NCBI GenBank assembly: GCA_043767805.1
Contig: JAYUGC010000113.1
Span: forward strand, 1 to 61,972
Length of the DNA stretch: 61,972 nucleotides
From: Pseudomonadota bacterium
Lineage (GTDB): Bacteria; Bdellovibrionota; FAC87; UBA2466
Direction: 5' to 3'
Shown: one piece after another, positions 1-61,972 of the stretch
How the letters are laid out: each line of letters starts with the position of its first letter
How positions within the stretch are numbered: the stretch's first letter is position 1
Notes under the pieces: model-generated
What the model saw: only the letters and a program-made list of their open reading frames with translations
Told to the model about the DNA's origin: nothing
Database searches by the model: none
Translations under genes and position numbers: made by a program

Positions 1-1
1 C

Positions 2-874
2 GGGCTTGCGCTGTGGGTCCAGGGCTTGGTCTCGTTGCTTCTGATGGGGGCTGTCGTCGGGATTGCGATCGCCGGCTTCGGAGCGGTTTCCAATATCCTG
101 GTGCTCGAGAACACGCCCACCGAGTACAAGGCGCGGATGATGTGCTTTCTCCATTCCATGTATGGATGGGGATCGTTTCTGGGGCCGGCCGTGGTGGGTT
201 TGACCGTGGGGGAAGGGGCGCGCTGGCAGATGCCGTTTCTGCTGACACTGCCTTTGTCCGCGATGCTGCTTTTTGGGGCGGGTTGGCTAAGAGGCGATTT
301 GCACGAGCACGCGGCGGTCGCTCGCCGGCGTCTGGATTTTCAGCAGTGGCTCGCGGTCGCGATTGTTTCCTTATATGCGGGGGGCGAGGTCTTGATGGCC
401 ACCTGGATGGTGCCCTACCTCGTCGAGGCGAAGGGCATCTCGACCGCGGCGGCCGCGCCTTACGCTTCGTCGTTTTTCTTCTTGATGGGCGTGACCCGCC
501 TGGCTTGCGTCTTTTCCGTGAAACCGCGCCATGAGACGGCGGTTTTGTTCGGGTGCTTGGGGCTGGCCATGGCGGCCTTCGTGTTCGGGCGTTTGGGGCC
601 CGCCTGGGGCCTTCCGCTCGCGGGGGTTTTCGGGCCGTTTTTCCCCCTTTTCGTGGCCCGGGTGGGCAAAGCGTTTCCGGCCCAAACGCGCACGATTACC
701 CTGATGATCCTGGGCGTGATGGAGATCGCCCTTGGCGGGCTCCACCTTCTAGTGGGGCGGCTGACTGACGGAGTCGGGATTGGGACCGCTTACTGGTTGC
801 CCTTGGGGCTTCTTGCTTTTAGCTTGTTAGCGCTCCTCGTTTACATACCGAGGGAGAGGGCAGTACTCTCTTAA
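2..874 (+). CDS. MFS-type transporter (5'-truncated by window edge)
   Basis: Frame is open from position 2. Multiple hydrophobic helices and an MFS-like 'LHSMYGWGSFLGP' motif. Confidence 0.8.
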   Translation, partial: GLALWVQGLVSLLLMGAVVGIAIAGFGAVSNILVLENTPTEYKARMMCFLHSMYGWGSFLGPAVVGLTVGEGARWQMPFLLTLPLSAMLLFGAGWLRGDLHEHAAVARRRLDFQQWLAVAIVSLYAGGEVLMATWMVPYLVEAKGISTAAAAPYASSFFFLMGVTRLACVFSVKPRHETAVLFGCLGLAMAAFVFGRLGPAWGLPLAGVFGPFFPLFVARVGKAFPAQTRTITLMILGVMEIALGGLHLLVGRLTDGVGIGTAYWLPLGLLAFSLLALLVYIPRERAVLS

Positions 875-881
875 CCCGTGA

Positions 882-965
882 GCTCGCGTGGTGGAATCGG
901 TAGACACAAGGGACTTAAAATCCCTCGGTCGTAAGGCCGTGCCAGTTCAAGTCTGGCCGCGAGCA
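882..965 (+). tRNA. tRNA-Leu (anticodon TAA), CCA not encoded
   Basis: Acceptor stem GCTCGCG/CGCGAGC, D-arm GTGGAATCGGTAGACAC, anticodon arm AGGGA-CTTAAAA-TCCCT, long variable arm, T-loop GTTCAAGTC. Confidence 0.95.
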
Positions 966-989
966 CACTCTTCTCCCGCGAAGCCTTCC

Positions 990-1454
990 TCAAGGAAGGT
1001 TCGCTCTGAGCCCAATTTGCTTACAGGCCGCGAGAATCCGGTCCGCCTCGAAATATTCTGCCGCATACAAAGCCCGGAAATCCGATCCGCTTTGTGAAAC
1101 GAAGAGCTGATATTTCTCGCCGGCGTATTTTTTCAGCTCAATGAGACCGCAAGATGTTTGCTCGGTCCAAGCGGCATCCGTCGTAAGTCTTTGAGCCATG
1201 CGCACACCGTCCGTCCAATAGATGCGGTAAACGATTTGCCCCTGCGGATCGACGTAAAGCGGATGATAGAAAGACCACTCGTTCGCGCTGGCCCCCTGGA
1301 TTTTGTAGTAAACAAACCCATTCGCGGTTATCGGAAAGCCCTGGTTCTGACCGTCCTGCCAGTACTGATACTGCCCCTGCTGAACCGACTGCCAATCCGC
1401 GTGCGCGGAACCCGCACCTAAAAACACAACGAGAGCGACCCACAACTTCTGCAT
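990..1454 (-). CDS. Secreted hypothetical protein
   Basis: Signal peptide MQKLWVALVVFLGAGSAHA; AGGAG ribosome-binding site upstream; sigma54 motif upstream. Confidence 0.75.
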   Translation of the reverse strand: MQKLWVALVVFLGAGSAHADWQSVQQGQYQYWQDGQNQGFPITANGFVYYKIQGASANEWSFYHPLYVDPQGQIVYRIYWTDGVRMAQRLTTDAAWTEQTSCGLIELKKYAGEKYQLFVSQSGSDFRALYAAEYFEADRILAACKQIGLRANLP

Positions 1455-1509
1455 CTTGAGCTCCTTCAGCTACAACGCGAACGACTTGCCGCGATTTCAC
1501 GCGGTAGAT

Positions 1510-1525
1510 TGCAATCGCTTTGCCA
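1510..1525 (-). promoter_or_regulatory. sigma54 -24/-12 promoter
   Basis: TGGCAAAGCGATTGCA on the minus strand (GG-N10-GC), about 55 nt upstream of the 1454 start. Confidence 0.7.
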
Positions 1526-1691
1526 GATTTTTAGGCAGGGGCGCCGCGACTAGGCGGCAAACTTTTCCAAGAGAGCGGTGTCGTTTCGACTCCGCCCGGC
1601 AACACAACCTTCCTCGAGGATAGTTCGCACTGGATTTCGAACTTTCGTCCGTGCTACTGCCATGCCTTAAGGTTTTGTGGGAGGTCCTATC

Positions 1692-2351
1692 ATGACGAAA
1701 TTCAGTGTTCGCGCGGTAATCATTGCGGCTTTCTGTTTGGCCGGGGTGGCCCAGGCGGTAGTTCAAGACGGTTTCGATGCGGTTTATCGCAACTGTTTCG
1801 CCCAGCCGGTTAGCCGTTTTCAGACTATTTCCATCGTGGCTCCGGCCAAGTATCAAACCGCTTGGTTTGATTTCATCGGCGAAGCTGCCGACATCATTCC
1901 GATCGCCTCGAATGGAGTCGAGTACGTCATCGATGAAGGCAGGGCGTTCTTCGCGGCCGATTACCGTGGTTCCAACGCCCGCGGGCAAATGGAACTAATG
2001 GCGCGCTACATTCGCAGCCGCGCGGACCGCCTTCCCAACGACAAGAACAAAGAGTTCAGCAAGAGCTGCATGGTACTTTGCGCTTCCGCCAACTACCTCA
2101 CCTACAAGCACCGCGACGCCACGAAGTACGGCGGCATGAGCACGCTGATGAAGGAAAAAGAAGGCGAGTGCACGGAGTTCGCTCGCTTCGCCGACGATTT
2201 AGCCGGCCGAGTAGGGGTTTCGAGCCTCACCGTGAGCAATCTGAAAATGGGGCACGCCTACGTGGGCTTCTATATCCCCGCGACCAAGAAGTGGTACTAC
2301 GCCGAGCCGCAGTCCAGCGAGTGCCGGTTCATGGACACGACCCTCAAATAG
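1692..2351 (+). CDS. Secreted transglutaminase-like (Cys-protease fold) protein
   Basis: GGAGGT RBS then ATG at 1692; signal peptide; motifs GECTEFA, GHAY and WYYAEP match the transglutaminase-like C-H-D/E triad. Confidence 0.7.
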   Translation: MTKFSVRAVIIAAFCLAGVAQAVVQDGFDAVYRNCFAQPVSRFQTISIVAPAKYQTAWFDFIGEAADIIPIASNGVEYVIDEGRAFFAADYRGSNARGQMELMARYIRSRADRLPNDKNKEFSKSCMVLCASANYLTYKHRDATKYGGMSTLMKEKEGECTEFARFADDLAGRVGVSSLTVSNLKMGHAYVGFYIPATKKWYYAEPQSSECRFMDTTLK

Positions 2352-2430
2352 GCGCGATCTCTTAAGTTGCGAAGCGGGGCGCAACGCGTTATCAGGGCGA
2401 GTCTCTATTACTAACTTTAGGAGTTCACTC

Positions 2431-2718
2431 ATGTTGAAACTTTCCCTCGCGAGCTTAATGTTCTTTGGATTCAACCTTTTGGCGAATGAGCCGACGACCG
2501 CTCCCGCGGCCGCCACTGCCGCCACGGCGACCGCCCCGGCCAACGCCGCGGTCCCGGCCGTGCACACGGTCCACGAAGGTCACACCCACAAGCACGGCAA
2601 AAAATGCGGCCACAAAGCCGAAAAGCACGCCGATCACACGGACTATGAGCACGATGGTCACCACCACCACGCTCACGAAACCCACGTAGACGACTGCGTA
2701 GGCCCGGCCCACTCGTAA
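2431..2718 (+). CDS. Small secreted His-rich putative metal-binding protein
   Basis: AGGAG RBS; signal peptide, Ala/Thr linker, then HTHKHGKKCGH...HADHTDYEHDGHHHHAH. Confidence 0.75.
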   Translation: MLKLSLASLMFFGFNLLANEPTTAPAAATAATATAPANAAVPAVHTVHEGHTHKHGKKCGHKAEKHADHTDYEHDGHHHHAHETHVDDCVGPAHS

Positions 2719-2734
2719 TTCGTTTCAAAAGCTT

Positions 2735-2756
2735 CCCCGGCCCGCGAGGGCCGGGG
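2735..2756 (+). terminator. GC-rich hairpin, probable terminator or stabilising stem
   Basis: CCCCGGCCC-GCGA-GGGCCGGGG just after the stop; weak U-tract. Confidence 0.5.
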
Positions 2757-2771
2757 TAGGCTTCGTTTCGC

Positions 2772-3524
2772 ATGAGCTACGACAAGTGCTTCACGAAACA
2801 AGCCGCTGCCTACCGTAAGTTTCGCCCTACCTACCCGCAGAGCCTCTTCGATTTTCTAACCGCACAAAGTAAGCACCGCGATCTCGTCTGGGACGTTGGC
2901 ACCGGCAACGGGCAAGCCGCCCGCGCTCTCGTTAAAACCTTTTCGAAAGTCATCGCCACTGATGTGGCCGAAGCGCAGATCAAGGAGGCCGTGCCCGAAG
3001 CAAATATCACCTTCGTCGTCGCGCCCGCGGAGAAAGCGCCGCTCGACGACCGTTCCGCGGATTTAGTGACCGTCGCCCAAGCCATTCACTGGTTCGAGCT
3101 CGAGACTTTTTACCGAGAAGTCCGCCGGGTATTAAAACCTGGAGGGCTCGTCGCCGCTTGGTCCTACAATTTTTCTTCGCTCGAAGATAAAACGCTTCAC
3201 AAAATCATCGATGACTACGGCCGGATTTTTCTCGGGCCTTACTGGTCGAGCCGTCTAAAAGTCGTCCATGACGATTACCGCTCGCTTCCTTTCCCTTTCA
3301 CGCCGGTCGAGGCTCCGAGGCTCACGCTCTCCTTCGATTGGAGTTACGAGCAGCTCAAGGGTTACTTCGACAGCTGGTCCGTAACGCAAAGTTATAAAGA
3401 CGCGAATGGTGGCAAGGATCCGTTCGAGACCATCCGTGGGGACGTCAAAAAAGCCTGGGGCAACCTCGAACGGAAAGTGGCCGTCGTTTGGCCCATGACC
3501 CTCAAAGTCGGGCGCCTGGAATGA
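2772..3524 (+). CDS. Class I SAM-dependent methyltransferase
   Basis: Motifs VWDVGTGNGQ, DLVTVAQAIHWF and RVLKPGG. Confidence 0.9.
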   Translation: MSYDKCFTKQAAAYRKFRPTYPQSLFDFLTAQSKHRDLVWDVGTGNGQAARALVKTFSKVIATDVAEAQIKEAVPEANITFVVAPAEKAPLDDRSADLVTVAQAIHWFELETFYREVRRVLKPGGLVAAWSYNFSSLEDKTLHKIIDDYGRIFLGPYWSSRLKVVHDDYRSLPFPFTPVEAPRLTLSFDWSYEQLKGYFDSWSVTQSYKDANGGKDPFETIRGDVKKAWGNLERKVAVVWPMTLKVGRLE

Positions 3525-4387
3525 AAATACAGATCGCGATCTTTCTCATTATGCTGACACAAAATACAATAGCTTCCGTGACGCCCAGAGTGCCCGAGCG
3601 AAAGGATTTCTCGGTGATTCAGGCCCGTCTCGATAAGCTCGTGGGGTTCGAGCAAACGAAGCTCGGGCCCGTGACCTACGGCACCAAGCACTATCCGATC
3701 TATGCGCTCGTCTCCAAGGGGCCTCAGGGAAAGAGAAAGAACGTACTGCTCTCGGCGGGCGTGCATGGCGACGAGCCGGCGGGCGTGTTCTCGCTTTTGC
3801 AGTTTCTGGAGAGAGATGTCGCTCGCTACACGGATCGTTTTCGTTTTTTCGTATTGCCGTGTGTGAATCCGAGCGGCTTCGAAGCGGATTCTTTAGAGAA
3901 TCACGGCGGGAATAATATCAACCGCGCTTTCAAAAAAGAAACTCCCGCCCAGGAGGCGAAGCTCGTCATGGATCAGCTGGCGATGTGGAAGGAAACTTTC
4001 GCGTTCACGATCGACATGCACGAAATCCCCGCTTACTGGGCGGACGAAGGCTTTACGGAGAAAGATAATCCCAAGGCGGCCTACCTCTACGAGACTCAAC
4101 TCGAAAAAGGTAAACGCATCGGAAGAGACATGCTCAATGGGCTTCCCAAGGACGCCGAGATCAGTCATTGGCCGAAGATCTACGGCGACTCGGCCGTGCG
4201 GGGGCTGGTCAGCTATCCCGAGGGAAATGGAAACAAGATTTACGCCGAGCAAACCACGCTGGACGGTTTTCTCCATGGCCGGTTCTCCGCTCATACTTTT
4301 ACTAGCGAGACACCGACCGGCTGGCCGCTCGAAAAGCGGATCCGGGTGCAGCTCTCCTGGCTCGAAACGGCGCTCAAGCATTATTGA
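3521..4387 (+). CDS. M14-family metallocarboxypeptidase (succinylglutamate desuccinylase/MpaA-like), probably exported
   Basis: ATG at 3521 overlaps the upstream TGA (ATGA). Motifs AGVHGDE, NINR, DMHE and SETP; hydrophobic N-terminus. Confidence 0.85.
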   Translation: MKIQIAIFLIMLTQNTIASVTPRVPERKDFSVIQARLDKLVGFEQTKLGPVTYGTKHYPIYALVSKGPQGKRKNVLLSAGVHGDEPAGVFSLLQFLERDVARYTDRFRFFVLPCVNPSGFEADSLENHGGNNINRAFKKETPAQEAKLVMDQLAMWKETFAFTIDMHEIPAYWADEGFTEKDNPKAAYLYETQLEKGKRIGRDMLNGLPKDAEISHWPKIYGDSAVRGLVSYPEGNGNKIYAEQTTLDGFLHGRFSAHTFTSETPTGWPLEKRIRVQLSWLETALKHY

Positions 4388-5964
4388 GGGCGTTTCACCT
4401 GAGCGTAGTCCGCTCCGCAGAGTATTTCGCGAAGGGACGCGATGGAGCGGACTTGGGCGCTGGTAGCCGGATCTAAGCTCAAAAGGTGCGCCACTTTCCG
4501 CGTGACCGCCGCCTGCGCTTTTTCCGCCATTTTTTCGAGAATTTTTCGGCGGCGGACGGGGTCGGTTTCTTTCAGCTCTGCGGCGATGGCCTCGGCGGGC
4601 CGGTCCCAATCGAAATTTTTCTTGGCTTTGGGAGCTTCCGCCGGCGCCTTAGGCGTCATCTCCACTTGCCCCACCGCTCTTGGCTTCGCGAGCTCCTCGA
4701 CCGTGTGGGCGAGACTCGTTCCGTCGATGACGGATTGAAACACCAGGCCCGGTTGCTGCCTTCCTGGTTCTCCCAGCTTCTCCAAACGATCTAAAAACCG
4801 ATCGATTTTCACCGGGAGAGACGCGGTCTTTCGGTACTCTCGCAGAGCTTCACTCATCTCGGTCGCGAGCGAAGGGCTCATAAAGATGGGCCGCAAGCTC
4901 TCGGCAAGATCTCTGAAGTCGGCGTTTTTCATCGGCATGATGTGACCATCTATCCCCTGGAGCATCAGATGAAATAGGGAAGCGCCCTTCAATTTGGGAT
5001 TGGCGGCTTTGAGCTCTCGTTCCAATCCGTCGGCAAAATCTTTTTTCCATTCCAGCCGTTCGTAGAAGAAGGGTTTCTCGTACTCCACGGCGAGAGTAGC
5101 GGAGACGTCGCCGGTGACGAGGATGGGAATATCGGAGTGAGCCACCACAGTCTTGGAAACTTCAAAGGGCAGCGACTTGTAATACCGAATCTCCACGTTG
5201 TCGGGAACGTCGGCCGAAACGGGATGCTGAACGATTAAGAGAAATTTCTGATTGCGGTTCTTGGGATCGCGCGCCGCACTTACGGCGGCCTCCAGATAGG
5301 CGTCCGTGGCTTGTCGCTCATGAGAGTAGGCGAACCCAATCTTCACCCCTTCATAGTTGCCCTTGAGGTCACCAAAAACTTGTACCGGTAGCGAATCGAG
5401 CTTGTCGTGAAGGGCACTTCGGGTCATGGGGGGCGCTGGCTTTTTTTCGCTTACGTAGAGTCCAGCGTAGTACTTCCCCGCTCCGGCGTTGACGCCCAGA
5501 AACGTGGCGCCGCCTTTTTTGAAATTCGTTACCGATCCGGCCGCAAGTTGTTCTTCGAAGCCGCCGTACTCTTCGAACACCATGACCAAAGGGGCGCTCG
5601 CACTGAGCTTAACGCTTTTCGAATCGGTCGCGAAATGCAGGCCGATATCGGTCTTGGGAAGCTCGCTCTTACCTTCTAAGTGGTAAGTGATTCCATTTAC
5701 TGTTTTCACGCCGCCCAGGCCCACGAGCCCTGGCTCGAGAATGGCGACGGTACCGAGGGACTCCGCAGCGACCAAGACGTGCACTTCGGCGTGGGGCCGG
5801 CGCTCGAGAACTTTTTGAGCCATGAGGATGTTGGCGGCGACATCGCCGAAGCCTCCGCGAGAGGTGTCGCCCGTGTAGAGGCTGATTTTCTCCGCCCATA
5901 GGTCGCCGCCGGCCAACAAGGCCGCGAGTACCAGTACGCGAACGAACTGAGACTTAAATGGCAA
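4381..5964 (-). CDS. Secreted GT-B-fold protein, EarP(DUF2331)-like
   Basis: TTG start with a purine-rich RBS; signal peptide; GFGDVAANILMAQ and SDIPILVTGDVSATLAVEYEKPFFY resemble EarP-type motifs (compared from memory). Confidence 0.55.
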   Translation of the reverse strand: MPFKSQFVRVLVLAALLAGGDLWAEKISLYTGDTSRGGFGDVAANILMAQKVLERRPHAEVHVLVAAESLGTVAILEPGLVGLGGVKTVNGITYHLEGKSELPKTDIGLHFATDSKSVKLSASAPLVMVFEEYGGFEEQLAAGSVTNFKKGGATFLGVNAGAGKYYAGLYVSEKKPAPPMTRSALHDKLDSLPVQVFGDLKGNYEGVKIGFAYSHERQATDAYLEAAVSAARDPKNRNQKFLLIVQHPVSADVPDNVEIRYYKSLPFEVSKTVVAHSDIPILVTGDVSATLAVEYEKPFFYERLEWKKDFADGLERELKAANPKLKGASLFHLMLQGIDGHIMPMKNADFRDLAESLRPIFMSPSLATEMSEALREYRKTASLPVKIDRFLDRLEKLGEPGRQQPGLVFQSVIDGTSLAHTVEELAKPRAVGQVEMTPKAPAEAPKAKKNFDWDRPAEAIAAELKETDPVRRRKILEKMAEKAQAAVTRKVAHLLSLDPATSAQVRSIASLREILCGADYAQVKRPQ

Positions 5965-5988
5965 AGCTCTTCCCCCTCTCCTTGTCTT

Positions 5989-6004
5989 AGCAAGGGGTGA
6001 GCCA
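5989..6004 (-). promoter_or_regulatory. sigma54 -24/-12 promoter
   Basis: TGGCTCACCCCTTGCT on the minus strand, about 25 nt upstream of 5964. Confidence 0.65.
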
Positions 6005-6519
6005 CGCTATGGCGTCGGAACCACGCGCTTTTCCATTCCCCTTCTTGGCTAATCCCTGGACAGGGAGGAAAGGATCGCAGGCACTGCCGCTAATTCTCGT
6101 CGATTACTAGACGACCCACCAAAAGTTCGACGCGCACTTTCAGTCGTTACCCGATCGCTTTCGTGCGCACCGATCGCATACGGCGGAAGGCCGAAACCCG
6201 GCGACCGGCGAATCGTGCGGCGGTGCCGTTTTCGTCCAAGCTTTCGACCCGTGTTTCATCAATGACAGTTGGCTAACCCCTCAGAGAATGCGCCAGGCTT
6301 TTGGTCACGCTCTACTAGTGGACGGGTGGAGTCCCTGCGATATCCCTGTTATTTCAATGAGATAGGCCAGGAAATCCGCATTTGTCTACGCGCTATCCGG
6401 CTTAAGAGCCCGGAACTAAAGGCTTTAGCTCTTCCGGCCCTATTCGCTACGGTTTCTCAAGCTTCCTACCGACAAGGGAGTTGAGGGTCTCCCTACGGGG
6501 TTAGCGGATACCTATGAAA

Positions 6520-6532
6520 AATCAATAAGTTA
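6520..6532 (+). promoter_or_regulatory. IHF binding site
   Basis: AATCAATAAGTTA is an exact match to WATCAANNNNTTR, about 45 nt upstream of the sigma54 site at 6576. Confidence 0.6.
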
Positions 6533-6575
6533 CCAATATCGAGTTTTGAGGCTAGCGAGTCGGGGTTTTTACAGA

Positions 6576-6591
6576 TGGCACCTTGGTTGCA
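6576..6591 (+). promoter_or_regulatory. sigma54 -24/-12 promoter of the giant gene
   Basis: TGGCACCTTGGTTGCA, near-consensus. Confidence 0.75.
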
Positions 6592-6736
6592 CAAGTTAGA
6601 AAACGACTTCCCATCCACCGCCGAGCGTTCGCTGGCCCGGTCCTTCGGAGTTTTTTTGAAACGTACACACGCCAAATTCGTTACGTTCCTGTTCCCTGCC
6701 TTTGCGCGCAGAGTGAAGGCATCGGGGGATTATTCC

Positions 6737-7582
6737 ATGACACGTGTTTTGTGCGCGGTAGCGCTCGCGTTCTGTTTTACGGCGCTGAGCTATGCCGCGG
6801 ACCCGCCCGCGGCTGACGAGAAACACGATCAGGACGGCCGGGCCACTAATGAATTAAAAAAATCCATCGAGACGCGCGCGGCTTATCTCCGTGAAGCGCT
6901 AAACAGCGCGGACAGTAAAATTCGTCTCGCCGCGTTCGCCGAAATCCGTGGCTACATCGCTTCCGATTCCAGAGAGAAATTCTCGACGATAGAGGCCAAC
7001 AAGAAGTTGGTGGACCTTTATCTCGGCGCGGAACATTTTGAGTCTCACGGCACTTGGTACGCGGACGCTAAAGCGGACAAGAAAGATATCGAAGCGAAGT
7101 CGGCCGCTTTCTTAAAGGTCGTCAGCGACCATTTCGCCGCCAAGGAAAAAGCCGAACGCGAAAAGTTGGCTAAGGTCGAAGAGGACAAAGCGCGTAACGA
7201 TCGCGAACTTCCCTGCGGCGAAGCCATTGGCAAGCACCCGGAATTTGCCGCCCTGTTTGGCAGCCAAGGCCGCGACAGAGCTCCCGCTTATGTGGCGGCT
7301 TTGCTGTCGACTCCCGAAGGAGAGCAAAAGTTTTTTAGCGGCTTGAAAACCATGACCGCTGAGACCATGCGTAAGTGTGATCTCCCTGAGATGACCGCGA
7401 GCGCTACGCTCCGGACTCTTTTGAAAGAGCTTCCCAAATTCCTTCCCGCCAATGCTTCCGAAGCCGCGAAAAAAGAAGCCGCGGCGCTGGTAGGGTGGGG
7501 GACGTACGTACTTCCCATCAAGCAGCCCGCTCTTAGAAAAGCGCTAGCCAACCGGCTCGAGCTGATGGCGCGCCTCGTTTGA
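6737..7582 (+). CDS. Signal-peptide-bearing helical protein; probable N-terminal part of the giant gene
   Basis: GGGGGA RBS then ATG at 6737; MTRVLCAVALAFCFTALSYA signal peptide; ends at TGA 7580-7582, in frame with the next ORF. Confidence 0.75.
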   Translation: MTRVLCAVALAFCFTALSYAADPPAADEKHDQDGRATNELKKSIETRAAYLREALNSADSKIRLAAFAEIRGYIASDSREKFSTIEANKKLVDLYLGAEHFESHGTWYADAKADKKDIEAKSAAFLKVVSDHFAAKEKAEREKLAKVEEDKARNDRELPCGEAIGKHPEFAALFGSQGRDRAPAYVAALLSTPEGEQKFFSGLKTMTAETMRKCDLPEMTASATLRTLLKELPKFLPANASEAAKKEAAALVGWGTYVLPIKQPALRKALANRLELMARLV

Positions 7583-7606
7583 GCGACGGCGAGCCAAGGC
7601 GCGGTC

Positions 7607-10600
7607 TTGTCCGACGAGTTCAAAAAAGCGATGACCGATCTCCGAGACAGTCCAACCCGCGGCGCGGACCTGGACGGCCATCTCTTTCTTCAGCTTCTGC
7701 AAACGCCTGATTCCACCACCAATACCGGCCATTCGTTGTTGGGCCTGGAAGGGTTGGAAGATTCCGCAAAGCAAGACTTCTATACGGTCGTCGGAGCCAT
7801 CCGCGCCCAGGATCCTTTCGCGGGCGCTCTCGTCGAGCCCGGAGGCAAGACTCTGTCGTCGCCTGAAGAGCTATTTGCGAGAATGGCTTATAGGGAAGAC
7901 CCGGCGGTCCTTAAAACGCTCGAGTTCAAGGGTGGGCCGGGCTACGCTGACTCTCCCGAGTACCTGCGGGAGACCCTGAGCCGCGCGTTTGCGGACTTGG
8001 AAAAACCCGAGACGCACCATCTCGGGCTCGATCGAAGCCGAGCACTGCCGTCTCAGATGGGACTGCTCTCCGAAGAAGAGCGAAAAGTTCAGCGAGAAAT
8101 TTTATCCGCGGCCCAGCTGGCCGTCGAACGCATGGACGGACATCAGCTCTCCGCGGACGATGCCGTGCTGCTAGAGGAAGAGCGCGCTCTCAAATCAAAA
8201 CTTTCCAAGAACTGTCCTTCCAACGCGGACTACGAGCTGAAGCGTTTGATCGAGATAGCGAAAGCCAAAGACAAAAAATCCATACCCATCCGGACTCGCC
8301 TGGCGCTTCTAAAGCTACCCGCGGGCCACATGGAAATACTTCGCTTCCTGATTGATAAAGCCGCTACCCCGGCTGAAAAGGACCGCCTTTCCGCTTTGAT
8401 TTATGCTCCGTCGGCGAACGCGATTCGGACAGAGCTCGGCAAGTTACCTTCCGAGCTCTTGGTCCTGGATTACAATCAGCCGCGCTTTAAAAGGGAATAC
8501 GATCAGAGAAACGGCGTCTCGTCGGTTCCGCTACCCTCTATCTTTGGAAAAAAGAACGAAGCGGGGGCCGCCAATCCCAACTTCCGTCCGGAAGCTGCTC
8601 GCTACTACGCGCTCAACGCTTTTAAATATGAAGCGCACGGTTCCCCCGAGGGAAGTAGTGACCCGCAGGCGTTTTTCAGCTGCTTTAAGCCGCCCTACGT
8701 CGATGCTTTGGCGATTTACGTCGGAGACATCGATGGCTGGGGACTTACCACTCCGCAAATTCTGGCGGAAATGGAGAAGGTCCGCTCGGGTAAGCTTGCC
8801 GAAGCCAATCCGAAGGTACAGGGTTTCTTGCAGGAGCTTTACGCGAATCGCGGAGCGAATCGCCTCGACTCGGACATCATTCGCCTGGGCCAGTGGCGCC
8901 GGGCCAAAGATCACCGCGCGCCGACCTCCGAAGAGCGAATGGCGTTTCTCGGAGATACCTTGCTCCCGGCAAGTCACGAGCAGGCCCCAAGCTTGAGATC
9001 GGAACGCGAAGGCGTAGTTAAGTTCGTTGCCACTCCCACGACTCAAACTCCCTCGGCGCTTCGTTGCGAGGATGAGGACCAGGCTTTGAAGAGTGTGCTC
9101 GCCGAGCAGTTCCCCGCGGTTGCCGAGGCGTTGGTGAGCTCCGATCCGGCGAAACTCGTTCACGCTTGGATCGCCGTCAATCGCGGCAATCTGAGCTTCG
9201 ACCCGGCCAAGATCCCGCTACCGGAGAAAACCGATCCGCGGTGGAAAAAACTTTCCGAAACCGTGGTGCCGTCCAAAGACAAAGCCGCTTTCTGGGATCG
9301 CATCAAGCAGGATCCCATTGCGGGTCTGGGAAAAGAGGCCGCGCCGGCGATACGCCGACAGATTCTCAGCCGTCTGATGCCCCAGCTCGTCTTGAGTGCG
9401 CCGAAAGCCGCGGAAAATCCGCTTCCCGGCCTGACCCCCGAGACCAAGGCCGCCAGAGAGCAGGCCGTTTCTCGCCGCATCGAGGACATCCAGAATTTGG
9501 TGAACTACGCCCAGCGAAATCTCGTCGGTATCGATGCCTTGTTCGCGCTCCAAAGCGCGAGCCCCGAAACCGGAGCGGACGCGCCCGAAGAGTTCCGCAA
9601 GGGCTTCTTGGCCTTTAACCGAGCCATGGAGAGTAATATCAGAGCGGTCCCCGGTCAGTTCGTCGACGGAATCTCGGGAGAGCTCGACCGGCTATTGAGC
9701 GGGCTTATGGAGGAAGAGCGCCTCAAGGTGCCCATGGACGCCTTTCTCCTCCACGACCGGATTTCTCTCAGAGAATATCACCGAGTGGGAGCCGAGAAGG
9801 ATGGCACGCGGCAGCCCGTCACGCCAGACGGTTCCCCTGATCTCTCCAACTTGGCAAAGGAAGAAGCTTTTCTGAAAGGCGTTCAAGCGCGCCATCAGTA
9901 CTTCGCCCAGCAAGGCTTGAAGCAAAAGCGCTTGGAGGCGCTCGGCTCGCAAAACGAATTTCTGACTCAGTTTTCCCGGCACCTCGGGCGGCTGGGTCCC
10001 GAGGTTCTTCCCGCCGCTCAGCTCAAGGCGGTTCTCGACCAGCTAGGAAGAATAAACGCCGCACTTACCGTCGGTCAGAAGGCCGCCCTTCTCCAAACGC
10101 TTGGCAATTTCGCTCTGTATTGCCAGAGCAAGCCCGACAATTGCAGTCTGCCGCTCCGCGAATCCGTGGGGCTCATGAACGCCATGTCTTTGAGGGATTT
10201 CGAAACGCTCAATCCCCTGGTGTATCAGCAGCACCTCAAGACTCCGAACGAAAGCAAAGACCCGTTTCTCGGCGACAACCGCCGTTTGTTTTCCAAGTGC
10301 TTGTTGAGGGACGAGCCGCCTCGCGAGGTGGCGAAGACTGAGGAGCCGAAGCCGGAAGTGGCGCCCCTCGTTCCTTTCAAGTTAGATAACTCCCGGCCGG
10401 ATGGCCCGAGTGCGCAGGGCCCCACGGCGGCGAACAAAGATCCCATCTGGGGACTACCCGAAACGTTTATTACCGAGGACGGAAAGCCCAAGTCCGCGGA
10501 AATGCGGGACGGGAGTAGCCCGTTCTTCGCGGAAAAAGCCGAGATGACGGCCGAAGCGCGTCAGAAGGTTTGGCTAAAAAACGAAGCGCGCGTGGCGGAA

Positions 10601-13600
10601 GCTCTCGATGATCTGGCAAATCCTGCCCTGACGGCTGAGGATCTGCAAAAACGTTTTGGGGCTTATTATCAGTCTAGGTTTGGGCAGCCTATGCCCACCG
10701 GTCCCTTAAGCCCGGTCACGGCGCAGAAGCTACGTTTTGCTTTGGTCAGCGATCTGTTCGAGCAGGCGGCCGCGGCCTCGGGAACCGCGCAGCGTAGCCG
10801 GCTACTCGCGGCGTTGAGCTCCTTGCCTGGTTCCGACGGAACCGTGGGAGGCTTGCGAAAGGCCTTGGACGGACTCTTCGACACCTCCACAAAAAATGAG
10901 TTTCAGCTCGCCGCTAAATTCCAGGCGGTTAACGACTGGTTGATCCAAGAAGCGAGTCACGGCGTCGGCAATAGCGACTCGAGAATGAGCCGCCTGCTTG
11001 GTTTGGTCTCGAGCACGCTCGACGATTACTGGGATCCAACGCAGAACAAGGCGCATGCGGACTCGGCGAGCACCCTTCGGATGGAGGGAGAGTACGAGCG
11101 GCATTATCCCGAGCTGGCCGAGCTGAGAACGCGGCTCCAGACCGCCGCCGTCAACGAAGGCAAATTCCTCTACGGTTCCGCCCGGCACTGGGCTTATTCG
11201 TCCCCTGAAACGATCCAGGCGGTGAGCGATCTCGGCAACACTTTATTGAGATACGAGCCGAAGGCGCTCGTCTCCGCGTTAACTGACGCCGGCGGCGATG
11301 CGAAACGCGCCAGCAAAGTGGACGAGCTCCATAAGCTCTGGGGGCGTTTCGCCCTGGAGCCCAACGCGGATCCCATGGCCGCGGATTTCAAGCCGGGCAA
11401 TCTGAACACGAATCGCGTTCGCGCGCTGGCGATGGAAACGCTTCTGCGTAAGTACAAGTTCAACGTGGGCGAGCTCGAGCAGATGCTAGGCACCTACTTA
11501 AAGGGAGCCCGGCTCGTTTCTCCCTACGAAATGGCTTTGGGCCTCGATCCGAACCTCGGCATCTACAATACCAAGAGTCACGCGGACGTTTTGAAACAGC
11601 CCGTGAAGGATGAAGATAAGGAAGGCATGATCGCCGAGCTTCTCATGGACGCTCGTGGCATCGGCGCCTACTTGCGCCGGAACAATCCAGTTCCCATGCC
11701 CGGACAAACTCCCAATCCCAAGCGGGACGAGCTGACTAAGAAATTTGCCGAAAGCTGGCCTACCACCGCGGAAATGAAAGCCACCATCGGGAGCCTGAAG
11801 TATTGGGCGGGTCCCGAGCAGGGCGGAGAGCGCACGCGCCAAGAGATTCAAGCCAAGTTTGGTTTCCTCACCGACCATCAGTCCGATCAGTTGAACCGCG
11901 CCTTGTCCGTATTGAGAAAGCTGCCCAAGCGCGATCTCCCCAGTGACGCGGAGATCATGCGAGTTATCGCCACGGAAGTGTTTCGGACCTATTCCAACGG
12001 CGAAGTGGGCGCGGAAAAGACGATTCCCGCGGTACTGAAACCGGACGCGGACGCGCTTCTGGAGACCGTGCGGAGCCTACACGAGTTGGTTAAATCGGAT
12101 CGCCCCGTCTTGGAAGCCGACTTGGCTGGCGCGACTAAGGGTCTTAAAGAATTGCTCGGCCAGGCCTCACTCGTCCAAGATCCCGAGAGTGGCCTGAAGA
12201 ACTGGATTTTAGGCAGCATGAACCGGAACATGGGCATCTCCGGACTGCTCACCGACCTCTTCGAGTACCGGCACCCCTGGGTGAAGCTCGATTCCATCGA
12301 GAACGTTTTGACGACCTTGGATCCGCGGCTCCGCGATACCGATCCCTTGGTTCGGGAACAGCTGAGAAATTTAGCGCGTATCTTGAAGGCGTCGCGCTGG
12401 CTCGAGGACAAGGAAAATCCGACCGATGCCGAGATTGAAAAAGCGGTTAGTGAAGCTTCCTTCGGCGTGACGCCGGATCAGAAGACTCCCGAGGAAATGG
12501 CAGCCGAAATCAAGCGTCTCTCTAGCTGGGTCAAGCTCTCGCTCCATATCGCGAAAAAAGCGCCTACCGATCGAAAATTAGATCAGGACCTCGCTTCCTT
12601 CATTCCCGCCGAGAGAACTCCGGAAGCGATCCGCTCCGACGCGCATCTCATCAGCGAATTTTTCAAAATCTCCCGCACTTTCTCGCCCAGAGACTCTGAC
12701 CGCGCCCAGCTCGCGAAGCTGCGGGATCAGGGACTCGATCACCATCTCATCGATACCTGGGTCAAAGCGTTGCAAGTCGACATGGATCATCTCGCCGGAG
12801 TGGCGCCGCACAAGGCGCTGGATGCGATTCGTTCGTCGAGTGCCGCGCGGGACGAAATTCTCGGGGCTATTTCCCTCATCACCCGTCATCTCAAAGACGA
12901 TCCGGTTCCCTTCAGCATGACGCCAAAGAAGGACGCGCCCTTTTCCATTCTCGCGGACCGCTTCGGTAGAACTCACAGAATCGAAGGGCTCTATCCGTGG
13001 ATCAAAGATCAGCTCAATGAGACGGACGAAGGAAAGTACACCGCGGCTCTCATGGGCGTTCTTCCCATCGGAGTCAAAGACGTAACCGACGACGCGCCGG
13101 AAAAAGCGCCTCTAGTGGGCGATAAGAACGAGCTTTTCGCCCAGGCTCTGTCGGTTCTGCGCTGCCGTTTACTGGAAGAGGTCCTTCGTCTTCAGTACGG
13201 TTATTCCGCGCGCGGCGGTAGCAGCCAATCTGCGCTCCTTCATTTCGATAACGACGTCCGCAAAAACGATCAAAAGCTCGGCGTGCTTTACGCAAAGGTC
13301 ATCCGGGACGTCGAAGTAAAGCTCCTGGAGCAATATTCGGACGCGGAAGTCGACATGAAGGCATTCCGCGACAAGTTGAAGAGCACCGATCCGGTCGCCT
13401 ATCTGAACACTTTGCGGGAACGCACTTTGCCCAGCGAAGCCGAAATGCGCGACGGCCGCGTGGTCGCGGTGCCCGGATGTGTGTATCAAGACACGTATCG
13501 CTCTACCGCGTCGGGTGGCCCGGATAAAAAAGGGCCCGGCTGGATCTTGGCGGGTCCGAACCGTGCGTTCTCAGAGTGGGCTCGCGAAGAGTTGCGGCGA

Positions 13601-16600
13601 GGCGGGCGCGACGGTGTCTCCGAGATTTTGCGCGACGACAATCGCTTCCTCTCGGCGTTATCCGGCGAGCTCTCACAGAGCTTTGGCCCGTACGCGGGCT
13701 TTTATCGCCCTCAAAATACCTGGACGGCCGAAAAGACTTATCCCGCCTTGCATGAGTGGGGATACTCGGTGGCTTTACAGCGCGGCAAATACCCGACCGA
13801 CGGGTTCGCACCCCGGGATCCTCCACCCGCCGTGCTGGCCGCCTTGGCCGAGCTTCCGAAGGAAAAGAAAGAAGCTCTCACTAGCCAATTGGAAGCCGCG
13901 AAGAAGGAAGCCCTCCGTAAGGATAAGGCCGCGGAGAATCTAGTCGGCACAGGGCCGACGTTCGGCGTGCGGACGGTCCATCCGGATCACGACGTCGAAG
14001 AAGCGGGGAAAGCCCTGCGCGCGGCGCACGAGACCCGCAAGGCTATTTACGACTCGATTTTGGAAACGCATGCGCAATCTTTCCGCACGCCCGCTTCACC
14101 CATTCCCGCCGGGGCGGAAGCTCAGTTGATGAAGCTTTCGCTTCCCATGCGAGAGTTGCTCTCCGTCGTTCTTTTCCATGAGCGCGATCGCGCGGCCGTT
14201 ATCGAAGCTAAGCTTCGCGAGCTGGATCGCGACCCGAAAGCCAACGAAAAAGAGATCACCAAGCTTCGCTCCGAAGTGAAAGCCATTCATCTTTTGGCCA
14301 ACCGGCTCATTCTGGTCCCCGACGTCTCCACCTTAGCGAGCGTCGCCTGGAAGGACCCCAAGCTCAGAATGTGGTTACTCGACAAGGCCACGCCGCGACT
14401 CAGTCCGCCCGAAGAAGGAAAGGCGTTCACCGATCTGACGGACAAGCTCCGGCGCTGGGACAAGTTGCTTCTGAAGCCGGGTGAAGAGGCATTGAGTCTT
14501 GAGGAACGCGAAGCTGTACGAGACCAGTTTGAAAGGGTCTTGCATTTCGCCGCGGCTCCGTCGAGTGGTCCTTTCGAGGAGACTCGTGGCTCGAACGACC
14601 GCGGCAAGAAAGCCGCTTCCCATTTCGTTTCCTTACTCCTGCGCATGACCGAAGAGGCCGGGAGTCTCGAGTTTGCTCGCAAAAACTCCGGCTTCGCCAA
14701 AGATTACGAAGCTGTCATGGGCGGAGACGCGCGCTTTACCCCGCAGGCTACCTTAGGCGAGCTGCAGTCCGAGCGGCGCTTGGCTCACGACGGTTGCGCG
14801 GGAGACAAGGCAACCTCACTGACTTGCGTGAAACTGAACGAGCGCCTCAAAAAAATGGATGGTCTGGGACGTGGATTGTCTACCCAGGCCCGCCTGAGGT
14901 ATTTGACCCCTGGCGAAGATCAGCTCCAAGAGGGCGACTTCCATGCGTTAGAGCGGCTCGAAAACGATTTGCTGCCTCAGACGCATACGCAAAACGATAA
15001 AGCGGAGGGAATCCGGCTCACCCAGGAAAACCTGATGGCGTTCCCGAGTAAAGGCGTCATCGATCAGGCGTCGCGCAACTACGACTTGGGACGTTTCCTC
15101 TATCGCACTCAGAATGAGTCCGTGCCTCGCGTTTCGGAAGAAGTCATCGAGCGCTTGGTGAAAGTGGCGCAAAACGGCAAGGCACAAGTTTTCGGATGGA
15201 AGATCACCGACAAGGGTCCGACTCTCGTGGTGGAAGAGAAAGCTTGCGAGACGATTAAGCCGCTCCCCGAGAACCCCGGCGAAGTCGATACCGAAGTCAT
15301 CGCAGACGTCGTCATGTCCAAGGAAGACAGCGAAGTCATTCTCGGAGGAGCCACGAGGCTCGCGAACTACCAGGCGTTCCAGACGGCTTACGAGGGCCTG
15401 AAGCTATCTTCGCCGACCGGGCAGGAGCCCGATTACGCCGAGGTGATGGAAAAAGCCAAGCCCATCTTCGACGAGAAGCGCGACAAGCTCTTGACTGATC
15501 TGGTCACCATGGCGGCGCGCCGGTATTTGCAGATAGCGATCCGAGAAGCCGGCAATCCGGCCGACTTGCGTCTCTCCGCGCCCAACTCGAAAGCAGGTTG
15601 CGCCCTGCGCGCGTTGCTCGGTAAAGCGCACATCTACGACATTCAGAAAGTGCAACAAGACGTCTTCCGCTCGGAGAAGATTGCGGAAACTCGCGCAGCC
15701 GGGAAGGGCGACGGGACGGTTTCGCCGAAGGAAATGGGAGAAAAGCTCGAGAGGTTCATGAGCTCACCTGAGTTTCTCGTCGAGATCGAGCGCAAGTTCG
15801 AACATGAGGTGGCTTTCCACGACGGTACCCAGGAACAGACGCGGCCGGTGTTCAACGCAGCCGTGACCGAGACGACTCTCAAGGACGGTCTGGGCGCTTG
15901 TTACGACAGCTGGAAAAAAGGCGGCAAGACGGTTCCGGCAATTACCCGGCAAGACGATCCTCGCGTGCTCAAGCTAGCCACCGCCATCGAGGCGGAAACT
16001 CTAGCCATTCGTTCGCTGCACCAGATGAATCAGGTGGAGGCCGATTTGCGCGCCCGCGCGGCGGAGACCACCATCAGCGACACCGCGGCGGACCTCTCTT
16101 TCTTTTCCGACCCCAAAACGGGTTTGGTGACGTCGATTGAGAAACAGCTGGCCAGGTTTAAGAACCCGAAGCTCAATCCGGAGCTCAATACCCACGAGAT
16201 GAAAAAGACCGTGGAGCGGCTGGAAGAGCAGCTCGCGTCGCACAAATCAAATGCATCAAGACTGACGTTTGACCTCTACCGGAACCGTTTGCGGGTGGAA
16301 GCGGCGCTGAACGCTCCTTTGGACGGACCCAAGACCCAAGAAGAGATTCTCTCGGATATCGATTCCATCTCTCGCATCAAGAGCCTTTACGAAGAGGAAA
16401 GCAATCGGCTTCATCTGGCGCTTCCCGAAGACCGGCGTCCTCCGTTCGCGGCTTTTCCGCCGAATGATTTCTTCGGCAATGTCTATGACGACCCCCAATT
16501 GCGCGGCTACGTCGAGCGCTTCGTCCGCGCCAAGCTCGCGGCGGTAGCGGAGAAGCGCAAGCTGCACCAAGTTCCCGAAGGGTACGATCCCCGCCTCGAC

Positions 16601-19600
16601 GAAGCGGCTTTGATCGACATCAAGCTCCAGTCCCTCATCCGCAAAGCCGGCGCGCTCAAGCGCTCCGAGCGGATGCAGAAGATGGAAGAAGAGCTCGGTA
16701 AAATGGCGACCGCTCAAGACCAGAGCGTCATCTTGAAAGTTCAGGATGATTTCGACCAGATGGCCGTGCACTGCATGGAGCTGCTCGCGGACAAGGGCCG
16801 CTGGCCGGTCTTCACCGATGACGACGGCAAACATTTCGACTTGGCGGATATCGCCGCCGTCCGCAACCACATCATGGCCTTCGAGGCGCAACGGGCGGGC
16901 TTTAAGGCTCTCGTCAGCTCCCTTTTGCCGCCTCCCGGAGTCAAGCTGGCTAAAGACATGGACGGGACCCGGGCTTTCGAGCACTTCGTGGCTAGCCACC
17001 CGACGTATAAGGAAGCTTTAATAGCCATGCAGGGCAACGACTCGCTTTTCCCGCTGAACGAGGCGGCTTTGCACTCCTTGGAGAAAGACACCTTCCAAAG
17101 AGCGTTCGACGAGCGCAATCAGGAAGAGATCAAATTGAAGGAAAGCCTCGAGGGTCTAGCCGAGCTCGGGTTTCAGTGGAACGGCACCAGCCTCCAGTGG
17201 GGCCAGGGCAAGGACGGTCTCAAGCTTCATCTCATCGGGCCCAAAGGCAAGATCAAGAGCCTCGCCGAATTGAAGGCGCGTCTCGAGGGTTTGCGCGCCC
17301 ATGGCGCTTACAAGCTCAATGGAAATAATCCCTGGTCGCTTCTGATGGAAGACATCTGGCTGAAATACTCGAACACTGGCTTCAAGCCGCTTATCGAGTT
17401 CGGTAACTCCGCCATTTGCATGATGAGCTTCTTGCACGAGACCGACGAAGCCCGAGCGGATGGGATTTACTCTCAGAGCACCGGTAGGGAGCAAAATCTA
17501 CCCGATCACGAGCTTTGCTTCGATCCGACACTGACGAAAGTTTCCGACAAGCATCGTGTCAAATCGGCGCGTCTCGGCGGTGGCATCGAAGACCAAAAAG
17601 GAATCTCGTCGACCTTCCTGAGCGACATGGGTCACGCGGAGAAGTACCTTGCTTTCATGAGCCTCGAAGATGCCCGCGCTAGAGCCACCAAGATTGCGGC
17701 GGAAGTGAAAGCCGGCATGAGCGGCGAGGCCAACAAGTACGATCTTCTGCGCAAAGAGCTCATGGGGCAGTCCAGCAACATGTTCGCGGCCTTTCAGGAT
17801 CTCGATCAGATTTCTTGGGAGCGCAACCCTCAGGGCAATATCTGGATGCGAAACCTGGGCTGGACCAGCGTAAAAGGCGCGGCCAATGCCTTGGATAAAT
17901 CGTGGGGCGCACTCGGAAAGCTCAGAGACACGCTGGCGAGCGACATCTCTCGCTTGGAAGCCCTCGGCGGCATCACCATCGACTGGCAGGCGAGCGATCA
18001 CACCGTTCAGCAGCCCGCCTCCAGCATCGCCCAGATGTTGCGGCAGCAGCAAAAATACGTCACTGACCCGGATTTCTTCAAGAACGTGCCTCGCGAGGTC
18101 ATGGAAAACATCGACGCTCTCCAGGAGTTCTATACCGAGATGCTCATCACCGAAATCGCCACCGCGGGTCTCGGTGGCGTGTTCCAGGCGGCCAGATTCG
18201 GCCTTAGGGGCGCGATGGTCGCCGATGCGGCGAAGTATGCGGTGCTGGCGGAGCGTCTGGAAAAAGGAATGGCGCTCACCGAGCACGTCGTGAAAGGCGT
18301 GCGCAGCGCTTACCGTTTCGGAATAGGCGGTAAGGTCGTCGGCGATTTGATTTCCAAATTGAACGAAAAAGAGCGCGGCTACATGATGACTCAGTCGGGC
18401 GTGCAACTGCGCGACGGCGCGAGAAAGAGCCGCTGGGTTTTCGGTCTGCTTCCGCTGACTGGGCCCGTGGTGCAGTCGATGGCGCAGTTGAGCGGCGTTC
18501 CGGCGCACTTGATTCCCTGGGTGGCGGGCCCGCTCTCCATGGGCGGAACGCACTACGGTGTCGAAATCGCCAACGGCCACGATCCCCTGCATTCTTTGAT
18601 TGGTACCGTGCCGATGGCGATGTTCGGCCTTCCGGTATCGCGGCTGGCCGGGGGTCTCTACGCCAACGGCATGAAGCAGCCCATTTTGGGATCGGTGCTT
18701 AGGCCCACCTGGGTGCAGAAGCCGCTCATGGGAATCGCCAGTTACGGTTACTTCGCCAGTGTTACCGCGACCGGCGGTGCGCTTAGCCATTACCTCTCTC
18801 CGGGGATCAACCGGGATGAGGAGACAGGTGAGCTCGTCTACACGAGTCCTTTCACGGGCAAAGAAGTGAAGGACGCGACGATCTTAAAAATCATGGGCGA
18901 CGCGGTTTTCGGCAATATCGGCATGGATATGTTCTTCGCTCGCAATCACATCGCGGAAGTCCAGTCGAACGCGGCGGCAAGTCTCTTCCGCTCCGGCACG
19001 TCTTATCGCCAAGTGATCGATACCTTTAGCGGAGGCAAGCCCCAAAAGGCGCAGCAAGCCCATCAGATGCTGATTCAGGGGCTTGCGCACACCTCCGTCT
19101 CCGAGATCCGCAATATGCGCCAGAAAGCCATCGAGCGGCGCCGTGAGGTCGAAAAGAATCCGCTCAACGTAGAGGCGGCGCGGGAACTGGAGGGTCTGGA
19201 ACAGTCCCTTTCGCTTTTTGCAAAGACCGCGGGCCACGGCGAGAAGGAATTTGGCACCGTGGATGAAGCGGCGATTAACTCGTTCATGACTTCTCTCGAG
19301 GCTCACACTAAGGGCGGCCTGGGCAACCGGCCGCTCATGGAAGTCGTCGATAAAATGTCTTTCGAATTGGCGGTGGCCAAAGTTTCCGATCTGAAAAAGA
19401 AAGACGCCAGCTTGGATGAATGGCTCGCGCTGGTCAAAGATCCCATTTATCAAGGATCGGGCGCCTCCAGCATGGCGCGGATCATGATCTTGCCTCCCGA
19501 AATCATCCAGAAAGCGCTGGCCTCTCCCAAGCACAAGGAAGCTTTCTTCCCGGTACTCGAGCAGCTCGCGGGCATCGTCTCCATTCGGCCGGACAGAATG

Positions 19601-21979
19601 GGCTCCTTCGGCGAATTCATGACTCACTACCGGCCTAAGGGGAAAGAGACGCTTCTCGGGATTGCCCAAAAATTCAACCGCGCGAAGCCGGGGCAGTATC
19701 GCAAGTTTCTCGCCGACGGCAGCATGACCTATCTTGATTTGATCGAAGGCTTCGAAAACGAGAGAACGGCTATTCTGGACGGTTTCACGGTCGATGACGT
19801 GCGGGTGATCGTCGCGCAGGCCAATGAAACTTCTCAAACGGGACGCGCTAAAGCCGCCAAGGTGATGCTCGAGCTTCTGGCGAGTCGCCATCAGATCGAC
19901 GTTCCGCTCTTCGTTCAGGCGATAGCGGGCGCGGCGAAAGATCGCCCCGCGGTCTCCGCGGACGCTAAAGTGGGCACCGACAAGGGATGGTTGAAGGACA
20001 CTAAGCTCATTAATCTGGCGGGCGAAATGTTACCGCGTGCGGCGCGCGCTCTGCGCGATCAGGTGAAAGCGGATCCGTCGAAAATCGACCAAATGATGGG
20101 TTACGCCTACTTCCAGGTCCCGCAGGGTTTCGTGCACGTGCCGCTTAGCGCGCTCAGAGTCGGAAGTGGCAGCGGCCCGGACGCGAAGCCAGCCGACCCG
20201 AAACATTTGCAGTTTCTCGATCTCGTTTCCGCTCACCATGCGAAAATCGATTCGACTTTCTCGAACGCTTTGTACGAGCGAGGCGTTTCGGTCGGCGAGT
20301 TTCAGCTCTATTTCCGTGAGTTCGTTCGCAACAAGGCAGGCCTGTTCAGCAATCCGCCGGACGCGGCCCGCCAAGCGAAGCTCGACTTCATGGCGGCGAT
20401 CCGCAGCCGACCCAAGCCGGGTGAGACGAAAATGGACGGCTTGCAGGCTTTGACGAAGGAGTGGAACGAGGTCGAAGCGCTCATCACGGCGGATCCCAAA
20501 GATCCGGCCGCCGTGGCGAGGCTTGCGAAGATTGAGCCGACGATCCTCGCCCTGGCCGAGCGCTCTGGTTTCGTCGATGGCCAGGGGGGCGCGAACCCGG
20601 TGGGCCTGTTCCATTTCCTCGAGCAAGCCCGCGCCGAGAAGGCGCCCAAAGAAGGACCGGACAGCCGTACGGTGGCTCAGCTCATGCCGGAGGCGCAGCG
20701 TTTGGCCCGCCTGGACATGGTCGCCAAAGCCAGAGACGGCTCGCTCAGCGTCGAGGCTTTGCTGACTCACGACCTGTTCTTGGATCCGCGCTATCAATTC
20801 CGCACGACGGGAAAACTCCATTTCCGCCCCGAGGCCCTGGCCATGATTCCTCAAGACGTCGTGTTGCGCGCGTACCAAAAAGCGGTGAACCCGGAACAGA
20901 AGCGGGCTTACGCCGAGGCCATCGTGCGCATAGCGCAGGAGTCCGGCTATGTTCCAAGGCACCTCGAGGAAGGGTTCCTAAATTTCCTCGTCGGATACCG
21001 GGGCAGCCGCGGCGCGACCGTCGTGGACCTCGCCCAGCTCTATCAGAGTGGCCACGTGAGTGAGCTCGGGCACATGCTGGCGTCGGGAGCGCTGGATCTA
21101 GGCGGCCTCGAAGGCCTGCCGGATTCGACGGCAAATAAGGTTCAAAACACCGTTCGCGCGTTGGTGAGAGTGGAGCTGAAGCCTTCCCGGGCCGAAGAAG
21201 TCTTGGACTCGCTGACCGTGGAGTCCGTCGGGAAGCTCGTGGATCAGGCCAAGAACCCGAATCATCCGAACTCGGTCAACGCGAGAAACATCGTTCGGAC
21301 CATCTCCCATCGCATGGGAACGGAGCCCGAATATTTCGAGACTTTCTTTGCGGACTATCGGAAAGGAAAAGAGAGTAGCGCCATCTACGATGCGTTGGGA
21401 CAGTTCATGGGGATCAAGCTCGATCCTCGTCAGCTCCGGACGATGAAAGACGTGGCGCCTTATTTCTGGAAGGCGAGTAACGAGGCCGTCCGCAACACTC
21501 TGGAAGCGCGGCCGGAAGTGCTCGAGAAGCTAGCGACCACGAGCTTCTTCGCTCAAGAGAACCCCTTCCGCTTCCTGCCCACTTCGGCGCTTCGTCTGAC
21601 GGAAACCAAGCGGATGGAGCGCTCTCCGAACAGCGCCGAAGTGACGGAAGTCACCGTGCCCTCAAATGCGATTCACCACTTACTCATAGATAAGGCGGGC
21701 AGCGACGCGGTTCGAAACGACGCCGTTTTCCTCAAGGCCTTGCAAACCCGCCAGGTCGAAGGAGTGAACGAGTCGGACGCGTTCGTGGCTCATCTGAAGC
21801 AAGTCTTGATCGGGGAGCCGGGCAAGTACAGGAACGTCAGTGACGCCGTGGAAGCGGCGAAGAAGAGTTACTTGCTGACGCCGCGGTCGGTGCCGGTGCC
21901 AAAGACCAGCAGCCTACTTCGAAGCGGTCTCAATATTGTTGAGCGCCGCTTTGCGCACGGACTCATGGTAGCCGTCTAA
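7607..21979 (+). CDS. Giant (4790 aa) alpha-helical hypothetical protein
   Basis: 14.4-kb uninterrupted ORF. The TTG start lacks an RBS and the product has no signal peptide. Gly/Ala-rich hydrophobic block at about 18140-18940; duplicated C-terminal module. Confidence 0.9.
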   Translation: MSDEFKKAMTDLRDSPTRGADLDGHLFLQLLQTPDSTTNTGHSLLGLEGLEDSAKQDFYTVVGAIRAQDPFAGALVEPGGKTLSSPEELFARMAYREDPAVLKTLEFKGGPGYADSPEYLRETLSRAFADLEKPETHHLGLDRSRALPSQMGLLSEEERKVQREILSAAQLAVERMDGHQLSADDAVLLEEERALKSKLSKNCPSNADYELKRLIEIAKAKDKKSIPIRTRLALLKLPAGHMEILRFLIDKAATPAEKDRLSALIYAPSANAIRTELGKLPSELLVLDYNQPRFKREYDQRNGVSSVPLPSIFGKKNEAGAANPNFRPEAARYYALNAFKYEAHGSPEGSSDPQAFFSCFKPPYVDALAIYVGDIDGWGLTTPQILAEMEKVRSGKLAEANPKVQGFLQELYANRGANRLDSDIIRLGQWRRAKDHRAPTSEERMAFLGDTLLPASHEQAPSLRSEREGVVKFVATPTTQTPSALRCEDEDQALKSVLAEQFPAVAEALVSSDPAKLVHAWIAVNRGNLSFDPAKIPLPEKTDPRWKKLSETVVPSKDKAAFWDRIKQDPIAGLGKEAAPAIRRQILSRLMPQLVLSAPKAAENPLPGLTPETKAAREQAVSRRIEDIQNLVNYAQRNLVGIDALFALQSASPETGADAPEEFRKGFLAFNRAMESNIRAVPGQFVDGISGELDRLLSGLMEEERLKVPMDAFLLHDRISLREYHRVGAEKDGTRQPVTPDGSPDLSNLAKEEAFLKGVQARHQYFAQQGLKQKRLEALGSQNEFLTQFSRHLGRLGPEVLPAAQLKAVLDQLGRINAALTVGQKAALLQTLGNFALYCQSKPDNCSLPLRESVGLMNAMSLRDFETLNPLVYQQHLKTPNESKDPFLGDNRRLFSKCLLRDEPPREVAKTEEPKPEVAPLVPFKLDNSRPDGPSAQGPTAANKDPIWGLPETFITEDGKPKSAEMRDGSSPFFAEKAEMTAEARQKVWLKNEARVAEALDDLANPALTAEDLQKRFGAYYQSRFGQPMPTGPLSPVTAQKLRFALVSDLFEQAAAASGTAQRSRLLAALSSLPGSDGTVGGLRKALDGLFDTSTKNEFQLAAKFQAVNDWLIQEASHGVGNSDSRMSRLLGLVSSTLDDYWDPTQNKAHADSASTLRMEGEYERHYPELAELRTRLQTAAVNEGKFLYGSARHWAYSSPETIQAVSDLGNTLLRYEPKALVSALTDAGGDAKRASKVDELHKLWGRFALEPNADPMAADFKPGNLNTNRVRALAMETLLRKYKFNVGELEQMLGTYLKGARLVSPYEMALGLDPNLGIYNTKSHADVLKQPVKDEDKEGMIAELLMDARGIGAYLRRNNPVPMPGQTPNPKRDELTKKFAESWPTTAEMKATIGSLKYWAGPEQGGERTRQEIQAKFGFLTDHQSDQLNRALSVLRKLPKRDLPSDAEIMRVIATEVFRTYSNGEVGAEKTIPAVLKPDADALLETVRSLHELVKSDRPVLEADLAGATKGLKELLGQASLVQDPESGLKNWILGSMNRNMGISGLLTDLFEYRHPWVKLDSIENVLTTLDPRLRDTDPLVREQLRNLARILKASRWLEDKENPTDAEIEKAVSEASFGVTPDQKTPEEMAAEIKRLSSWVKLSLHIAKKAPTDRKLDQDLASFIPAERTPEAIRSDAHLISEFFKISRTFSPRDSDRAQLAKLRDQGLDHHLIDTWVKALQVDMDHLAGVAPHKALDAIRSSSAARDEILGAISLITRHLKDDPVPFSMTPKKDAPFSILADRFGRTHRIEGLYPWIKDQLNETDEGKYTAALMGVLPIGVKDVTDDAPEKAPLVGDKNELFAQALSVLRCRLLEEVLRLQYGYSARGGSSQSALLHFDNDVRKNDQKLGVLYAKVIRDVEVKLLEQYSDAEVDMKAFRDKLKSTDPVAYLNTLRERTLPSEAEMRDGRVVAVPGCVYQDTYRSTASGGPDKKGPGWILAGPNRAFSEWAREELRRGGRDGVSEILRDDNRFLSALSGELSQSFGPYAGFYRPQNTWTAEKTYPALHEWGYSVALQRGKYPTDGFAPRDPPPAVLAALAELPKEKKEALTSQLEAAKKEALRKDKAAENLVGTGPTFGVRTVHPDHDVEEAGKALRAAHETRKAIYDSILETHAQSFRTPASPIPAGAEAQLMKLSLPMRELLSVVLFHERDRAAVIEAKLRELDRDPKANEKEITKLRSEVKAIHLLANRLILVPDVSTLASVAWKDPKLRMWLLDKATPRLSPPEEGKAFTDLTDKLRRWDKLLLKPGEEALSLEEREAVRDQFERVLHFAAAPSSGPFEETRGSNDRGKKAASHFVSLLLRMTEEAGSLEFARKNSGFAKDYEAVMGGDARFTPQATLGELQSERRLAHDGCAGDKATSLTCVKLNERLKKMDGLGRGLSTQARLRYLTPGEDQLQEGDFHALERLENDLLPQTHTQNDKAEGIRLTQENLMAFPSKGVIDQASRNYDLGRFLYRTQNESVPRVSEEVIERLVKVAQNGKAQVFGWKITDKGPTLVVEEKACETIKPLPENPGEVDTEVIADVVMSKEDSEVILGGATRLANYQAFQTAYEGLKLSSPTGQEPDYAEVMEKAKPIFDEKRDKLLTDLVTMAARRYLQIAIREAGNPADLRLSAPNSKAGCALRALLGKAHIYDIQKVQQDVFRSEKIAETRAAGKGDGTVSPKEMGEKLERFMSSPEFLVEIERKFEHEVAFHDGTQEQTRPVFNAAVTETTLKDGLGACYDSWKKGGKTVPAITRQDDPRVLKLATAIEAETLAIRSLHQMNQVEADLRARAAETTISDTAADLSFFSDPKTGLVTSIEKQLARFKNPKLNPELNTHEMKKTVERLEEQLASHKSNASRLTFDLYRNRLRVEAALNAPLDGPKTQEEILSDIDSISRIKSLYEEESNRLHLALPEDRRPPFAAFPPNDFFGNVYDDPQLRGYVERFVRAKLAAVAEKRKLHQVPEGYDPRLDEAALIDIKLQSLIRKAGALKRSERMQKMEEELGKMATAQDQSVILKVQDDFDQMAVHCMELLADKGRWPVFTDDDGKHFDLADIAAVRNHIMAFEAQRAGFKALVSSLLPPPGVKLAKDMDGTRAFEHFVASHPTYKEALIAMQGNDSLFPLNEAALHSLEKDTFQRAFDERNQEEIKLKESLEGLAELGFQWNGTSLQWGQGKDGLKLHLIGPKGKIKSLAELKARLEGLRAHGAYKLNGNNPWSLLMEDIWLKYSNTGFKPLIEFGNSAICMMSFLHETDEARADGIYSQSTGREQNLPDHELCFDPTLTKVSDKHRVKSARLGGGIEDQKGISSTFLSDMGHAEKYLAFMSLEDARARATKIAAEVKAGMSGEANKYDLLRKELMGQSSNMFAAFQDLDQISWERNPQGNIWMRNLGWTSVKGAANALDKSWGALGKLRDTLASDISRLEALGGITIDWQASDHTVQQPASSIAQMLRQQQKYVTDPDFFKNVPREVMENIDALQEFYTEMLITEIATAGLGGVFQAARFGLRGAMVADAAKYAVLAERLEKGMALTEHVVKGVRSAYRFGIGGKVVGDLISKLNEKERGYMMTQSGVQLRDGARKSRWVFGLLPLTGPVVQSMAQLSGVPAHLIPWVAGPLSMGGTHYGVEIANGHDPLHSLIGTVPMAMFGLPVSRLAGGLYANGMKQPILGSVLRPTWVQKPLMGIASYGYFASVTATGGALSHYLSPGINRDEETGELVYTSPFTGKEVKDATILKIMGDAVFGNIGMDMFFARNHIAEVQSNAAASLFRSGTSYRQVIDTFSGGKPQKAQQAHQMLIQGLAHTSVSEIRNMRQKAIERRREVEKNPLNVEAARELEGLEQSLSLFAKTAGHGEKEFGTVDEAAINSFMTSLEAHTKGGLGNRPLMEVVDKMSFELAVAKVSDLKKKDASLDEWLALVKDPIYQGSGASSMARIMILPPEIIQKALASPKHKEAFFPVLEQLAGIVSIRPDRMGSFGEFMTHYRPKGKETLLGIAQKFNRAKPGQYRKFLADGSMTYLDLIEGFENERTAILDGFTVDDVRVIVAQANETSQTGRAKAAKVMLELLASRHQIDVPLFVQAIAGAAKDRPAVSADAKVGTDKGWLKDTKLINLAGEMLPRAARALRDQVKADPSKIDQMMGYAYFQVPQGFVHVPLSALRVGSGSGPDAKPADPKHLQFLDLVSAHHAKIDSTFSNALYERGVSVGEFQLYFREFVRNKAGLFSNPPDAARQAKLDFMAAIRSRPKPGETKMDGLQALTKEWNEVEALITADPKDPAAVARLAKIEPTILALAERSGFVDGQGGANPVGLFHFLEQARAEKAPKEGPDSRTVAQLMPEAQRLARLDMVAKARDGSLSVEALLTHDLFLDPRYQFRTTGKLHFRPEALAMIPQDVVLRAYQKAVNPEQKRAYAEAIVRIAQESGYVPRHLEEGFLNFLVGYRGSRGATVVDLAQLYQSGHVSELGHMLASGALDLGGLEGLPDSTANKVQNTVRALVRVELKPSRAEEVLDSLTVESVGKLVDQAKNPNHPNSVNARNIVRTISHRMGTEPEYFETFFADYRKGKESSAIYDALGQFMGIKLDPRQLRTMKDVAPYFWKASNEAVRNTLEARPEVLEKLATTSFFAQENPFRFLPTSALRLTETKRMERSPNSAEVTEVTVPSNAIHHLLIDKAGSDAVRNDAVFLKALQTRQVEGVNESDAFVAHLKQVLIGEPGKYRNVSDAVEAAKKSYLLTPRSVPVPKTSSLLRSGLNIVERRFAHGLMVAV

Positions 21980-23113
21980 GATAGGCGTGATGGGATCTTC
22001 CTTGGGCTGATAGCTGTCGGCCAGGACATAGGTCTTTCCTTCATAAGCGGTCGAGTTGGACGCCGCTGGAAAAGACATGACTTCGTATTGAGGGAGCTTG
22101 TTTTCGATTTCCTCGAGTTGCGCGGCCGCGGACTTTCTCGCCGCGCCGGCGAGCTTCTTGGATTTTAGTTTTTTGCGCAGACCCTCGGCTTCCCGCGACT
22201 GGTTTTCCACGAGAATCCGGAAGGACTCCGCCACCGTATCGCTCCTTAGAAAGACGACGGGAAGCGTGGGTACGATTTTTAATATGGCGACCGCTCTCCC
22301 GCGGCTCATGGGATTGGTGCGCACCGAGGTGGGGCTATCCTGCAGGAAGCCCGGATCGGAATCGACGAGGTCTCCGCCTAAATAGAAATGAACGCGGCCG
22401 ACCTTTTCGCGAATCGCTTTTTGTTCGGTCTGCGAGAGCGAGGACAAAAGAATGAATAGTCTCCTATCCAGAGTCTCGGGAGGCAAACTGGCGACGACCT
22501 CGCTAAAAGCTTTTACGGGATCGGTGGCTTCCGCCTCCGAAGAGGCCGGGTAACTGAGATAAGCCGGTGAGGAAAGGCCCACGAAAGTTACGAGCGTCTT
22601 CCCCGACTTCACTTCCAGGTAAGGCTCGAAAAGCCGCTTCTTCGTGGTTTTGTCGATGAGGTTCGCGCTGATGAAAGGAAACTTCGCCTGTTTGGCGAGC
22701 TCTTTCAAATTGTCCACGCCGAGCAGAGTGTCCTCGATAGAGGGACTGAGCAGATTGGTTCCAAGCTCGTTTAGCCCCTTGATGAGGTAGGCCGCTTTCT
22801 GAAGGTAATGAGCGTGCAAGGTGGGGTTGTAGTTGACCGAGGCTGGGAGAAACGTCACGCCGGCCGTCGCTTTGAACCCTTTAAAGGAGAGCTTCTTATA
22901 GAGACTCCATTCTCTTTGAAGCCCGCCCACGGGAAAGGAGGTGCAGCCACAAGGCTCGAGCTCGCCCATCCGGTGATTGGTATACGCCAAGTAAAAGGTC
23001 TCGTTCTCGTCCGCACTGGCGGAAGAGGCGGCGTCGCGAGTCGTCTCCGTAGGGACTTGTCCCGCACAGGCGGAGAGAAGGAGTGTCAAAATAAAGACTA
23101 AGAATGCGCGCAT
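21914..23113 (-). CDS. UshA/5'-nucleotidase-like (metallophosphatase fold) lipoprotein
   Basis: GAGGT RBS then ATG at 23113; lipobox LSAC; motifs GELEPCGC...GGL and FPFISANL. Confidence 0.7.
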   Translation of the reverse strand: MRAFLVFILTLLLSACAGQVPTETTRDAASSASADENETFYLAYTNHRMGELEPCGCTSFPVGGLQREWSLYKKLSFKGFKATAGVTFLPASVNYNPTLHAHYLQKAAYLIKGLNELGTNLLSPSIEDTLLGVDNLKELAKQAKFPFISANLIDKTTKKRLFEPYLEVKSGKTLVTFVGLSSPAYLSYPASSEAEATDPVKAFSEVVASLPPETLDRRLFILLSSLSQTEQKAIREKVGRVHFYLGGDLVDSDPGFLQDSPTSVRTNPMSRGRAVAILKIVPTLPVVFLRSDTVAESFRILVENQSREAEGLRKKLKSKKLAGAARKSAAAQLEEIENKLPQYEVMSFPAASNSTAYEGKTYVLADSYQPKEDPITPILDGYHESVRKAALNNIETASK

Positions 23114-23400
23114 GGGTGACCTCGAAAAGCGATTACTCAAAGTGTACTACGGGTTTCTGGAACTGCATCGTGCGATGGTTCAGCTTGGGCCATTTGAATC
23201 TCGGGGCGTTTTGCATGATAATAACAAAAGGAATACGGTTACCTAATGGTCGACGATGCGGAATTTGGCCGAGAAAAGTCACCGGCAGGCAAAACGGTAT
23301 TCTCGTCAGCGGTTAGCCGCTCTGTCCTAAGTAATTAGAATCATTAATTTTTAATATTTGTTTGGTTGGGCGTATTCGTACACAAAAAGGGTACGCAGCT

Positions 23401-23416
23401 TGGCAGTCAAGTTGCA
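23401..23416 (+). promoter_or_regulatory. sigma54 -24/-12 promoter
   Basis: TGGCAGTCAAGTTGCA, preceded by an AT-rich IHF-like tract at about 23330-23360. Confidence 0.7.
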
Positions 23417-23493
23417 GAATCCCACTGCAGGGATTTCGTCTACGACGAGCGTCCTGTGGAAATAGGCTTTAGGGGTCATTCGGAGGAATGGTA

Positions 23494-24846
23494 ATGAGAC
23501 TCTCAGATAAGTTGATTCGTTTCGGAGTTGGGTTGTCGCTGATCAGCGGGATTTTTGCCGTGGCTCCTGCGATGGCAGCTGGTCCTTTGATGTACGCGAG
23601 ACCTCCGATGGCTCGTGGCAAGGTCTTGGAGATGCCTAACCACATCGCCAACGCCGGCGATACCGCGAAACGGCTCGAAGCCATGCGGGCTAAGATCGAG
23701 CTCTTCTCGGTGCAGGATCGGACGATGGCGGACACTTTCGTCAGCCGCTCGGCCGAGCTCAAAATCGAGAAGGCGGAAGCTGAAAAGTTCGCCGGTGAGT
23801 TTAAGAAACTCACGGACGATCTCACCAATATCATGGGCGACAAGACCCGCTCCGTGGAAGCGGTTTATGCCGATGCGGTCGCGAAATTGCGCGAACGTGA
23901 ATCGCTTTATGACTCTTTCTTGAGTGAAAAAGTGAAGATCGATTTCGATATCACCCGGTCCAATCGTCCGGGCGGTAAAGAAGGCGTAAGCGACTGGGGT
24001 GGCTCGGTTGCTTTCGGCAAGAAGCCGACCGCCGGCACTGCTTCCCGCAGTGAAGTGGTAGCCAACGGCGAAGGAACTCCAGCTCATGACGGTCCCGAGG
24101 CTCCGGCGAACTCTCGCGTCGCCACGGCGGGCGCGGCGGCCACCAAGGCTCGCGGCGTAGCCGAGTTCTGGGGAAAGTTTAGCCCTGAGAAGGGTTGCTC
24201 GAGTGGTTTCTGTATGACCCTCGTCACCGCTCTCGGTGGTGCCGGCCCGGGTAACCAGGTCGCTGGCAAAGTCGATTCCTTCGTGAAGATGTTGTCCAAC
24301 GCCGGCAATCACGAGGCGGCGGAAAATTTCGTGAATCGCCTCAAATCGGTGGTCGATTTCGTCAACAAGACGCAAGATCCCGCCCAGAAGCGTGAGCTCA
24401 CGGCGATTCTCGGGCAGATGCTCAGCTCGCGCGGTATTACCGCCGAGAGCTTCGACGAGATGGAAGGTTTCGCCAAGGGCGGCGACGTCGCGGCGATTCA
24501 GGGCATGCACCGCATGGCGACGGTCTTGAAGAACCTTCGCGAGCACTTCGAGAAGAATATCGAAAAGGCTCCTAAAGAAGGCACGCCTGAGCACGAAGCT
24601 TGGCTCGCTCGCCGTGATAAGTGGGCTGGCGACAAGTTGCGTGACTGGGTCGATTACGGCGAAGAGTTCCGTACGTCGGTCGCCAAGGGTTCCGAAATCG
24701 GCAAGGCCGAATGGGCGAAGTGGATGGAAGGTAAGACCGACCACGACAAATTGGCCGACAACGATCCTAACAAGCGTCCGGATAAAGATCTCGGCAAGAG
24801 CCTCGGCGCTTGCGGCGGTTGGATGCGTAAGTCTCCGACCACCTAA
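23494..24846 (+). CDS. Secreted coiled-coil hypothetical protein
   Basis: GGAGGA at 23482-23487 then ATG at 23494; signal peptide ending PAMAA; heptad-rich N-terminal half. Confidence 0.8.
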   Translation: MRLSDKLIRFGVGLSLISGIFAVAPAMAAGPLMYARPPMARGKVLEMPNHIANAGDTAKRLEAMRAKIELFSVQDRTMADTFVSRSAELKIEKAEAEKFAGEFKKLTDDLTNIMGDKTRSVEAVYADAVAKLRERESLYDSFLSEKVKIDFDITRSNRPGGKEGVSDWGGSVAFGKKPTAGTASRSEVVANGEGTPAHDGPEAPANSRVATAGAAATKARGVAEFWGKFSPEKGCSSGFCMTLVTALGGAGPGNQVAGKVDSFVKMLSNAGNHEAAENFVNRLKSVVDFVNKTQDPAQKRELTAILGQMLSSRGITAESFDEMEGFAKGGDVAAIQGMHRMATVLKNLREHFEKNIEKAPKEGTPEHEAWLARRDKWAGDKLRDWVDYGEEFRTSVAKGSEIGKAEWAKWMEGKTDHDKLADNDPNKRPDKDLGKSLGACGGWMRKSPTT

Positions 24847-24874
24847 TAGCCTAGTCTAGTTCAAACGGTTCTCG

Positions 24875-24912
24875 AAGAGCCGGGGAGCGAAAGCCCCCGG
24901 CTCTTTTTTTTT
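24875..24912 (+). terminator. Rho-independent terminator between convergent genes
   Basis: AAGAGCCGGGG...CCCCGGCTCTT stem followed by a T-run. Confidence 0.85.
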
Positions 24913-24922
24913 GTGCGGAAAA

Positions 24923-25108
24923 TTATTTGTGGTCGGGGCAGGTGGCGGAGGAGCAATGCTTTTCGCTGGCAGTGCCACGATAGGTGTCGGCGCAGGAAGC
25001 CTTCGAGGCGCCGGCGTTGATATCGGCGGCCGCCGTCGTGGTGGGTTCCTGGGCCGCGCAGCCGGCAAGCCAGAGTCCGAGGCAAAGAATGCTGAGCAAA
25101 CGAGTCAT
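24923..25108 (-). CDS. Small lipoprotein
   Basis: GGGAG RBS; lipobox LAGC; Cys-containing tail. Confidence 0.65.
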   Translation of the reverse strand: MTRLLSILCLGLWLAGCAAQEPTTTAAADINAGASKASCADTYRGTASEKHCSSATCPDHK

Positions 25109-25389
25109 GAGAATCTCCCTTTTTGGCGTGAAGTAGTCTTATTCTATCCGTTCCGACCACGAGCCGTCCAATTCCTATACAGCGGCAGAAGCCCCATGAT
25201 TGCGAGCCCCTAGGCCGAGGGGTCCGGACCTCGTCTGAAATTGATCCCCCCGTCAGTCCACCGACAGTCGTCAGGTCTATCCCCATCAATGATTAACCAT
25301 TAACAATAAATACTTAACTTACCTTAGGGGGGCGCGAGATCGCGAGCGGATTGGCCGACGATATGCACCTTAAGGTCCCGGGGGGGTTC

Positions 25390-25971
25390 ATGTTTCGTTT
25401 GCGCCTGGAGATAACCGGGGCTCAAGGCCCGGCACGGCTCGTGGAGCTACGGCTCGCGGAGAAGGCCACCGTCAAGGTGGGCCGCCTCGGCTGTGACGTA
25501 CTCCTAGAAGACCGTGCGGTCTCGCGCAGTCATCTCGGTTTTGGGGTCCAAAAGGGCCTGCTCGTCGCCGGAGACCTCGGTAGCACCGGCGGTACCCTTC
25601 ACAATGGCAAGGCCTTGAAACGAGCCACGGTCCATAAGGGCGACCTCTTTCAGGTGGGCTCTCACTCGGTTTTGGTTTTGGGATTTCGGAAGATTGAAGA
25701 AAGGGCGCCCAAGCGCCGCTTGGGCTTACCGAAACCGCGCTTCAACCGCTGGGCCATTGCTTCCTCGTTCGCCGCGGTCCTCATGCTGGCTTTTATCGTC
25801 GGTACCTCTCGTTCCGACGAGTCCGGCCTTTATGGACCATCTCACGCTTCTGTCGTCGATATCGACGGCGCCTTGAGCGGCGTGCGCCGCTGGGTTCGCG
25901 CCCGTCAGTACGCTCCGCCTGATCCCACGCGCCCTCGGACGGTCGACTACAATAACCTCTTCCAGGACTAA
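25390..25971 (+). CDS. FHA-domain membrane protein
   Basis: FHA motifs VGR, VSRSH and DLGSTGGT.NG, followed by one transmembrane helix. Confidence 0.8.
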   Translation: MFRLRLEITGAQGPARLVELRLAEKATVKVGRLGCDVLLEDRAVSRSHLGFGVQKGLLVAGDLGSTGGTLHNGKALKRATVHKGDLFQVGSHSVLVLGFRKIEERAPKRRLGLPKPRFNRWAIASSFAAVLMLAFIVGTSRSDESGLYGPSHASVVDIDGALSGVRRWVRARQYAPPDPTRPRTVDYNNLFQD

Positions 25972-26420
25972 ATTTCTTTTTCGGCTTCGAGCGCCTTTTC
26001 GGATTCGAGCTGCAAGCGCTTTTGCTCGGTGATCTTTTCCGCGGGGATGAGAGGCCCACGGCCTACGCCCGGACAGAACGCCGCGACTTCACGAGCCCAG
26101 CCTTTAGCTCCCATCACTTCGGGCCAGAAGGGCCAGGTGCGGCACTGAGTGGGACGGCCCTCGTAGACGCCGCACTTGGTACCGTCGAGAAAACGGCAAT
26201 CCGCCGACGTCTCATGGTCCTTCAAATGCCAGTAACCTTCGGTCTTGCCACAATGGAGGCGAGTGAACTCCCGAAGCGGAAGCTTCATGCTGGCGGCCAT
26301 CCGCTTACGATCCTCGAGCGTCATATAGACGAAGCCATACTGACCGCGGGACGCGCAGCACTTACCGGAACCCTGACATTCGAACCGAACTCCGCCGGCC
26401 CACCATTTCGCTCGAGGCAT
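25968..26420 (-). CDS. YkgJ-family cysteine-cluster protein
   Basis: Motifs FECQGSGKCC, DCRFL and CGVYEGRPTQCRTWPFW, plus CPG. Confidence 0.9.
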   Translation of the reverse strand: MPRAKWWAGGVRFECQGSGKCCASRGQYGFVYMTLEDRKRMAASMKLPLREFTRLHCGKTEGYWHLKDHETSADCRFLDGTKCGVYEGRPTQCRTWPFWPEVMGAKGWAREVAAFCPGVGRGPLIPAEKITEQKRLQLESEKALEAEKEI

Positions 26421-26495
26421 AGCCGACAAATATAACAGAAGAAGGAGGCTTGTCAGTCGTAGCCTAGCGGACCTTAGTTCCGCCAGCGAAGGCTG

Positions 26496-26535
26496 AAAAA
26501 TGAGGAGGGGCCTTTCCGTGAAGAAAGACCCCTCC
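26496..26535 (-). terminator. Rho-independent terminator of the lipoprotein pair
   Basis: GGAGGGGCCTTTC/GAAAGACCCCTCC stem preceded by AAAAA on the plus strand (U-tract on the minus strand). Confidence 0.6.
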
Positions 26536-26585
26536 CCGACGCCTTGGTTTTGTAGTGGACTAGGACTGTCTAACCCCCGGAAAAC

Positions 26586-27173
26586 TTAGAAGCCGAAACC
26601 AGGAACCGAGTAATTGGGAACTTGGTTTTGGTAAAAGCCGTTCTGAGCGTAAGGATTCCAGCTGTTGTAATCCTGCCCAGGAAAATTCGAGTACGACGTC
26701 GGCCGGGCGTAGTTCAGATTGTAGCCCCAGCCGTACTGAGACGTGGAGTCCAAGTTACGGTAGCCGTACGTCATCAGCGGATTGCGATAGTTGGTAATTA
26801 CGTCCAAGCAGCGGGAGAGCGTCCCGAGGCGCAAGTAAAAGTATTGAGCCGTCCGCGGAATCTGCTCCATGACACTCGCGCAGCGAAGCGTTTCGGAGTC
26901 GATGCTGTTGGAGATGGGCTGACCGCCGCCGTAAATCGCTCCGCCGAACGGATCCCATCCGCCGCCGAGGGCGCGACGGCTCGGAGAAGCAATGCCTCGT
27001 CCCGCGGTAATCGCGCGGCTGACGTTCGCGGCGTATTTCTGAACCGCGGCGCCGGCCTTCATCTGATAATTCGCTTTCGCGGGACTCATCTGGCTGCCCT
27101 GCTGGCAGGCCGTGAGGCTCAAGAGGGCGGTGCAAGCAATCAAAGTCGAAAATTTTGCCGTCCAATACTTCAT
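26586..27173 (-). CDS. Hypothetical lipoprotein
   Basis: AGGAGA RBS then ATG at 27173; lipobox LTAC; Tyr/Asn/Gly-rich tail. Confidence 0.75.
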   Translation of the reverse strand: MKYWTAKFSTLIACTALLSLTACQQGSQMSPAKANYQMKAGAAVQKYAANVSRAITAGRGIASPSRRALGGGWDPFGGAIYGGGQPISNSIDSETLRCASVMEQIPRTAQYFYLRLGTLSRCLDVITNYRNPLMTYGYRNLDSTSQYGWGYNLNYARPTSYSNFPGQDYNSWNPYAQNGFYQNQVPNYSVPGFGF

Positions 27174-27241
27174 GGCGTCTCTCCTAGTTGCGTCCAAAGC
27201 GTGTCTTAACCAGTTGCGTCTCGTCGTCAAAAACCAAGTTA

Positions 27242-27880
27242 TTAGCGGAAGCTCTGACCTAAGTACCAAAGATTGTGATCCGCGTTCGAGTAAGCGGAAG
27301 CTTGCGCATTCGCCCAGGGCACCAGGTTCGACTGGTACTTCACGAGGTCGCGCATGCAGCGAATTAAGCTCAATTCCGCCATCTTCGAAGAAAGCTCGAT
27401 GTCCGTCTGGGTATCGCCCGGCTGAGGCGCATATAGAGACGCCGCTTCGCCGAGGCAATAGTCCGCGGTTTTATAGCTCGTCTCGGCTCCTTCATAGAGG
27501 AGGTTCGGATCGACTCCGAAGCTGGACGAGTTGAAGCAAGAAGTGGTTTTGGCGGCAGTCGAGGGGGAAGCCTTCGCGCCGTAAGAGCCGAGATTGAACC
27601 CGCTGTCGCTCGCGAGGCAGGTGCTCTCCGACTGAGTGACCGATCCTAAGGTGGAAGCGCCCGTACTCGGCGTCTGCGTGGTTGCCGTTTGCGTATCGAA
27701 AAGATTAGCCGTCGAGGTTCCCGTGGGAGACTTGCTCGAGGTGTCAAACAGCGGAGTCCTATCCGAGGTATCGTTCTGGGTCGTCGTAGTTGCGGCCCGC
27801 TGCGGGCTTCCGCACGCGGTCATTAGAGTGAGAATCGAAATCGATAAAAGCTTCAGCGACGTTTTGAGTGGCGTCTTCAC
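27242..27880 (-). CDS. Hypothetical lipoprotein with Thr/Ser-rich linker
   Basis: GGAGG RBS then GTG; lipobox MTAC. Confidence 0.75.
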   Translation of the reverse strand: MKTPLKTSLKLLSISILTLMTACGSPQRAATTTTQNDTSDRTPLFDTSSKSPTGTSTANLFDTQTATTQTPSTGASTLGSVTQSESTCLASDSGFNLGSYGAKASPSTAAKTTSCFNSSSFGVDPNLLYEGAETSYKTADYCLGEAASLYAPQPGDTQTDIELSSKMAELSLIRCMRDLVKYQSNLVPWANAQASAYSNADHNLWYLGQSFR

Positions 27881-27958
27881 GGTGCCTCCAAGGCTCTTAA
27901 ATCAAAGCTGTCCTAATCCCAGGTGCGTTCTTAAGTTGCGTCTACGAGAGCTATGAAT

Positions 27959-27974
27959 TGCAAGCGGGGGGCCA
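27959..27974 (-). promoter_or_regulatory. sigma54 -24/-12 promoter
   Basis: TGGCCCCCCGCTTGCA on the minus strand; IHF-like AATCAGGTAGTTA at 28068-28080. Confidence 0.65.
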
Positions 27975-28292
27975 AGCCTTCCTGGGCTGGGGGCGAAGAC
28001 CAAACCCGAAACCCCCCAGAATACAGAGCGCCTCGAAACCGTACAGCGGAGCGCTAAAACCGCATGGAATCAGGTAGTTAACTACTGTGCAGAAGTTCTA
28101 TGAGGCTGTATGAACAGTGAACACCAATGATCAGAGCATGAGCGGCACGCTCGCCGAGCCCCACGACTCCCTATGCTATAATTTTTAATGAGTCTTAAAA
28201 GGTACTAAATACCTTTTAAGATGCCCTTCCTGCTTCACCTTTCCCTTCCTTAACCATCCAAGTCTCAAACCAACTCCACCTCTGGGGGATCC

Positions 28293-29111
28293 ATGCGCGT
28301 TTCCACACTCGCTCGCCTCGGCCTTTCGGCCGCGATGGGCTGCACCTCTGTTTTCGCCGCCTCCGCTGAACGCAGTCTCGTCGAGCACTTCGACGCTCCC
28401 AACCAAGCCTTACTCGTCGGCGTCAGCCACGGGCTTCCCGGCATCGATCTCGACGTGAACAATCTGAAGCGGATCTCCAGCCATAGCGCCTACAACTTTC
28501 AGCCCACCCAGCTCATGGACGCGCAAGGCACGAAAGCAAACGTCATGCAGGAGCTCACGCTCCGGGCGTCGAAAGCCGGCTCTGACGGCTCGCTGCTCTT
28601 TTACTATTCCGGTCACGGCAGTCCCGGCAGCATTTACCTCGAGGACGGAAGCCTCGAAGTAACGAAGATCAGAAAAGCTCTCGAAGACGGCCGCGCGAAT
28701 CAGGGGCCTCTCGAGCGCCTCGTCTTCATCAGTGATTCTTGCTTTAGCGGCACGCTTCTAGATCCCATGCGTCTCGGGCTTTTGCCGCAGCTGAAAGATC
28801 CCGAGATCCAAAGCGCTCTCATGACCAATGAGATTGTCTCCGCCTTGAGCCGCACCGACGAACTGGGCCGTGCCGCCACTTACTGGAAACGGCTCTTCGT
28901 CTTCGCCTCGTCCCGCGCCGACGAAACGTCGCTTGCCGGTAAAGACGGCTCGGTCTTCACCGTGGCCTTCGCGAAGGCGTTCGACGAGACCGTGTCCGCG
29001 AAAGGCTCCATGAACGACTTAGTCACGAAGACACAGACCTATACCGTGGGTCATCATCCCGTGGCCCGCTTTGCTCCCCCCGATTTCGGCGCGGAAGAGC
29101 TCATCCCTTAG
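28293..29111 (+). CDS. Caspase-family peptidase C14 (metacaspase/orthocaspase-like) with signal peptide
   Basis: Catalytic motifs YYSGHG and ISDSCFSG, plus SSRADETS...GSVFT. Confidence 0.85.
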   Translation: MRVSTLARLGLSAAMGCTSVFAASAERSLVEHFDAPNQALLVGVSHGLPGIDLDVNNLKRISSHSAYNFQPTQLMDAQGTKANVMQELTLRASKAGSDGSLLFYYSGHGSPGSIYLEDGSLEVTKIRKALEDGRANQGPLERLVFISDSCFSGTLLDPMRLGLLPQLKDPEIQSALMTNEIVSALSRTDELGRAATYWKRLFVFASSRADETSLAGKDGSVFTVAFAKAFDETVSAKGSMNDLVTKTQTYTVGHHPVARFAPPDFGAEELIP

Positions 29112-30115
29112 GCAAAAAGCTCGGTCGCTTCGGCGAGCGCCCGCTTCATCACTTGCAGATTGAAAAACCGTTCGTCGGCGGTTCTGGGAAGCGTGCCGGC
29201 CTCGATGGCGGCGGCGACATCCCGGATCGCGTCGGCGAGCGGATGCTTCGGCACGAAACCGAGCTCCCGGCGAGCGCGCTCCGCGGAGACGTGATAGGAG
29301 CGCAAGTCATCGGAGGATTGCACTTCGATGGTGGCGTTCGGAGCGACCGTTTCCTTCACCATTTTGGCGAGATCGAGCACGGTGTGGTTTTCCGTGCAGA
29401 TGTTGTACTCGCGCCCATTGATAAGGCCCGCCGGCGCCGTCAAAAGCAGGCAGTAAAAATCGCTCACGTCCTCGATGTGGATGTTCGGGCGCTTCTGGCT
29501 TCCGCCGAAGACGGTGATCTTATTCTTGGTGATCGCGTGATGAGTGAGGATGTTGATGATGAGATCGAGCCGCATGCGCGGGCTCACTCCGCAAATGGTC
29601 GCCGAGCGCACGGATACGCCGAGCATCTTGCCCTTGTGCTCGTTTAAATAGTGTTCGATGAGCGCTTTGGATTCCGAATAAACCGTGAGCGGATCGAGAG
29701 ACAGCTCTTCGGTGACGTTTGGCTCCTGCTTGATGCCGTAAACGCTCGAGCTCGACGCATTCAGGAAGCGCTTCACGCCAGCTTCCCGAGCCATGTCGAT
29801 GACGAGCTTCGAAGCCTCCACGTTCACGCGGCGGGTGAGCGCCGGATCGAGATCGGAACTCGGATCGTTGGAGATACCGGCCAGGTGAATGACGGCGTCC
29901 ACGCCTTCGAGAGCGCGCTCGAGTAATTCCCGCCGTCCCATGTCTCCCTGAATCAACTCCAGCGCCCCAGTTTCGAACGCCTTCGCGGGAAAGAGCTCGC
30001 GCCCGCCGAAGAGGCAAAGATCCAGCACGCGCACGTCGTGGCCGAGCCAGAGCAGTTTGGGGACGAGAACGCTGCCTAGGTACCCGGCACCGCCGGTAAC
30101 GAGAATGGTTTGCAT
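29108..30115 (-). CDS. NAD-dependent epimerase/dehydratase (extended SDR)
   Basis: Motifs TGGAGYLG, ASSSSVYG and YSESK. Confidence 0.9.
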   Translation of the reverse strand: MQTILVTGGAGYLGSVLVPKLLWLGHDVRVLDLCLFGGRELFPAKAFETGALELIQGDMGRRELLERALEGVDAVIHLAGISNDPSSDLDPALTRRVNVEASKLVIDMAREAGVKRFLNASSSSVYGIKQEPNVTEELSLDPLTVYSESKALIEHYLNEHKGKMLGVSVRSATICGVSPRMRLDLIINILTHHAITKNKITVFGGSQKRPNIHIEDVSDFYCLLLTAPAGLINGREYNICTENHTVLDLAKMVKETVAPNATIEVQSSDDLRSYHVSAERARRELGFVPKHPLADAIRDVAAAIEAGTLPRTADERFFNLQVMKRALAEATELFA

Positions 30116-30240
30116 GTTTGAGTGAAAATTAACCTACGGCGGATCGGCGGGCAAGGTGAGGTGCCCCTAACCAAGGCTCAAGAAGGCACCGAAGCGACGA
30201 AAAATGGCTCCGTTTCAGGGGGTCTCCAGCCTGAAACGGG

Positions 30241-30256
30241 TGGCACTCAATCTGCT
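30241..30256 (+). promoter_or_regulatory. sigma54 -24/-12 promoter
   Basis: TGGCACTCAATCTGCT, about 40 nt upstream of 30299. Confidence 0.7.
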
Positions 30257-30298
30257 AGTTGAGCTACCCGAGAGCTAGGAGAAGATCACGGAGGTCTA

Positions 30299-30478
30299 AT
30301 GACCCGTAAAATTCTCGTACTTTTAGTTGGGACCGTTCTCATCGGGGCCTGCGCCAAGAAAGCCAAGGCGCCGGAACCTGTGACTCCGGCCCCAGTCGCG
30401 ACTTCGGCTCAGCCCAGTGATACCGCAGCTCAGTCTTACGACTACATGAAGGGCAAGTCGGGCTCCGAGTACTTCTAG
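30299..30478 (+). CDS. 59-aa lipoprotein (absent from the ORF track)
   Basis: GGAGGT RBS then ATG; MTRKILVLLVGTVLIGAC...YMKGKSGSEYF*; followed by hairpins. Confidence 0.75.
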   Translation: MTRKILVLLVGTVLIGACAKKAKAPEPVTPAPVATSAQPSDTAAQSYDYMKGKSGSEYF

Positions 30479-30486
30479 CGAAAGCG

Positions 30487-30580
30487 GTCCCCGGAAGGGA
30501 AACCTTCCCGGGGCCGGAATTTGAAACGGCGATGACCCAGGCGATTTACGCCAATAGGGTCATCGCCGTTTGTCTTTCTT
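30487..30580 (+). terminator. Tandem hairpins, probable terminator
   Basis: CCCCGGAAGG/CCTTCCCGGGG hairpin, then a 15-bp stem AAACGGCGATGACCC/GGGTCATCGCCGTTT and a T-rich tail. Confidence 0.6.
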
Positions 30581-30662
30581 GTCGCGTCGAAGCCGTAGGC
30601 GAAGGCGGATCTTACTCCTCTCAACGTTGAGAAAATCCCCTAGTTAAGGTACTTTGCGGGCA

Positions 30663-33600
30663 ATGAAGCCCGTCAAATCCGACGTCCATTTCCCCTCGCT
30701 CGAGGCGGGAATCCTCAAATTTTGGAAAGATAACGGCCTTATCGAAAAAGGGCTGAAGGCCAATGAGGGCGGAGAACCTTTTATCTTCTACGACGGCCCT
30801 CCGTTTGCGACGGGCCTTCCGCATTACGGGCACATTCTTGCGGGCACTCTCAAGGACATCGTTCCGCGTTACTGGGTTTTGAAAGGTAAGTACGTCGAGC
30901 GCCGCTGGGGCTGGGACTGTCACGGGCTACCGGTCGAGTTCGAGATGGAGAACGAGCTCGGCCTTGCGGGCCGGGGCGAGATCGAAAAGTACGGCGTAGG
31001 TAAGTTCAACGAAGCTTGCCGCGGCATCGTCGATCGCTACGCGAAAGAGTGGCAGCAAGTCATCGAACGCACCGGCCGCTGGGTGGATTTCAAAAACAAC
31101 TACCGCACCATGGACAAGCCTTTCATGGAGTCCGTGTGGTGGGTGTTCAAGCAGCTTTGGGACAAAGGCCTCATCTTCGAGGGCCACCGCGTGATGCCCT
31201 ACTCGTGGCGCATCTCGACGCCGCTTTCCAATTTCGAAGCGGGTCTCAATTACAAAGACGTGCAGGATCCGGCGCTGACGGTTCGCTTCAAAGCGGCATA
31301 CGCGGCCGACACTTATTTCCTCGCTTGGACGACGACGCCCTGGACCCTTCCGTCGAACCTCGCGCTCGCCGTTCATCCCGACGTAGATTACGTGGAAGTC
31401 AGCGAGAAGGGCTCGAATGAGCGCTTGATTCTCGCCGAGCCGCGGGTCGCGACGTATTTCGAAGACAAAGAGATCACGCGGCACGCGACCTTCAAGGGCA
31501 GTGAGCTGAAGGGCCGCAAGTACGAGCCGCTCTTTCCCTTCGCGAAAGAAACGAAAAACGCCTTCCAGGTTTTGACGGCCGACTACGTCACCACGAGCGA
31601 CGGCACAGGTATCGTGCACACGGCCCCTGCTTTCGGCGAGGACGATTACGCCGTCGGCAAAGCCGCGGGCATCGCTCTCTTCGATCCGGTCGATCGGGAA
31701 GGCCGCTTCACCAAAGACGCGCCTCCGTACGCGGGTCAGCAGGTAAAAGAAGCCGACAAAAACATCATCAAGGATTTAAAGGCCAAGGGAGTCATTTACC
31801 GTCACGATACGCTCGTTCACAGCTATCCCTATTGCTGGCGGAGCGACACGCCCCTCATCTACAAGGCCATCTCCACCTGGTTCGTGGCGCTGGAGCCTTT
31901 GAAGAAGCGTCTAGTCGAGAACAACAAGAAGACCCACTGGGTGCCCGAGACTTTGCGCGATGGCCGCTTCGGTAACTGGCTCGAAAACGCGCGAGACTGG
32001 AATATCAGCCGCAACCGTTTCTGGGGAACGCCGCTTCCGGTGTGGCGTTGTTCCGCCGAGTGCGGAGCGAAGCCGGTTTGCCTGGGCAGCATCGCCGAGC
32101 TCGAAGAGCGCATTAAAGGCAAGGTTACCGATCTTCACAAACACTTCGTCGACGAGATGAAATTCCCGTGCACGGCTTGCCGGGCCCCCATGGTGCGCAT
32201 CGAGGAAGTACTCGATTGCTGGTTTGAGAGCGGCAGCATGCCGTACGCCCAGCAGCACTATCCCTTCGAGAATAAGCAGCGCTTCGAGGATAATTTCCCG
32301 GCCAACTTCATCGCCGAAGGCGTCGATCAGACGCGCGGGTGGTTCTATACGCTCTCCGTCCTTTCGACGGCGCTCTTTGATAAGCCGCCTTTTCAGAACG
32401 TCATCGTGAACGGGCTCGTTCTCGCCGAAGACGGCAAGAAGATGAGTAAGCGGCTCAAGAACTATCCCGACCCGGCTTACATTCTGGATACGTACGGCGC
32501 CGACGCGCTCCGCGCTTATCTCTCGACCTCTCCCGCTTCGCACGCGAACGACTTGCGTTTCAGCGAGCTTGGCGTGAAGGAAGTCATCCGCGCGGTGCTG
32601 CTGCCATATTGGAATGCGTACAGCTTCTTCGTGACCTACGCGCTTGCCGAGAGCTGGAAGCCGCAAAGCGCGGAGCTTCCCGAAGTTACTCACGAGATGG
32701 ACCGGTGGGTGTTGTCTCGTTTGAGCTCGCTCATCCAGCACGTGGACGACCGCATGGCGGAGTACCACTTGTATGAAGTCGTGCCCGAGGTGGTGCGTTT
32801 CATCGAAGAGCTCACCAACTGGTACATCCGGTTGAATCGCCGCCGGTTTTGGGACGGCAAGAATCCCGACGCACTCAATACGCTTTATTACGTGCTGGTG
32901 CAGTTCTCCAAAGTACTCGCGCCCATCTTGCCCTTCATCACCGAAGAGGTGTTTCAGAATCTCCGGCTTCCCCAGGAAGCGGAAAGCATTCACATCTCTC
33001 GTTTTCCGACGGTGCAAAAAGGCCTCATCGATGCAAAGCTCGAACAAGGCATGGGTCTCGTGCAGAGACTCGTCGCTCTCGGCCGCACGGCAAGAAGCGA
33101 GAGCAAGATCAAGACGCGTCAGCCGCTCCCCAAAGTCCAAGTCATCGTCCCCGATAAAACGGCGCTGGAGACGGTGAAGGGGTACGGAAGCCTCATTGCT
33201 CTAGAGCTGAATGTGAAAACGGTCGACTTCACCTCTGAGGAAGGGGAATGGGTCAATATCTCGGCTAAGGCGAACTGGAAAGAGATCGGAAAGATCTACG
33301 GCGGCAAAGCCAAGGACCGCGCGAAAGAAATCGAAGCCGCGACCCCCGCCCAGTTGAAAGCCATTCCCGCCGCGCAATACCTCATTAAGCGCGAGCCGAA
33401 AAAGCCGGGCGTCATCCAGACGGACGGCGATCTGACGCTATGGCTCGACACGAAGCTCACCGACGAGCTCATTGGCGAAGGCCGCGCGCGCGAAGTGGTG
33501 AACCGCATTCAGAAGTTGCGTAAGGATAAAGACTTCCAGGTCGTCGATCGCATTCACGTGCGCTACGAAGCGGCCCCGGATCTCGCGAGAACACTCGAGA

Positions 33601-33722
33601 CGCACAAAAAGTATATTTCTGACGAAGTTCTCGCGGAAAGCCTTCAGCCTGGCTCGGCCGCCTGGGATCTGACGGAAGAAATCGACGGTCTTTCGCTCAA
33701 GCTCTCCGTTTCTAAAGCCTGA
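30663..33722 (+). CDS. ileS: Isoleucine--tRNA ligase, type 2
   Basis: Motifs DGPPFATGLPHYGH, GWDCHGLP, WTTTPWTLPSN and KMSKR; the C-terminus lacks the type-1 zinc finger. Confidence 0.97.
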   Translation: MKPVKSDVHFPSLEAGILKFWKDNGLIEKGLKANEGGEPFIFYDGPPFATGLPHYGHILAGTLKDIVPRYWVLKGKYVERRWGWDCHGLPVEFEMENELGLAGRGEIEKYGVGKFNEACRGIVDRYAKEWQQVIERTGRWVDFKNNYRTMDKPFMESVWWVFKQLWDKGLIFEGHRVMPYSWRISTPLSNFEAGLNYKDVQDPALTVRFKAAYAADTYFLAWTTTPWTLPSNLALAVHPDVDYVEVSEKGSNERLILAEPRVATYFEDKEITRHATFKGSELKGRKYEPLFPFAKETKNAFQVLTADYVTTSDGTGIVHTAPAFGEDDYAVGKAAGIALFDPVDREGRFTKDAPPYAGQQVKEADKNIIKDLKAKGVIYRHDTLVHSYPYCWRSDTPLIYKAISTWFVALEPLKKRLVENNKKTHWVPETLRDGRFGNWLENARDWNISRNRFWGTPLPVWRCSAECGAKPVCLGSIAELEERIKGKVTDLHKHFVDEMKFPCTACRAPMVRIEEVLDCWFESGSMPYAQQHYPFENKQRFEDNFPANFIAEGVDQTRGWFYTLSVLSTALFDKPPFQNVIVNGLVLAEDGKKMSKRLKNYPDPAYILDTYGADALRAYLSTSPASHANDLRFSELGVKEVIRAVLLPYWNAYSFFVTYALAESWKPQSAELPEVTHEMDRWVLSRLSSLIQHVDDRMAEYHLYEVVPEVVRFIEELTNWYIRLNRRRFWDGKNPDALNTLYYVLVQFSKVLAPILPFITEEVFQNLRLPQEAESIHISRFPTVQKGLIDAKLEQGMGLVQRLVALGRTARSESKIKTRQPLPKVQVIVPDKTALETVKGYGSLIALELNVKTVDFTSEEGEWVNISAKANWKEIGKIYGGKAKDRAKEIEAATPAQLKAIPAAQYLIKREPKKPGVIQTDGDLTLWLDTKLTDELIGEGRAREVVNRIQKLRKDKDFQVVDRIHVRYEAAPDLARTLETHKKYISDEVLAESLQPGSAAWDLTEEIDGLSLKLSVSKA

Positions 33723-33857
33723 CTCTCGCGCCCGAGCACGAGACCGCCCACCATGGACGGCCTCGGCTCGAGTCGACGCGACAAGGCTTTTGGCGTTCCC
33801 AGGAGGGAGGAAACTATGTCTCTTACTTATGAACGCGCAAAATCAGCGCGAATTGGG

Positions 33858-34751
33858 TCAGGAGAGAGGGGGCGAGAGAGGCCGGGCGCCAGATGGGAGG
33901 TAATTCGAGCCTGCGAATTGCCTCAAGACGGACTCAGGTGGCCCATCGGCCATAAGCCGACCCTCTTTTAGCAAAATCACTCTCTGGCAGTAGCGCTCGA
34001 CTTCCTCGAACTCGTGACTGACCAGAAGGAGAGTGACTCCTTCGCTCACCATTTCGCTCACTTTTTCCCGGCACTTTTCTCGAAAAAGGTGATCGCCCAC
34101 GGATAAGACTTCGTCGAGGAGCAGAATGTCGGGCTCGGCGTGAACGCTCACCGAAAAGGCGAGCCTTAAGTACATGCCGGACGAGTAGAGCTTCACCGGC
34201 GTATCGATGAAAGACTCGATTCCGGAAAAGTCGATGATGGCGTCCATCTGTCTGACGATTTTCGAGCGCGGGATTCCCAAAATCGAGCCGTAGAGAAAAA
34301 TATTTTCGCGCCCGCTGATGTCCGGGTGAAAGCCCGCGCCGATTTGTAAGAGTGCGGAGACTTTGCCTCTGAGGACGGCGTGGCCTTCCGTGGGCGCGGT
34401 GATGCGAGAGAGAATTTTGAGCAGCGTCGATTTTCCCGAGCCGTTCAGCCCGACGATGCCCAGCCGTTCGCCCGCCTGAACGGAAAAAGACAGATGGCGA
34501 AGGGCCCAGAAGCCGCAATCTTCCGAAACGAGGCACGCGGGCTTTGAGAGCCGCCCCGTCAGCCGCCGCGCCATATCGGTCAGCGAGTCTTGCACGCGAG
34601 GTTTCGCGACGGTACCGCGTGAGTACCATTTCGAAAGATTTCTGACCTCGATTTTGGGTAAGGAAGTGATGCCGTCTATCTTACTATAGGGAGTGTTGGG
34701 GGATTTGCCCTCCGAGTCGTAGCCGGGGCCCGTTCGATCCGGCCCGGTCAC
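33858..34751 (-). CDS. Wzt-like polysaccharide ABC exporter ATP-binding subunit
   Basis: Walker A GLNGSGKST, signature YSSGMYLRLAF, Walker B LLLDEVL. The GTG start lies inside an inverted-repeat arm. Confidence 0.85.
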   Translation of the reverse strand: MTGPDRTGPGYDSEGKSPNTPYSKIDGITSLPKIEVRNLSKWYSRGTVAKPRVQDSLTDMARRLTGRLSKPACLVSEDCGFWALRHLSFSVQAGERLGIVGLNGSGKSTLLKILSRITAPTEGHAVLRGKVSALLQIGAGFHPDISGRENIFLYGSILGIPRSKIVRQMDAIIDFSGIESFIDTPVKLYSSGMYLRLAFSVSVHAEPDILLLDEVLSVGDHLFREKCREKVSEMVSEGVTLLLVSHEFEEVERYCQRVILLKEGRLMADGPPESVLRQFAGSNYLPSGARPLSPPLS

Positions 34752-34908
34752 GGGTTGCTGGATGCTAGTACGAGGTAGGCTATCTTGATCTTAGCCTGTC
34801 GCACTTCTCGCGGTGCGATATTGTCGCTGACGAGCAGTCCGGGAGGGGGAGATCTAATGGATTACCTCGTACCAGCATCCAGCAACCCGTGACTGCCCCG
34901 GATCGAAC
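34732..34908. repeat. 46-bp inverted repeat pair (34732-34777 and 34863-34908) with an 85-bp spacer
   Basis: GTTCGATCCGGCCCGGTCACGGGTTGCTGGATGCTAGTACGAGGTA versus the reverse complement of the right arm: 42/46 identical. Confidence 0.9.
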
Positions 34909-34928
34909 CACGAAGCGGGGGATCCCCG

Positions 34929-35186
34929 TTACCCCGTGGAAACGCTGAGTCGACGTATGGCCGTCCGACACTGCTCGGCGAGGCGAATCGCGGAGCGTGC
35001 GAGCATTCTCAAGCGCGGTCGATTCAAGATGAACTCCACGCTTTTTCGGTAGATGCGATAAGAGCGGGCCTGCAGTTCCGGAACGATAGAAACATAAACC
35101 ACTTTATCGACTTCGACGATCCGCTCAACATACTGCCGTTCCCCGACGTGTTTGCCGTAAGCCTCACTCAAACATAAACGGACCAC
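34929..35186 (-). pseudogene. Short ORF or fragment resembling the C-terminal tail of the adjacent glycosyltransferase
   Basis: RSYRIYRKSVEFILNRPRLRMLARSA versus RSFRIYRSLVGFVLQRRWIRPLARTA in 35260-37452. Confidence 0.5.
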
Positions 35187-35259
35187 ACTCGCGCCTGATT
35201 CAAATAGCGATTGGTCAAGCGGGAAAAACCCGAGGAGAGCTGGCGGTAATGGATGAGCG

Positions 35260-37452
35260 TCAAGGGAATAACATCCAATTTGTTTCCCGCGAGACCGAAC
35301 TTCGCCAGAAACTCCCAGCCAGCGCCTTTAGGATCGAATCGCAAACGGAGAGAGCCGTGCGGGCGAGAGGGCGGATCCAGCGTCGCTGGAGCACGAAGCC
35401 GACGAGGCTCCGATAGATTCGGAAAGAACGGGTGTTGAGGGAAAAAGCCATGTCGGTCGGCCAGAGATGGGTGTGGGAGCTCAGCGTTTCTTCGCGGAAA
35501 TGATAAGCGGCGATATACTGAGAGAACGTCCGGCGCAGGGTCTCGGGCATCGCTTCATCATAAGCGCGCAGAGCTCTGCGGCGATTGACGAAAATACTCA
35601 AGGAGCGAGAGCTGCTCATCGGCGTTTCCCGGTAATAGACGAGCGGCACCGGAACCACATCGAGGGCGCGGCCCGCTAGCGAGATGCGAGCGAGGTATTC
35701 CCAGTCCTCGAAACTCGCGCTGCGATCGGAGGTGAACCCGCCGCTTTCCAGAAACGCGCTCTTACGGATGCAAAAACTCGTGTCGCCAAAGACGTTTTGA
35801 GACATGCCCGCGTCGACGCAAGGGCCGATGGGGAAATAATAAGTGCGATAGGGCGCGCCTTCCTCGGGGGTTAGTTCTCCCTTAAAGAGAAGCATGTGGC
35901 ACGTGACGCAATCGGCGCCCGACTGGGCGAGCGCTTTGGCGAGAGTCGCGACTGCGTTAGGCGCGAAGGTGTTGTCCGAATCAAAAAAAATCAAATACTC
36001 GCCCTTGGCCGCATGGGCCAGGTAGTTGCGGGTGACACTCGGACCCTCGTTCTCTTTTTCGATGAAGCGCCAATTTGGCCTTTGGTAAAGCTGCTTCATC
36101 TGTCTAAAAACCGTTTTGGAGAGCTCGCAGGTGCTGCCGTCGTCGACGACGACCACTTCCATGGGCTCGTGCTTGTTGCGCGCGATACTCTCCAGCATGG
36201 CGGGAAGGTAAGTCGCGTGGTTGAAATGCGGAATGCAGACCGACACCAGCGGAGGCTCTGCCGTGCTCACGGCCCGCGGCTTTTCCTCGTGCAGTGAAAG
36301 CCATTTGGCTTTCGCAACGCTCGGACGATAAGCATGGTTCGCGGGCACGGCCAGCCGAGTGCCCCGCTCTTCCAAAGCGCGGGCTAGATGAAAGGGAGTC
36401 GGCGTGAAAAGCCGCGAGGCGTCCGCCGCTTCGGGCATGCCGCCCGCGTTCGACGAAAGAAAGGGAAGTCCGGCCTCGATGACTTCCAAGAGCGACAGAG
36501 GAAGGTTGTCTAAGAGCGACGGCATTACCGCGACGGCCCTGGAGGCGGATAGGAAGTCCATCGCCGATACCGCATCGAGATCGGAGATAATGCTCGTGCT
36601 CTCGGCGAGGGCTTTCGGCCAAAACTGAAAGCGATGATAAAGGTAGTCCAAAGCCGTGGCCCCGATGGCCGTTCCGGGTTTACCGAGAAAGGTGATTTTG
36701 CGCGGGAGAGACGGGCTTTCTCGCTCGATCAATAGCTCCACGGCCTCACAGAAAACTTCGAGCCCCTTGCGGGTCTCCAGTCGTCCGAAGAACGCCAAGT
36801 GAGAGAGATCCACCGGCGCGCGGTCTTTGAGTTTAGGCATTTCGGTAAGTGGAGGATAAGCGAGGACTCGGTGCTCTTTCGCGAGCCGCCATCCCCGCTC
36901 TTTCACCCAGTCGAGCATATTCTGAGAAGGACTGACGACGAGGTCGGCGTGCTCGGCGGTGTAGCGCTCCATGAAATCGAGCTTCGCGTCGCGCAGCGGA
37001 TCGAGAGACCAGCTTTGCATGCCGTCCCGCACCCACTCACTGCTGCTGTGCAAAGTCAGCACGAGCCGGGTGTTCTGAAACGCCACTCCCATGCGCTTAC
37101 TCTGAATCGGCATGAAGCCGTTGGCCTGCCAATCCTGGAAATGGATGAGGTCATAGGATCGGCTGGTCAGAAAACGATGGACCTGATGGGTTTTTTGAAG
37201 GAACCAATCTTCGATGACGTCGGGAGCAAAGCGCGCGCCCGGGGCCTCATCGACATGATGGAACTCGATGCCGAGTTTCGCGAACTCGGCGCGGTGGCTG
37301 TTTACGTCGCCTTTTTCGAAGGGACTAGTGAAGAGTACGGTGACGTCATGCCGTTCGCGGGCCAAAAGCAGAGCGAGGCGGTAGCAGTGCGTGCCAATGC
37401 CTCCATTGCGAACGGGCCCGACGATGTCGGGGGTGACCAAGCAAACTTTCAT
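35260..37452 (-). CDS. Bifunctional glycosyltransferase (GT4 + GT2)
   Basis: N-terminal GGIGT and FFGRLETRKG...DNLP (GT4); C-terminal VSVCIPHFNH, VVDDGS, FFDSD and EDWE (GT2). Confidence 0.9.
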   Translation of the reverse strand: MKVCLVTPDIVGPVRNGGIGTHCYRLALLLARERHDVTVLFTSPFEKGDVNSHRAEFAKLGIEFHHVDEAPGARFAPDVIEDWFLQKTHQVHRFLTSRSYDLIHFQDWQANGFMPIQSKRMGVAFQNTRLVLTLHSSSEWVRDGMQSWSLDPLRDAKLDFMERYTAEHADLVVSPSQNMLDWVKERGWRLAKEHRVLAYPPLTEMPKLKDRAPVDLSHLAFFGRLETRKGLEVFCEAVELLIERESPSLPRKITFLGKPGTAIGATALDYLYHRFQFWPKALAESTSIISDLDAVSAMDFLSASRAVAVMPSLLDNLPLSLLEVIEAGLPFLSSNAGGMPEAADASRLFTPTPFHLARALEERGTRLAVPANHAYRPSVAKAKWLSLHEEKPRAVSTAEPPLVSVCIPHFNHATYLPAMLESIARNKHEPMEVVVVDDGSTCELSKTVFRQMKQLYQRPNWRFIEKENEGPSVTRNYLAHAAKGEYLIFFDSDNTFAPNAVATLAKALAQSGADCVTCHMLLFKGELTPEEGAPYRTYYFPIGPCVDAGMSQNVFGDTSFCIRKSAFLESGGFTSDRSASFEDWEYLARISLAGRALDVVPVPLVYYRETPMSSSRSLSIFVNRRRALRAYDEAMPETLRRTFSQYIAAYHFREETLSSHTHLWPTDMAFSLNTRSFRIYRSLVGFVLQRRWIRPLARTALSVCDSILKALAGSFWRSSVSRETNWMLFP

Positions 37453-37534
37453 TGCGGCTAATTATCTACACCGAAGGGGGTGGCGACAAGCCTTGCGAGC
37501 GCTGGCGCGGCTTTCGCTCTGACACCGCCCGTCG

Positions 37535-37975
37535 TCACGGATGACGGAAAGGGCCCGGGATGCAGGTCATCGACATGACGACGTTGTCCTGCAAGCGAGC
37601 GAGGCCCTGGCCGAACTGACCGTTGAAATCATGGAAGATGCCGAAGGAAACGGCGGCGCGTCCCGGCTCGCCGTACTTAATGGTCGTTTTGGTTGCTTTT
37701 AGTTCGATGCGGTAGAGAGGGGTCGCTCTTTTTTCCGTCGCTTCGATCCGGCAATCAAACTCGTGCGCCGCGCTGGCGCCGTACTCGCCGCTTTCGCCGA
37801 TGGCGGTGCAGGTGCCTTGCTCGACGTCATGGTGCAACGTGAAGATGAGGGAGTAGGTTTTGCCGGAGTCCCGGGTGCGGCTATCGCACCAGAGCGAAGA
37901 TTTCACATCGGTTCCCCAGGCCTGGGAGGCCAGGGAGAGGGACAGGGACAGAAGGATCCAGGTCGTTCGCCACAT
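37535..37975 (-). CDS. Secreted hypothetical protein
   Basis: Signal peptide ending SQAWG; four Cys residues. Confidence 0.65.
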   Translation of the reverse strand: MWRTTWILLSLSLSLASQAWGTDVKSSLWCDSRTRDSGKTYSLIFTLHHDVEQGTCTAIGESGEYGASAAHEFDCRIEATEKRATPLYRIELKATKTTIKYGEPGRAAVSFGIFHDFNGQFGQGLARLQDNVVMSMTCIPGPFRHP

Positions 37976-38107
37976 CGAGAGTTCCTTGGAAAGAAAGTGG
38001 CTCTAAGTACCATAAGGCGCGGTTCCGGATCAAAAATAGGCCCCCTTTAGGCTCAAAAGTTGTCATCGGAGGGCGGTCGCCTTACGCTTTTGGGGTAACC
38101 AAACCCC

Positions 38108-39310
38108 ATGGAAGATTTTGACCTACTTATTGTCGGTGCCGGACCCGTTGGGTGCACCGTTGCGGAGCGCGCCGCGTCCCAAAAGGGATGGAAGAGTGTC
38201 ATTGTCGAACGGCGCTCCCATTTAGCAGGCAACTGCTTTGATGAAAAAGACGAGAACGGCATTCTCGTCCACCGCTTCGGCCCCCACTATTTTCGCACGG
38301 GTAACGAGAGGGTCTATCGCTACCTATCCCGCTTCACCGATTGGATTGACGGAAACTACCGGGTCAAAGTGCAAAGCGGTGGCCGTCTCTTTCCCTTTCC
38401 GATCAACCTCGAGACTCTGGAGCTCTTCTTCGACCGGCCGCTGACCGTGGAGGACGCCGAGGCCTTACTCGCGCGGGAACGCGTGGATCACCCGGCGCCC
38501 GCCAATTCGGAAGAGTGGGTGCTCTCTCGCGTCGGCAAACGACTCTACGAAGCCTTCTATCTGGGTTACACCCGCAAGCAGTGGGATCTGCATCCGCGCG
38601 ATCTGGGCGCTTCGGTTTGTGGCCGCATTCCGCTCCGCCTCTCCCGGGAAGATAGATACGCGGTAGCCCCGCACGTGTGCCTGCCCGCCGAGGGCTATAC
38701 GAAGCTCTTCAAAAAGATGACTCGCGATCCTCGCATCCGGATTCTGTATCGCACGGGCTTCGAAGAAATTCGGGGGTCTTTCAAGCCCCGGGTCGCGACG
38801 GTTTACTGCGGGCCTCTCGATGATTATTTCGGAGCCCGGTTGGGAAAGCTCCCTTGGAGATCGCTCGAGTTCGAGTTTCGCAAGTTCGACCAGGAGCTCG
38901 TTCAGCCTTGCGTGCAAATCAACTATCCCAACGAGTACGAGTACACGCGCTCCGTCGAGTACAAGCACGTCACGGGACAAAAGCATGCCGTCACGGTTGT
39001 TTCCTACGAGTATCCCAAAGCGTCGGGAGACCCCTACTATCCGGTCGTGGGCCCCGAGACGGATCGGCGCCTGGAAAAGTACCAACGCTTAGCCCGAGAA
39101 GAGACGAGGCTACGCAACGTGCATTTTGCGGGACGGCTCGCCGAGTACCGTTACCTAAACATGGACGAAGCCATCGCCGCCGGGCTCGACGTTTTCAGGA
39201 AAATCGCCAACGCCGAACTGGCCGCTCCCCTGCGCTCTCCTTCAAATCGCCTTCATGAACGCGATGAGGTCCTGCTTTTCGGCGGTGGTGAGTTTGGTCT
39301 GCAGGATTAA
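38108..39310 (+). CDS. glf: UDP-galactopyranose mutase
   Basis: Motifs IVGAGPVG, HRFGPHYF, GYTRKQW, DPYYP and GRLAEYRYLNMD. Confidence 0.93.
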   Translation: MEDFDLLIVGAGPVGCTVAERAASQKGWKSVIVERRSHLAGNCFDEKDENGILVHRFGPHYFRTGNERVYRYLSRFTDWIDGNYRVKVQSGGRLFPFPINLETLELFFDRPLTVEDAEALLARERVDHPAPANSEEWVLSRVGKRLYEAFYLGYTRKQWDLHPRDLGASVCGRIPLRLSREDRYAVAPHVCLPAEGYTKLFKKMTRDPRIRILYRTGFEEIRGSFKPRVATVYCGPLDDYFGARLGKLPWRSLEFEFRKFDQELVQPCVQINYPNEYEYTRSVEYKHVTGQKHAVTVVSYEYPKASGDPYYPVVGPETDRRLEKYQRLAREETRLRNVHFAGRLAEYRYLNMDEAIAAGLDVFRKIANAELAAPLRSPSNRLHERDEVLLFGGGEFGLQD

Positions 39311-39463
39311 GTTAAAGAACTCCACCGTGTCATCCAGGGTGAGCAAGCGTCCGTCGTGCAGATAAGGCGGAGAGTCTTTGATGCCTCTCAAAGGGAACGT
39401 CTTGATGGGCCCGTCCGCTTTCAGCAAAACGCCATCCAGCCTTTCCTGACGGAAAAGTGCCAA
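39242..39463 (-). pseudogene. C-terminal remnant of a di-heme cytochrome c peroxidase/MauG-like gene
   Basis: IKTFPLRGIKDSPPYLHDGRLLTLDDTVEFF...EKQDLIAFM; no CxxCH and no N-terminal part. Confidence 0.7.
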
Positions 39464-39469
39464 ACTCGG

Positions 39470-41266
39470 TTAGACGCGGGGCTGAACTTCGAAGAGTATC
39501 TTTAGAGACTTCACTTTTGAGGCATGAGGGCTTGCCGTGAAGGTGAAATCGAACTGCCAGTTTCCCTGAGCCGATTTACGGGCGAAACCCGGCCGTAGGG
39601 TCAGCAGGCAAGACGAACCTCTGCAGACGGGCTCGCCACCCGTGGGCGAAGCGTCCGCTCCGTACCCGTACTTGCCGTTCTTGTCCGGAGGGATGGCCGA
39701 CATCTGAATCGTGTCCATCGCGTCGTCGTATTGGGCGAACACTTTCAGCGCGCTCAAGGTTCCTTCGACATCGAGGTCGTGCTCGAAGTGAAACGGCGTC
39801 GTGCCCGAGATTTTGCCCGAGGCGGGAAGCTGGTAGCCGGGAATCTCGACGACCCGGCGCACGTTTCCGTTGGGAAGGACTTGCTCGCCTATGGCCGGAA
39901 CTCCTTCCGGAGCGCTGTAGGAAGTCGTCTTCTGGGAGAGAAAACGTTTTTGATCGTAAGGCGCGAAAAGGGCCATGCGGAGCTCGGCTTTACCGCGTTT
40001 TGCCTCTCCTCCGATCCAAAGGCCATCCGGGGTGAAGTAAGCTTCGAGGTCGGGAGCCATGTCCTCGAAGAACATCCAGCCGATAGGGGCAACCTCGCCG
40101 TCGGGAACCCAGTGTTTGCGGCATTTGGCGGAGGCCTCCGCCCTATCCGACTCGTCGACGGCGCACTCGCTCACCATTTTTTGAAGCCCCTTTTTTTTGT
40201 ACTGAATGGCATTCGATTTCGCGAGAATGATTAGATTCGACTCTCGTCTCAGGAAAATCTCGCCTTCCGTGGGAATGCCGTAAATCGCGGTCAAATCCTT
40301 CCAGAAGCCCGCGACCGACCTCCAAGGGGTGCAATCGGAAGGTGACTCACACGAACGAGTCACGGCAAAGAGATGATAGCGGCCCAGCTGAACCGCGCTT
40401 TCTTGCTTCATCACCTTCGACATGACTTCGGAGAAGGGAAGCCGAGTCGTCGGTTTTTTTGTGATGCGGTAAGCCTCCACGGCCGAAACATCTTGGAGTT
40501 TGGGGCTGGCTTCGGCGGGAGTTCCCAAAGTCAGGCCCATTCCGCTCAGCTGTTTTCGGATTTCGCCGTCCGACATGCCATCGATCCGCTCCGAGTGGAG
40601 GAGTTGGTTGATGCGCCGGTTGCGATCTTCATTGTTGCTGATGTCCCAGAGCCATTCGTGGATATAGAGGTAAGAGAGCTGGAGGGCATCGTTAATCTCG
40701 AGCTCATTCAGAACTTTAGGTACGTATTTATAGACGAGGTTGCCAGGTGGCCGCCCCGTGAAGAAATCGTCTTGAAAGACCACGGCCGGAATAAGCTCCG
40801 TTTCGCCCTTCTCGTTCTGACAAGCGAGGGGAAGTTTGCTGACGAGAGACTTCAAGTTACTTTTGATTTGCTCTTTGGGAAGCACGTTCGGATCTCCCGC
40901 GTCGACCGCGGTGTGAAGCTTCAAGTTCAAGACACCGTACGGCGAAGCTTCCCAGACCCGGCTCCGGCTGTAGTCGGTGTTGCGTACGTTAATGACGAAA
41001 TCCTCATAGAGCTTCATCTGCGCTTCGGTCAGCACGCCCTGAAGCAGGCGCTTGATACGTTCCGACGACTCTTCCCAGGTCTTGATCTTGTGGGAAGGCC
41101 CAAGACCCGTGGTGACGAGATAGTCGAGCGAGTAATACCCTTCGCGGATCCCTTCGGCTTCGTTCGTGCGGCAGGGTACCGCGAAACCGTTTCCGGTGCG
41201 TCCCCCTTCGGTGGCGAGGGCAAGAGTGCCGAGGAGCACGAGGCTAGCGGCGAGGACTCGGATCAT
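39470..41266 (-). CDS. Secreted multidomain protein (GGxxGNG N-terminus, HExxW segment, P-proprotein-like C-terminus)
   Basis: Signal peptide; EGGRTGNG; YIHEWLW...RRINQLLHS; C-terminal KSAQGNWQF...VKSLKILF. Confidence 0.7.
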   Translation of the reverse strand: MIRVLAASLVLLGTLALATEGGRTGNGFAVPCRTNEAEGIREGYYSLDYLVTTGLGPSHKIKTWEESSERIKRLLQGVLTEAQMKLYEDFVINVRNTDYSRSRVWEASPYGVLNLKLHTAVDAGDPNVLPKEQIKSNLKSLVSKLPLACQNEKGETELIPAVVFQDDFFTGRPPGNLVYKYVPKVLNELEINDALQLSYLYIHEWLWDISNNEDRNRRINQLLHSERIDGMSDGEIRKQLSGMGLTLGTPAEASPKLQDVSAVEAYRITKKPTTRLPFSEVMSKVMKQESAVQLGRYHLFAVTRSCESPSDCTPWRSVAGFWKDLTAIYGIPTEGEIFLRRESNLIILAKSNAIQYKKKGLQKMVSECAVDESDRAEASAKCRKHWVPDGEVAPIGWMFFEDMAPDLEAYFTPDGLWIGGEAKRGKAELRMALFAPYDQKRFLSQKTTSYSAPEGVPAIGEQVLPNGNVRRVVEIPGYQLPASGKISGTTPFHFEHDLDVEGTLSALKVFAQYDDAMDTIQMSAIPPDKNGKYGYGADASPTGGEPVCRGSSCLLTLRPGFARKSAQGNWQFDFTFTASPHASKVKSLKILFEVQPRV

Positions 41267-42060
41267 AAATTATCTCCTTCATCGAGACGGAAAAACTGAA
41301 CGGACATTTGATAAATCGCCTGGCGGTCGCCTTCTTCCAGAAACGCCATCATCTCGTCTTGAAAACGGCGGATGCGCTTCTTGATTTCGGGCATCTTCTT
41401 CGGATCGGTGCTGACGACGATGCTCCCAAACTCGCGCAGCGCTTGCGGCTGCCAGAGCTTGCGGCGGCCGAGCTGAAGGACGCCGTCGTGAAATTGGCGG
41501 ATGGCGCCCTCGAAAGCCTTGCGATCGTCGGGAGTGGAATAGGAGGCGTGGGCCTTCTTCCACGGCTTGCCGTCGGTGGTGAGAAGCCCGAGGCTTCGGA
41601 GCCGGCGGATGGCGGCTTCCGTTTCGACGATGGTTTGCCCGAGTTTTTTCGCGATCCAGGGCGCGTTCGGAACGAAACCTTCCACGGTGGTCAGCTCCAG
41701 GATGGCGTAATGCACCCAGCTCGACATGGTTTGGTAGGCTGCCGCTTCGAGTCCGTAGTGGGGCACCACCTCGCGGTCGGTTTCTTTGAGCTCGGAAAGA
41801 ATCTTTTTGCGAGAGGCCTCGTCTTTCGCTTTTTCAAAACGAAGGAGCGTGACGAAGCGCCGGGTCTTGTCCGTTTCCCAGCCCAGCTTGTCCGCGATGT
41901 CGAAGGCGCGCGTCTCGGTGAGCCTGCGCGAGGCGTTTAGCACCTGGCAGAGGAAAGCGGCGGATAGGCCGAGGTCGCGAGCCATGGCGCGCGCCGAATA
42001 GGACGAGTTGCGTCCGATGCGGTCTAAAAGCTCCCGGCGGAGCATGCTTTGGTAGCCCAT
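41263..42060 (-). CDS. TIGR02147/DUF4423-family HTH protein
   Basis: N-terminal SYSARAMARDLGLS HTH, SWVHYAILEL, IRQFH and IYQMSVQFF; ATGA overlap with the downstream gene. Confidence 0.85.
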   Translation of the reverse strand: MGYQSMLRRELLDRIGRNSSYSARAMARDLGLSAAFLCQVLNASRRLTETRAFDIADKLGWETDKTRRFVTLLRFEKAKDEASRKKILSELKETDREVVPHYGLEAAAYQTMSSWVHYAILELTTVEGFVPNAPWIAKKLGQTIVETEAAIRRLRSLGLLTTDGKPWKKAHASYSTPDDRKAFEGAIRQFHDGVLQLGRRKLWQPQALREFGSIVVSTDPKKMPEIKKRIRRFQDEMMAFLEEGDRQAIYQMSVQFFRLDEGDNL

Positions 42061-42322
42061 GTCTGGAGTGGGTGGCACGGCGCGGCAAATTAGCAAAGGA
42101 ACCTGCAAACAGCAAACACTAACCGGATAAGTTTTTATTATCAGGCAGATGGCCGGAGAGGGGGAGAGCCTGCCTCGAAGCAGGCACGAATTTGCTGCCC
42201 GCAAACGATTCCTTTCGCGGAGGGCTGGGGGGCATTGAAGCGCCACTGCTCCGACCGCTATCTACCCCCACGAAGTAACAACGGCTTCGCGCTGGCGCGG
42301 GCCTTTTCGCTAAGGATTAGTG

Positions 42323-42979
42323 ATGAAAAAATTGGTAGCAGGTTTGGGCCTAGTGCTCGTGGTGGGATGTGGAAAGAACGGTTTGAACTCTCAGGAAGGA
42401 CAACGCTCCGACGCGGCTCCCGAATTGCGCGGCGCTTGGAGCTCGCTTTGCGAGGGGAGCAGCATCGTATCGCTTTCGTTCGATGAGAAGAAACTCACCG
42501 TGACGCAAGATCATTACAAAGATCTCGAGTGCAAGGATCTCGAGCGTACCGTCGTCAATGCCGGCGAGTACAATCTTGCCAGCAATTTCAAAGAGGGGAT
42601 CAACAACTCGGTGGTCTACGTTCAGGATCCCACGTTTCAAATCGCGTACCACTACGACGCGGACATCACTGACTACAACAACAAGATCATCAATAATCAG
42701 GCCGATAACGAGAAGCCCATGGATACCACCAAGAATAAAGACGATCAGCGACTGCAAACGCGCAAGAACTCGAAGATTCGTGAAACGAAGCTCATGGGCT
42801 TCTTCAAGCGGGGCGTGCCGAACCCCATGAACAGACTGCAGACTGAGTTTTTGGCTCCCGGAGACAAGCCGCTCATTGATTTCGGTACGCGCTCCGCTTT
42901 CCGCTACGAAGTCGACAACGGCTTCTTGCAACTCGCCGGGCCCTCCGTGATCGGCAGCCGAGTTTACTCGAAACAGTAA
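42323..42979 (+). CDS. Hypothetical lipoprotein (lipocalin-like beta strands)
   Basis: Lipobox VVGC; LRGAWSSLC...YKDLEC. Confidence 0.75.
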   Translation: MKKLVAGLGLVLVVGCGKNGLNSQEGQRSDAAPELRGAWSSLCEGSSIVSLSFDEKKLTVTQDHYKDLECKDLERTVVNAGEYNLASNFKEGINNSVVYVQDPTFQIAYHYDADITDYNNKIINNQADNEKPMDTTKNKDDQRLQTRKNSKIRETKLMGFFKRGVPNPMNRLQTEFLAPGDKPLIDFGTRSAFRYEVDNGFLQLAGPSVIGSRVYSKQ

Positions 42980-43000
42980 AGAGTCCCTGAGACACCCATG

Positions 43001-43028
43001 GGGGCCGCTTCCGTAAGGGAGCGGCCCC
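43001..43028 (+). terminator. Hairpin terminator
   Basis: GGGGCCGCTTCC-GTAA-GGGAGCGGCCCC. A second inverted repeat AAAAGGTGCC/GGCACCTTTT lies at 43050-43078. Confidence 0.6.
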
Positions 43029-43094
43029 TCCCCATTTCCGCCATTAGCTAAAAGGTGCCAGGCCAAAAGGCACCTTTTGGCTGTGCCGAGAGTC

Positions 43095-43760
43095 CTATGG
43101 CCGGCTAACTCGGTCAGAGAGCCTGAAGTTGGTCAGCGGATAGTGCTCGCCAACTATAGAGAAGAGCTTGAGCACGAGCCAGTTCTTCTCCTCTTCGGTC
43201 CAGATCTCCACCGGAGCCCGCTCCGCGGCTCTGAAGTAATGAGTCAGATACCGGATGGTGAGATGAATGGGATCGAGCTCCCATTTCTTGTCCCGGTAAA
43301 ACGACTGACGGTACTCGAGATCGGTGCTCTCGATATTGAAGGTTCCCTTTAACGTAACGATCTTAAAGAGCGGCGCCCCCGTGGGGAAATAGCTTACCTG
43401 GCTGTCCAGGCCAGAGCCGACCATTTCGATTTCTCCCAAGTCGTCCTTTACGAAGAGGGCATGGATGTCTCCAAGGTGAGCTTCGCCCGCGCGGCGGACC
43501 AGGGCGAGGCGCACGGGCCCTTCGGGGTTACGTCCCAAGAGCGGGTAAACGGCTTTTAATGATTCGTACTCGGGCGCATCGAGAGCCTTGTAGGCGACCC
43601 CCTCACGGATTTCCTCCTCCGAAAATTTAGGGAAGACCGGCAAAATTTTCTCAAACCGGACCGCGCACTCCACGCAACGGTAAAGCTCATTGAACGTATC
43701 GATGCCCGCGAGCTGCGAAGTCGGCGACGTTCGGAGTAAGTCGTGAATCTCTTCCGCCAT
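43095..43760 (-). CDS. Hypothetical protein
   Basis: GGAGGT RBS upstream of ATG at 43760; globular-looking composition with no recognised motif. Confidence 0.6.
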   Translation of the reverse strand: MAEEIHDLLRTSPTSQLAGIDTFNELYRCVECAVRFEKILPVFPKFSEEEIREGVAYKALDAPEYESLKAVYPLLGRNPEGPVRLALVRRAGEAHLGDIHALFVKDDLGEIEMVGSGLDSQVSYFPTGAPLFKIVTLKGTFNIESTDLEYRQSFYRDKKWELDPIHLTIRYLTHYFRAAERAPVEIWTEEEKNWLVLKLFSIVGEHYPLTNFRLSDRVSRP

Positions 43761-43818
43761 GATGGTGCTTACCTCCAAACGACTATCGCACCGCAAAGAG
43801 TCTGGCGGCAGGCTTCAC

Positions 43819-44469
43819 TCAAGCTTCGGAACGGTTGCTCCGTAATCGAGTGGTGAAATGCAACCCTCGCCCGAAAAGCCAGTTCAGCCAGGCGGGATAA
43901 AGCAGGACTCGATTCTGCCAGACTTCGATTTCCGACCTTAAAGTTTGGAACGTCTCCCGCCAGCGGGACTCGGACCAATAATTGCCCGGCAACCGGACTC
44001 CGAAACGCTGATTCCCGACGGCATCCATGAACGTCAGAATTTTCCTGTCCCAAGCCGATTCGCAGAGGTGATCCTTCAGAATGAGATGGCCGGGGCTAAC
44101 TCGCTTGGCCTCTTTGAGTAACCCGAACGGATCGTCGGCATGATGTAAGACGTCGATAAACATCACGACGTCGAATGAATCGTCTGCAAACGGCAGATGT
44201 TTCCCATCGAAAATCTGCACGGGAACGTGGGGGAGGGCACGGGGATGGACGTCAACGCCCACGATGGTTACATCAGGCCTTTGTTCGAGGATGAGTTTAT
44301 CAATGAGCCCGTCCCCGCAGCCGACATCCAGAACGCGGGCTCCCTGAGGAAGCAGTGGCGCCAGTTGTTTCGCCAACACCCGAACCCGCCGGCCGAAAAT
44401 CATCGTCTCGTGTACCCATTCGACAAGAGACGTTACGCTCAATCCGCCCTTTTGCTTCACTTGGCTCAC
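43819..44469 (-). CDS. Class I SAM-dependent methyltransferase (glycan-associated)
   Basis: Motifs VLDVGCGDG and LPFADDSFDVV..DVLHH. Confidence 0.9.
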   Translation of the reverse strand: MSQVKQKGGLSVTSLVEWVHETMIFGRRVRVLAKQLAPLLPQGARVLDVGCGDGLIDKLILEQRPDVTIVGVDVHPRALPHVPVQIFDGKHLPFADDSFDVVMFIDVLHHADDPFGLLKEAKRVSPGHLILKDHLCESAWDRKILTFMDAVGNQRFGVRLPGNYWSESRWRETFQTLRSEIEVWQNRVLLYPAWLNWLFGRGLHFTTRLRSNRSEA

Positions 44470-45647
44470 CCAGGCATCTCGGCCAAAGCACGAGGAGGCA
44501 CTGAAGGGATCAAACGGATGATGCCCAAGCCCATATCGAGGCTAAACGCCACAGTCGCGATCCCAAGGAAAATCCCGATCCGAACCACGCTACCGATTTC
44601 GTTTAGCGGGCCCCAATTTACTTGCGACCAGCGAATAGCGACGTAGGCGATTTCGAAAAAGACACACCCGAAGAAAAATATCGAAACAAAGAGCGGCGTT
44701 CCCCGGTCGCTCTCTTTCAGAAGCCACTCGATTAAATCGCTGGGATTTCTTCCCGAAGCATGGAGGGAGGCTTTACTCATGAGGAGCGATACACAAACCA
44801 GGAGCGGGGGCACGGCCAGGGCGATGGCGGTAAAAGCGCGGTGGTACAAAATTGGCTCATTGGGAGCCCAGAGCGTGCTCAGGGATAATTTAAACGCATA
44901 GCCGAGCAGTGCGAAGCCGGTCAGCAGAGGCAAGGCGATCACCCGGCGTGAGGACGCGATGGCGACGATGAATCGCAGATTTCGCCAGCCATCACGAAGG
45001 GGGCGGAGGTGGGGAGGCCGCGGTCGTCCGTCCTTGTGCAAAGAGATGGGCACTTCGGCATAGCGCAAGCCCGCCTGAGCCGCTCGGATGAGCATCTCCG
45101 AGGCATATTCCATGCCGGGACAACAGAGTCCGAGCCGCTCGTAGGCACTTTTCCTAATGGCGCGCATCCCGCTGTTACAGTCCGAAGTGGGAAGCCCGAA
45201 GAGCGTCCGGATCAACCACGAAAGAACCGGGGTTCCGACGTAGCGGTTCAGCGGAGGCATCGCACCCGGATCAATCGTTCCTTTCAAGCGCGTTCCCAGA
45301 ACGAGGTCGGCGGTCCCATTACGGAGCGGCGCGATAAGTTTCGGAATCTCTTTCATTGGGTAAGATAGGTCGGCATCGCCAAAAACCACCCAGCTATACC
45401 GCGCCGCCATAATCCCCACGTGGAGTGTCGAGCCGTAACCTTTTTGCTTCACTGGGACGATCCGCGCCCCTGCTTTCTCTGCCTCTTCACGCGTACGGTC
45501 GGTACTACCGTTATCCGCTACGATGACTTCTCCGGGAATATTCAAAGCTTCGAGGGCATGAAAAGCCTGTTTGACGACCAAGCCCACCGTGGACTGCTCG
45601 TTAAGGGAGGGAATTACAATGCTCACACCGGTTTCAATGCTATGCAT
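44466..45647 (-). CDS. GT2 polyprenol-phosphate glycosyltransferase (DPM1/GtrB-like) with C-terminal TM helices
   Basis: Motifs VSIVIPSLNE, VADNGSTD, GDADLSY and SDCNSGMR; real start is probably ATG at 45647. Confidence 0.88.
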   Translation of the reverse strand: MHSIETGVSIVIPSLNEQSTVGLVVKQAFHALEALNIPGEVIVADNGSTDRTREEAEKAGARIVPVKQKGYGSTLHVGIMAARYSWVVFGDADLSYPMKEIPKLIAPLRNGTADLVLGTRLKGTIDPGAMPPLNRYVGTPVLSWLIRTLFGLPTSDCNSGMRAIRKSAYERLGLCCPGMEYASEMLIRAAQAGLRYAEVPISLHKDGRPRPPHLRPLRDGWRNLRFIVAIASSRRVIALPLLTGFALLGYAFKLSLSTLWAPNEPILYHRAFTAIALAVPPLLVCVSLLMSKASLHASGRNPSDLIEWLLKESDRGTPLFVSIFFFGCVFFEIAYVAIRWSQVNWGPLNEIGSVVRIGIFLGIATVAFSLDMGLGIIRLIPSVPPRALAEMPG

Positions 45648-45791
45648 GACAACTCTCTGAAAGAACCCTTCGAACGGGAGTGAAGTATTTCTTACCACAC
45701 TAACGCAAGAGACTCTCGGAACAAGAACCTCTATGCTAGAGCCTCTATAAAGACTCTGGCGGTTTAGGAATCCCTGTTGCGCATCGCGAAA

Positions 45792-47051
45792 ATGAGCTCT
45801 GCTAGTTCGACAAAATTGACCCACCCCTGGATTTGGTACTTCTCCGTCAGTCTTGTCCTCTATCTCTTCTATTCGTTCAATCCGTGGAACGCGCAAACCG
45901 ACTACGGAAACTCCTACGGAAAGTACGAAGATGGAATCGACTCCTTTTCTGAAGGATTTGTCTGGGGAAAAGTGATTGAAGATTTTCTTGGCCAGGAAAA
46001 TAACGGAAAGGGATTTCTCTTGGAATTCTCCCAGCCTCGGAAGCCCGGAGATTATGGGTATCGACCCGGAGCACCCCCTTACAAGTCGCAATTCGGGTTG
46101 CAAGGAAGGGTCTACTCTTTCCTCGCCCGGATTTTCGGAGCGGAGCCGCGCAATGAAAAGCACCCTATCTTCCGAATTTTCCGAGAACTCAACGCCTGGT
46201 TACTTAGCCTCACGCTTGCCCTTTTCATCCTCGCCATCGTGAAAGAGTTTGGCCCGGCTGTCGGCCTCCTTTTGACCCTGCTACTCGCCACTTCGGCCGG
46301 CCCGGTTCTCTTCGCAAAGAATCTTTATTGGGTGACCTTCCTCCATTTTTTACCCTTTTGCTTTTTCTGGTTCGTTTATCCCCGGCTCAAAGGAAATCTG
46401 ACGAGTGTCGGGCTTTGCTCGATGGCCCTGCTTTTCTTCAAGTCCTTGAACGGCTATGAGGATCTGACCTGCATCACGCTGAGCGCTTTTGTGCCGGTCC
46501 TTTACTACGAGCCAATGGAGGGTTCCCGAAGAAGAGACGCGGTGAAAGCCTGCTCGGTAATTTTCGCGGGGTCTGTGGCCGGTTTCGTGCTGGCGGCACT
46601 CGTGCACCTATCCTGTTTTGAGTCGTTTCGAGAAGGCGTCCATTTCCTATATCAGCGGGGAGCGTATCGGAGCTTCACCTACATTTCCCCCCTCAAATCC
46701 TTAAGATTCCTGCTTCAGCCCATCTGGGTCTTTCCGATCTTGGGTCAGAAAATTAAATTCGCCATGCTGGCGCCGGCTCTTTTCTGCTATTTCCTTTCAA
46801 AAATATTTCGGCGCCGGCCGTCCAAGTCAGATCTGATTCTGCTTTGTTCGGTTGTCAGCACCGCGAGCTGGTTCGTCTTCGGCTACCAACATATCCTGTG
46901 GCACACCTGGATCTTCTACTTGACGATAAATCTTTGCCTTTTGCCCATGGTGAACCTGTATCTCTCTCTTGCGCTAGTCAGGGGGTTGAGCTGGCAGTGG
47001 TCCAAGACCAAACTCCTTCTCTCAAAGACTGGGGAAACGGTTGCTGAATGA
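45792..47051 (+). CDS. Polytopic membrane protein, GT-C/Gtr-like
   Basis: About 10 TM helices with a large first loop (YKSQFGLQG) and KNLYW and GYE motifs; divergent from the GT2 gene. Confidence 0.6.
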   Translation: MSSASSTKLTHPWIWYFSVSLVLYLFYSFNPWNAQTDYGNSYGKYEDGIDSFSEGFVWGKVIEDFLGQENNGKGFLLEFSQPRKPGDYGYRPGAPPYKSQFGLQGRVYSFLARIFGAEPRNEKHPIFRIFRELNAWLLSLTLALFILAIVKEFGPAVGLLLTLLLATSAGPVLFAKNLYWVTFLHFLPFCFFWFVYPRLKGNLTSVGLCSMALLFFKSLNGYEDLTCITLSAFVPVLYYEPMEGSRRRDAVKACSVIFAGSVAGFVLAALVHLSCFESFREGVHFLYQRGAYRSFTYISPLKSLRFLLQPIWVFPILGQKIKFAMLAPALFCYFLSKIFRRRPSKSDLILLCSVVSTASWFVFGYQHILWHTWIFYLTINLCLLPMVNLYLSLALVRGLSWQWSKTKLLLSKTGETVAE

Positions 47052-47301
47052 AGGCAATCCTTAGACCTGGGGTGCTTTTTCCCTTTTGGCCCTGGCTTGC
47101 GCTGGTGGGAAGCCCACTATCGAGGCCGACCATCTTGCTCTAGCCGGATACTCGTTCAGCGAGCCCCACGAGCCGGAGTGACCACCTAAAATTTCTGACA
47201 GGAATTACCGACGAGCTCGCAGCGAAAGGATTTTAGTTCCCTTCTGCTGCCGTGACTTACCTCGTAGGGCCAATGGTGCCCACTTATGATAAAACGGAAT
47301 C

Positions 47302-48945
47302 ATGTACAGGAAGGCGTCGTCGTCAGCCTCCGCAATTACGCTTCTCTTACTCATTCTCTGCCTTCCTTTATTCACGACGTGCACTGGATTTCGTACCGTC
47401 GATTTAGCGGAGCCGCTTCAGCAGGCTCTGCAGGGAAATCTAAAATCCGCGTCGTTCTCGAAGCTTCATAATCTCGAGTCGGTGCGAGCTTTTTACAAAA
47501 GTCGTAACTATGAGCCCGGCTGGTTATCCGGGAAGCATCCTTCGGACGAAGGCTTCGAGCTCGTGCAAGCTGTCGAGGCCGCCGCTTGGCACGGGCTTCG
47601 TCCCAACTGGTATCACTACGACCGCTTGCGCGAGTTGGCGCGCGAAGGAAAAAGTCGGCCTCTTGGAACAGACGCTCTCGTCGAGTGGGACATTTTGGCT
47701 TCGGACTCCTTTGTGTCTTTCGCGGCCGATCTCGCCCGTGGACGTATCAATCCACACACTCTCGATGATAACTGGGGCCTGGAACGGGCCAAGTTCAATG
47801 CGAACGAAGTTTTAAAAGAAGCGGTGGAAGGAAGCGGAGCCGACGAAGCCCTCCAAAAGATATCTCCGGGCAAAGATTATGAGGCGCTTCGAAAGGCGCT
47901 CTACTCTCTCGTTCGGCAACAGAACGCGGGAGGCTGGACGCAAATCTCGCCCGGAAGGAAGCTTCAACCAGACGAGTCAGGTCCCAGAGTCACGCAGCTC
48001 AAACAACGGCTCGGTTACCCTATCTTCGACGATAAATACGACGGGGGTCTCGAAGAGCGGGTGAAGGCTTTTCAGGCGTCCGTGGGATTAAACCCCGATG
48101 GCGTGGTCGGCCAAACCACCCTGGACGCTCTCAATGTCCCCGTCGGAGGCCGCATCCATCAGATCGAAGTGAACCTGGAGCGCCTCCGGTGGTTGCCTCG
48201 CGATACGAAGGATTCTTTCGTCTTCGTCGACATCGCCAATTTTCGCCTCAGCGTCCTTAAAGAAGGAAACCCCGAACTCGAGATGAAAGTCATTGTCGGC
48301 GAGAAGGATTGGGAAACGCCGGTCTTTAGCGAAAGCATCTCTTACCTCGTCGTCAACCCTGATTGGAGAGTCCCCACCAGCATTGCCACCCAGGAGCTAT
48401 TGCCGCAGATTCAGAAACATCCGGAAGTGCTCGCTAAGAAGCACATCGACGTATTTCCAGCGAGCTCTCCGAAGGGCCCTCCCCTAGATCCCGGAAAAAT
48501 ACCCTGGAAGAGCTTATCGACGGAAAAATTTCCCTATTTGCTCGTGCAACGGCCGGGCCGAGACAATCCTCTCGGCTCGCTTAAGTTCATGTTTCCCAAT
48601 CAGTACGGTGTCTACCTCCATGGTACGACCGGCCCAGGTCTCTTTCAGCGGGACGTTCGTAGCTTCAGTCACGGTTGTATTCGCGTTGAAAAACCCTGGG
48701 ACCTGGCTGAATTTCTGCTGAAGGATAATGACAAGAGCTGGGATCGCGCGGCATTAGCGCAGGTCGCAGCGCGCGGAAAGACGGTGGAGATTCCCCTGAA
48801 ACATCCTTTCCCGGTGCACTTTTCTTATCGTACGGCGTGGGTAGAAGACGGTGAAATCATCCAATTCCGTAAAGACATTTACGGCTGGGATCGTTTGGTC
48901 GCCAAGGCTCTCCAACGAGGCGAGGTCCCCGTACTAGCGGACTGA
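47302..48945 (+). CDS. L,D-transpeptidase, YcbB/LdtD-like (scaffold + peptidoglycan-binding + YkuD)
   Basis: VKAFQ..GL..DGVVG peptidoglycan-binding motif; NLERLRWLP, VNPDWRVP and VYLHGT...SHGCIRV. Confidence 0.92.
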   Translation: MYRKASSSASAITLLLLILCLPLFTTCTGFRTVDLAEPLQQALQGNLKSASFSKLHNLESVRAFYKSRNYEPGWLSGKHPSDEGFELVQAVEAAAWHGLRPNWYHYDRLRELAREGKSRPLGTDALVEWDILASDSFVSFAADLARGRINPHTLDDNWGLERAKFNANEVLKEAVEGSGADEALQKISPGKDYEALRKALYSLVRQQNAGGWTQISPGRKLQPDESGPRVTQLKQRLGYPIFDDKYDGGLEERVKAFQASVGLNPDGVVGQTTLDALNVPVGGRIHQIEVNLERLRWLPRDTKDSFVFVDIANFRLSVLKEGNPELEMKVIVGEKDWETPVFSESISYLVVNPDWRVPTSIATQELLPQIQKHPEVLAKKHIDVFPASSPKGPPLDPGKIPWKSLSTEKFPYLLVQRPGRDNPLGSLKFMFPNQYGVYLHGTTGPGLFQRDVRSFSHGCIRVEKPWDLAEFLLKDNDKSWDRAALAQVAARGKTVEIPLKHPFPVHFSYRTAWVEDGEIIQFRKDIYGWDRLVAKALQRGEVPVLAD

Positions 48946-49046
48946 GCCGAAATAATTTTCTTTTTTTTCATCAGCCGCGCTTGCCACCTACTGAGTCAAA
49001 CGGGCTGAATAGACCGGACCCCTAAACCCCCCAAAAAAGGAAACCC

Positions 49047-50003
49047 ATGCACCTTCTCTCGAGGTTGACTACCCTTTTCCTGATGAGTCTGTCTGTCTTG
49101 TGCCAGGCCACGGCGCCCGGCTCGATGTCGGGTTTCAACACGACTTTACAGGGAGAGCCTTCTTCCTTTTCCGTGCGCTCGGCTTTTGTCCTGCCGGGAG
49201 AAACGGTACGCATCAGTGCCGAAGTGCCGTTTAGTTTCGATGGAGGAAAAAGAGGAACGGACGCGCTTTGGCGCGCTCCCGAGCAACCAGGTTTACAATC
49301 TCTCCCTCTGACGAGTGACGACGGGAAAAAAGTTCTGGTGAACGTTTTCATTTTGACCCCTTATCAGAATCTCCGTGGGGGAAAACTTTCCGGATACCGC
49401 ATTGGCAGTTACGCGCAAGGGTCAGGCCCTTATCGGCAACCGGGGGGCTTCGTGGAAGTGAACGCGCGGACGGCCTCCGTGTGGGTGAGTCCTCACTTTC
49501 AGCTTCAGCAATTTCTTTGCAAGCAGCCCGGCGGCTTTCCGAAATTCGTGATCTTGAATGAGCGCCTGCTCATCAAGCTCGAGCGGATTCTGCAACAGCT
49601 TCACGCCCACTCGATCAAGGCCGACACCCTCTTCATTATGAGTGGTTACCGCACGCCAGCCTATAATCACTCTCTCAGAAACGTCGGGCGCAGCCGACAC
49701 CTTTACGGCGATGCCGCTGATATTTTCGTCGACAGCAATCCTCGCGACGGCCGCATGGATGACTTAAACGGAGACGGACGTTCCGATGTGAAGGATTCCG
49801 AAGTGCTTCGTGACGTGGTGCAAAGCCTCGAAGCAGAACCAGCGGGAAACTTTCCCGTAGGTGGGCTCGGTCTATACACCAGCACTCACTCGCATGGCCC
49901 CTTCGTTCACGTGGACGCGCGGGGACACGCCGCCAAATGGGCGGGAGTGGGAGTGGTGCTGAAGGGTAAGCCGAAGAAACGGGCGGCGCCTACCGAGGGC
50001 TAA
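49047..50003 (+). CDS. Peptidase M15A (YcbK/MepK-like) with N-terminal extension
   Basis: Motifs SGYRTPAYN, SRHLYGDAAD and FVHVDARG; signal peptide. Confidence 0.88.
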   Translation: MHLLSRLTTLFLMSLSVLCQATAPGSMSGFNTTLQGEPSSFSVRSAFVLPGETVRISAEVPFSFDGGKRGTDALWRAPEQPGLQSLPLTSDDGKKVLVNVFILTPYQNLRGGKLSGYRIGSYAQGSGPYRQPGGFVEVNARTASVWVSPHFQLQQFLCKQPGGFPKFVILNERLLIKLERILQQLHAHSIKADTLFIMSGYRTPAYNHSLRNVGRSRHLYGDAADIFVDSNPRDGRMDDLNGDGRSDVKDSEVLRDVVQSLEAEPAGNFPVGGLGLYTSTHSHGPFVHVDARGHAAKWAGVGVVLKGKPKKRAAPTEG

Positions 50004-50172
50004 TCGTCCGTCGATAGTCCCCGGGCAGGGGAATCAGCGGGGAGATCGGGGAAACCTTCGGCGGGAGCGTCTATCCAGTCGGGAAATTCCCACACCAGGA
50101 TGTCGCCGGGACGAGTGTTCCCAAAATGTTCCCATTTTTCTTGCCCGTTAACGGGGCCACTTTTTTTGGACC

Positions 50173-50760
50173 CTACTTGAGGGGGACATGGGCGCCGAGG
50201 CCGTCGGATTTCCATTGGTCTTTGTAAAAGGTGGCGAGTGCCTTGTAGCGTGATGGTCCCAGGACACTTTGAATTTTGTCCTCGTAGGCGGAGCGGTTGG
50301 CGCGCAGTTCGGTGGTTATGGCGGTTTCTTCGTCGGCTCCCTTAGCCGGGCGGGCCATGAGAGCGGCTTCCTGGGCAGCGGTGGCTTTGCGAAGGGTCTC
50401 GAGGGCGGTTTGTTCGCTTTCGCTCAGTTTTAGATCGGCGTCTAAAAATTTTCCGCGTTGTCGTTCCCAGTCGTCCTCGTCTTTTCGAGCTTCATTCAAA
50501 AGATGTTTTTGCTGAGCGGTCGGTTCCCATGCCGACTCTGCGCTCGTTGGTTTAGGGGTAACGGGGGTGGCCCCCTTGGTGGGTGGCACTACGTTGGCCT
50601 TTTGGGGTGAGACGGGAATCGTTACTAGGCTCGCCGCGGGAGTTGGCGAACTCGGGGGTGGCACCTGGGACGTTAGGTCGGTAGGGGCCGCGGGATTGAA
50701 TAAGCGGTACGCTATGAACACCGCTGTCACCAGGACGAGAACAGGCAACATTCGCTTCAT
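50173..50760 (-). CDS. Membrane-anchored hypothetical protein
   Basis: N-terminal TM, Pro/Thr linker, helical C-terminal domain. Confidence 0.7.
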   Translation of the reverse strand: MKRMLPVLVLVTAVFIAYRLFNPAAPTDLTSQVPPPSSPTPAASLVTIPVSPQKANVVPPTKGATPVTPKPTSAESAWEPTAQQKHLLNEARKDEDDWERQRGKFLDADLKLSESEQTALETLRKATAAQEAALMARPAKGADEETAITTELRANRSAYEDKIQSVLGPSRYKALATFYKDQWKSDGLGAHVPLK

Positions 50761-50777
50761 GGATCCGATTTCCTAAT

Positions 50778-50825
50778 AAAAAGGCCCCGCCTCTTCGCCA
50801 CCTCTACGTGGCGTGAGACGGGGCC
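50778..50825 (-). terminator. Rho-independent terminator
   Basis: GGCCCCG...CGGGGCC long stem preceded by an A-run on the plus strand. Confidence 0.65.
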
Positions 50826-50839
50826 GTTGAAGGGCTAGA

Positions 50840-51436
50840 TTAGTTGCAGCTCCGCAGTACGCAACGTCCGTGATAACGCTGACATTCGTTCAGAGCCGTG
50901 ACCTGAGCTTCGTATACGCTGCGGCCAAAGCCTTGGTGGCCAGCACCGTGCTCTTCCCAACCGCGATCGCTCGCGATGCATCGGAAGCCGGAAGGACCGG
51001 GGCCAGGGCCGGGGCCGGCGCCCGACACCGAGATGGCGTTGAGGACACGGTAGGTTCGCTGCCACTGATTGTACACCTGGGGGAAATCCCACTGGGTATC
51101 GCTCAGGTAACGAGACGTCTGGGCAAACGTGGACCGAGCGTATTGGAGCTGGTATGAGCAGCGCGAAGGACAGCCCACATCACCAGTATGGTCATGGATG
51201 ATAGAGCGGGAACCGAAGCTCACGCATTGTTCAAGCCGACCAACGGAAGCGGCGAAATCCATGACGGTCCGCTTCACGTTGTAGTTCAGGTAAGAATTGT
51301 TAACGACCTGTTCAAGAAGCTCTGCCTCGTAGTGCAGAAGTCCAACAGAACCCTCGGGATCGTTGTGATCGGCCCGGGCTACGCCGCCCATCAAGGCAAA
51401 GGCGCAAAGAACGCTAAGAACAGCAAATTTACTCAT
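50840..51436 (-). CDS. Secreted Cys-containing hypothetical protein
   Basis: AGGAGAG RBS; signal peptide; GPGPGP linker; C-terminal C..C..C..C domain. Confidence 0.8.
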   Translation of the reverse strand: MSKFAVLSVLCAFALMGGVARADHNDPEGSVGLLHYEAELLEQVVNNSYLNYNVKRTVMDFAASVGRLEQCVSFGSRSIIHDHTGDVGCPSRCSYQLQYARSTFAQTSRYLSDTQWDFPQVYNQWQRTYRVLNAISVSGAGPGPGPGPSGFRCIASDRGWEEHGAGHQGFGRSVYEAQVTALNECQRYHGRCVLRSCN

Positions 51437-51488
51437 TAGATCTCTCCTAAAAAAAAAGCCTAGCTGGCTTTGATTGAATTTATCCTAT

Positions 51489-51504
51489 AGCAGGATCGGT
51501 GCCA
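51489..51504 (-). promoter_or_regulatory. sigma54 -24/-12 promoter
   Basis: TGGCACCGATCCTGCT on the minus strand, about 50 nt upstream of 51436. Confidence 0.7.
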
Positions 51505-51625
51505 GATATTTTGAGCCAAATTGTGCCTGTTTTACGCGTTCTATGCGGGCCGGTGCGTTTTGGCGCCGGTTCCAGCTCGTACCGTGTGGTGTCAAAAAAG
51601 CACCGTACGATATTCCTTACCTGAT

Positions 51626-52618
51626 CTAGCGGTTGGGGAGGGGGCGGTGGACCCATTCTGCGACTGTCTCGGCGATCTGTAAAACTCCCGAGGAATCCCT
51701 AATCCCGGCCCGGAGGGATTCGGCCACTTCCTCGGGTTTGGAGTGGGGGCGAAGAGCAAAGAGCAGGGCGGCTACCGCCGCTACTTTAGGTACGGCGACG
51801 GAGGTGGATTTCAACGGCACAATGTGGGGAGTCCCGTCTTTGGCAAGGCGCCACTGCTGGCATTCGGAAGCTACGCGAACGTCCACCACCCTCCCTCGGT
51901 TCGATCGGGAATAATCGAGAGCTCCCACCTTAATGAGGTTTGGAGCCTCAAGGCAGATGGGAACGTAAGCGCAATCCGCCCCTGGAGCGAGTTCTCGGTC
52001 GTCATTGCCGGCGGCCGCAACCACGAGCAGTTGAGAACGATACTTGGAAAGCAGGCGTTCCATCTCCCGCTTTGGCCACCTACTTTCCAAGTGAGAGAGG
52101 CTAAACACTACCACCCGTACCTCGGCGGCCGCCGCCAGATCAAAGGCGCGTCGTATCCTTAGAAAGGGAATTTTTCCGGAGGTAAATTCTTCCCGCGTTC
52201 CCAGGCGCACTGGAAGTAGTGGGGCTTCGGGGATTAACCCCACTAGGCCAAATCCATTATCCTTAGCGCCGAGTTCTAGAAATAATCCCGTTCCGTGAAA
52301 GAGGTCGTCCCAAAGACCAACACCTGGCGCTTCAGGGGCGAGCGAGGCCCTTTGGGTCCATTCCCACGGCACCGAGTAACCCTCTTTTTCAGCGAGTCCC
52401 TGATCCAGCCCACTGTCGAGGATCGCTACCTTCGGAAAGGGAAGTGCAACCGGTAGCGACCGTCGAACCGCTTGAAACTCAATACGGAAGGGCGATGGAC
52501 GAGAGGCGCGCTCATCAATGGATAGCGCCAACGAGCCGCGTACGTAAAAGTGCCACGCGCCCCCGGCCCCCACTATAACGACGGTGAGGAAAATTCCAAA
52601 TATCTGTTTTTTTCTCAT
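51626..52618 (-). CDS. S8 (subtilisin-like) serine protease, N-terminally anchored
   Basis: Motifs AILDSG, FHGT, AAAGND and STSVAVPKVAAVAALL. Confidence 0.85.
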   Translation of the reverse strand: MRKKQIFGIFLTVVIVGAGGAWHFYVRGSLALSIDERASRPSPFRIEFQAVRRSLPVALPFPKVAILDSGLDQGLAEKEGYSVPWEWTQRASLAPEAPGVGLWDDLFHGTGLFLELGAKDNGFGLVGLIPEAPLLPVRLGTREEFTSGKIPFLRIRRAFDLAAAAEVRVVVFSLSHLESRWPKREMERLLSKYRSQLLVVAAAGNDDRELAPGADCAYVPICLEAPNLIKVGALDYSRSNRGRVVDVRVASECQQWRLAKDGTPHIVPLKSTSVAVPKVAAVAALLFALRPHSKPEEVAESLRAGIRDSSGVLQIAETVAEWVHRPLPNR

Positions 52619-52666
52619 CCAGATTTCAATCCCGTCAGAACTCCGAGGCCGCCCACCATTCTTTTT

Positions 52667-54040
52667 CTACGGGACCACCCTGAGTATTTCCCCTTCCCCG
52701 ATCCGCGGCAAAACCGCTGTGTGGAGGAAGACCGTATCGAACTTGAATGCGAAGGCCCCGAGGCTAGCTAGGGCAAATTCGGAGATGATGACTCCCTTGA
52801 ACTCCCCTTGATAACGACTCTGATAATTGGGCGCATTCACCAGAAGCCTCTCGAACGTCACTACCCGGCCCTCAGGCTGCGAGGCGGCATCCACAAGCCC
52901 CGGCACGAGGAGAGAATCGTTGACGATCGAATCAAGCTTTTCCTGAGTGGAAGCGCTTTGGTCCCGGGTAACGAACCCCGGCTGGGTCCAAAACTGCTGA
53001 AAACGAAACTTGAGGGAATGATCGCTGATTATGCTCCCGCCGCTGTGAATAGGTCCCCATCCGACCCCCATGAGAACGGCCTTCGCGCTCGTGATTTGAA
53101 GGTTGCGATAAGGACTGCTCCCCTCGTAGCTAATCGCTCCTTGGATGAAAACGGATTGGGTCACGTAGAGCCGGCAACCTCCGTTGTCCGTTCGGACTCT
53201 CACATGATCGAGGAAAAGGATGGAATTTACCACCACATCTCCTTTGCACTCGAAAATCTGGTCGCTCCGGTTTCTGACGTAGGCGCCGGAAGAAGCTAGT
53301 TCCAGCCCGTCCATCGTCGTTCCCACAGAGGGAAGGTATTTCCACTTGGGGTGCTCGATGGGGAAAGTGCCCGCGATTTGCAATACCCGCGCTTTGGTCG
53401 GCGCGCCGATATACACGCTCGTTTGCTCCAAGACCGCGGGCGCAGGCGTCGTTGCATCGGGAGGCTGCACGGCACCGCGAAGGTATTGCGCGAGACTGAA
53501 TACGGAAGCGAATCCCGCCAGCTGAAGGGGAGCCCGAGGGACTACGATATTGCCCCAGATTTTTGTCGTGTTCCAATTGGGAGCGTGATCGCCGTAGATG
53601 GAACCAGAGAGCTCGGTTAGCCCCGTCCCTCTTCCGAAATAGTAGCTGCTACCAAAACCGAAATCGGTGATGACGTTCGCTTCGACCCGGCCGTGGCAGA
53701 AAATACATCCTGAGCCGCGAACCGCCAGTGCGGGGCGAATGCGGGAAATGACCCCGCCGTCTCTATCTCCTATCGTCTTACTCCCGGAAATCGTTCCGCC
53801 GTCCTCGGTGAGGCCTTCATCTCTGTCGTCCTCATCCCCATGAGAGTCGGAGCCCATTCCGGAGCCCGGTGTGCCGTCACCTGAATTTAGGTTTTTTGAA
53901 GTGTCGGGCGACGAGGCGCCGCACGCCCCCAAAAAAAGGACCGCGCCAATACAGATGAGCCTTTGAAATGAATCGCCCATAGTCAGACCCCCCCTGGTCT
54001 TAAGAACCCCGGCCTCGCCATTCTTGGCATTGGGCTTCAT
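52667..54040 (-). CDS. Lipoprotein with a single CxxCH motif (alternative start 53980)
   Basis: Lipobox LGAC; acidic linker; GCIFCHG; beta-rich C-terminal part. Confidence 0.75.
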   Translation of the reverse strand: MKPNAKNGEAGVLKTRGGLTMGDSFQRLICIGAVLFLGACGASSPDTSKNLNSGDGTPGSGMGSDSHGDEDDRDEGLTEDGGTISGSKTIGDRDGGVISRIRPALAVRGSGCIFCHGRVEANVITDFGFGSSYYFGRGTGLTELSGSIYGDHAPNWNTTKIWGNIVVPRAPLQLAGFASVFSLAQYLRGAVQPPDATTPAPAVLEQTSVYIGAPTKARVLQIAGTFPIEHPKWKYLPSVGTTMDGLELASSGAYVRNRSDQIFECKGDVVVNSILFLDHVRVRTDNGGCRLYVTQSVFIQGAISYEGSSPYRNLQITSAKAVLMGVGWGPIHSGGSIISDHSLKFRFQQFWTQPGFVTRDQSASTQEKLDSIVNDSLLVPGLVDAASQPEGRVVTFERLLVNAPNYQSRYQGEFKGVIISEFALASLGAFAFKFDTVFLHTAVLPRIGEGEILRVVP

Positions 54041-54421
54041 AACCCCTCATCCTTTAGGCTAGCCTCCAAACGTGTCGGGGGTTTGAAGCAATAACGACGT
54101 TTGGGTCTTCAAGCACTGTAACTAAAAGACGCTTATTTTGTTCCATCCGAGCCCATTTCGACCTTCGAGTCAATTTAGTCGGGGTAGCTGACGAAGCTTA
54201 CGCCAACCCAGTCCGCGCGGTCCTGCTAGGGCTTCCTGATTTCGTGTCTTATATTAAGAGGAGTACAAGGGTCCGTTTTGATAGGTTTAATTCCCTACAC
54301 AATTGCCAAGCCGTTCCCCTTCATATTTTCGCCACTGATCTAGTGGATAATGAAAGCATTCCGACATTTGTCCGGCTACTTAAGGGCTTCGATTCTCCTC
54401 AAGCCAAAGGTGTATGCCAAT

Positions 54422-55705
54422 ATGCGCAACCCCGCCGCAAAGCTTTTGTCTCGAGAACGAGGCGACATTTCAATTCTGATTGCTGCCGTAATGGCTTTGC
54501 TCATCTTGGTTGTCGCTTTCATGTCCTCGCTAGCTCCCCTTCATGAGCAGCGGAGACTTAGCGCCCTCAAGAAGCAGCGAGCGCTGCGGGCGATAAACAT
54601 GAATGCTTTGGAAGTGGCGAAGACGTTGTTGGTGGCTAGAGTGGTCGATACGACGACCTGGACACTGAATGGATTCGTACCCAATGACCTCGTGGGCAAT
54701 CTTTACTGCGGTGGAAGTACCCCGTCGCCCCAGATTTGGGAAAACGGTGTGGCCCCAGTTTGTGGTGGGATGACCACCTCGTTCCTGGAAAATTTGGACG
54801 TAAGGCCGCTTTATGCAACGCTGGGAATCGCGCTGGCTGATTTGTTTATTCCCGAATCCTCGGGAACCGGCTTGACCATGAATGTGGGCGCTGATGGGGG
54901 AACTAGCTCTGGCGGTGCGGGGCGCGATCCCCACCCGGGATTTACGGCGCAGAAGCCAACCCTGTTGTTGAATCTACCCACCGCAGGAAGCTCTGAAAAT
55001 GGAACCGCCTACGTCCAGTTTAGGTCGGCGACAGCGACTAGCGTCGAAGTGGGGGTCACATCGATAGTGCCGTCCGGCAGTCACTGGGATCGAGGAACTT
55101 TGGTTGCGAGAATTGGGCAGGAAGGGGGAGCGCCGCCGCTCGTCGATCCATGGAGTCCGGATAGTTGTGTGTTTAGGAATTCACACGAAGTTTCCTATAA
55201 AGGAAAGACCACCTATGCCCCTCCTGGCTGGGAGACTTGCCCAGCAAATTATGCCGTGGTTACGACATCGAACGGAGCTTCTTACGCCCTGATTTGCTGC
55301 CCGTTGCCAAGTTCGGACATCCTGACTGGAGCGGTCAGCAGTCGTTCCGGGACTTGCGGGGCGAACGAGTTGTTAGTGGGTGCGACGTATAGCGATAACA
55401 ATAAAGCCACTGTAACGTGTCAGGGTATCAATACGGGCAAATACAAGTTAGGTGCCGCAAAGACGTCCTGTGTTTGGGGTAGTGGATCGGGGGGCTGGGC
55501 TGGAGCTTCCGGCTGTGGGACGGCCCCTCTTATCGTCGGGGCGAAGAGCCTTGATGGCAAATCACGAACCGTTGGAGGCGATGGGTGCACGGGATCGCCC
55601 TTTGGAGCTTTCGCGGTAAAGAGAACGAGCAAGCAGTGCGGCGATCAAAAATATTCTCAGCTCCAAAATCTGGATGGCACCGCCGTGGAAATAAACTATC
55701 CGTAA
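54422..55705 (+). CDS. PilX/TadG-like pilin-associated protein with Cys-rich C-terminal domain
   Basis: RERG|DISILIAAVMALLILVVAF prepilin-like N-terminus; numerous Cys in the C-terminal ~180 aa. Confidence 0.6.
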   Translation: MRNPAAKLLSRERGDISILIAAVMALLILVVAFMSSLAPLHEQRRLSALKKQRALRAINMNALEVAKTLLVARVVDTTTWTLNGFVPNDLVGNLYCGGSTPSPQIWENGVAPVCGGMTTSFLENLDVRPLYATLGIALADLFIPESSGTGLTMNVGADGGTSSGGAGRDPHPGFTAQKPTLLLNLPTAGSSENGTAYVQFRSATATSVEVGVTSIVPSGSHWDRGTLVARIGQEGGAPPLVDPWSPDSCVFRNSHEVSYKGKTTYAPPGWETCPANYAVVTTSNGASYALICCPLPSSDILTGAVSSRSGTCGANELLVGATYSDNNKATVTCQGINTGKYKLGAAKTSCVWGSGSGGWAGASGCGTAPLIVGAKSLDGKSRTVGGDGCTGSPFGAFAVKRTSKQCGDQKYSQLQNLDGTAVEINYP

Positions 55706-55734
55706 CCGTCCTTCCGCTAGTTGACCCCGGCCGA

Positions 55735-56442
55735 CTATTTTTCAATGACCTGGATTCCTGGGGTCAGTAAGTCAGTAGAAAGCGAAAGGGTCTTTCGAAT
55801 CACCGTCCATTCCTTTTTCTGATCGGTATAGGCAGCGGCCATCTCTGCAACGTATTCATACGCGCTATTGCCTTTATCGTAGCAGCGAAAGCAAACTGCC
55901 ATGGCAACGACGTCGAGGGAATTGATCCCGGGGTATGTTGTGAGGATGCCACCCCTGTCGATAGTAATTTGAGGGGCGGAGGGACACCGGCTTGGGGAAA
56001 GTGCGGAATGAACGTTTGTGATTAGGACTGCCGGCGGAATTGGCTGTCCGTCACATTTGGTCTGGTAAGAGACTGAAGTGGTGGCAAGGGGAGGGCCGGT
56101 CACTTCCTGGGTAATCTGTAGATTAATGCAGACGGGCCCATTGGCTTGGGGGACGCAGGGAGGCGCGGGAGCCGTAGCTGTTCCCATCTCGGGAGCCGGG
56201 AGGGCCGTCAAATTCACCTGTGGATTAGGAACGGGCGACGTTTCATTTTTTCGCCTTCGAAAGTTGGCCCTGATGTCATTGGCCACCTGGTCGAGAAGCG
56301 CGGTGGCTTTGGCCCGGTTGGTTTGTTTTTGATTCTGACTGGCAAAAAATGAAAAGGCGCTTGTAGCAGCAAGGACTATCCCAGCCAATAGACCGAGGGC
56401 CATGACTAACTCAAGTAACGTGAATCCCCGTCTCCGTGTCAT
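55735..56442 (-). CDS. Type IV minor pilin (PilW/PulJ-like)
   Basis: RRRG|FTLLELVMAL N-methylation motif with Glu at position 5. Confidence 0.85.
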   Translation of the reverse strand: MTRRRGFTLLELVMALGLLAGIVLAATSAFSFFASQNQKQTNRAKATALLDQVANDIRANFRRRKNETSPVPNPQVNLTALPAPEMGTATAPAPPCVPQANGPVCINLQITQEVTGPPLATTSVSYQTKCDGQPIPPAVLITNVHSALSPSRCPSAPQITIDRGGILTTYPGINSLDVVAMAVCFRCYDKGNSAYEYVAEMAAAYTDQKKEWTVIRKTLSLSTDLLTPGIQVIEK

Positions 56443-56449
56443 ATGCCTC

Positions 56450-57247
56450 TCAATTCAAACCGCTGGTTATATAATTTCCCGATTGCTGCTTGTAGAGGGT
56501 TTCACCTGTTGAAGGCGTGGGCCAAAAGATGGTGTAATCAAGGACGTTGACCATTTTGGCGTTATCGTTCAGGCCTCGAATGGCGGTACAGCTCTTGGTG
56601 AAACCGTCCTTTATGTACCGTTCCCTAAACCGAAACCACACGTAAACGGGTGAACGGGCGGTCATTTTCGCTAGCCGTGAAAGCTCCGGGGTGGCATTAC
56701 CCGGGGATAAGGTGGCGCAGAAACAAAAGGCACTGGCATCCTTAATCGATCGATTATCTGCGTCGTCGGAAGCGAGCGCGCTGGATACCCACGGGTCGCT
56801 TACCGTGCCGGCACCGCAGTTGGATACTATGGTACTGGCAGCGCATGCCTTTTTGACCGCCGGGTAGGAGGGGGTGGCATCGAGAGCGGCTCTCTCTGAC
56901 GACGAGAGCAATTTCACTTTAACCCCACTCGGCAAAGAAAGCGCGGCGTTGGACGAGTCGGTCGCGGCTGAATAGAAGGGTGTCTTGGCCTCGCAGTCGG
57001 TGGACGGAGCGGCCGGAGCGGATAGTGCGCGCAACAGATAACTCCTCATCGCGCCCATGACGGAAATCTTCAAGTCGTCGTCGATACCAACAACGACATT
57101 TCCCGCCTCGAGATCCCGGTTTCTATCTCCCGTATGGGTAAAAAGCTGGGCGGCCATGAGAATTCCGACAATTAAAAGTACGGAAGCGATCAAAACCCCA
57201 ACGAGGGTGACCCCTCGCGAATCACCAAGTCTATTATGAAGTCCCAT
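56450..57247 (-). CDS. Prepilin-like protein (PilV-like position, E5 replaced by G)
   Basis: DSRG|VTLVGVLIASVLLIVGIL; several Cys pairs. Confidence 0.7.
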   Translation of the reverse strand: MGLHNRLGDSRGVTLVGVLIASVLLIVGILMAAQLFTHTGDRNRDLEAGNVVVGIDDDLKISVMGAMRSYLLRALSAPAAPSTDCEAKTPFYSAATDSSNAALSLPSGVKVKLLSSSERAALDATPSYPAVKKACAASTIVSNCGAGTVSDPWVSSALASDDADNRSIKDASAFCFCATLSPGNATPELSRLAKMTARSPVYVWFRFRERYIKDGFTKSCTAIRGLNDNAKMVNVLDYTIFWPTPSTGETLYKQQSGNYITSGLN

Positions 57248-57518
57248 TCGGTTGAGCTTACCGTAAATGAAGTGCAATCAGAAGGTACGGCGCTACCTTC
57301 AGGCGTCTTTAATGAGCGCGCTGGAGGAGCGCAACTCCGGGCTCGGGGATTTCCAGAGCCCATGGGGGCGCTATCCAGTTGAGCGTGTGTTCGGTATAAA
57401 ACGAAACATGCGTCGGATCACGGTGGTAGTGTCGGCCATTGCCGCGAAGGGAGAGTGAATTTTTGCGTAATGTCAGCGGAGGATCTATCTGATAGCATTT
57501 TTTATTTGGAGGTGTTTT

Positions 57519-57767
57519 ATGCGCTATTTCTCAATTTTGTTCCCAGTTGCTTTGCTCGCCCTTACAAGTTGCGGCAGTCCCAAGATTGGTGAGTCTTGCA
57601 AAACGGCGGGCGATTCCGCCGCGTGCGAAAGCGGAGCCATGTGCACGAATAATTCGGGTGGGGGGAATACCTGCTTCAAAGTCTGCACTGCGGATAGCGA
57701 GTGCGCGACTACCGAGCAATGCAACGGCGTGAGCGGCACAAACATCAAGAGTTGCCAGCCGAAGTAG
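57519..57767 (+). CDS. Small Cys-rich lipoprotein
   Basis: GGAGGT RBS; lipobox LTSC; eight further Cys. Confidence 0.8.
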   Translation: MRYFSILFPVALLALTSCGSPKIGESCKTAGDSAACESGAMCTNNSGGGNTCFKVCTADSECATTEQCNGVSGTNIKSCQPK

Positions 57768-57870
57768 GGCAGCGAGCTGTACAAAAAGGTACGGCGCTAG
57801 ATTGTCATAGCCAGTGCAACGAAGGTGGCGCCAAAGGAGCCGGCCCGCGGTACCGCCTATCCTTTTAACA

Positions 57871-58419
57871 TCATTCGAAACGCCAGTTGGCGATGACCAT
57901 GAAGGGCGCGAGCGCCTTGGGGAAATGTCCGAACCAATCTTTGGTTTGGGCGATGATGTTGATGAGGCCGATCTGAATCAGGTTGGCGCCCGTATCGGCG
58001 TAGTTCGCAAAGCCCAGCTGAAGTCCTTTGACGTGGGAGGCATAGTTGAAAAAGCCCCACTGTACGCCGGTCACCGAGCCCTCGGCGAAATTGACGAGAG
58101 CGGCTTGAACGCCCACGAAGGCTTTCTTGCTCCAGTTCACCGGCGCGATCTGAAGCCCTGTATAGGTATCCGAGTAATTCAGCAGGACTCCCAAGCTGAA
58201 GCCGGCGCTGTTGCCGAGCGATCCGTTCACGAAGCCCAGAGCGAAAGACTTCTGTTCGTTCTCTCCCCAAAGGCTCAGAGTAAAGCCCTCGATGCGCGCC
58301 GTGCGCCCGTGTAGCGCCACGTCAGGGACCAGGCTGACATTTACCGGATGAGTCGCTCCAAGCGACGAGCTCGCCCAGAATAGAAATAGCCCTAAGCGCA
58401 GGAAGGGTTGGCGAATCAT
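57871..58419 (-). CDS. LA_2272-like repeat surface protein
   Basis: Repeated G[VL]Qx(G/A)xxN[FY]A units; signal peptide; GAGGAG RBS. Confidence 0.8.
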   Translation of the reverse strand: MIRQPFLRLGLFLFWASSSLGATHPVNVSLVPDVALHGRTARIEGFTLSLWGENEQKSFALGFVNGSLGNSAGFSLGVLLNYSDTYTGLQIAPVNWSKKAFVGVQAALVNFAEGSVTGVQWGFFNYASHVKGLQLGFANYADTGANLIQIGLINIIAQTKDWFGHFPKALAPFMVIANWRFE

Positions 58420-58747
58420 GCTGTCGTCTCCTCGAATGAACTAAGCGTACCGCATTTGAATTAGAATAGCTCCCATCCATGGGAGCAATCAGTCGTCGCA
58501 ATCGAGTCGCGTGCGCTTTGATGCTTCTGTCGTGCGTTTTTACCGTGGGGGGCACGGAGGCCGTGGTGAGATTGTGCCAACTAGCTCCTTCGCCTGGCCC
58601 ATATAAGATCGAGAGTCCACGATGTAACGTCCCCCGACGCGCGCCTTGTGCCATATCCGCACCACCCCGTCGGAAAACACATTTTGTTCACAATCATGGG
58701 GTAGAATGAAAAGGTTAGCCTCTGAACTGGAGCTGGTAGGCCTACCG

Positions 58748-59320
58748 ATGAAATTACTTCTGATTTTAACGAGTTTATTTTTCCTACCCCTCGCTGGCCT
58801 TGCCGACGCCGGCGTCGACGTCCTCACAAACGATTCTGGTTCAATTTCGGACATCGACTTCAGGGGCCTTCGAATCAATAACGTGGACCAACCTGGTAGC
58901 TCCGGTCAGAGGGGCAGCGGCGGGCCCGCCGCAAAGGGAGTCGAGTCTTCTCCTTCAGCCCTAGATAGCGTGCCTCTTCCGGGTGGAGGGGGCGGCCGAA
59001 GGGTGCCGGCTTCCCAGGATTTTCCTTCTACGATATCTGGGGGAAACCCGATTGGCGGCGACAGACGGGTGGTTCCTCCGTCACCCAATGAAGAAGGCAG
59101 GCCACTTCCCGGCTCCGGATTTGGCAGCGTTCCCCCTCCGGCCGGCTCAGATTCGATCGTGGGATCCGGTTCCATGATCGGATTTCCCGGTGAAATTTCC
59201 GCGGGGTCGTCGGTAGGATCACTTCCATCCGGGGCACCGACCCCTGGCTCTGGGCCTTCGAGTGTCGATTCGACTCCGGTCGGTGTATCGCTCGCACCAG
59301 GCGGACTCGAAGCTCCTTAA
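58748..59320 (+). CDS. Secreted Gly/Ser/Pro-rich low-complexity protein
   Basis: Signal peptide MKLLLILTSLFFLPLAGLA followed by a disordered G/S/P tract. Confidence 0.65.
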   Translation: MKLLLILTSLFFLPLAGLADAGVDVLTNDSGSISDIDFRGLRINNVDQPGSSGQRGSGGPAAKGVESSPSALDSVPLPGGGGGRRVPASQDFPSTISGGNPIGGDRRVVPPSPNEEGRPLPGSGFGSVPPPAGSDSIVGSGSMIGFPGEISAGSSVGSLPSGAPTPGSGPSSVDSTPVGVSLAPGGLEAP

Positions 59321-59330
59321 GACCACTTCT

Positions 59331-60911
59331 ATGCCACCAACCTTCGCTTGGTCTTTTCTTCTTGGTGTGGCCGCTTTCCTCCTTCCCCTTTCCGCCAGGG
59401 CCGAGTCGCCGAGCCCCCGCATTGCCCACAGGCTATATGCGTCGGGCGACTGCAAAGCTGCTCTACCCCTTTACCGGGATCTCCTCAGAACGAACAAGGG
59501 CTCCTCTTCTTTTCAGGATGAGGTCCTCTTGCGAATTTCCTATTGCCTTTTCAAGTTGGAGCGATATGCCGAGGCCGAACTCGGCTTCGCACAAATCCTT
59601 TCAAAATATCCGAATCACCATCAAGCCAGATTGAAGCACTCGGAGTCTTTCCTCTTATTAGGGAGGCCGGAGCTGGCCTTGAAGGAAACGAATAGGGTCC
59701 GGGCGCCCGCTTATCTGACGCCCTCTCGTATATTAGCTTCGCGAAGCCATTTGGAACTGGGCGAGGCATCCAAAGCCATCGAAATATTGAATTCGATTCA
59801 GGTGCCCGGAGATCTGGATCCGGAAGTGTCCTATTGGAAGGGCGTTGCCTACTATTCCCAGTTTGAAGTCTCGGAAGCAGAGGCTGCCTTTCAGTCCTCA
59901 TTCGATCGTTCCAAATCTGGCACCTGGACCCGCGCGGCCTCGTCGGGTTGGATCAACGCGCTGAAAGACTCTCGACGGACAATAAAGGTACGCGGCAGTG
60001 TCGGTTACGTGATCGATACGAACATCGCTCAGCTGACGTATTCTGGGTCAGGTACTCCTGAGAATATTGCAGGGGAGGATTCTTACCTCAAGGACCATGG
60101 GTACTCAGTCGGGCTTAAGGTTGAAACGAAACCATGGCGCTCCGGAGGACTCAGTTTGGTTCCCTCTCTGTCTATGAACGGTACCTTCTATCGTACCAAC
60201 ACCGCCTATGACACCCAGTCCCTGGCCGGTCAACTTACACTGACACAGATATTGACGAGAGTGCTGGCCGCGCGGGCCAGCGTAAGCTTCATTGATACAC
60301 GGTATCGGTTTCTCTACTACCAGGATTATTTGATACTGAATGCCTCTCTCATCGTGAGCCCCACTGAACGGTTCAGCGCTCACTTTTCGAGCGGCTTCAC
60401 ACGTTTAATAAAGAGTCGCGAGGCGTGGGTCCTAAGTCCCACAGTGGGTTGGCAGTGGGAATTACCTTGGGCGAGCTTTTTTGGGACCATCGGGCTGACC
60501 CGGGCCCTTGGGCTGAAAGCGCAGATCGACAACGCTACTCCTTTTTCCGTAACGTCGGGATTCATTTTCAGCCGATACAGCATGCTAACTGGAAGTGCAG
60601 GGATAGGAGAAACGCTACCCTGGGAAATCGAAGCGTCCCTCCAAATATCGTTAGCCAGGACCTGGTTCGATGACGAATCCGTTCCAGCAGGCGCTGCAGA
60701 ATACACTACGCCGAGAGGGGACCACTCACTAAGCTGGCATCTCTCGCTTTACCGCCCCCTCTGGGAAAAGAAAATAGGTGCCTCGATACATTACTCTTAC
60801 CTCACTCACCACTCTGACGGATTTCAGGGGATTAGGTATGCCAATGGCGCCTCTCCGAATTACAATTACCGTCGCCATTTCGCATCCTTCCTCATTAACT
60901 TTGCTTTCTGA
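59331..60911 (+). CDS. TPR + outer-membrane beta-barrel protein (DUF560/Slam-like architecture)
   Basis: Signal peptide; TPR helices; GYVIDTNI barrel start; alternating strands; C-terminal Phe (LINFAF). Confidence 0.7.
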   Translation: MPPTFAWSFLLGVAAFLLPLSARAESPSPRIAHRLYASGDCKAALPLYRDLLRTNKGSSSFQDEVLLRISYCLFKLERYAEAELGFAQILSKYPNHHQARLKHSESFLLLGRPELALKETNRVRAPAYLTPSRILASRSHLELGEASKAIEILNSIQVPGDLDPEVSYWKGVAYYSQFEVSEAEAAFQSSFDRSKSGTWTRAASSGWINALKDSRRTIKVRGSVGYVIDTNIAQLTYSGSGTPENIAGEDSYLKDHGYSVGLKVETKPWRSGGLSLVPSLSMNGTFYRTNTAYDTQSLAGQLTLTQILTRVLAARASVSFIDTRYRFLYYQDYLILNASLIVSPTERFSAHFSSGFTRLIKSREAWVLSPTVGWQWELPWASFFGTIGLTRALGLKAQIDNATPFSVTSGFIFSRYSMLTGSAGIGETLPWEIEASLQISLARTWFDDESVPAGAAEYTTPRGDHSLSWHLSLYRPLWEKKIGASIHYSYLTHHSDGFQGIRYANGASPNYNYRRHFASFLINFAF

Positions 60912-60929
60912 GAACCGCGAGATCAATGG

Positions 60930-61160
60930 ATAGGAAATTTACATCGTGTCCCATTCCCTGGAATTTACGCCGGGTGAGGACATTTGGACGGAAAACCGAT
61001 TCGTTTCTCTGTTGAAGGAATTGAGTGGAACTAAAGCCACTCCTTAAACGAGGAACAGATCATCGAGCAAAATTCCATCATGGCCAACGGACCTGTCGAG
61101 GTTTTCTACTTTCTCGACGGAAAGAAGCATTCGCTGTTTTGGACCGGTGTCCCAAGATAA
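60930..61160 (+). pseudogene. Possible degraded ORF remnant
   Basis: Two protein-like stretches in different frames (EIYIVSHSLEFTPGEDIW... and LNEEQIIEQNSIMANGPVEVFYFLDG...) with no clear start. Confidence 0.25.
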
Positions 61161-61216
61161 GGAAAGCTCTCTCGCCGGAGCATTCAGTGCTACACTCACC
61201 CTTCTATGGAGAGCGT

Positions 61217-61972
61217 GTGAATCTTAGGAATGTGGGCTTTTCGGCTTTGTGCGGCGTCCTCGTTTTCCTAACGGCCTGCTCCGGAAGCGAGGATGACTCA
61301 GCCTCCTGCAAAAGCACGGCAGAAAGCCGCGTGTTTCGGGCTGTCGGCGTGGATCCCACCGATGACTCAATCGTCTACGTCGGAGTAGAAGGCCACGGCG
61401 TCTACAAAACCATCAATTCCGGGCAAACCTGGACGAAAATCTCCAGCGGAATTTTGGGTGCGGCACTGAGCACCGGCGGCACCTGCTACAACGAGTTCAG
61501 AGACCTTTCCATTTCGGCGCAAAACTCCCAGAAACTCTGTGTCTCTCAGTCAGGCGGCCCTCTTGCCCCGACCGAACCGCTCTTCGGAGTGCACATGGGC
61601 CCATACTGCAGCAGCGATGGAGGCACCACATGGACGAGAAGCGTCACTGGCCTTAATGACGTCGGCGGCTACTCCCTAACGGTCGACCCCAATAATAGCA
61701 GCACGGTTTACTACGGCGTCGGGGATTTCACCTACAACCCTGGCGCGATCGGCTCCGGCACCGGTGTGATCTATAAATCGACGGATTTTGGCTTGACCTG
61801 GACGGAGTTGAATACCAATTACACTGCCGGTCAAAGCGCAAACCGAATTCATGTCCACCCGACGGATCCCAACAAGATCTTTTCCGCAATGGCGGTACTA
61901 GTTACCAGCGGCACAGGCGTCGATGGCGGGCGTTACGGAACCAATCAGAGCGGAATGATCTTATCGACTAAC
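61217..61972 (+). CDS. BNR/Asp-box beta-propeller lipoprotein (3'-truncated by window edge)
   Basis: GGAGAG RBS then GTG; lipobox LTAC; repeats TINSGQTW, SSDGGTTW and STDFGLTW. Confidence 0.85.
   Translation, partial: MNLRNVGFSALCGVLVFLTACSGSEDDSASCKSTAESRVFRAVGVDPTDDSIVYVGVEGHGVYKTINSGQTWTKISSGILGAALSTGGTCYNEFRDLSISAQNSQKLCVSQSGGPLAPTEPLFGVHMGPYCSSDGGTTWTRSVTGLNDVGGYSLTVDPNNSSTVYYGVGDFTYNPGAIGSGTGVIYKSTDFGLTWTELNTNYTAGQSANRIHVHPTDPNKIFSAMAVLVTSGTGVDGGRYGTNQSGMILSTN

Follow-up and report, generated by a model that had tools for sequence, protein, structure and literature searches.

An EarP-related GT-B protein family with a predicted export signal in Bdellovibrionota

EarP is an inverting glycosyltransferase of GT-B fold that rhamnosylates Arg32 of EF-P. 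It corresponds to CAZy family GT104, Pfam PF10093 and NCBIfam TIGR03837, with members in Pseudomonas, Neisseria and Shewanella and structures in PDB entries 5xvr, 5wxk, 6j7j, 6j7m and 7cox. Nucleotide sugars, on which Leloir-type GT-B enzymes depend, are generally understood to be both produced and consumed in the cytoplasm. In the papers searched, EarP/GT104 appears solely as the rhamnosyltransferase of EF-P in the cytoplasm, and neither further members nor further functions are described. In the account of P. putida EarP, whose numbering is used below, the invariant catalytic acids are D13, D17 and E273, and the TDP-rhamnose pocket comprises the F191, F252 and F258 cage, Q255, Y193, R271 with S275, R278 and Y291 (PMC5615199). 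R271 is reported there to bind the diphosphate and to be required for function, and the substitution E273D to impair the enzyme strongly (PMC5615199).

Secreted or injected effectors that glycosylate proteins include the arginine-GlcNAc transferases NleB/SseK, Legionella Lgt and SetA and the large clostridial toxins (PMC7199390, PMC6191443). NleB/SseK and EarP both glycosylate arginine. The resemblance of these effectors to the EarP-like protein described here is one of concept only, namely an exported enzyme drawing on the nucleotide sugars of a target cell. NleB/SseK, Lgt and the clostridial toxins are GT-A proteins with a DXD motif, delivered by type III or type IV secretion or by translocation domains of their own, whereas the EarP-like protein has a GT-B fold, no DXD and only a predicted Sec signal.

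The EarP-like gene and its product

The window analysed covers positions 1 to 61,972 of contig JAYUGC010000113.1 of a Bdellovibrionota genome (assembly GCA_043767805.1). The EarP-like gene and its start are as follows:

4381..5964, minus strand: coding sequence of the EarP-like protein, 527 aa, TTG start at 5964, stop at 4381-4383
5972..5983, minus strand: Shine-Dalgarno-like AAGGAGAGGGGG, read directly, ending 8 nt ahead of the TTG start

The reading frame is intact over its 527 codons and codes for a full-length protein when compared to homologues of 531-556 aa. The ribosome-binding site is strong, and the stop-to-stop frame spans only 541 codons, which leaves no alternative start upstream of TTG 5964. 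All six peptides quoted by the initial annotation in support of an EarP-like glycosyltransferase are present in the translation in the order given there (GFGDVAANILMAQKV, EVHVLV, VKTVNGI, DIGLHFA, VFEEY and LPFEVSKTVVAHSDIPILVTGDVSATLAVEYEKPFFY). The product can be divided into these parts:

5893..5964, minus strand: predicted Sec signal peptide, residues 1-24, with K4 and R9, core VLVLAALLAGG and L-W-A, followed by E25
5365..5892, minus strand: N-terminal Rossmann-like GT-B half, residues 25-200, holding GGFGD (37-41) and the FEEY motif (E132)
5842..5856, minus strand: GGFGD loop, residues 37-41, counterpart of EarP D13-N-Y-G-D17
4765..5364, minus strand: C-terminal Rossmann-like half, residues 201-400, the donor-binding half in EarP, holding F211, Y213, F267 and VTGDVS
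5101..5118, minus strand: VTGDVS, residues 283-288, counterpart of EarP V-R271-G-E273-D274-S275
4384..4764, minus strand: helical C-terminal extension, residues 401-527, absent from EarP

The extension of ~125 aa distinguishes the protein from EarP. It consists of a disordered linker (~427-456) and helices (457-523) with a Cys kept in close homologues. Modelled by itself and with no alignment, the extension did not yield a usable structure (pLDDT 59, pTM 0.32).

Homology to EarP and the putative active site

The EarP-like protein matches no Pfam family up to E 10, PF10093 included, and TIGR03837 was not matched in NCBIfam. A hit to AnkY/LegA9 in the latter (E 0.017) is at chance level and absent from other family members. 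Searches of the PDB by sequence and by profile gave no match either. The family was collected in an alignment of 74 sequences, none of which matches PF10093 at E 0.01 and a single one of which matches TIGR03837 (E 0.0039). Profile-profile comparison of this alignment with 24 EarPs, all matching PF10093, aligned 347 columns (hhalign probability 97.0, E 9.8e-11). The sequence identity of the protein to EarP is ~15%.

EarP is also the closest known fold to the predicted structure by Foldseek search, and an EarP cluster is listed by the protein atlas with a score of 0.90. The best 50 rows obtained with VIA-align are GT-B-fold enzymes, nearly all glycosyltransferases with a few UDP-GlcNAc 2-epimerases, and the order of secondary structures in the model fits the two Rossmann-like domains of GT-B. 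MurG (GT28), GT1 enzymes (GtfA, CalG, UGTs), GT4 enzymes (BshA, PimA) and MGD1 clearly lie further away than EarP (Z gap ~8); they work in the cytoplasm or at the cytoplasmic membrane face on lipid, glycan or small-molecule acceptors. The fold search against known structures and the profile-profile homology agree on the EarP-like GT-B identity first proposed, the AlphaFold model and the hhalign comparison sharing one family alignment and not being fully independent. The hhalign comparison recovers, column by column, the motif pairing with EarP given by the initial annotation: GGFGDVAAN..LMA is paired with DNYGDIGVCWRLA, VHVLV with VRLWVD, VFEEY with INLEY, and LPF...VTGDVS...EKPFFY with LPF..Q...VRGEDS...GKPFvW. 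The protein is almost certainly a genuine EarP-homologous GT-B protein, and its family is a remote, previously undescribed sister family of EarP/GT104.

The closeness of fold and profile to EarP would also fit an orthodox EarP that rhamnosylates the EF-P of its host. The single efp gene of the genome is found on another contig, in agreement with the lack of an adjacent efp noted at the outset, and its product has the loop HVKPGKGNSF. This loop is of lysine type, and since lysine stands at its tip EF-P cannot be what the EarP-like protein modifies; the genome lacks an EF-P of the Arg type, and the EarP-like gene in it is accessory and not linked to efp. The failed match to PF10093, the predicted signal peptide and the loss of D13, R271, D274 and R278 also speak against an orthodox EarP. 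PF10093 was found in none of 401 genomes of the phylum, a result of little weight since the positive controls had no match either. The lysine-type EF-P together with the failed family match rules out this function, whose residual probability is vanishingly small.

Where EarP has its active site, the new family is highly conserved, in part with other residues. D41, equivalent to EarP D17, and G40 are found in 72/72 sequences, and the position of D13 is occupied by G37 (Gly in 63/72). In VTGDVS, G285 is invariant (74/74), S288 (EarP S275) is kept in 72/74, T284 takes the position of R271 (Thr in 70/74) and D286 that of E273 (Asp in 68/74). Two of the three catalytic acid positions of EarP (D13, D17, E273) are therefore acidic and that of D13 is lost. 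E132 and Y213 (73/74 each), K307 (72/74) and Y301 (69/74) are conserved as well. The aromatics in contact with the nucleobase are kept as F211 (EarP F191), Y213 (Y193) and F267 (F252). The remainder of the donor pocket is replaced in the hhalign register (R271 by T284, R278 by L291, Q255 by S270, F258 by V273 and Y291 by L304), and the R23-D274 interdomain salt bridge of EarP gives way to a hydrophobic pair, L47 and V287. The family-specific, invariant K297, K307, Y301 and Y223 may take on the roles of R271 and R278.

In the same register D13, R271 and Y291 are changed to Gly, Thr and Leu, respectively, and mutation of these residues in EarP is reported to have impaired or abolished function (PMC5615199). 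Such replacements could point to an exported binding protein or a pseudo-enzyme on the EarP scaffold, the more so as pseudo-glycosyltransferases of GT-B fold exist and one of them, VldE, is among the Foldseek matches. This non-catalytic reading is nevertheless improbable, as the near-invariant polar residues D41, E132, T284, D286, S288, K297, K307, Y213 and Y301 cluster at EarP active-site positions, as one would expect if the catalytic or ligand site were functional and not if the scaffold were relaxed. Judged by these residues, a catalytically active transferase is rather to be expected; its mechanism is probably inverting and its acceptor probably a protein.

Predicted export signal and distribution of the family

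The amino terminus, MPFKSQFVRVLVLAALLAGGDLWA/EK, has K4 and R9, a hydrophobic core and L-W-A, after which the first beta-strand begins. These n-, h- and c-region features, recognised by inspection, are kept in the family alignment, where homologues feature A-x-A-type sites in the column of L-W-A (ALA/Q, ALA/K, VRA/E, VSA/E). Inspection of the sequence identified neither a lipobox Cys nor a twin-arginine motif. From these features and their conservation across the family we infer that the signal peptide is cleaved. A hydrophobic 10-mer upstream of the N-terminal motif is present in 89/107 family representatives and in 0/24 EarPs. The secretion signal first claimed corresponds to this predicted Sec-type N-terminus. 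The same hydrophobic-leader flag is carried by 27/30 family genes from genomes of the phylum. With EarP as the root (split support 1.0), a tree of the 74 sequences places each of the six clearly signal-less members alone within a signal-bearing clade, and the export signal is apparently an ancestral, conserved trait of the family.

Two in-frame TTG codons within the hydrophobic core might allow translation to start internally, at codon 16 or 17, and yield a protein that is not exported; the same outcome is conceivable if the hydrophobic stretch anchors the catalytic domain at the cytoplasmic face, as for MurG. Both variants are quite improbable. The strong Shine-Dalgarno lies ahead of TTG 5964, the internal TTGs having none, most representatives keep the leader and show A-x-A-type sites at one common alignment column, and the charges before (K4, R9) and after the core (D21, E25) give an N-in/C-out orientation by the positive-inside rule. 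It is very likely on this basis that the EarP-like protein is exported.

The exhaustive search of a library of 1.84 billion proteins identified 128 family clusters at 50% identity; a word-indexed homologue search yielded only 2 relatives. Look-up of the clusters of 10 representatives returned "hypothetical protein" or no name. The family is patchy, with members in 27/401 genomes of the phylum. Searches of genome contigs with the single protein or with a 4-sequence alignment gave no relatives, and no family members were found in viral contigs. The EarP scaffold has thus a second, sizeable branch that is predicted to be exported, is untied to EF-P and differs from EarP in its rebuilt donor site. 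The C-terminal extensions are variable, with HEAT repeats in 3/39 long forms.

Among 99 neighbours in 28 loci there is no recurrent neighbour domain, and neither secretion-system nor nucleotide-sugar genes recur beside family members. Of the apparent recurrences, Arginase reflects one locus shared by two genomes of a single genus, and the HEAT-repeat proteins belong to a single locus. At 4 loci the gene is paired, in a conserved arrangement, with one for a secreted helical protein of ~950 aa; used as query, this partner found no match in the present genome. One genome shows a 4-nt overlap, with translational coupling, between the family gene and a gene for a J-domain protein that has a hydrophobic leader. 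An SLT lytic transglycosylase gene is a neighbour at locus L015, and flagellin genes and an RmlD-like gene are neighbours at locus L013.

Possible role and relation to the giant gene

The reading preferred here, with a probability of roughly 0.55, is that the gene codes for an exported, probably active glycosyltransferase related to the EarP family and directed at a target other than EF-P. Its donor and acceptor would differ from those of EarP, given that the genome has no target of EF-P type and that T284 and L291 stand in place of R271 and R278, the Arg residues for diphosphate binding and the leaving group. With D13 also replaced, a different donor is possible, or the protein may not be a Leloir enzyme at all. 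The Asp at the E273 position speaks against activity as well, in view of the strong impairment reported for E273D in EarP. If exported, it must act outside the cytoplasm of the producer. The conserved clade with a predicted export signal raises the question of the donor source. The answer could lie in an effector of a new kind, in a route of glycosylation outside the cytoplasm that has so far gone unrecognised, or in donor chemistry new to the GT-B fold.

A Sec signal alone delivers only to the periplasm, where the protein might modify the producer's own proteins or glycans at the envelope. It would then rely on a non-nucleotide donor such as a polyprenyl-phosphate sugar or a sugar-1-phosphate, or be a transglycosylase or phosphorylase. 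The replaced diphosphate-binding Arg pair of EarP fits a changed donor, the neighbours are often envelope or secreted proteins (the SLT lytic transglycosylase, the flagellins with the RmlD-like gene), and the ~950-aa helical partner could be the enzyme's own substrate. A periplasmic role of this kind is nonetheless unlikely, though worth keeping in mind. The protein keeps the nucleobase-stacking F211, Y213 and F267, a core envelope function is at odds with the patchy accessory distribution and the absence from a genome of the same genus, and we know of no GT-B enzyme that uses lipid-phosphate sugar donors in the periplasm.

For an exported glycosyltransferase related to EarP, the most likely setting would be a compartment with the nucleotide sugars of another cell in reach, for instance a prey or target cell, which fits Bdellovibrionota as a predatory phylum. 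The patchy accessory distribution, the absence of the gene from the corresponding site of the congener, the variable C-terminal extensions and the overlap with the J-domain protein gene are effector-like traits that hint at such a role. An effector acting on or in another cell, as the initial annotation proposed, is a tentative reading. A fuller and more speculative version, rather doubtful, sees the family as EarP-derived glycosyltransferases turned outward: they would be exported via Sec and onward into the prey or target cell and would glycosylate a victim protein, possibly on arginine, with the victim's nucleotide sugars, the helical or HEAT-like C-terminal extensions selecting the target. 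If true, this would be the first glycosylating effector of EarP type and GT-B fold and the first use of such chemistry in bacterial predation.

A functional tie to the divergent giant gene had also been suggested, to be sought as synteny in relatives. In the genome of the same genus an M14-like gene is directly followed by the pair of small ORF and giant gene; the EarP-like gene is absent there and was not found elsewhere in that genome. The linkage is not kept in the congener, where the giant operon occupies the corresponding site but the EarP-like gene is missing, and the suggested tie is not supported. In the genome with the closest genomic homologue the N-terminus of the giant gene is unmatched.

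Sigma-54 promoters had been assigned to both transcription units. The EarP-like gene has one candidate:

5989..6004, minus strand: candidate sigma-54 -24/-12 element TGGCTCACCCCTTGCT, 1 mismatch, which would leave a leader of only ~14 nt

This site is plausible, though not above background, and no sigma-70-like site was identified on the same strand. The assignment holds for the giant operon, which has a perfect -24/-12 element conserved in the congener, and rpoN is present in the genome.

The EarP-like gene, its fold and its family

The EarP-like gene (4381-5964, minus strand) is an uninterrupted reading frame of 527 codons with a GC content of 0.57, like its surroundings. Its TTG start has AAGGAGAGGGGG ahead at proper spacing, and a longer alternative ORF is excluded because the stop-to-stop frame spans only 541 codons. 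All peptides quoted in the initial annotation, which described an EarP-like glycosyltransferase carrying a secretion signal, are found in the translation in the order stated there.

Pfam gave no match to the protein, even at E 10, and PDB sequences gave none by single sequence or by profile. The sole NCBIfam match, to the Legionella AnkY/LegA9 model (E 0.017), is at chance level and is not repeated by other family members. A word-indexed search yielded two relatives, and an exhaustive one, run over 1.84 billion representatives, yielded 128 proteins at E <=1e-3, 71 at E <=1e-10 and 14 at E <=1e-30, the protein's own entry included. Exact-sequence look-up of 10 family representatives returned unnamed entries or 'hypothetical protein'. 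Of the 401 genomes sampled in the phylum 27 carry the family, which spreads over 23 of 204 genera; some have two or three copies, and this genome has one. Positions G38, G40, D41, N45, E132, G163, G168, Y170, Y213, Y223, T284, G285, D286, S288, A292, Y301 and K307 are near-invariant in the alignment of 74 members. The gene is real and conserved.

The AlphaFold2 model obtained with this alignment is confident (mean pLDDT 88.5, pTM 0.81). A Foldseek comparison to the PDB bears out the proposed EarP-like GT-B structure: the ten first ranks are all EarP entries, headed by 5wxk_A (E 4.8e-12) and followed by 6j7k, 6j7m, 6j7j, 6j7l, 7cox, 5xvr, 7f2a, 5wxj and 5wxi, with E values up to 2.1e-9; the first listed entry that is not an EarP stands at E 2.1e-7. 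An EarP reference set came from metagenome contigs, where a degenerate DNA pattern encoding D-N-Y-G-D-I-G-V located the genes; 24 full-length ORFs were taken from the matches and aligned, and all of them match PF10093 (best E 2.5e-159). Profile comparison of the two alignments by hhalign gave a probability of 97.0% (E 9.8e-11) over 347 aligned columns with 15% identity, spanning positions 31-392 of the family and 9-385 of EarP, and paired the same columns as the motif correspondence initially proposed. In a FastTree phylogeny of 74 family cores and the 24 EarPs, the latter are monophyletic, their split from the new family having support 1.0, and the protein pairs with its close homologue P0003, also with support 1.0. 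It is a remote EarP homologue with the same fold, a relationship beyond mere fold likeness. The texts returned by a full-text literature search dealt only with EarP/EF-P or with arginine glycosylation in general and held nothing on an exported relative, so that the family is classed as a new exported sister family of GT104.

In BFVD, a library of viral structures, the best matches of the model are two giant-virus ORFans, A0A6N1NNT1 of Tupanvirus (E 2.2e-10) and A0A3G5A546 of Homavirus (E 3.9e-8, TM 0.63 on target length). The feature clusters nearest to it in a protein atlas are also rich in Nucleocytoviricota. The scaffold may extend further still: giant viruses may also have EarP-like GT-B proteins.

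Putative active site and acceptor

Residues were placed in register by the hhalign alignment and conservation was counted over 72 or 74 family members. Roles of EarP residues follow Krafczyk et al. 2017 (PMC5615199), who assign F191 and Y193 to the nucleobase cage and to the diphosphate and pocket lid, and R271 to the diphosphate and leaving group. Positions kept are G16-D17 (family G40-D41, 72/72 each), the E-Y of N-L-E-Y (E132, 73/74, and Y133), the G-G motif (G168, 73/74), F191 (F211; 53 Phe and 15 Tyr in 74), Y193 (Y213, 73/74), F252 (F267, 43/74, the others mostly Leu), G272 (G285, 74/74), S275 (S288, 72/74) and, with a conservative change, E273 (D286, 68/74). In contrast, D13 is replaced by G37 (Gly in 63/72), R271 by T284 (70/74), R278 by L291, Q255 by S270, F258 by V273 and Y291 by L304. 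Both partners of the R23-D274 salt bridge between the EarP domains are replaced by hydrophobic residues (L47 and V287), a coordinated change.

The putative catalytic centre is preserved, but the EarP donor-phosphate contacts are exchanged. Phosphate contacts may be supplied by family-specific near-invariant residues nearby in the sequence: K297 (Lys in 59 and Arg in 8 of 74), Y301 (69/74), K307 (72/74) and Y223 (72/74). Such a pattern points to a functional site of altered specificity and not to decay. The protein would be an active transferase, probably inverting since it retains the D17/E273-type pair.

A protein is the probable acceptor, given the analogy to EarP and the HEAT-type appendages of some relatives. 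HEAT repeats usually mediate protein binding. They are found at the carboxyl terminus of 3 of the 39 long family members, these three being about 800-1250 aa in length, and also in separate proteins next to a family member:

L154, 47-3802 and 3873-6266: HEAT-bearing family members, in tandem on one contig
L160, 1382-3772: HEAT-bearing family member
L155, 1271-2533 and 4090-4839: HEAT-repeat proteins flanking a shorter family member

EF-P was also considered as acceptor and rejected. The single efp gene of the genome lies on another contig, in keeping with the initial remark that none is adjacent, and its product has a lysine-type loop (HVKPGKGNSF), whereas EarP modifies the arginine type. PF10093 was not found in this or any of the 401 sampled genomes of the phylum, which is weak evidence because control genomes were also silent.

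Predicted export signal and proposed site of action

The N-terminus of the protein (MPFKSQFVRVLVLAALLAGGDLWA/EK) has two basic residues, a hydrophobic core of 11 residues and an L-W-A site that immediately precedes the first beta-strand of the folded domain in the AlphaFold2 model; inspection found neither a lipobox cysteine nor a twin-arginine motif. The N-terminal G-D motif was located by pattern in 107 of the 128 representatives, and 89 of these have a hydrophobic 10-mer (mean Kyte-Doolittle >=1.8) upstream of it. Among the other 18 are borderline leaders and about a dozen clearly signal-less proteins. None of the 24 EarPs, whose motif lies at about residue 18, has such a leader. A similar test flagged 27 of 30 family genes from genomes of the phylum, one of the other three being a fragment of a split gene. 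In a 15-sequence alignment the classical sites A-L-A/Q, A-L-A/K, V-R-A/E, V-S-A/E and V-D-A/Q of other members share the column of L-W-A/E in this protein.

The family thus carries predicted export signals. On the tree of 74 members 60 are flagged as having a signal peptide, 4 a weak one and 6 none, with 4 unassigned, each of the six signal-less members standing alone within signal-bearing clades. The simplest reading is that the leader is ancestral, with later sporadic loss or mis-called gene starts. In the protein studied here it would be cleaved rather than serve as an anchor; the charge distribution places the catalytic domain outside the cytoplasm in either case. The enzyme would therefore work outside the cytoplasm of its producer.

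If the organism were a predator, prey nucleotide sugars would be an obvious source of the sugar donor for an exported transferase, which makes attractive the proposal that the protein is an effector acting in a target cell; its probability is put at roughly 0.2-0.3. The main rival, a self-directed periplasmic enzyme, would use a different donor, which fits the exchanged phosphate contacts; it is judged about as likely as the effector reading. A hint of action inside another cell comes from the J-domain coupling in a single locus, L014:

10095-11690 (-): J-domain gene, 531 aa, hydrophobic leader then DnaJ domain
8608-10098 (-): EarP-like gene, its start overlapped over 4 nt by the J-domain gene upstream

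Both products of this operon have a leader. J domains and Leloir transferases both normally need cytoplasmic partners, Hsp70 in the case of the former.

The Pfam scan of 99 neighbours (two per side) in 28 family loci showed no recurrent partner domain, sugar-nucleotide gene or secretion-system gene. One sub-clade has a conserved operon in four loci:

L019, 5986-10815
L021, 429-10571
L022, 5173-10721
L149, 4088-8387

There the EarP-like gene directly follows, often with overlap, a gene whose secreted product of about 950-1240 aa is mostly helical and has no Pfam match. The next gene in L019 and L022 encodes a secreted protein of about 127 aa that contains Cys; in L021 its homologues are on the other strand, a few kb upstream. 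This operon could join the enzyme to a partner or substrate. It was not found in the genome of the window with the query used.

Genomic context and promoters

The following elements surround the EarP-like gene:

3488-4387: M14/AstE-type carboxypeptidase-like gene, convergent with the EarP-like gene, 7-nt overlap
5989-6004: candidate sigma-54 element TGGCTCACCCCTTGCT of the EarP-like gene, one mismatch, 40 nt upstream of its start
6576-6591 (+): perfect sigma-54 -24/-12 element TGGCACCTTGGTTGCA, overlapping the first ATG of ORF 6575-7582
7607-21979 (+): giant gene, 4790 codons

As initially described, the EarP-like gene is divergent from ORF 6575-7582 and the giant gene. A functional tie between them, also proposed, is not supported. 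Pfam finds no domain in the giant gene product at E 1e-3, and an obvious N-terminal signal is lacking; a homologue of its N-terminal 600 aa was found in only one other genome among the 34 of the taxonomic family, that of the congener G171 (34-36% identity). There homologues of the small ORF (29% identical, E 3e-22) and of the giant gene (34% identical) come immediately after the M14-like gene, itself 56% identical; this genome, 93% complete, has no EarP-like gene between the M14-like gene and the small ORF or elsewhere. Conversely, the EarP-like gene has its closest genomic homologue in genome G155 (E 2.5e-77), where the giant gene N-terminus found no match. The two genes are thus inherited independently, and the EarP-like protein is linked neither to EF-P nor to the giant gene.

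Sigma-54 promoters had been proposed for both directions, and rpoN is present in the genome. The proposal holds for the small ORF and giant gene operon, which is probably sigma-54 dependent since a perfect element (TGGCACTCGCGTTGCA) is kept at the equivalent place in G171 (L148, 12779). The signal-peptide-like stretch of ORF 6575-7582 begins at Met55 (nt 6737), downstream of the element that overlaps its first ATG, so that 6737 is probably the true start. The site of the EarP-like gene is not above background: the window has 24 sigma-54 matches against 21 expected, and such sites precede 1 of 29 other family genes versus 23 of 321 other ORFs of the same loci. The leader from this site would be short, about 14 nt, and the same strand showed no sigma-70-like site. 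The closest genomic homologue has a two-mismatch sigma-54 site at -35.

The stretch 990-3524, bounded by an MFS gene with its tRNA (882-965) and by the M14-like gene, differs in gene content from its counterpart in the congener (L148, 9512-11653). These differences, together with the presence or absence of the EarP-like gene, mark a variable region.

Further genes of the window are:

35260-39310 and 44466-46163: polysaccharide-type cluster with a 730-aa GT4-GT2 fusion, UDP-galactopyranose mutase (Glf), a further GT2 and a methyltransferase
25351-25971 (+): FHA-domain protein
28293-29111 (+): secreted caspase-like (C14) peptidase
47302-48945 (+): YkuD-type L,D-transpeptidase with peptidoglycan-binding domain

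From the cluster it is clear that nucleotide sugars, a furanose donor included, are made in the cytoplasm of this cell. The last three genes are ordinary, yet typical of envelope-remodelling gene content.

Follow-up and report, generated by a model that had tools for sequence, protein, structure and literature searches.

Nonsense polymorphisms in bacterial populations are typically CGA-to-TGA changes and appear as 'split' genes in metagenome-assembled genomes. An in-frame TGA can also be decoded, and bacterial selenocysteine decoding uses a SECIS hairpin located directly 3' of the UGA, together with tRNA-Sec and SelA/SelB. Giant genes are carried by Omnitrophota and other putative predators; they encode scattered enzymatic domains, peptidase domains among them, and have type II secretion genes adjacent to them (West-Roberts et al., bioRxiv 10.1101/2023.11.21.568195). 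A related preprint (10.64898/2026.06.04.730025) describes a search for giant proteins of >30,000 aa.

The window, i.e. the whole 61,972 nt stretch of DNA analysed here, comes from a sediment-metagenome genome of the Pseudobdellovibrionaceae (Bdellovibrionota) and includes two reading frames that very likely make up one gene of ~5,080 codons, cut by a recent C-to-T nonsense mutation. The gene family is previously undescribed. Like the giant genes of Omnitrophota, it is a single ORF of great length from a predatory lineage, with an N-terminal region near the signal peptide and large stretches without recognisable domains. It differs from what is described there in its size (5,080 aa, far below the >30,000 aa of preprint 10.64898/2026.06.04.730025), in having no detectable domain in place of the peptidase and other domains, in the absence of type II secretion genes or any other secretion-system family among the 18 neighbouring ORFs scanned, and in the absence of internal repeats (self-BLAST).

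The earlier note on this DNA had reported a single in-frame TGA between two ORFs in the same frame, with a joined length of 5,080 residues, and our recomputation of the frame and length agrees. The ATG at 6737–6739, the TGA at 7580–7582 and the TTG at 7607 share one frame, which is open to the TAA at 21977–21979 (Table 1). The TGA is the lone stop within 15.2 kb of otherwise continuous frame, and the read-through translation contains 5,080 residues with this single stop inside.

Table 1. Position of the features of the giant gene and its 3' neighbour in the window
Feature	Position	Strand	Basis
Shine-Dalgarno-like GGGGGA	6724..6729	+	7 nt 5' of ATG 6737; direct sequence reading
Start codon and Sec-type signal peptide (aa 1–20, MTRVLCAVALAFCFTALSYA, then ADPP)	6737..6796	+	Hydropathy; leaders in relatives
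First 281 codons, N-terminal segment with conserved Cys160 and Cys214	6737..7579	+	Homologous to the N-termini of unsplit relatives
Premature TGA, codon 282	7580..7582	+	7580 is T here and in run X1; C (CGA, Arg) in X2, X3 and X4
Remaining 4,798 codons to TAA 21977–21979, fully open	7583..21979	+	Collinear with two G001 pieces
Best-conserved core, aa 3751–4250, glycine-rich, four moderately hydrophobic helices (~aa 3798–4067)	17987..19486	+	G001 identity, hydropathy peaks
Convergent neighbour, 408-aa UshA-like metallophosphoesterase-type protein	21914..23140	-	3' ends overlap by 66 nt with the giant gene

The ribosome-binding site claimed for the first ORF was found as the Shine-Dalgarno-like sequence listed in Table 1. 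The promoter claimed alongside it was not recovered, as a consensus scan detected no sigma-70-like site near 6737 and the nearest was at 6262–6289. The TTG at 7607 had been described as lacking a ribosome-binding site; this holds for a strong site, but AAGG is present 7 nt upstream and is a weak match. In the mechanical ORF list the 5' frame opens at an upstream ATG (6575), giving 335 aa, and the public gene call P0008 (335 aa) begins at the same codon, while the downstream part has been called from ATG 7631 as P0005 (4,782 aa). The output of the gene callers, together with the weak AAGG, is what speaks for two genuine genes, one for a small secreted protein and the next for an independently translated cytoplasmic protein of 4,790 aa (or 4,782 aa). 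This arrangement is barely credible given that the split is found in none of the four relatives whose match spans the junction, that single proteins are homologous to both parts, that 16 conserved cysteines fall in the part that would be without a signal peptide, and that nothing resembling a promoter or a terminator was detected between the two frames by the consensus scan. Both public calls should be merged into the one ~5,080-codon gene.

Matches to the gene were found in 5 of 41 genomes, its own included. In a genome of the same genus (G001), query residues 5–742 were matched without a stop, and in three genomes belonging to one sister family (G026, G027 and G028) residues 143–540 were matched, again without a stop; the TGA flagged in the G028 match sits upstream of the G028 start codon. 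The alignment of the relatives includes homology on either side of the stop. The G001 copy of the giant gene is spread over two contigs, and the two pieces correspond to residues 5–1524 and 1501–5072 of the read-through translation, are collinear with it and are stop-free. A complete relative of 3,028 aa (P0006) has its own signal peptide and is uninterrupted across the junction. Identity to G001 reaches 56.9% and 55.5% in the core, compared with 33–48% elsewhere, and at an orthologue identity of only 33–41% synonymous sites would be saturated. The genes flanking the giant gene are also conserved in G001. The sense codons and uninterrupted frame in all four relatives, together with the CGA (Arg) found in sister contigs, bear out the single gene of ~5,080 codons that the earlier note had thought probable and remove the recoding idea.

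The base at 7580 was compared in contigs from four runs, all from one study and with depths of 2.6–7.4. It is C in the contigs of X2 (depth 7.38), X3 (6.85) and X4 (2.6), and X1, the likely source run, is the sole run of the four with T (contig depth 5.6). The two alleles differ by a single base, CGA (Arg) or TGA. The X2 and X3 contigs (3,819 nt each) span positions 6600–9106 and include only two differences from the window. At position 8284 the window has A (I516), where X2 and X3 encode M. These two records are equal in length and may not be independent, and the C in X4 is 5 letters from the end of its contig. No second copy of the junction that might represent the C allele was found within the same assembly, an exact search of metagenome contigs with a 32-mer from beside the stop gave no matches, and no RNA runs containing the junction stretch were listed.

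Three explanations for the stop had been offered, namely a recent nonsense mutation, an assembly error and programmed readthrough, and the first is the best fit. Codon 282 would have changed from CGA (Arg) to TGA via one C-to-T transition, either in the captured strain or in the consensus, and the T allele would be a very young nonsense allele that is segregating in the population and is no decoding signal. The rest of the frame would be intact because the change is recent. In cells with the T allele, ribosomes that start at ATG 6737 are expected to stop after 281 residues, releasing a short exported fragment and leaving the remaining 4,798 codons with neither a signal peptide nor a good ribosome-binding site. 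The downstream part would be poorly made, if at all, via re-initiation at TTG 7607 or ATG 7631, and as its product would stay unexported the allele would effectively be a knock-out. All of this resembles the nonsense polymorphisms seen in populations, as one C-to-T change makes an Arg codon TGA, the sense codon is kept in sister populations at ~99.9% identity, the downstream frame is still intact, and the great length of the gene offers many sites for such a hit (a stop arises from 1,652 of its 45,711 possible single-base changes). There is no mechanistic point of difference; all that is unusual is how large and how obscure the affected gene is.

The assembly error survives in one form, in which a thinly covered or minor variant was taken as the consensus, and in no other. 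The true sequence would then be CGA everywhere, with T a sequencing error or rare variant adopted at ~6–7x, and the gene would be intact in essentially all cells. Several observations lean this way: C is present in three of the four runs, depth is low, no damage at all is seen in the 4,798 codons after the stop, and the X1 contigs break at the stop site (one stops at 7579 and the next starts at 7566), as would be expected of a mixed or thinly covered site. Given this break, T may be a minor variant in the source sample, or one with thin support. We nevertheless consider such an artefact unlikely, as T is present both in the deposited assembly and in a separately built X1 contig, and the mean word depth of the latter (5.6) means that more than one read must carry it; the assembly and the contig are possibly derived from the same reads, in which case the support for T is not independent. 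A recent nonsense mutation remains the preferred reading.

Programmed recoding of the UGA, by selenocysteine insertion or read-through, would yield the 281-aa product in abundance and the giant one only rarely. The continuous frame with its single stop across 15.2 kb and the lack of a strong ribosome-binding site for the downstream ORF are what recoding would predict, and an in-frame TGA within a long conserved frame is shared with selenocysteine genes. However, the TGA is not conserved. The near-identical sister contigs have CGA, not a Cys codon, at codon 282, and the four relatives have unrelated sense codons within an unconserved, indel-bearing linker, a variable region in which the N-terminal AlphaFold model has pLDDT <50 (residues 281–289). 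No tRNA-Sec or UCA anticodon was present among the 41 tRNAs detected by Aragorn (a set that is incomplete and includes no Trp, Tyr, Asn or Ile tRNA), and the seven matches to the Rfam tRNA-Sec model (RF01852) are all sub-threshold, the best reaching 42.3 bits where 47 is required. There is no SECIS-like structure or stable hairpin 3' of the stop, as RNA 7560–7680 folds at -44.9 kcal/mol compared with -44.2 on average for shuffled sequences (z -0.21). TGA is also an ordinary stop in this genome, ending 938 of the 2,637 open frames of at least 300 codons (TAA 964, TAG 735). Programmed readthrough, as the earlier note had raised it, therefore has a negligible likelihood, and with the in-frame TGA a plain C-to-T nonsense variant a recoding candidate is removed. 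An alternative code in which TGA is a sense codon (NCBI tables 4 and 25) was considered separately and is ruled out by the long frames that end in TGA.

The interruption is ordinary, and the interest rests on the gene, whose product is predicted to be exported, has 18 conserved cysteines and was unseen by all of the family libraries tried. The intact gene encodes a giant, almost entirely alpha-helical protein with predicted Sec export. The signal peptide claimed for the first ORF was upheld: the N-terminus (MTRVLCAVALAFCFTALSYA/ADPP) is the sole strongly hydrophobic 19-residue stretch in the protein and its hydropathy peak (Kyte-Doolittle 1.84, aa 4–22), and comparable hydrophobic leaders open G001, P0006 and P0007. 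The cleavage site (SYA/AD) was assigned by eye. The argument for export from cysteines in the downstream part proved stronger than claimed, as each of the mature protein's 18 cysteines (two before the stop and 16 after it) is conserved in G001 at 33–41% overall identity, and C160 and C214 are invariant in all four aligned sequences. The protein very probably carries disulfide bonds. Glycine makes up 10.6% of aa 3501–4000.

The N-terminal AlphaFold model (754 aa, built with four sequences) had a mean pLDDT of 60.4, and a Foldseek search of the PDB with it gave no matches at E <= 0.001; what it retrieved were generic alpha-solenoids, none with a TM-score above 0.15. The core model (aa 3700–4300, from a two-sequence alignment) had a mean pLDDT of 45.6 and was not used as a search query. 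Sequence searches of Pfam, PHROGs and PDB sequences gave no matches for the giant protein, and in NCBIfam there were none for the large part and one for the 281-aa part, at 19.2 bits against a cut-off of 350. A collection of 5.8 billion proteins was searched with the N-terminal 700 aa against long proteins and with aa 120–520 against shorter ones, and among the best 1,222–8,000 candidates by shared words that were scored in these word-indexed searches either the window's own proteins or none were found; the core region, searched in the same way against shorter proteins, retrieved nothing. When 1.84 billion representatives were searched with a profile, four matches were obtained, of which two were the window's own. 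Profile A1 identified no confirmed relatives among 203 pattern matches in metagenome contigs, and with profile A2 there were none among 88 in viral contigs. The protein is an orphan that was encountered in no more than a few Bdellovibrionales genomes, and matches to its C-terminal two thirds came from a single genus only.

In the ESM Atlas, aa 300–1000 had no usable match, and the glycine-rich core had weak phage and polyvalent-protein neighbours (scores 0.92–0.93), with recognition below the level usual for known families. Large polyvalent proteins of phages and conjugative elements (the Pfam LPD14 and LPD22 clusters) are likewise very long and largely helical, and the features assigned to the core by the language model are weakly nearest to those of phage hypothetical proteins. 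The giant protein differs from them in having neither Pfam nor PHROG matches and no relative in viral contigs, and its gene is chromosomal with conserved neighbours. The likeness is a lead, not a relationship.

Our guess is that this may be an envelope or extracellular protein for contact with prey, with the glycine-rich, hydrophobic core as its working part. The gene may be a reasonable target for studying how Bdellovibrio-like predators deal with prey. A bolder proposal, which we regard as rather improbable, is that the intact gene is the founding member of a class of predator protein not described before, with 5,080 residues, Sec export, an all-helical structure, nine conserved disulfides and a glycine-rich hydrophobic core that inserts into prey membranes in the course of attack, and that the TGA allele is a natural knock-out maintained at appreciable frequency in the sediment, for example because 'cheater' or non-predatory cells are spared the cost of a 15-kb gene.

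The giant gene ranks among the longest genes of its genome. Its convergent UshA-like neighbour matched NCBIfam NF041198 with an E value of 9.7e-36 but fell short of the family cut-off, and is 49% identical to the gene at the same position in G001, where its place is kept.

The giant gene runs in a single frame from ATG 6737 to an in-frame TGA (7580–7582, codon 282) and is then open from 7583 to the TAA at 21977–21979, so that joining the frames on either side of the TGA gives a read-through of 5080 residues with one stop. Direct reading of the window thus confirmed the joined frame, and its length, given in an earlier note; the promoter which that note placed at the first ORF was not reproduced, the closest sigma-70-like match being at 6262–6289. 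The public gene calls mirror the split, with a 335 aa protein from 6575 (P0008) and a 4782 aa protein from ATG 7631 (P0005), and in the mechanical ORF list the first frame also opens further upstream, at ATG 6575. ATG 6737 is the better start because a classical leader (MTRVLCAVALAFCFTALSYA, then ADPP) falls at the extreme N-terminus, and the starts in the relatives just precede their own hydrophobic leaders. Across the entire giant protein, a hydropathy scan found a strongly hydrophobic 19-residue stretch only in the leader.

The first 754 residues of the read-through, with X in place of the stop, were used to search 41 related genomes and matched five, including the window's own. A same-genus genome (G001) was matched over residues 5–742 and three genomes from a single genus in the sister family (G026, G027 and G028) over residues 143–540, in each case stop-free. 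This orthologue comparison, suggested in the earlier note, therefore found sense codons across the junction in all four. A TGA flagged by profile search in G028 lies 5′ of the start of that gene, outside it. In a four-way alignment, conserved blocks were present on either side of codon 282 and C160, C214 and C649 were invariant. The G001 copy is broken by an assembly gap, and its pieces are stop-free and collinear with residues 5–1524 (33 % identity) and 1501–5072 (41 %). Every one of the 18 cysteines in the mature protein is kept in G001 (two before the stop, 16 after) despite this overall identity of 33–41 %, the pattern expected of structural disulfides in an exported protein, and the part after the stop therefore needs a signal peptide ahead of it. 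A related protein (P0006), which is complete at 3028 aa, uninterrupted and has a signal peptide at its start, has its first ~800 residues in common with the giant protein.

Contigs of four public sequencing runs from one sediment study (X1–X4) were aligned to positions 6600–9600. T at 7580 was found only in X1, a run flagged as possibly the origin of the window, where the contig concerned is 385 nt long with mean depth 5.6. C was found in X2 (depth 7.38), X3 (6.85) and X4 (2.6, 5 letters from the contig end), making codon 282 CGA (Arg); this compares contigs, not reads, from a single study, and the X2 and X3 records are equal in length and may not be independent. The 3819 nt contigs of X2 and X3 span 6600–9106 and differ from the window only at 7580 and 8284 (A>G, ATA to ATG, I516M), and hence organisms ~99.9 % identical over this stretch have the open frame. 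X4 also has 7257 T>C (F174S) at depth 2. No synonymous differences were seen among the sister runs in the 3 kb compared, the changes at 8284 and 7257 both being non-synonymous.

The two frames are one gene, with a sense codon at the site in sister populations and relatives. The single gene of ~5080 codons proposed earlier is supported, as relatives cross the junction without a stop and X2, X3 and X4 read CGA. The X1 contigs break at the stop site, one ending at 7579 and the next beginning at 7566, which is consistent with a site that is mixed or has thin coverage, and T may be no more than a minor variant in the source sample. T is present in the deposited assembly and in a separately built X1 contig, and therefore in more than one read, although both may derive from the same reads. 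What breaks the frame is an ordinary nonsense polymorphism of the textbook kind, or else a base that the consensus took up at low coverage. So long a gene offers mutation a large target: within it, 1652 of the 45 711 possible single-base changes lead to a stop, and there are 24 CGA codons.

Of the 2637 open frames with 300 or more codons in the window's own genome (G000), 938 end in TGA, which is therefore an ordinary stop there. Aragorn found neither tRNA-Sec nor a UCA anticodon among the 41 tRNAs and tmRNA of G000; the set is incomplete, as Trp, Tyr, Asn and Ile are each without a tRNA even though this genome is rated 100 % complete. The Rfam tRNA-Sec model gave only sub-threshold matches (best 42.3 bits, cut-off 47). 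For the 121 nt surrounding and following the stop, predicted folding was no stronger than in shuffled sequence (z −0.21), and a consensus scan found no terminator-like or promoter-like site between the two frames. In the alignment, the stop sits in a short, unconserved, indel-bearing linker, and an AlphaFold model covering residues 1–754 gives pLDDT <50 for residues 281–289, which lie between a helix that stops at 279 and one that begins at 293. Recoding is rejected: the programmed UGA readthrough raised in the earlier note fails on the CGA in the sister runs and the lack of a tRNA-Sec above cut-off or an unusual RNA structure after the stop, and the CGA allele and these tests together also dispose of selenocysteine or an alternative code at codon 282.

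The intact allele would produce a precursor of ~5080 aa that uses the Sec pathway for export, with disulfides lending it stability. With the T allele, translation would stop at residue 281, and the remainder would have no export signal and only weak options for restart, at TTG 7607, which an AAGG precedes by 7 nt, or at ATG 7631, which has no such sequence before it. The T allele would be effectively null and is probably young, because no second defect has accumulated across 14.4 kb.

No family in Pfam, NCBIfam or PHROGs was found for the giant protein or its relatives, the NCBIfam match of the 281 aa part being coiled-coil-like and far below cut-off, and PDB sequences gave no match to the giant protein. 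Ala, Leu, Glu and Lys are abundant in it, Cys makes up 0.4 %, internal repeats are absent and the predicted structure is helical almost throughout. A model of the N-terminal part (mean pLDDT 60.4) retrieved only generic alpha-solenoids from the PDB with Foldseek, none at E≤0.001. The best-conserved part is a core at aa 3751–4250, with 56.9 and 55.5 % identity to G001 versus 33–48 % elsewhere. It is glycine-rich and contains four of the protein's 14 most hydrophobic stretches, all four falling below what is typical of a transmembrane helix. Its model (mean pLDDT 45.6) was too poor for structure search. Its ESM Atlas neighbours were phage hypothetical and 'polyvalent protein' clusters, with weak recognition, and a profile search of viral contigs found no relative of the giant protein.

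The N-terminal profile matched eight of 401 Bdellovibrionota genomes, all within the window's own order, and the core profile matched two of the 401, the window's genome and G001. The C-terminal 1390 residues were found in two of 38 genomes of the order. A search of 1.84 billion representative proteins with the N-terminal profile yielded four hits, of which two came from the window itself. Three of the eight genome matches were to a ~90-residue motif alone, inside other long frames, with weak E-values (7e-10 to 9e-4); judged from sequence, this motif may mark a wider giant-protein family in Bdellovibrionales. It reads approximately LP..sR..LL..P..yR..L ... LI..PS (~aa 500–570 of the read-through) and lies in frames of 2174 aa (G025), 2487 aa (G010) and 1263 aa (G002). 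G000 has seven other open frames of 2000–2900 codons (contigs C87, C110, C197, C50, C120, C18 and C71), and none matched the N-terminal profile, the sole match in that genome being the giant gene.

A role in prey contact or the envelope is a guess drawn solely from membership of a predatory lineage, the presence of an export signal and the conservation of the hydrophobic core. The likeness to the 'giant genes' discussed for predatory bacteria is limited to great length, export and few recognisable domains, and this gene is several-fold shorter, with zero recognisable domains and no secretion genes among the 18 neighbouring ORFs scanned. In a search confined to the open-access literature, no publication dealing with giant proteins of Bdellovibrionota came up. 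The stop itself is of low interest and the orphan giant protein of modest interest.

Features in the window and loci carrying the shared motif
Feature	Position	Strand	Remarks
527 aa ORF	4381–5964	−	Between AstE-like and giant genes; no Pfam or NCBIfam match
Shine-Dalgarno-like GGGGGA	7 nt 5′ of ATG 6737	+	Direct sequence reading
408 aa UshA-like neighbour	21914–23140	−	Hydrophobic leader, 'ELEPCGC' motif
FHA-domain protein	25351–25971	+	YscD cytoplasmic domain also matched; neighbouring-ORF scan
Caspase-like Peptidase_C14 protein	28293–29111	+	Neighbouring-ORF scan
DUF4423 protein	41263–42246	−	Neighbouring-ORF scan
Shared motif, L027	1501–1818	+	Further Bdellovibrionales genome (one of three)
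Shared motif, L028	1501–1779	−	Further Bdellovibrionales genome (one of three)
Shared motif, L029	1501–1719	+	Further Bdellovibrionales genome (one of three)

Both flanks of the giant gene are common to G001, with 56 % identity for the upstream AstE-like gene and 49 % for the downstream UshA-like gene. The AstE-like gene of G001 immediately precedes the giant gene, so the 527 aa ORF that separates the two in the window has the look of an insertion or of a gene particular to this lineage. The 408 aa neighbour is convergent with the giant gene, overlapping its final 66 nt, and holds the same position in G001. Its match to the NCBIfam 'UshA-like (seleno)protein' model NF041198 (E 9.7e-36) scored 123 bits where the cut-off is 275, and the neighbour seems to represent a form of that protein with Cys.

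Follow-up and report, generated by a model that had tools for sequence, protein, structure and literature searches.

The giant gene and its features

The window, meaning the whole stretch of 61,972 nucleotides that was analysed, carries on its forward strand a single uninterrupted open reading frame at 7607-21979 whose translation runs to 4,790 codons. The entry for this protein in the public protein collection has 4,782 aa, matching the ATG start at 7631, and the frame is the largest in its assembly (4,798 codons open, with the runner-up at 2,882). The original prediction of this frame is genuine, with all four of the peptides it quoted found in the translation, but its coordinates left out the 5' part of the gene, which lies in the same reading frame at 6575-7582. 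The features discussed here are as follows, G001 being the sister genome, a member of the Pseudobdellovibrionaceae.

6575..7582, +: upstream open reading frame P0003, 335 codons, in frame with the giant with a single stop between; G001 homologue fused
6737, +: likely start ATG (M55), GGGGGA just 5'
6737..6796, +: Sec-type signal peptide MTRVLCAVALAFCFTALSYA, then ADPP (n-, h- and c-regions by inspection)
7580..7582, +: in-frame TGA splitting the gene in the source assembly; first base polymorphic, T here and C elsewhere
7607..21979, +: giant open reading frame, 4,790 aa from TTG 7607 or 4,782 aa from ATG 7631
15767..19720, +: conserved core (aa 2721-4038), common with the distant 2,565-aa relative P0007 (BLASTP)
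17114..17416, +: small alpha/beta domain with invariant GF-x-WNG and NPW motifs (aa ~3170-3270; invariant columns in three sequences)
18119..18976, +: hydrophobic Gly/Pro-rich block (aa 3505-3790; GRAVY, conservation)
18419..18796, +: core of the hydrophobic block (aa 3605-3730; GRAVY)
19430..20464, +: C-terminal helical module, copy 1 (aa ~3942-4286; BLASTP self-match, hhalign, model)
20774..21952, +: C-terminal helical module, copy 2 (aa ~4390-4782; BLASTP self-match, hhalign, model)
23488..24846, +: orphan gene P0005, 452 aa, with signal peptide; syntenic in G001, 40% identity

Taken as a whole the giant has a GRAVY of -0.42 and is largely non-repetitive, no tandem repeats being found in the DNA of the gene and sequence repeat being limited to one C-terminal duplication, with no other periodicity. 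No paralogue was found in its own genome.

A probably split gene with a putative export signal

The upstream frame is probably the true N-terminal part of the giant protein, as it aligns with its fused counterpart in G001 at 28% identity (E 1e-22). In the sister genome the gene is fused. The two contigs that bear it share an overlap of 80 nt (95% identity), and from their coordinates the fused product comes to about 5,226 aa. The stop itself is polymorphic: position 7580 is C (CGA, Arg) in the contigs, which hide minor alleles, of three of four public runs, all from one study and with two of them, X2 and X3, possibly the same data set. The depth of the C is 7.4 in X2, 6.9 in X3 and 2.6 in X4, where it lies 5 bases from the contig end, while run X1 has T at this position and one contig there stops at 7579. 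Because 7580 reads C in three of the four runs and the homologue from the same genus is fused, it is probable that the normal product is one exported precursor of about 5,080 aa starting at ATG 6737. The two frames at 6575-7582 and 7607-21979 would then be one reading frame in most of the sampled population, with the nonsense variant of the source assembly separating a signal-bearing N-domain from the remainder, and 7607-21979 may well make up most of one gene of about 5,000 codons.

The signal peptide was judged by inspection, the features sought being a positive n-region, an h-region made of 10-15 hydrophobic residues and cleavage at a small-x-small site. These features are present in the source genome, G000, as MTR / VLCAVALAFCFTAL / SYA-A, and the G001 protein opens with a K-K n-region followed by hydrophobic GLAAFALTFAFSLLA, also by inspection, and P0007 with an R-rich n-region followed by AAFALAALAYLVVF (Hessa-scale dG 2.5 for aa 16-34). 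A hydrophobic N-terminal signal sequence is found in each of the three homologues whose N-terminus is known, which suggests that the giant is exported via Sec. The original prediction had overlooked this in-frame upstream signal peptide, whose presence alters the likely location of the protein. With the split in the source assembly, the 4,782-aa product there would be without a signal peptide, although its frame contains no additional stop.

The split might be taken at face value, as a functional arrangement of two genes encoding a secreted 281-aa protein and a cytoplasmic 4,782-aa scaffold, or as a TGA that is passed by read-through or reinitiation. The TGA is present in the assembly and its T in run X1, the possible restart codons ATG 7631 and TTG 7607 both lie after it, and the 4,790 codons downstream remain open. 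The region of the proposed restart is, however, homologous to the inside of the fused G001 protein, P0007 has its signal sequence on one chain with the rest, the C allele is the one seen in three of the four runs, and tRNA-Sec is absent among the 41 tRNAs of the assembly, so that such an arrangement is highly improbable. Selenocysteine at the TGA was itself rejected, given the missing tRNA-Sec and because G001 has neither Cys nor Sec at the corresponding position.

It is also very unlikely that the frame is a fresh pseudogene of the assembled strain, a very large target struck by a nonsense mutation and left without function. One nonsense SNP does remove the export signal, and accessory giant genes are easily lost, this one being found in just one genus of those searched, but there is no second lesion across 14.4 kb, an intact allele coexists in samples of the same study, and the explanation would concern this allele alone and not the family. 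The case shows that when a metagenome is assembled, a one-base strain variant can conceal a giant gene's export signal and lead annotation astray.

Relatives and distribution

The known family consists of one Pseudobdellovibrionaceae genus, one metagenome fragment and the one distant relative of 2,565 aa. The G001 homologue has 40.6% identity to the giant over aa 1211-4782 and 36% over the first 1,230 aa. P0007 aligns with the conserved core by BLASTP at E 4e-50, with 23% identity over 1,349 columns, and was recovered by phmmer from 1.84 billion representatives at E 1.5e-4. The giant was found in 2 of 61 relatives, with clear matches in 2 of 401 genomes of the phylum, and when GTDB genome contigs were searched with alignment A1 the only match was G001. 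A word-indexed search of 5.8 billion clusters, covering proteins of 2,634-8,383 aa, returned only the giant itself among 1,334 scored candidates. No match was found in JGI metagenome contigs with A1 or with P0009, in viral contigs with alignment A2, or among shorter proteins with residues 1-1700 and 1700-3450, this last search being an insensitive one in that 1700-3450 missed P0007.

The 41% identity of the giant to its G001 counterpart stands against 40-79% for 11 neighbouring genes, and from this and the narrow distribution it is plausible, if not assured, that this is an accessory and fast-evolving gene. Topic searches of the literature, where neither sequence nor accession can be searched, gave no description of the family, and no RNA run containing the stretch is listed. 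With some 5,000 residues, four relatives among billions of sequences and no family match, the giant is a piece of protein dark matter.

A long, probably helical protein

The absence of RHS, RTX or cadherin-type repeats that had been claimed for the giant is borne out, no such Pfam family being found in it. The best Pfam row was DUF6038 at E 0.34, with 10.1 bits against a cut-off of 25, which is no family assignment, and NCBIfam, PHROGs and PADLOC gave no match above threshold. A profile search of PDB sequences with alignment A2 returned 0 matches at E up to 1, and Pfam gave no match over cut-off for any of the four sequences P0007, P0009 and the two G001 parts.

The helical character that was proposed is supported for aa 3170-4790 by two AlphaFold models and for the first 3,170 aa by composition only (Chou-Fasman values). 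Its coiled-coil character is weak, with 13 stretches of at least 28 aa free of Pro and Gly that total 441 of 4,790 aa, and a crude heptad score picking out three segments (119 aa). The most confident part of model 1 is the small alpha/beta domain at aa ~3170-3270, where pLDDT in blocks of 10 is 56-86 and mostly 70-86. The models are consistent with a lineage-restricted protein that is almost entirely alpha-helical, a description that is offered tentatively. The evidence supports the general layout of an orphan giant in which a long helical front is followed by one conserved hydrophobic domain and then by a soluble C-terminal region.

The C-terminal region contains a module in two copies, which match each other by BLASTP self-match at E 1.3e-8 to 3e-6 and by hhalign with a probability of 97.2% (E 3e-11). 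Both are modelled as short helices, with pLDDT mostly 75-89, and the C-terminal 990 aa have 41-42% identity to the first sequence in three rows from two other species. No fold match was found for the 1,682 modelled residues. The best Foldseek matches of the C-terminal 990 aa were CRM1, importins, CAND1 and TBC-D at E 3e-4 to 4e-3, with TM-scores of 0.10-0.14 and an rmsd of about 30 A, which is a generic helical resemblance only. The modelled array of short paired helices may recall the alpha-solenoid (HEAT/ARM-like) scaffolds, in which regular repeats of two or three helices wind into a superhelix, but CRM1, importins, CAND1 and TBC-D are cytoplasmic and eukaryotic, and the giant has no repeat periodicity except its one duplication.

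The large polyvalent proteins of phages and conjugative elements are recognised by LPD domains and a mobile-element context, and here there were 0 PHROGs matches and none in the viral-contig scan; for a phage tape measure, which would sit in a tail-gene cluster and match a TMP family, there were likewise 0 PHROGs matches and no phage genes nearby, and the best BFVD match had E 1.5e-3 and a TM-score of 0.09.

The hydrophobic block

The hydrophobic block described in the original prediction is real, and the protein has no other hydrophobic maximum. Among 126-aa windows the GRAVY peaks at +0.48 in the one beginning at aa 3610, against +0.08 for the best window outside the block, and in four homologues the core has values of +0.40, +0.44, +0.35 and +0.36 with 6-14% charged residues. 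It is also the best conserved part among the three species, with 52-70% identity to G001 against about 41% overall, and the window 3601-3700 tops all 100-aa windows in identity to P0007. Pro and Gly are conserved inside its hydrophobic stretches and some polar residues never vary, among them YRF, K, H, GK and NIGxD.

Taking as transmembrane grade a segment of about 19 residues at a Kyte-Doolittle value of about 1.6 or more, or a dG near 0, no such 19-mer exists in the giant, the highest Kyte-Doolittle value in the whole protein being 1.37 and that in the block 1.27. On the Hessa scale, a scan of the final 1,390 aa gave a minimum dG of 5.6, with none near 0. By these measures neither an integral membrane domain nor a helical-hairpin pore is seen in G000, and the homologues are not uniform, G001 having a stronger segment at the start of the block (KD 2.17, dG 2.3). 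Because no segment is hydrophobic enough for a stop-transfer anchor, it is possible for the whole protein to pass through Sec. The hydrophobic moments of the core fit neither amphipathic helices nor beta-barrel strands, and a beta-barrel reading of the block was rejected for want of a beta-amphipathic signal. No Lipocone-type Pfam family was found on the giant at E up to 1, whether DUF2279 and DUF4056 or SAA, Wnt and VanZ, which we take to be further models for that superfamily. The Lipocone effectors of predators, in the account given of them in one report, have a membrane-dipping four-helix core with conserved polar active-site residues and are represented in Pfam by DUF2279 and DUF4056 (10.1101/2025.01.14.632903).

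These properties could also belong to an exported giant scaffold that is purely soluble, either periplasmic or released, in which the block is the buried core of a compact globular domain and there is no membrane step. No 19-mer has transmembrane-grade hydrophobicity, the conserved Pro and Gly and the invariant polar residues fit a folded domain, and the core GRAVY of +0.35 to +0.44 is lower than is usual for integral membrane domains. However, soluble domains seldom contain 126 aa in a row with so few charged residues (6-14%), and this stretch is the sole outlier of the protein, all other windows being at or below +0.08. AlphaFold found no compact fold for the block, though in an unreliable model (pLDDT 25-45, from an alignment of only 3 sequences) that leaves room for a buried globular core. 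A wholly soluble scaffold is rather unlikely, and the block may instead associate with a membrane after export.

Likeness to toxins

The original prediction had read the giant as a toxin, with the helical front as a scaffold, the block as a pore and the C-terminal region as a cargo delivered to prey. The order of scaffold, hydrophobic domain and soluble C-terminus is confirmed. Toxin translocation domains are typically marginally hydrophobic, Gly-rich and soluble before insertion, and in the large clostridial toxins, the Tc toxins and the diphtheria-type T domains such a region lies between a large soluble part and the C-terminus. By analogy the marginally hydrophobic, Gly-rich block resembles them, being placed after a large soluble part and before the C-terminus, and it could stay soluble prior to insertion. 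The giant differs in lacking enzymatic and receptor-binding domains as well as any match by sequence or fold, and in having a Sec signal peptide and a conserved helical repeat at its C-terminus.

Language-model look-alikes of the block, which are leads only, belong to PT-TG, LPD14, LPD22, DUF637 or Ntox50 clusters with scores of 0.78-0.91, and the recognition value of the block itself, about 1,860-1,875, is under the 2,300 reached by 91 of 100 known-family proteins. HMM checks gave no support to the PT-TG, LPD14, LPD22 and DUF637 leads, with the PT-TG and LPD14 models finding no match on the block in the genome. The sole row for PF14449 in the window, at 9205-9261 with E 1.3, falls in an open frame of 180 aa that is apparently another frame and far from the block, and PF18827 had 0 matches in the genome. 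The pre-toxin and trafficking domains (RHS repeats, PT-TG PF14449, DUF637, LXG) are absent from the Pfam results for the whole protein.

A C-terminal cargo is unlikely, as this region consists of short helices in a duplicated array, shows no enzyme-like fold and, unlike a variable toxin tip, has homologues across three species. The variable C-terminal toxin domain and adjacent immunity gene that characterise polymorphic toxins (Rhs, CdiA, PT-TG or LXG type) are both lacking, and no immunity, chaperone or secretion genes are found linked to the giant. The "EarP-like" gene at 4381-5964, which was suggested as a delivered partner, matches nothing in Pfam or NCBIfam, and the two G001 contigs bearing the homologue lack a counterpart of it. 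A toxin of this kind is consequently very improbable.

A possible role at the cell envelope

The reading that is tentatively favoured is of a lineage-restricted protein exported to the envelope or the interface with prey and anchored there by the block. The precursor would pass wholly through SecYEG, after which the conserved block would bind or enter a membrane, which could be the outer membrane of the predator or a membrane of the prey, and the helical arrays, some 4,700 aa in all, would act as an extended scaffold or spacer, whether at the envelope or between predator and prey. The pointer to any part in predation is taxonomic: the Pseudobdellovibrionaceae are described as containing contact-dependent predators (PMC11870529), and a passage of a 2025 review describes the molecules of the predator-prey junction as unknown (PMC12428579). 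If the reading is true, the giant would count among the candidates for a structural or membrane-active part of the zone where Bdellovibrio-like predators touch their prey. It is quite improbable, on the other hand, that it represents a new kind of Sec-exported alpha-helical giant that crosses the inner membrane in soluble form, places its Gly/Pro-rich domain into a second membrane and uses a reach-and-clamp scaffold of about 4,700 aa as part of a predator-prey junction or conduit.

A near parallel in kind may be the "Archaeovorin" or dockerin-type giants of the Omnitrophota, which are outlined in one report as exceeding 10,000 aa with numerous TM regions, mostly SecA-DEAD domains, and peptidase or carbohydrate-binding domains (10.1101/2023.11.21.568195). 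The likeness, as far as that outline goes, lies in a huge single gene from a predatory lineage, mostly unannotatable by HMMs, for whose product export or a surface location is predicted and an action on prey proposed. The giant described here differs in being all-helical, in having no Pfam match and in having no transmembrane-grade segment, and it shows neither numerous TM regions nor a SecA-DEAD-like domain. The reading raises the general question of how a chain of about 550 kDa, one domain of which is marginally hydrophobic, crosses Sec and where it finally resides.

The setting of the gene is chromosomal, not that of a phage or plasmid, with IleRS, glycosyltransferases and an L,D-transpeptidase among the neighbours and a convergent UshA-like gene downstream. 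No route for crossing the outer membrane was found linked to the gene, the five secretin matches and one ShlB-like match of the assembly all being on other contigs. The orphan gene P0005 has no family match in Pfam, NCBIfam, PHROGs or PADLOC. Its distribution is as narrow as that of the giant (2 of 61 genomes, only G000 and G001), though any functional link between the two would be putative.

Reality and size of the giant gene

The giant open reading frame at 7607-21979 (+) is uninterrupted for 4,790 codons counted from a TTG, the frame to which all residue numbers refer, while its entry in a public protein collection is 4,782 aa long, matching a start at the ATG of 7631. No other open frame of the 4.52-Mb, 204-contig assembly (G000) comes near it in length, with 4,798 codons against 2,882 for the runner-up. 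In DNA of 58% G+C such a long open frame cannot be a chance product, and it is also conserved in a second genome. The gene is real and the family is a true orphan. The other G000 frames longer than 2,000 codons (contigs C23, C110, C197, C194, C120 and C71) are mostly Thr/Ser/Asn/Gly-rich with signal peptides and look like adhesins, the helical giant being the exception.

The original prediction was of a helical and coiled-coil protein with no RHS, RTX or cadherin-type repeats. All four peptides it quoted are found in the translation and the lack of such repeats is borne out, the sole Pfam row being DUF6038 (E 0.34, 10.1 bits where 25 would be needed) with no RHS, RTX, cadherin or other family, and NCBIfam, PHROGs and PADLOC giving zero matches. 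Tandem repeats were not found in the DNA of the gene either. The coiled-coil label does not fit, with proline at 5.5% of residues, only 13 stretches of at least 28 aa free of Pro and Gly (441 of 4,790 aa) and just 3 segments (119 aa) flagged by a crude, home-made heptad score. The helical label holds for aa 3170-4790, which are nearly all helices in two AlphaFold models; over the preceding 3,170 aa it comes from composition only, with ~52% helix-favouring and 16% strand-favouring windows by Chou-Fasman values.

An in-frame signal peptide and a polymorphic stop

The gene is longer than first reported, as an in-frame signal-peptide domain had been missed. The giant's open frame starts at 7583, right after a TGA at 7580-7582, and a 335-codon ORF (6575-7582) shares its frame, with a gap of 24 bases to the giant ORF. 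From Met55 (ATG 6737, with GGGGGA in front) this upstream ORF reads MTRVLCAVALAFCFTALSYA/ADPP, of which MTRVLCAVALAFCFTALSYA is, by inspection, a typical Sec signal peptide.

In G001, a related genome of the same Pseudobdellovibrionaceae genus, the homologue of the upstream ORF is joined in frame to the giant (N-domain 28% identity, E 1e-22). The open frame on contig C99 begins 5' of the matching signal-like segment and continues past the contig end, and the end of C99 overlaps the start of contig C80 by 80 bases at 95% identity, thus G001 has a single gene of ~5,226 codons from a GTG at 12872. The assembly break inside this gene suggests strain heterogeneity in that sample as well.

Public contigs of four sequencing runs (X1-X4), all from one study, were aligned to 7300-7900, a comparison in which minor alleles stay hidden. 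Position 7580 is C (CGA, Arg) in X2 (depth 7.4) and X3 (depth 6.9), whose contigs are equal in length and possibly not independent, and C in X4 as well (depth 2.6), but there 5 bases from the contig end. X1 carries T, and one X1 contig ends exactly at 7579. Within these limits the site is most simply read as a T/C polymorphism between strains: the intact allele would give one precursor of ~5,080 aa starting at ATG 6737, and the allele in the assembly would be a nonsense variant. It is rather improbable that the gene is a fresh pseudogene in this strain, a reading that concerns this allele only. A genuine two-gene or read-through arrangement, set beside the joined frame of G001 and the CGA of the other runs, is likewise improbable. 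Selenocysteine at the TGA was considered and is unlikely, with 0 tRNA-Sec among the 41 tRNAs found by ARAGORN and no Cys at the aligned place in G001.

Relatives of the giant

The family is tiny. The last 1,390 aa match 2 of 61 related genomes, G000 itself and G001, and, with E allowed up to 0.01, aa 2721-3860 match 3 of 401 genomes sampled across the phylum, of which G360 (E 0.0085, 14 bits, 93 residues), the one besides G000 and G001, is treated as chance. When 1.84 billion cluster representatives were searched exhaustively by phmmer with aa 3450-4649, three proteins came up: the giant itself, P0006 (a 587-aa fragment, 41%) and P0007 (2,565 aa, E 1.5e-4). The distant P0007 aligns pairwise with aa 2721-4038 at E 4e-50, and its own N-terminus is a signal-like sequence. 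The cluster of P0006 also includes P0009, a fragment of 1,455 aa that belongs to a third organism and spans the hydrophobic block and the C-terminus. No paralogue was found in G000, the JGI metagenome contigs and viral contigs scanned gave zero matches, and none of four homologues has a Pfam match above the cut-off.

Anatomy of the protein

Within the first ~3,900 aa a complete all-against-all hhalign comparison of 240-aa windows of the G000/G001 alignment gave no convincing internal repeats, the one weak signal (~1424-1496 against ~1584-1650) having a probability of 54%. The features that stand out are:

aa 2721-4038, conserved core common to the giant and P0007
aa ~3170-3270, small alpha/beta domain in which the motifs GF-x-WNG and NPW are invariant
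aa ~3800-4790, C-terminal region with a tandem duplication, ~3942-4286 against ~4390-4782

The alpha/beta domain is the most confident stretch of AlphaFold model 1 (pLDDT mostly 70-86).

The predicted hydrophobic block is real and singular, its top 126-aa window (from aa 3610) having a GRAVY of +0.48 against +0.08 for the best window outside it and -0.42 for the whole protein. The block (aa ~3505-3790) is 13% Gly and 5% Pro, and in four homologues its core, aa 3605-3730, has GRAVY values of +0.40, +0.44, +0.35 and +0.36 with 6-14% charged residues. It is also the best conserved region, at 52-70% identity to G001 against ~41% overall; identity across all three species compared is 38-51% in the block against 17-37% downstream, and aa 3601-3700 form the 100-aa window with the top identity to P0007 (31%). 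G000 has no 19-residue window of transmembrane grade, the Kyte-Doolittle maximum within the block being 1.27 and the minimum dG over the last 1,390 aa 5.6 on the Hessa scale, and G001 has one stronger segment where the block begins (KD 2.17, dG 2.3). Hydrophobic moments in the block core point to neither amphipathic helices nor beta-barrel-type strands, and AlphaFold gives no dependable model here (pLDDT 25-45). A soluble exported scaffold with the block as its buried core is an alternative of some, though limited, likelihood; it fits the lack of a transmembrane-grade window in G000.

The duplication in the C-terminal region is found by BLASTP (E 1.3e-8) and hhalign (97.2%, E 3e-11). The region is homologous in G000, G001 and P0009 (41-42% identity), with a shorter version in P0007. 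Its model is fairly confident (mean pLDDT 72.4, at least 70 in 660 of 991 residues) and shows short helices in arrays together with a single beta-hairpin. Foldseek with this model gave CRM1, importins, CAND1 and TBC-D, whose E values of 3e-4 to 4e-3 go with TM scores of 0.10-0.14. With a helical, duplicated model and such TM-poor matches it is not recognisable as an enzyme or toxin domain, and the C-terminal "cargo" of the original prediction is replaced by a conserved helical module.

A possible role at the envelope

We tentatively favour a lineage-restricted, Sec-exported helical protein that associates with a membrane through its block after export and forms a helical scaffold at the envelope or prey interface. 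As the giant has no stop-transfer segments, the precursor would cross the inner membrane completely via Sec. The conserved, marginally hydrophobic block may then associate with, or insert into, a membrane, and the long helical arrays could serve as the scaffold. Export is suggested by putative signal sequences in all three homologues with a known N-terminus; the membrane step and any predation role are inferred. An interaction role has indirect support from the predator lineage and from the gene, which is accessory and fast evolving (41% identity to G001, with 11 neighbouring genes at 40-79%). Pseudobdellovibrionaceae includes contact-dependent predators (PMC11870529), and what their junction with prey is made of is described as unknown (PMC12428579).

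That the protein is instead a toxin with pore and cargo is unlikely: the C-terminus is conserved, duplicated and non-enzymatic, there are no linked genes, and HMM tests for PT-TG and LPD failed. The resemblance to toxin translocation domains is confined to the character of the block. Language-model look-alikes were PT-TG, LPD14, LPD22 and DUF637 (scores 0.78-0.91), at a recognition of ~1,860-1,875, under the 2,300 reached by 91 of 100 proteins of known families, and HMM tests did not bear these leads out. The original layout was right in outline, but its toxin, cargo and EarP ideas are without support. The Lipocone superfamily of membrane-dipping effector domains in predators (10.1101/2025.01.14.632903) is a further candidate lead.

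The giant is grouped with giant exported proteins of predatory bacteria. Its likeness to the giant genes of predatory Omnitrophota is one of size and lifestyle association only; those combine many transmembrane regions with SecA-DEAD and other domains (10.1101/2023.11.21.568195), none of which was found here. The chief additions to the original picture are a signal-peptide domain in frame with the giant, a stop that is polymorphic, a four-member family with a conserved block and the helical, duplicated C-terminus.

Genomic neighbourhood

The giant stands alone in an otherwise ordinary stretch of chromosome (IleRS, glycosyltransferases, UDP-galactopyranose mutase, L,D-transpeptidase, subtilase). 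Its neighbours are:

4381-5964 (-), divergent gene for a 527-aa signal-peptide protein
21914-23140 (-), convergent UshA-like metallophosphoesterase gene, overlapping the giant's 3' end by 66 bases
23488-24846 (+), P0005, a 452-aa signal-peptide orphan

The first, originally called EarP-like, has no Pfam or NCBIfam match and is missing from both G001 contigs that carry the giant homologue, where an M14/AstE-like gene lies directly 5' of the giant. It has the appearance of an insertion specific to the strain or species. The second matches NCBIfam "UshA-like (seleno)protein" (E 1e-35) at 123 bits, short of the model's cut-off of 275. Downstream order (UshA-like, P0005, FHA protein, caspase-like protein, epimerase) is kept in G001, which says little with two genomes of one genus. 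P0005 is syntenic there (40% identity) and, like the giant, was found in only 2 of the 61 related genomes, which is co-occurrence in close kin and not evidence of partnership. No secretion-system, chaperone or immunity genes were found linked to the giant, the five secretin matches and one ShlB-like match in G000 all being on other contigs.

A few kb downstream are a small FHA/YscD-cytoplasmic-like protein (25351-25971, +; 43% identity in G001) and a caspase-family (C14) peptidase (28293-29111, +; 71% identity in G001) with a weak PADLOC "caspase" match (E 1.8e-6). Further along, 47302-50003 (+) encodes an L,D-transpeptidase built of Scaffold, PG_binding_1 and YkuD domains and, after it, a peptidase of the M15 family. 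In a predator, such a peptidoglycan-remodelling pair may deserve attention.
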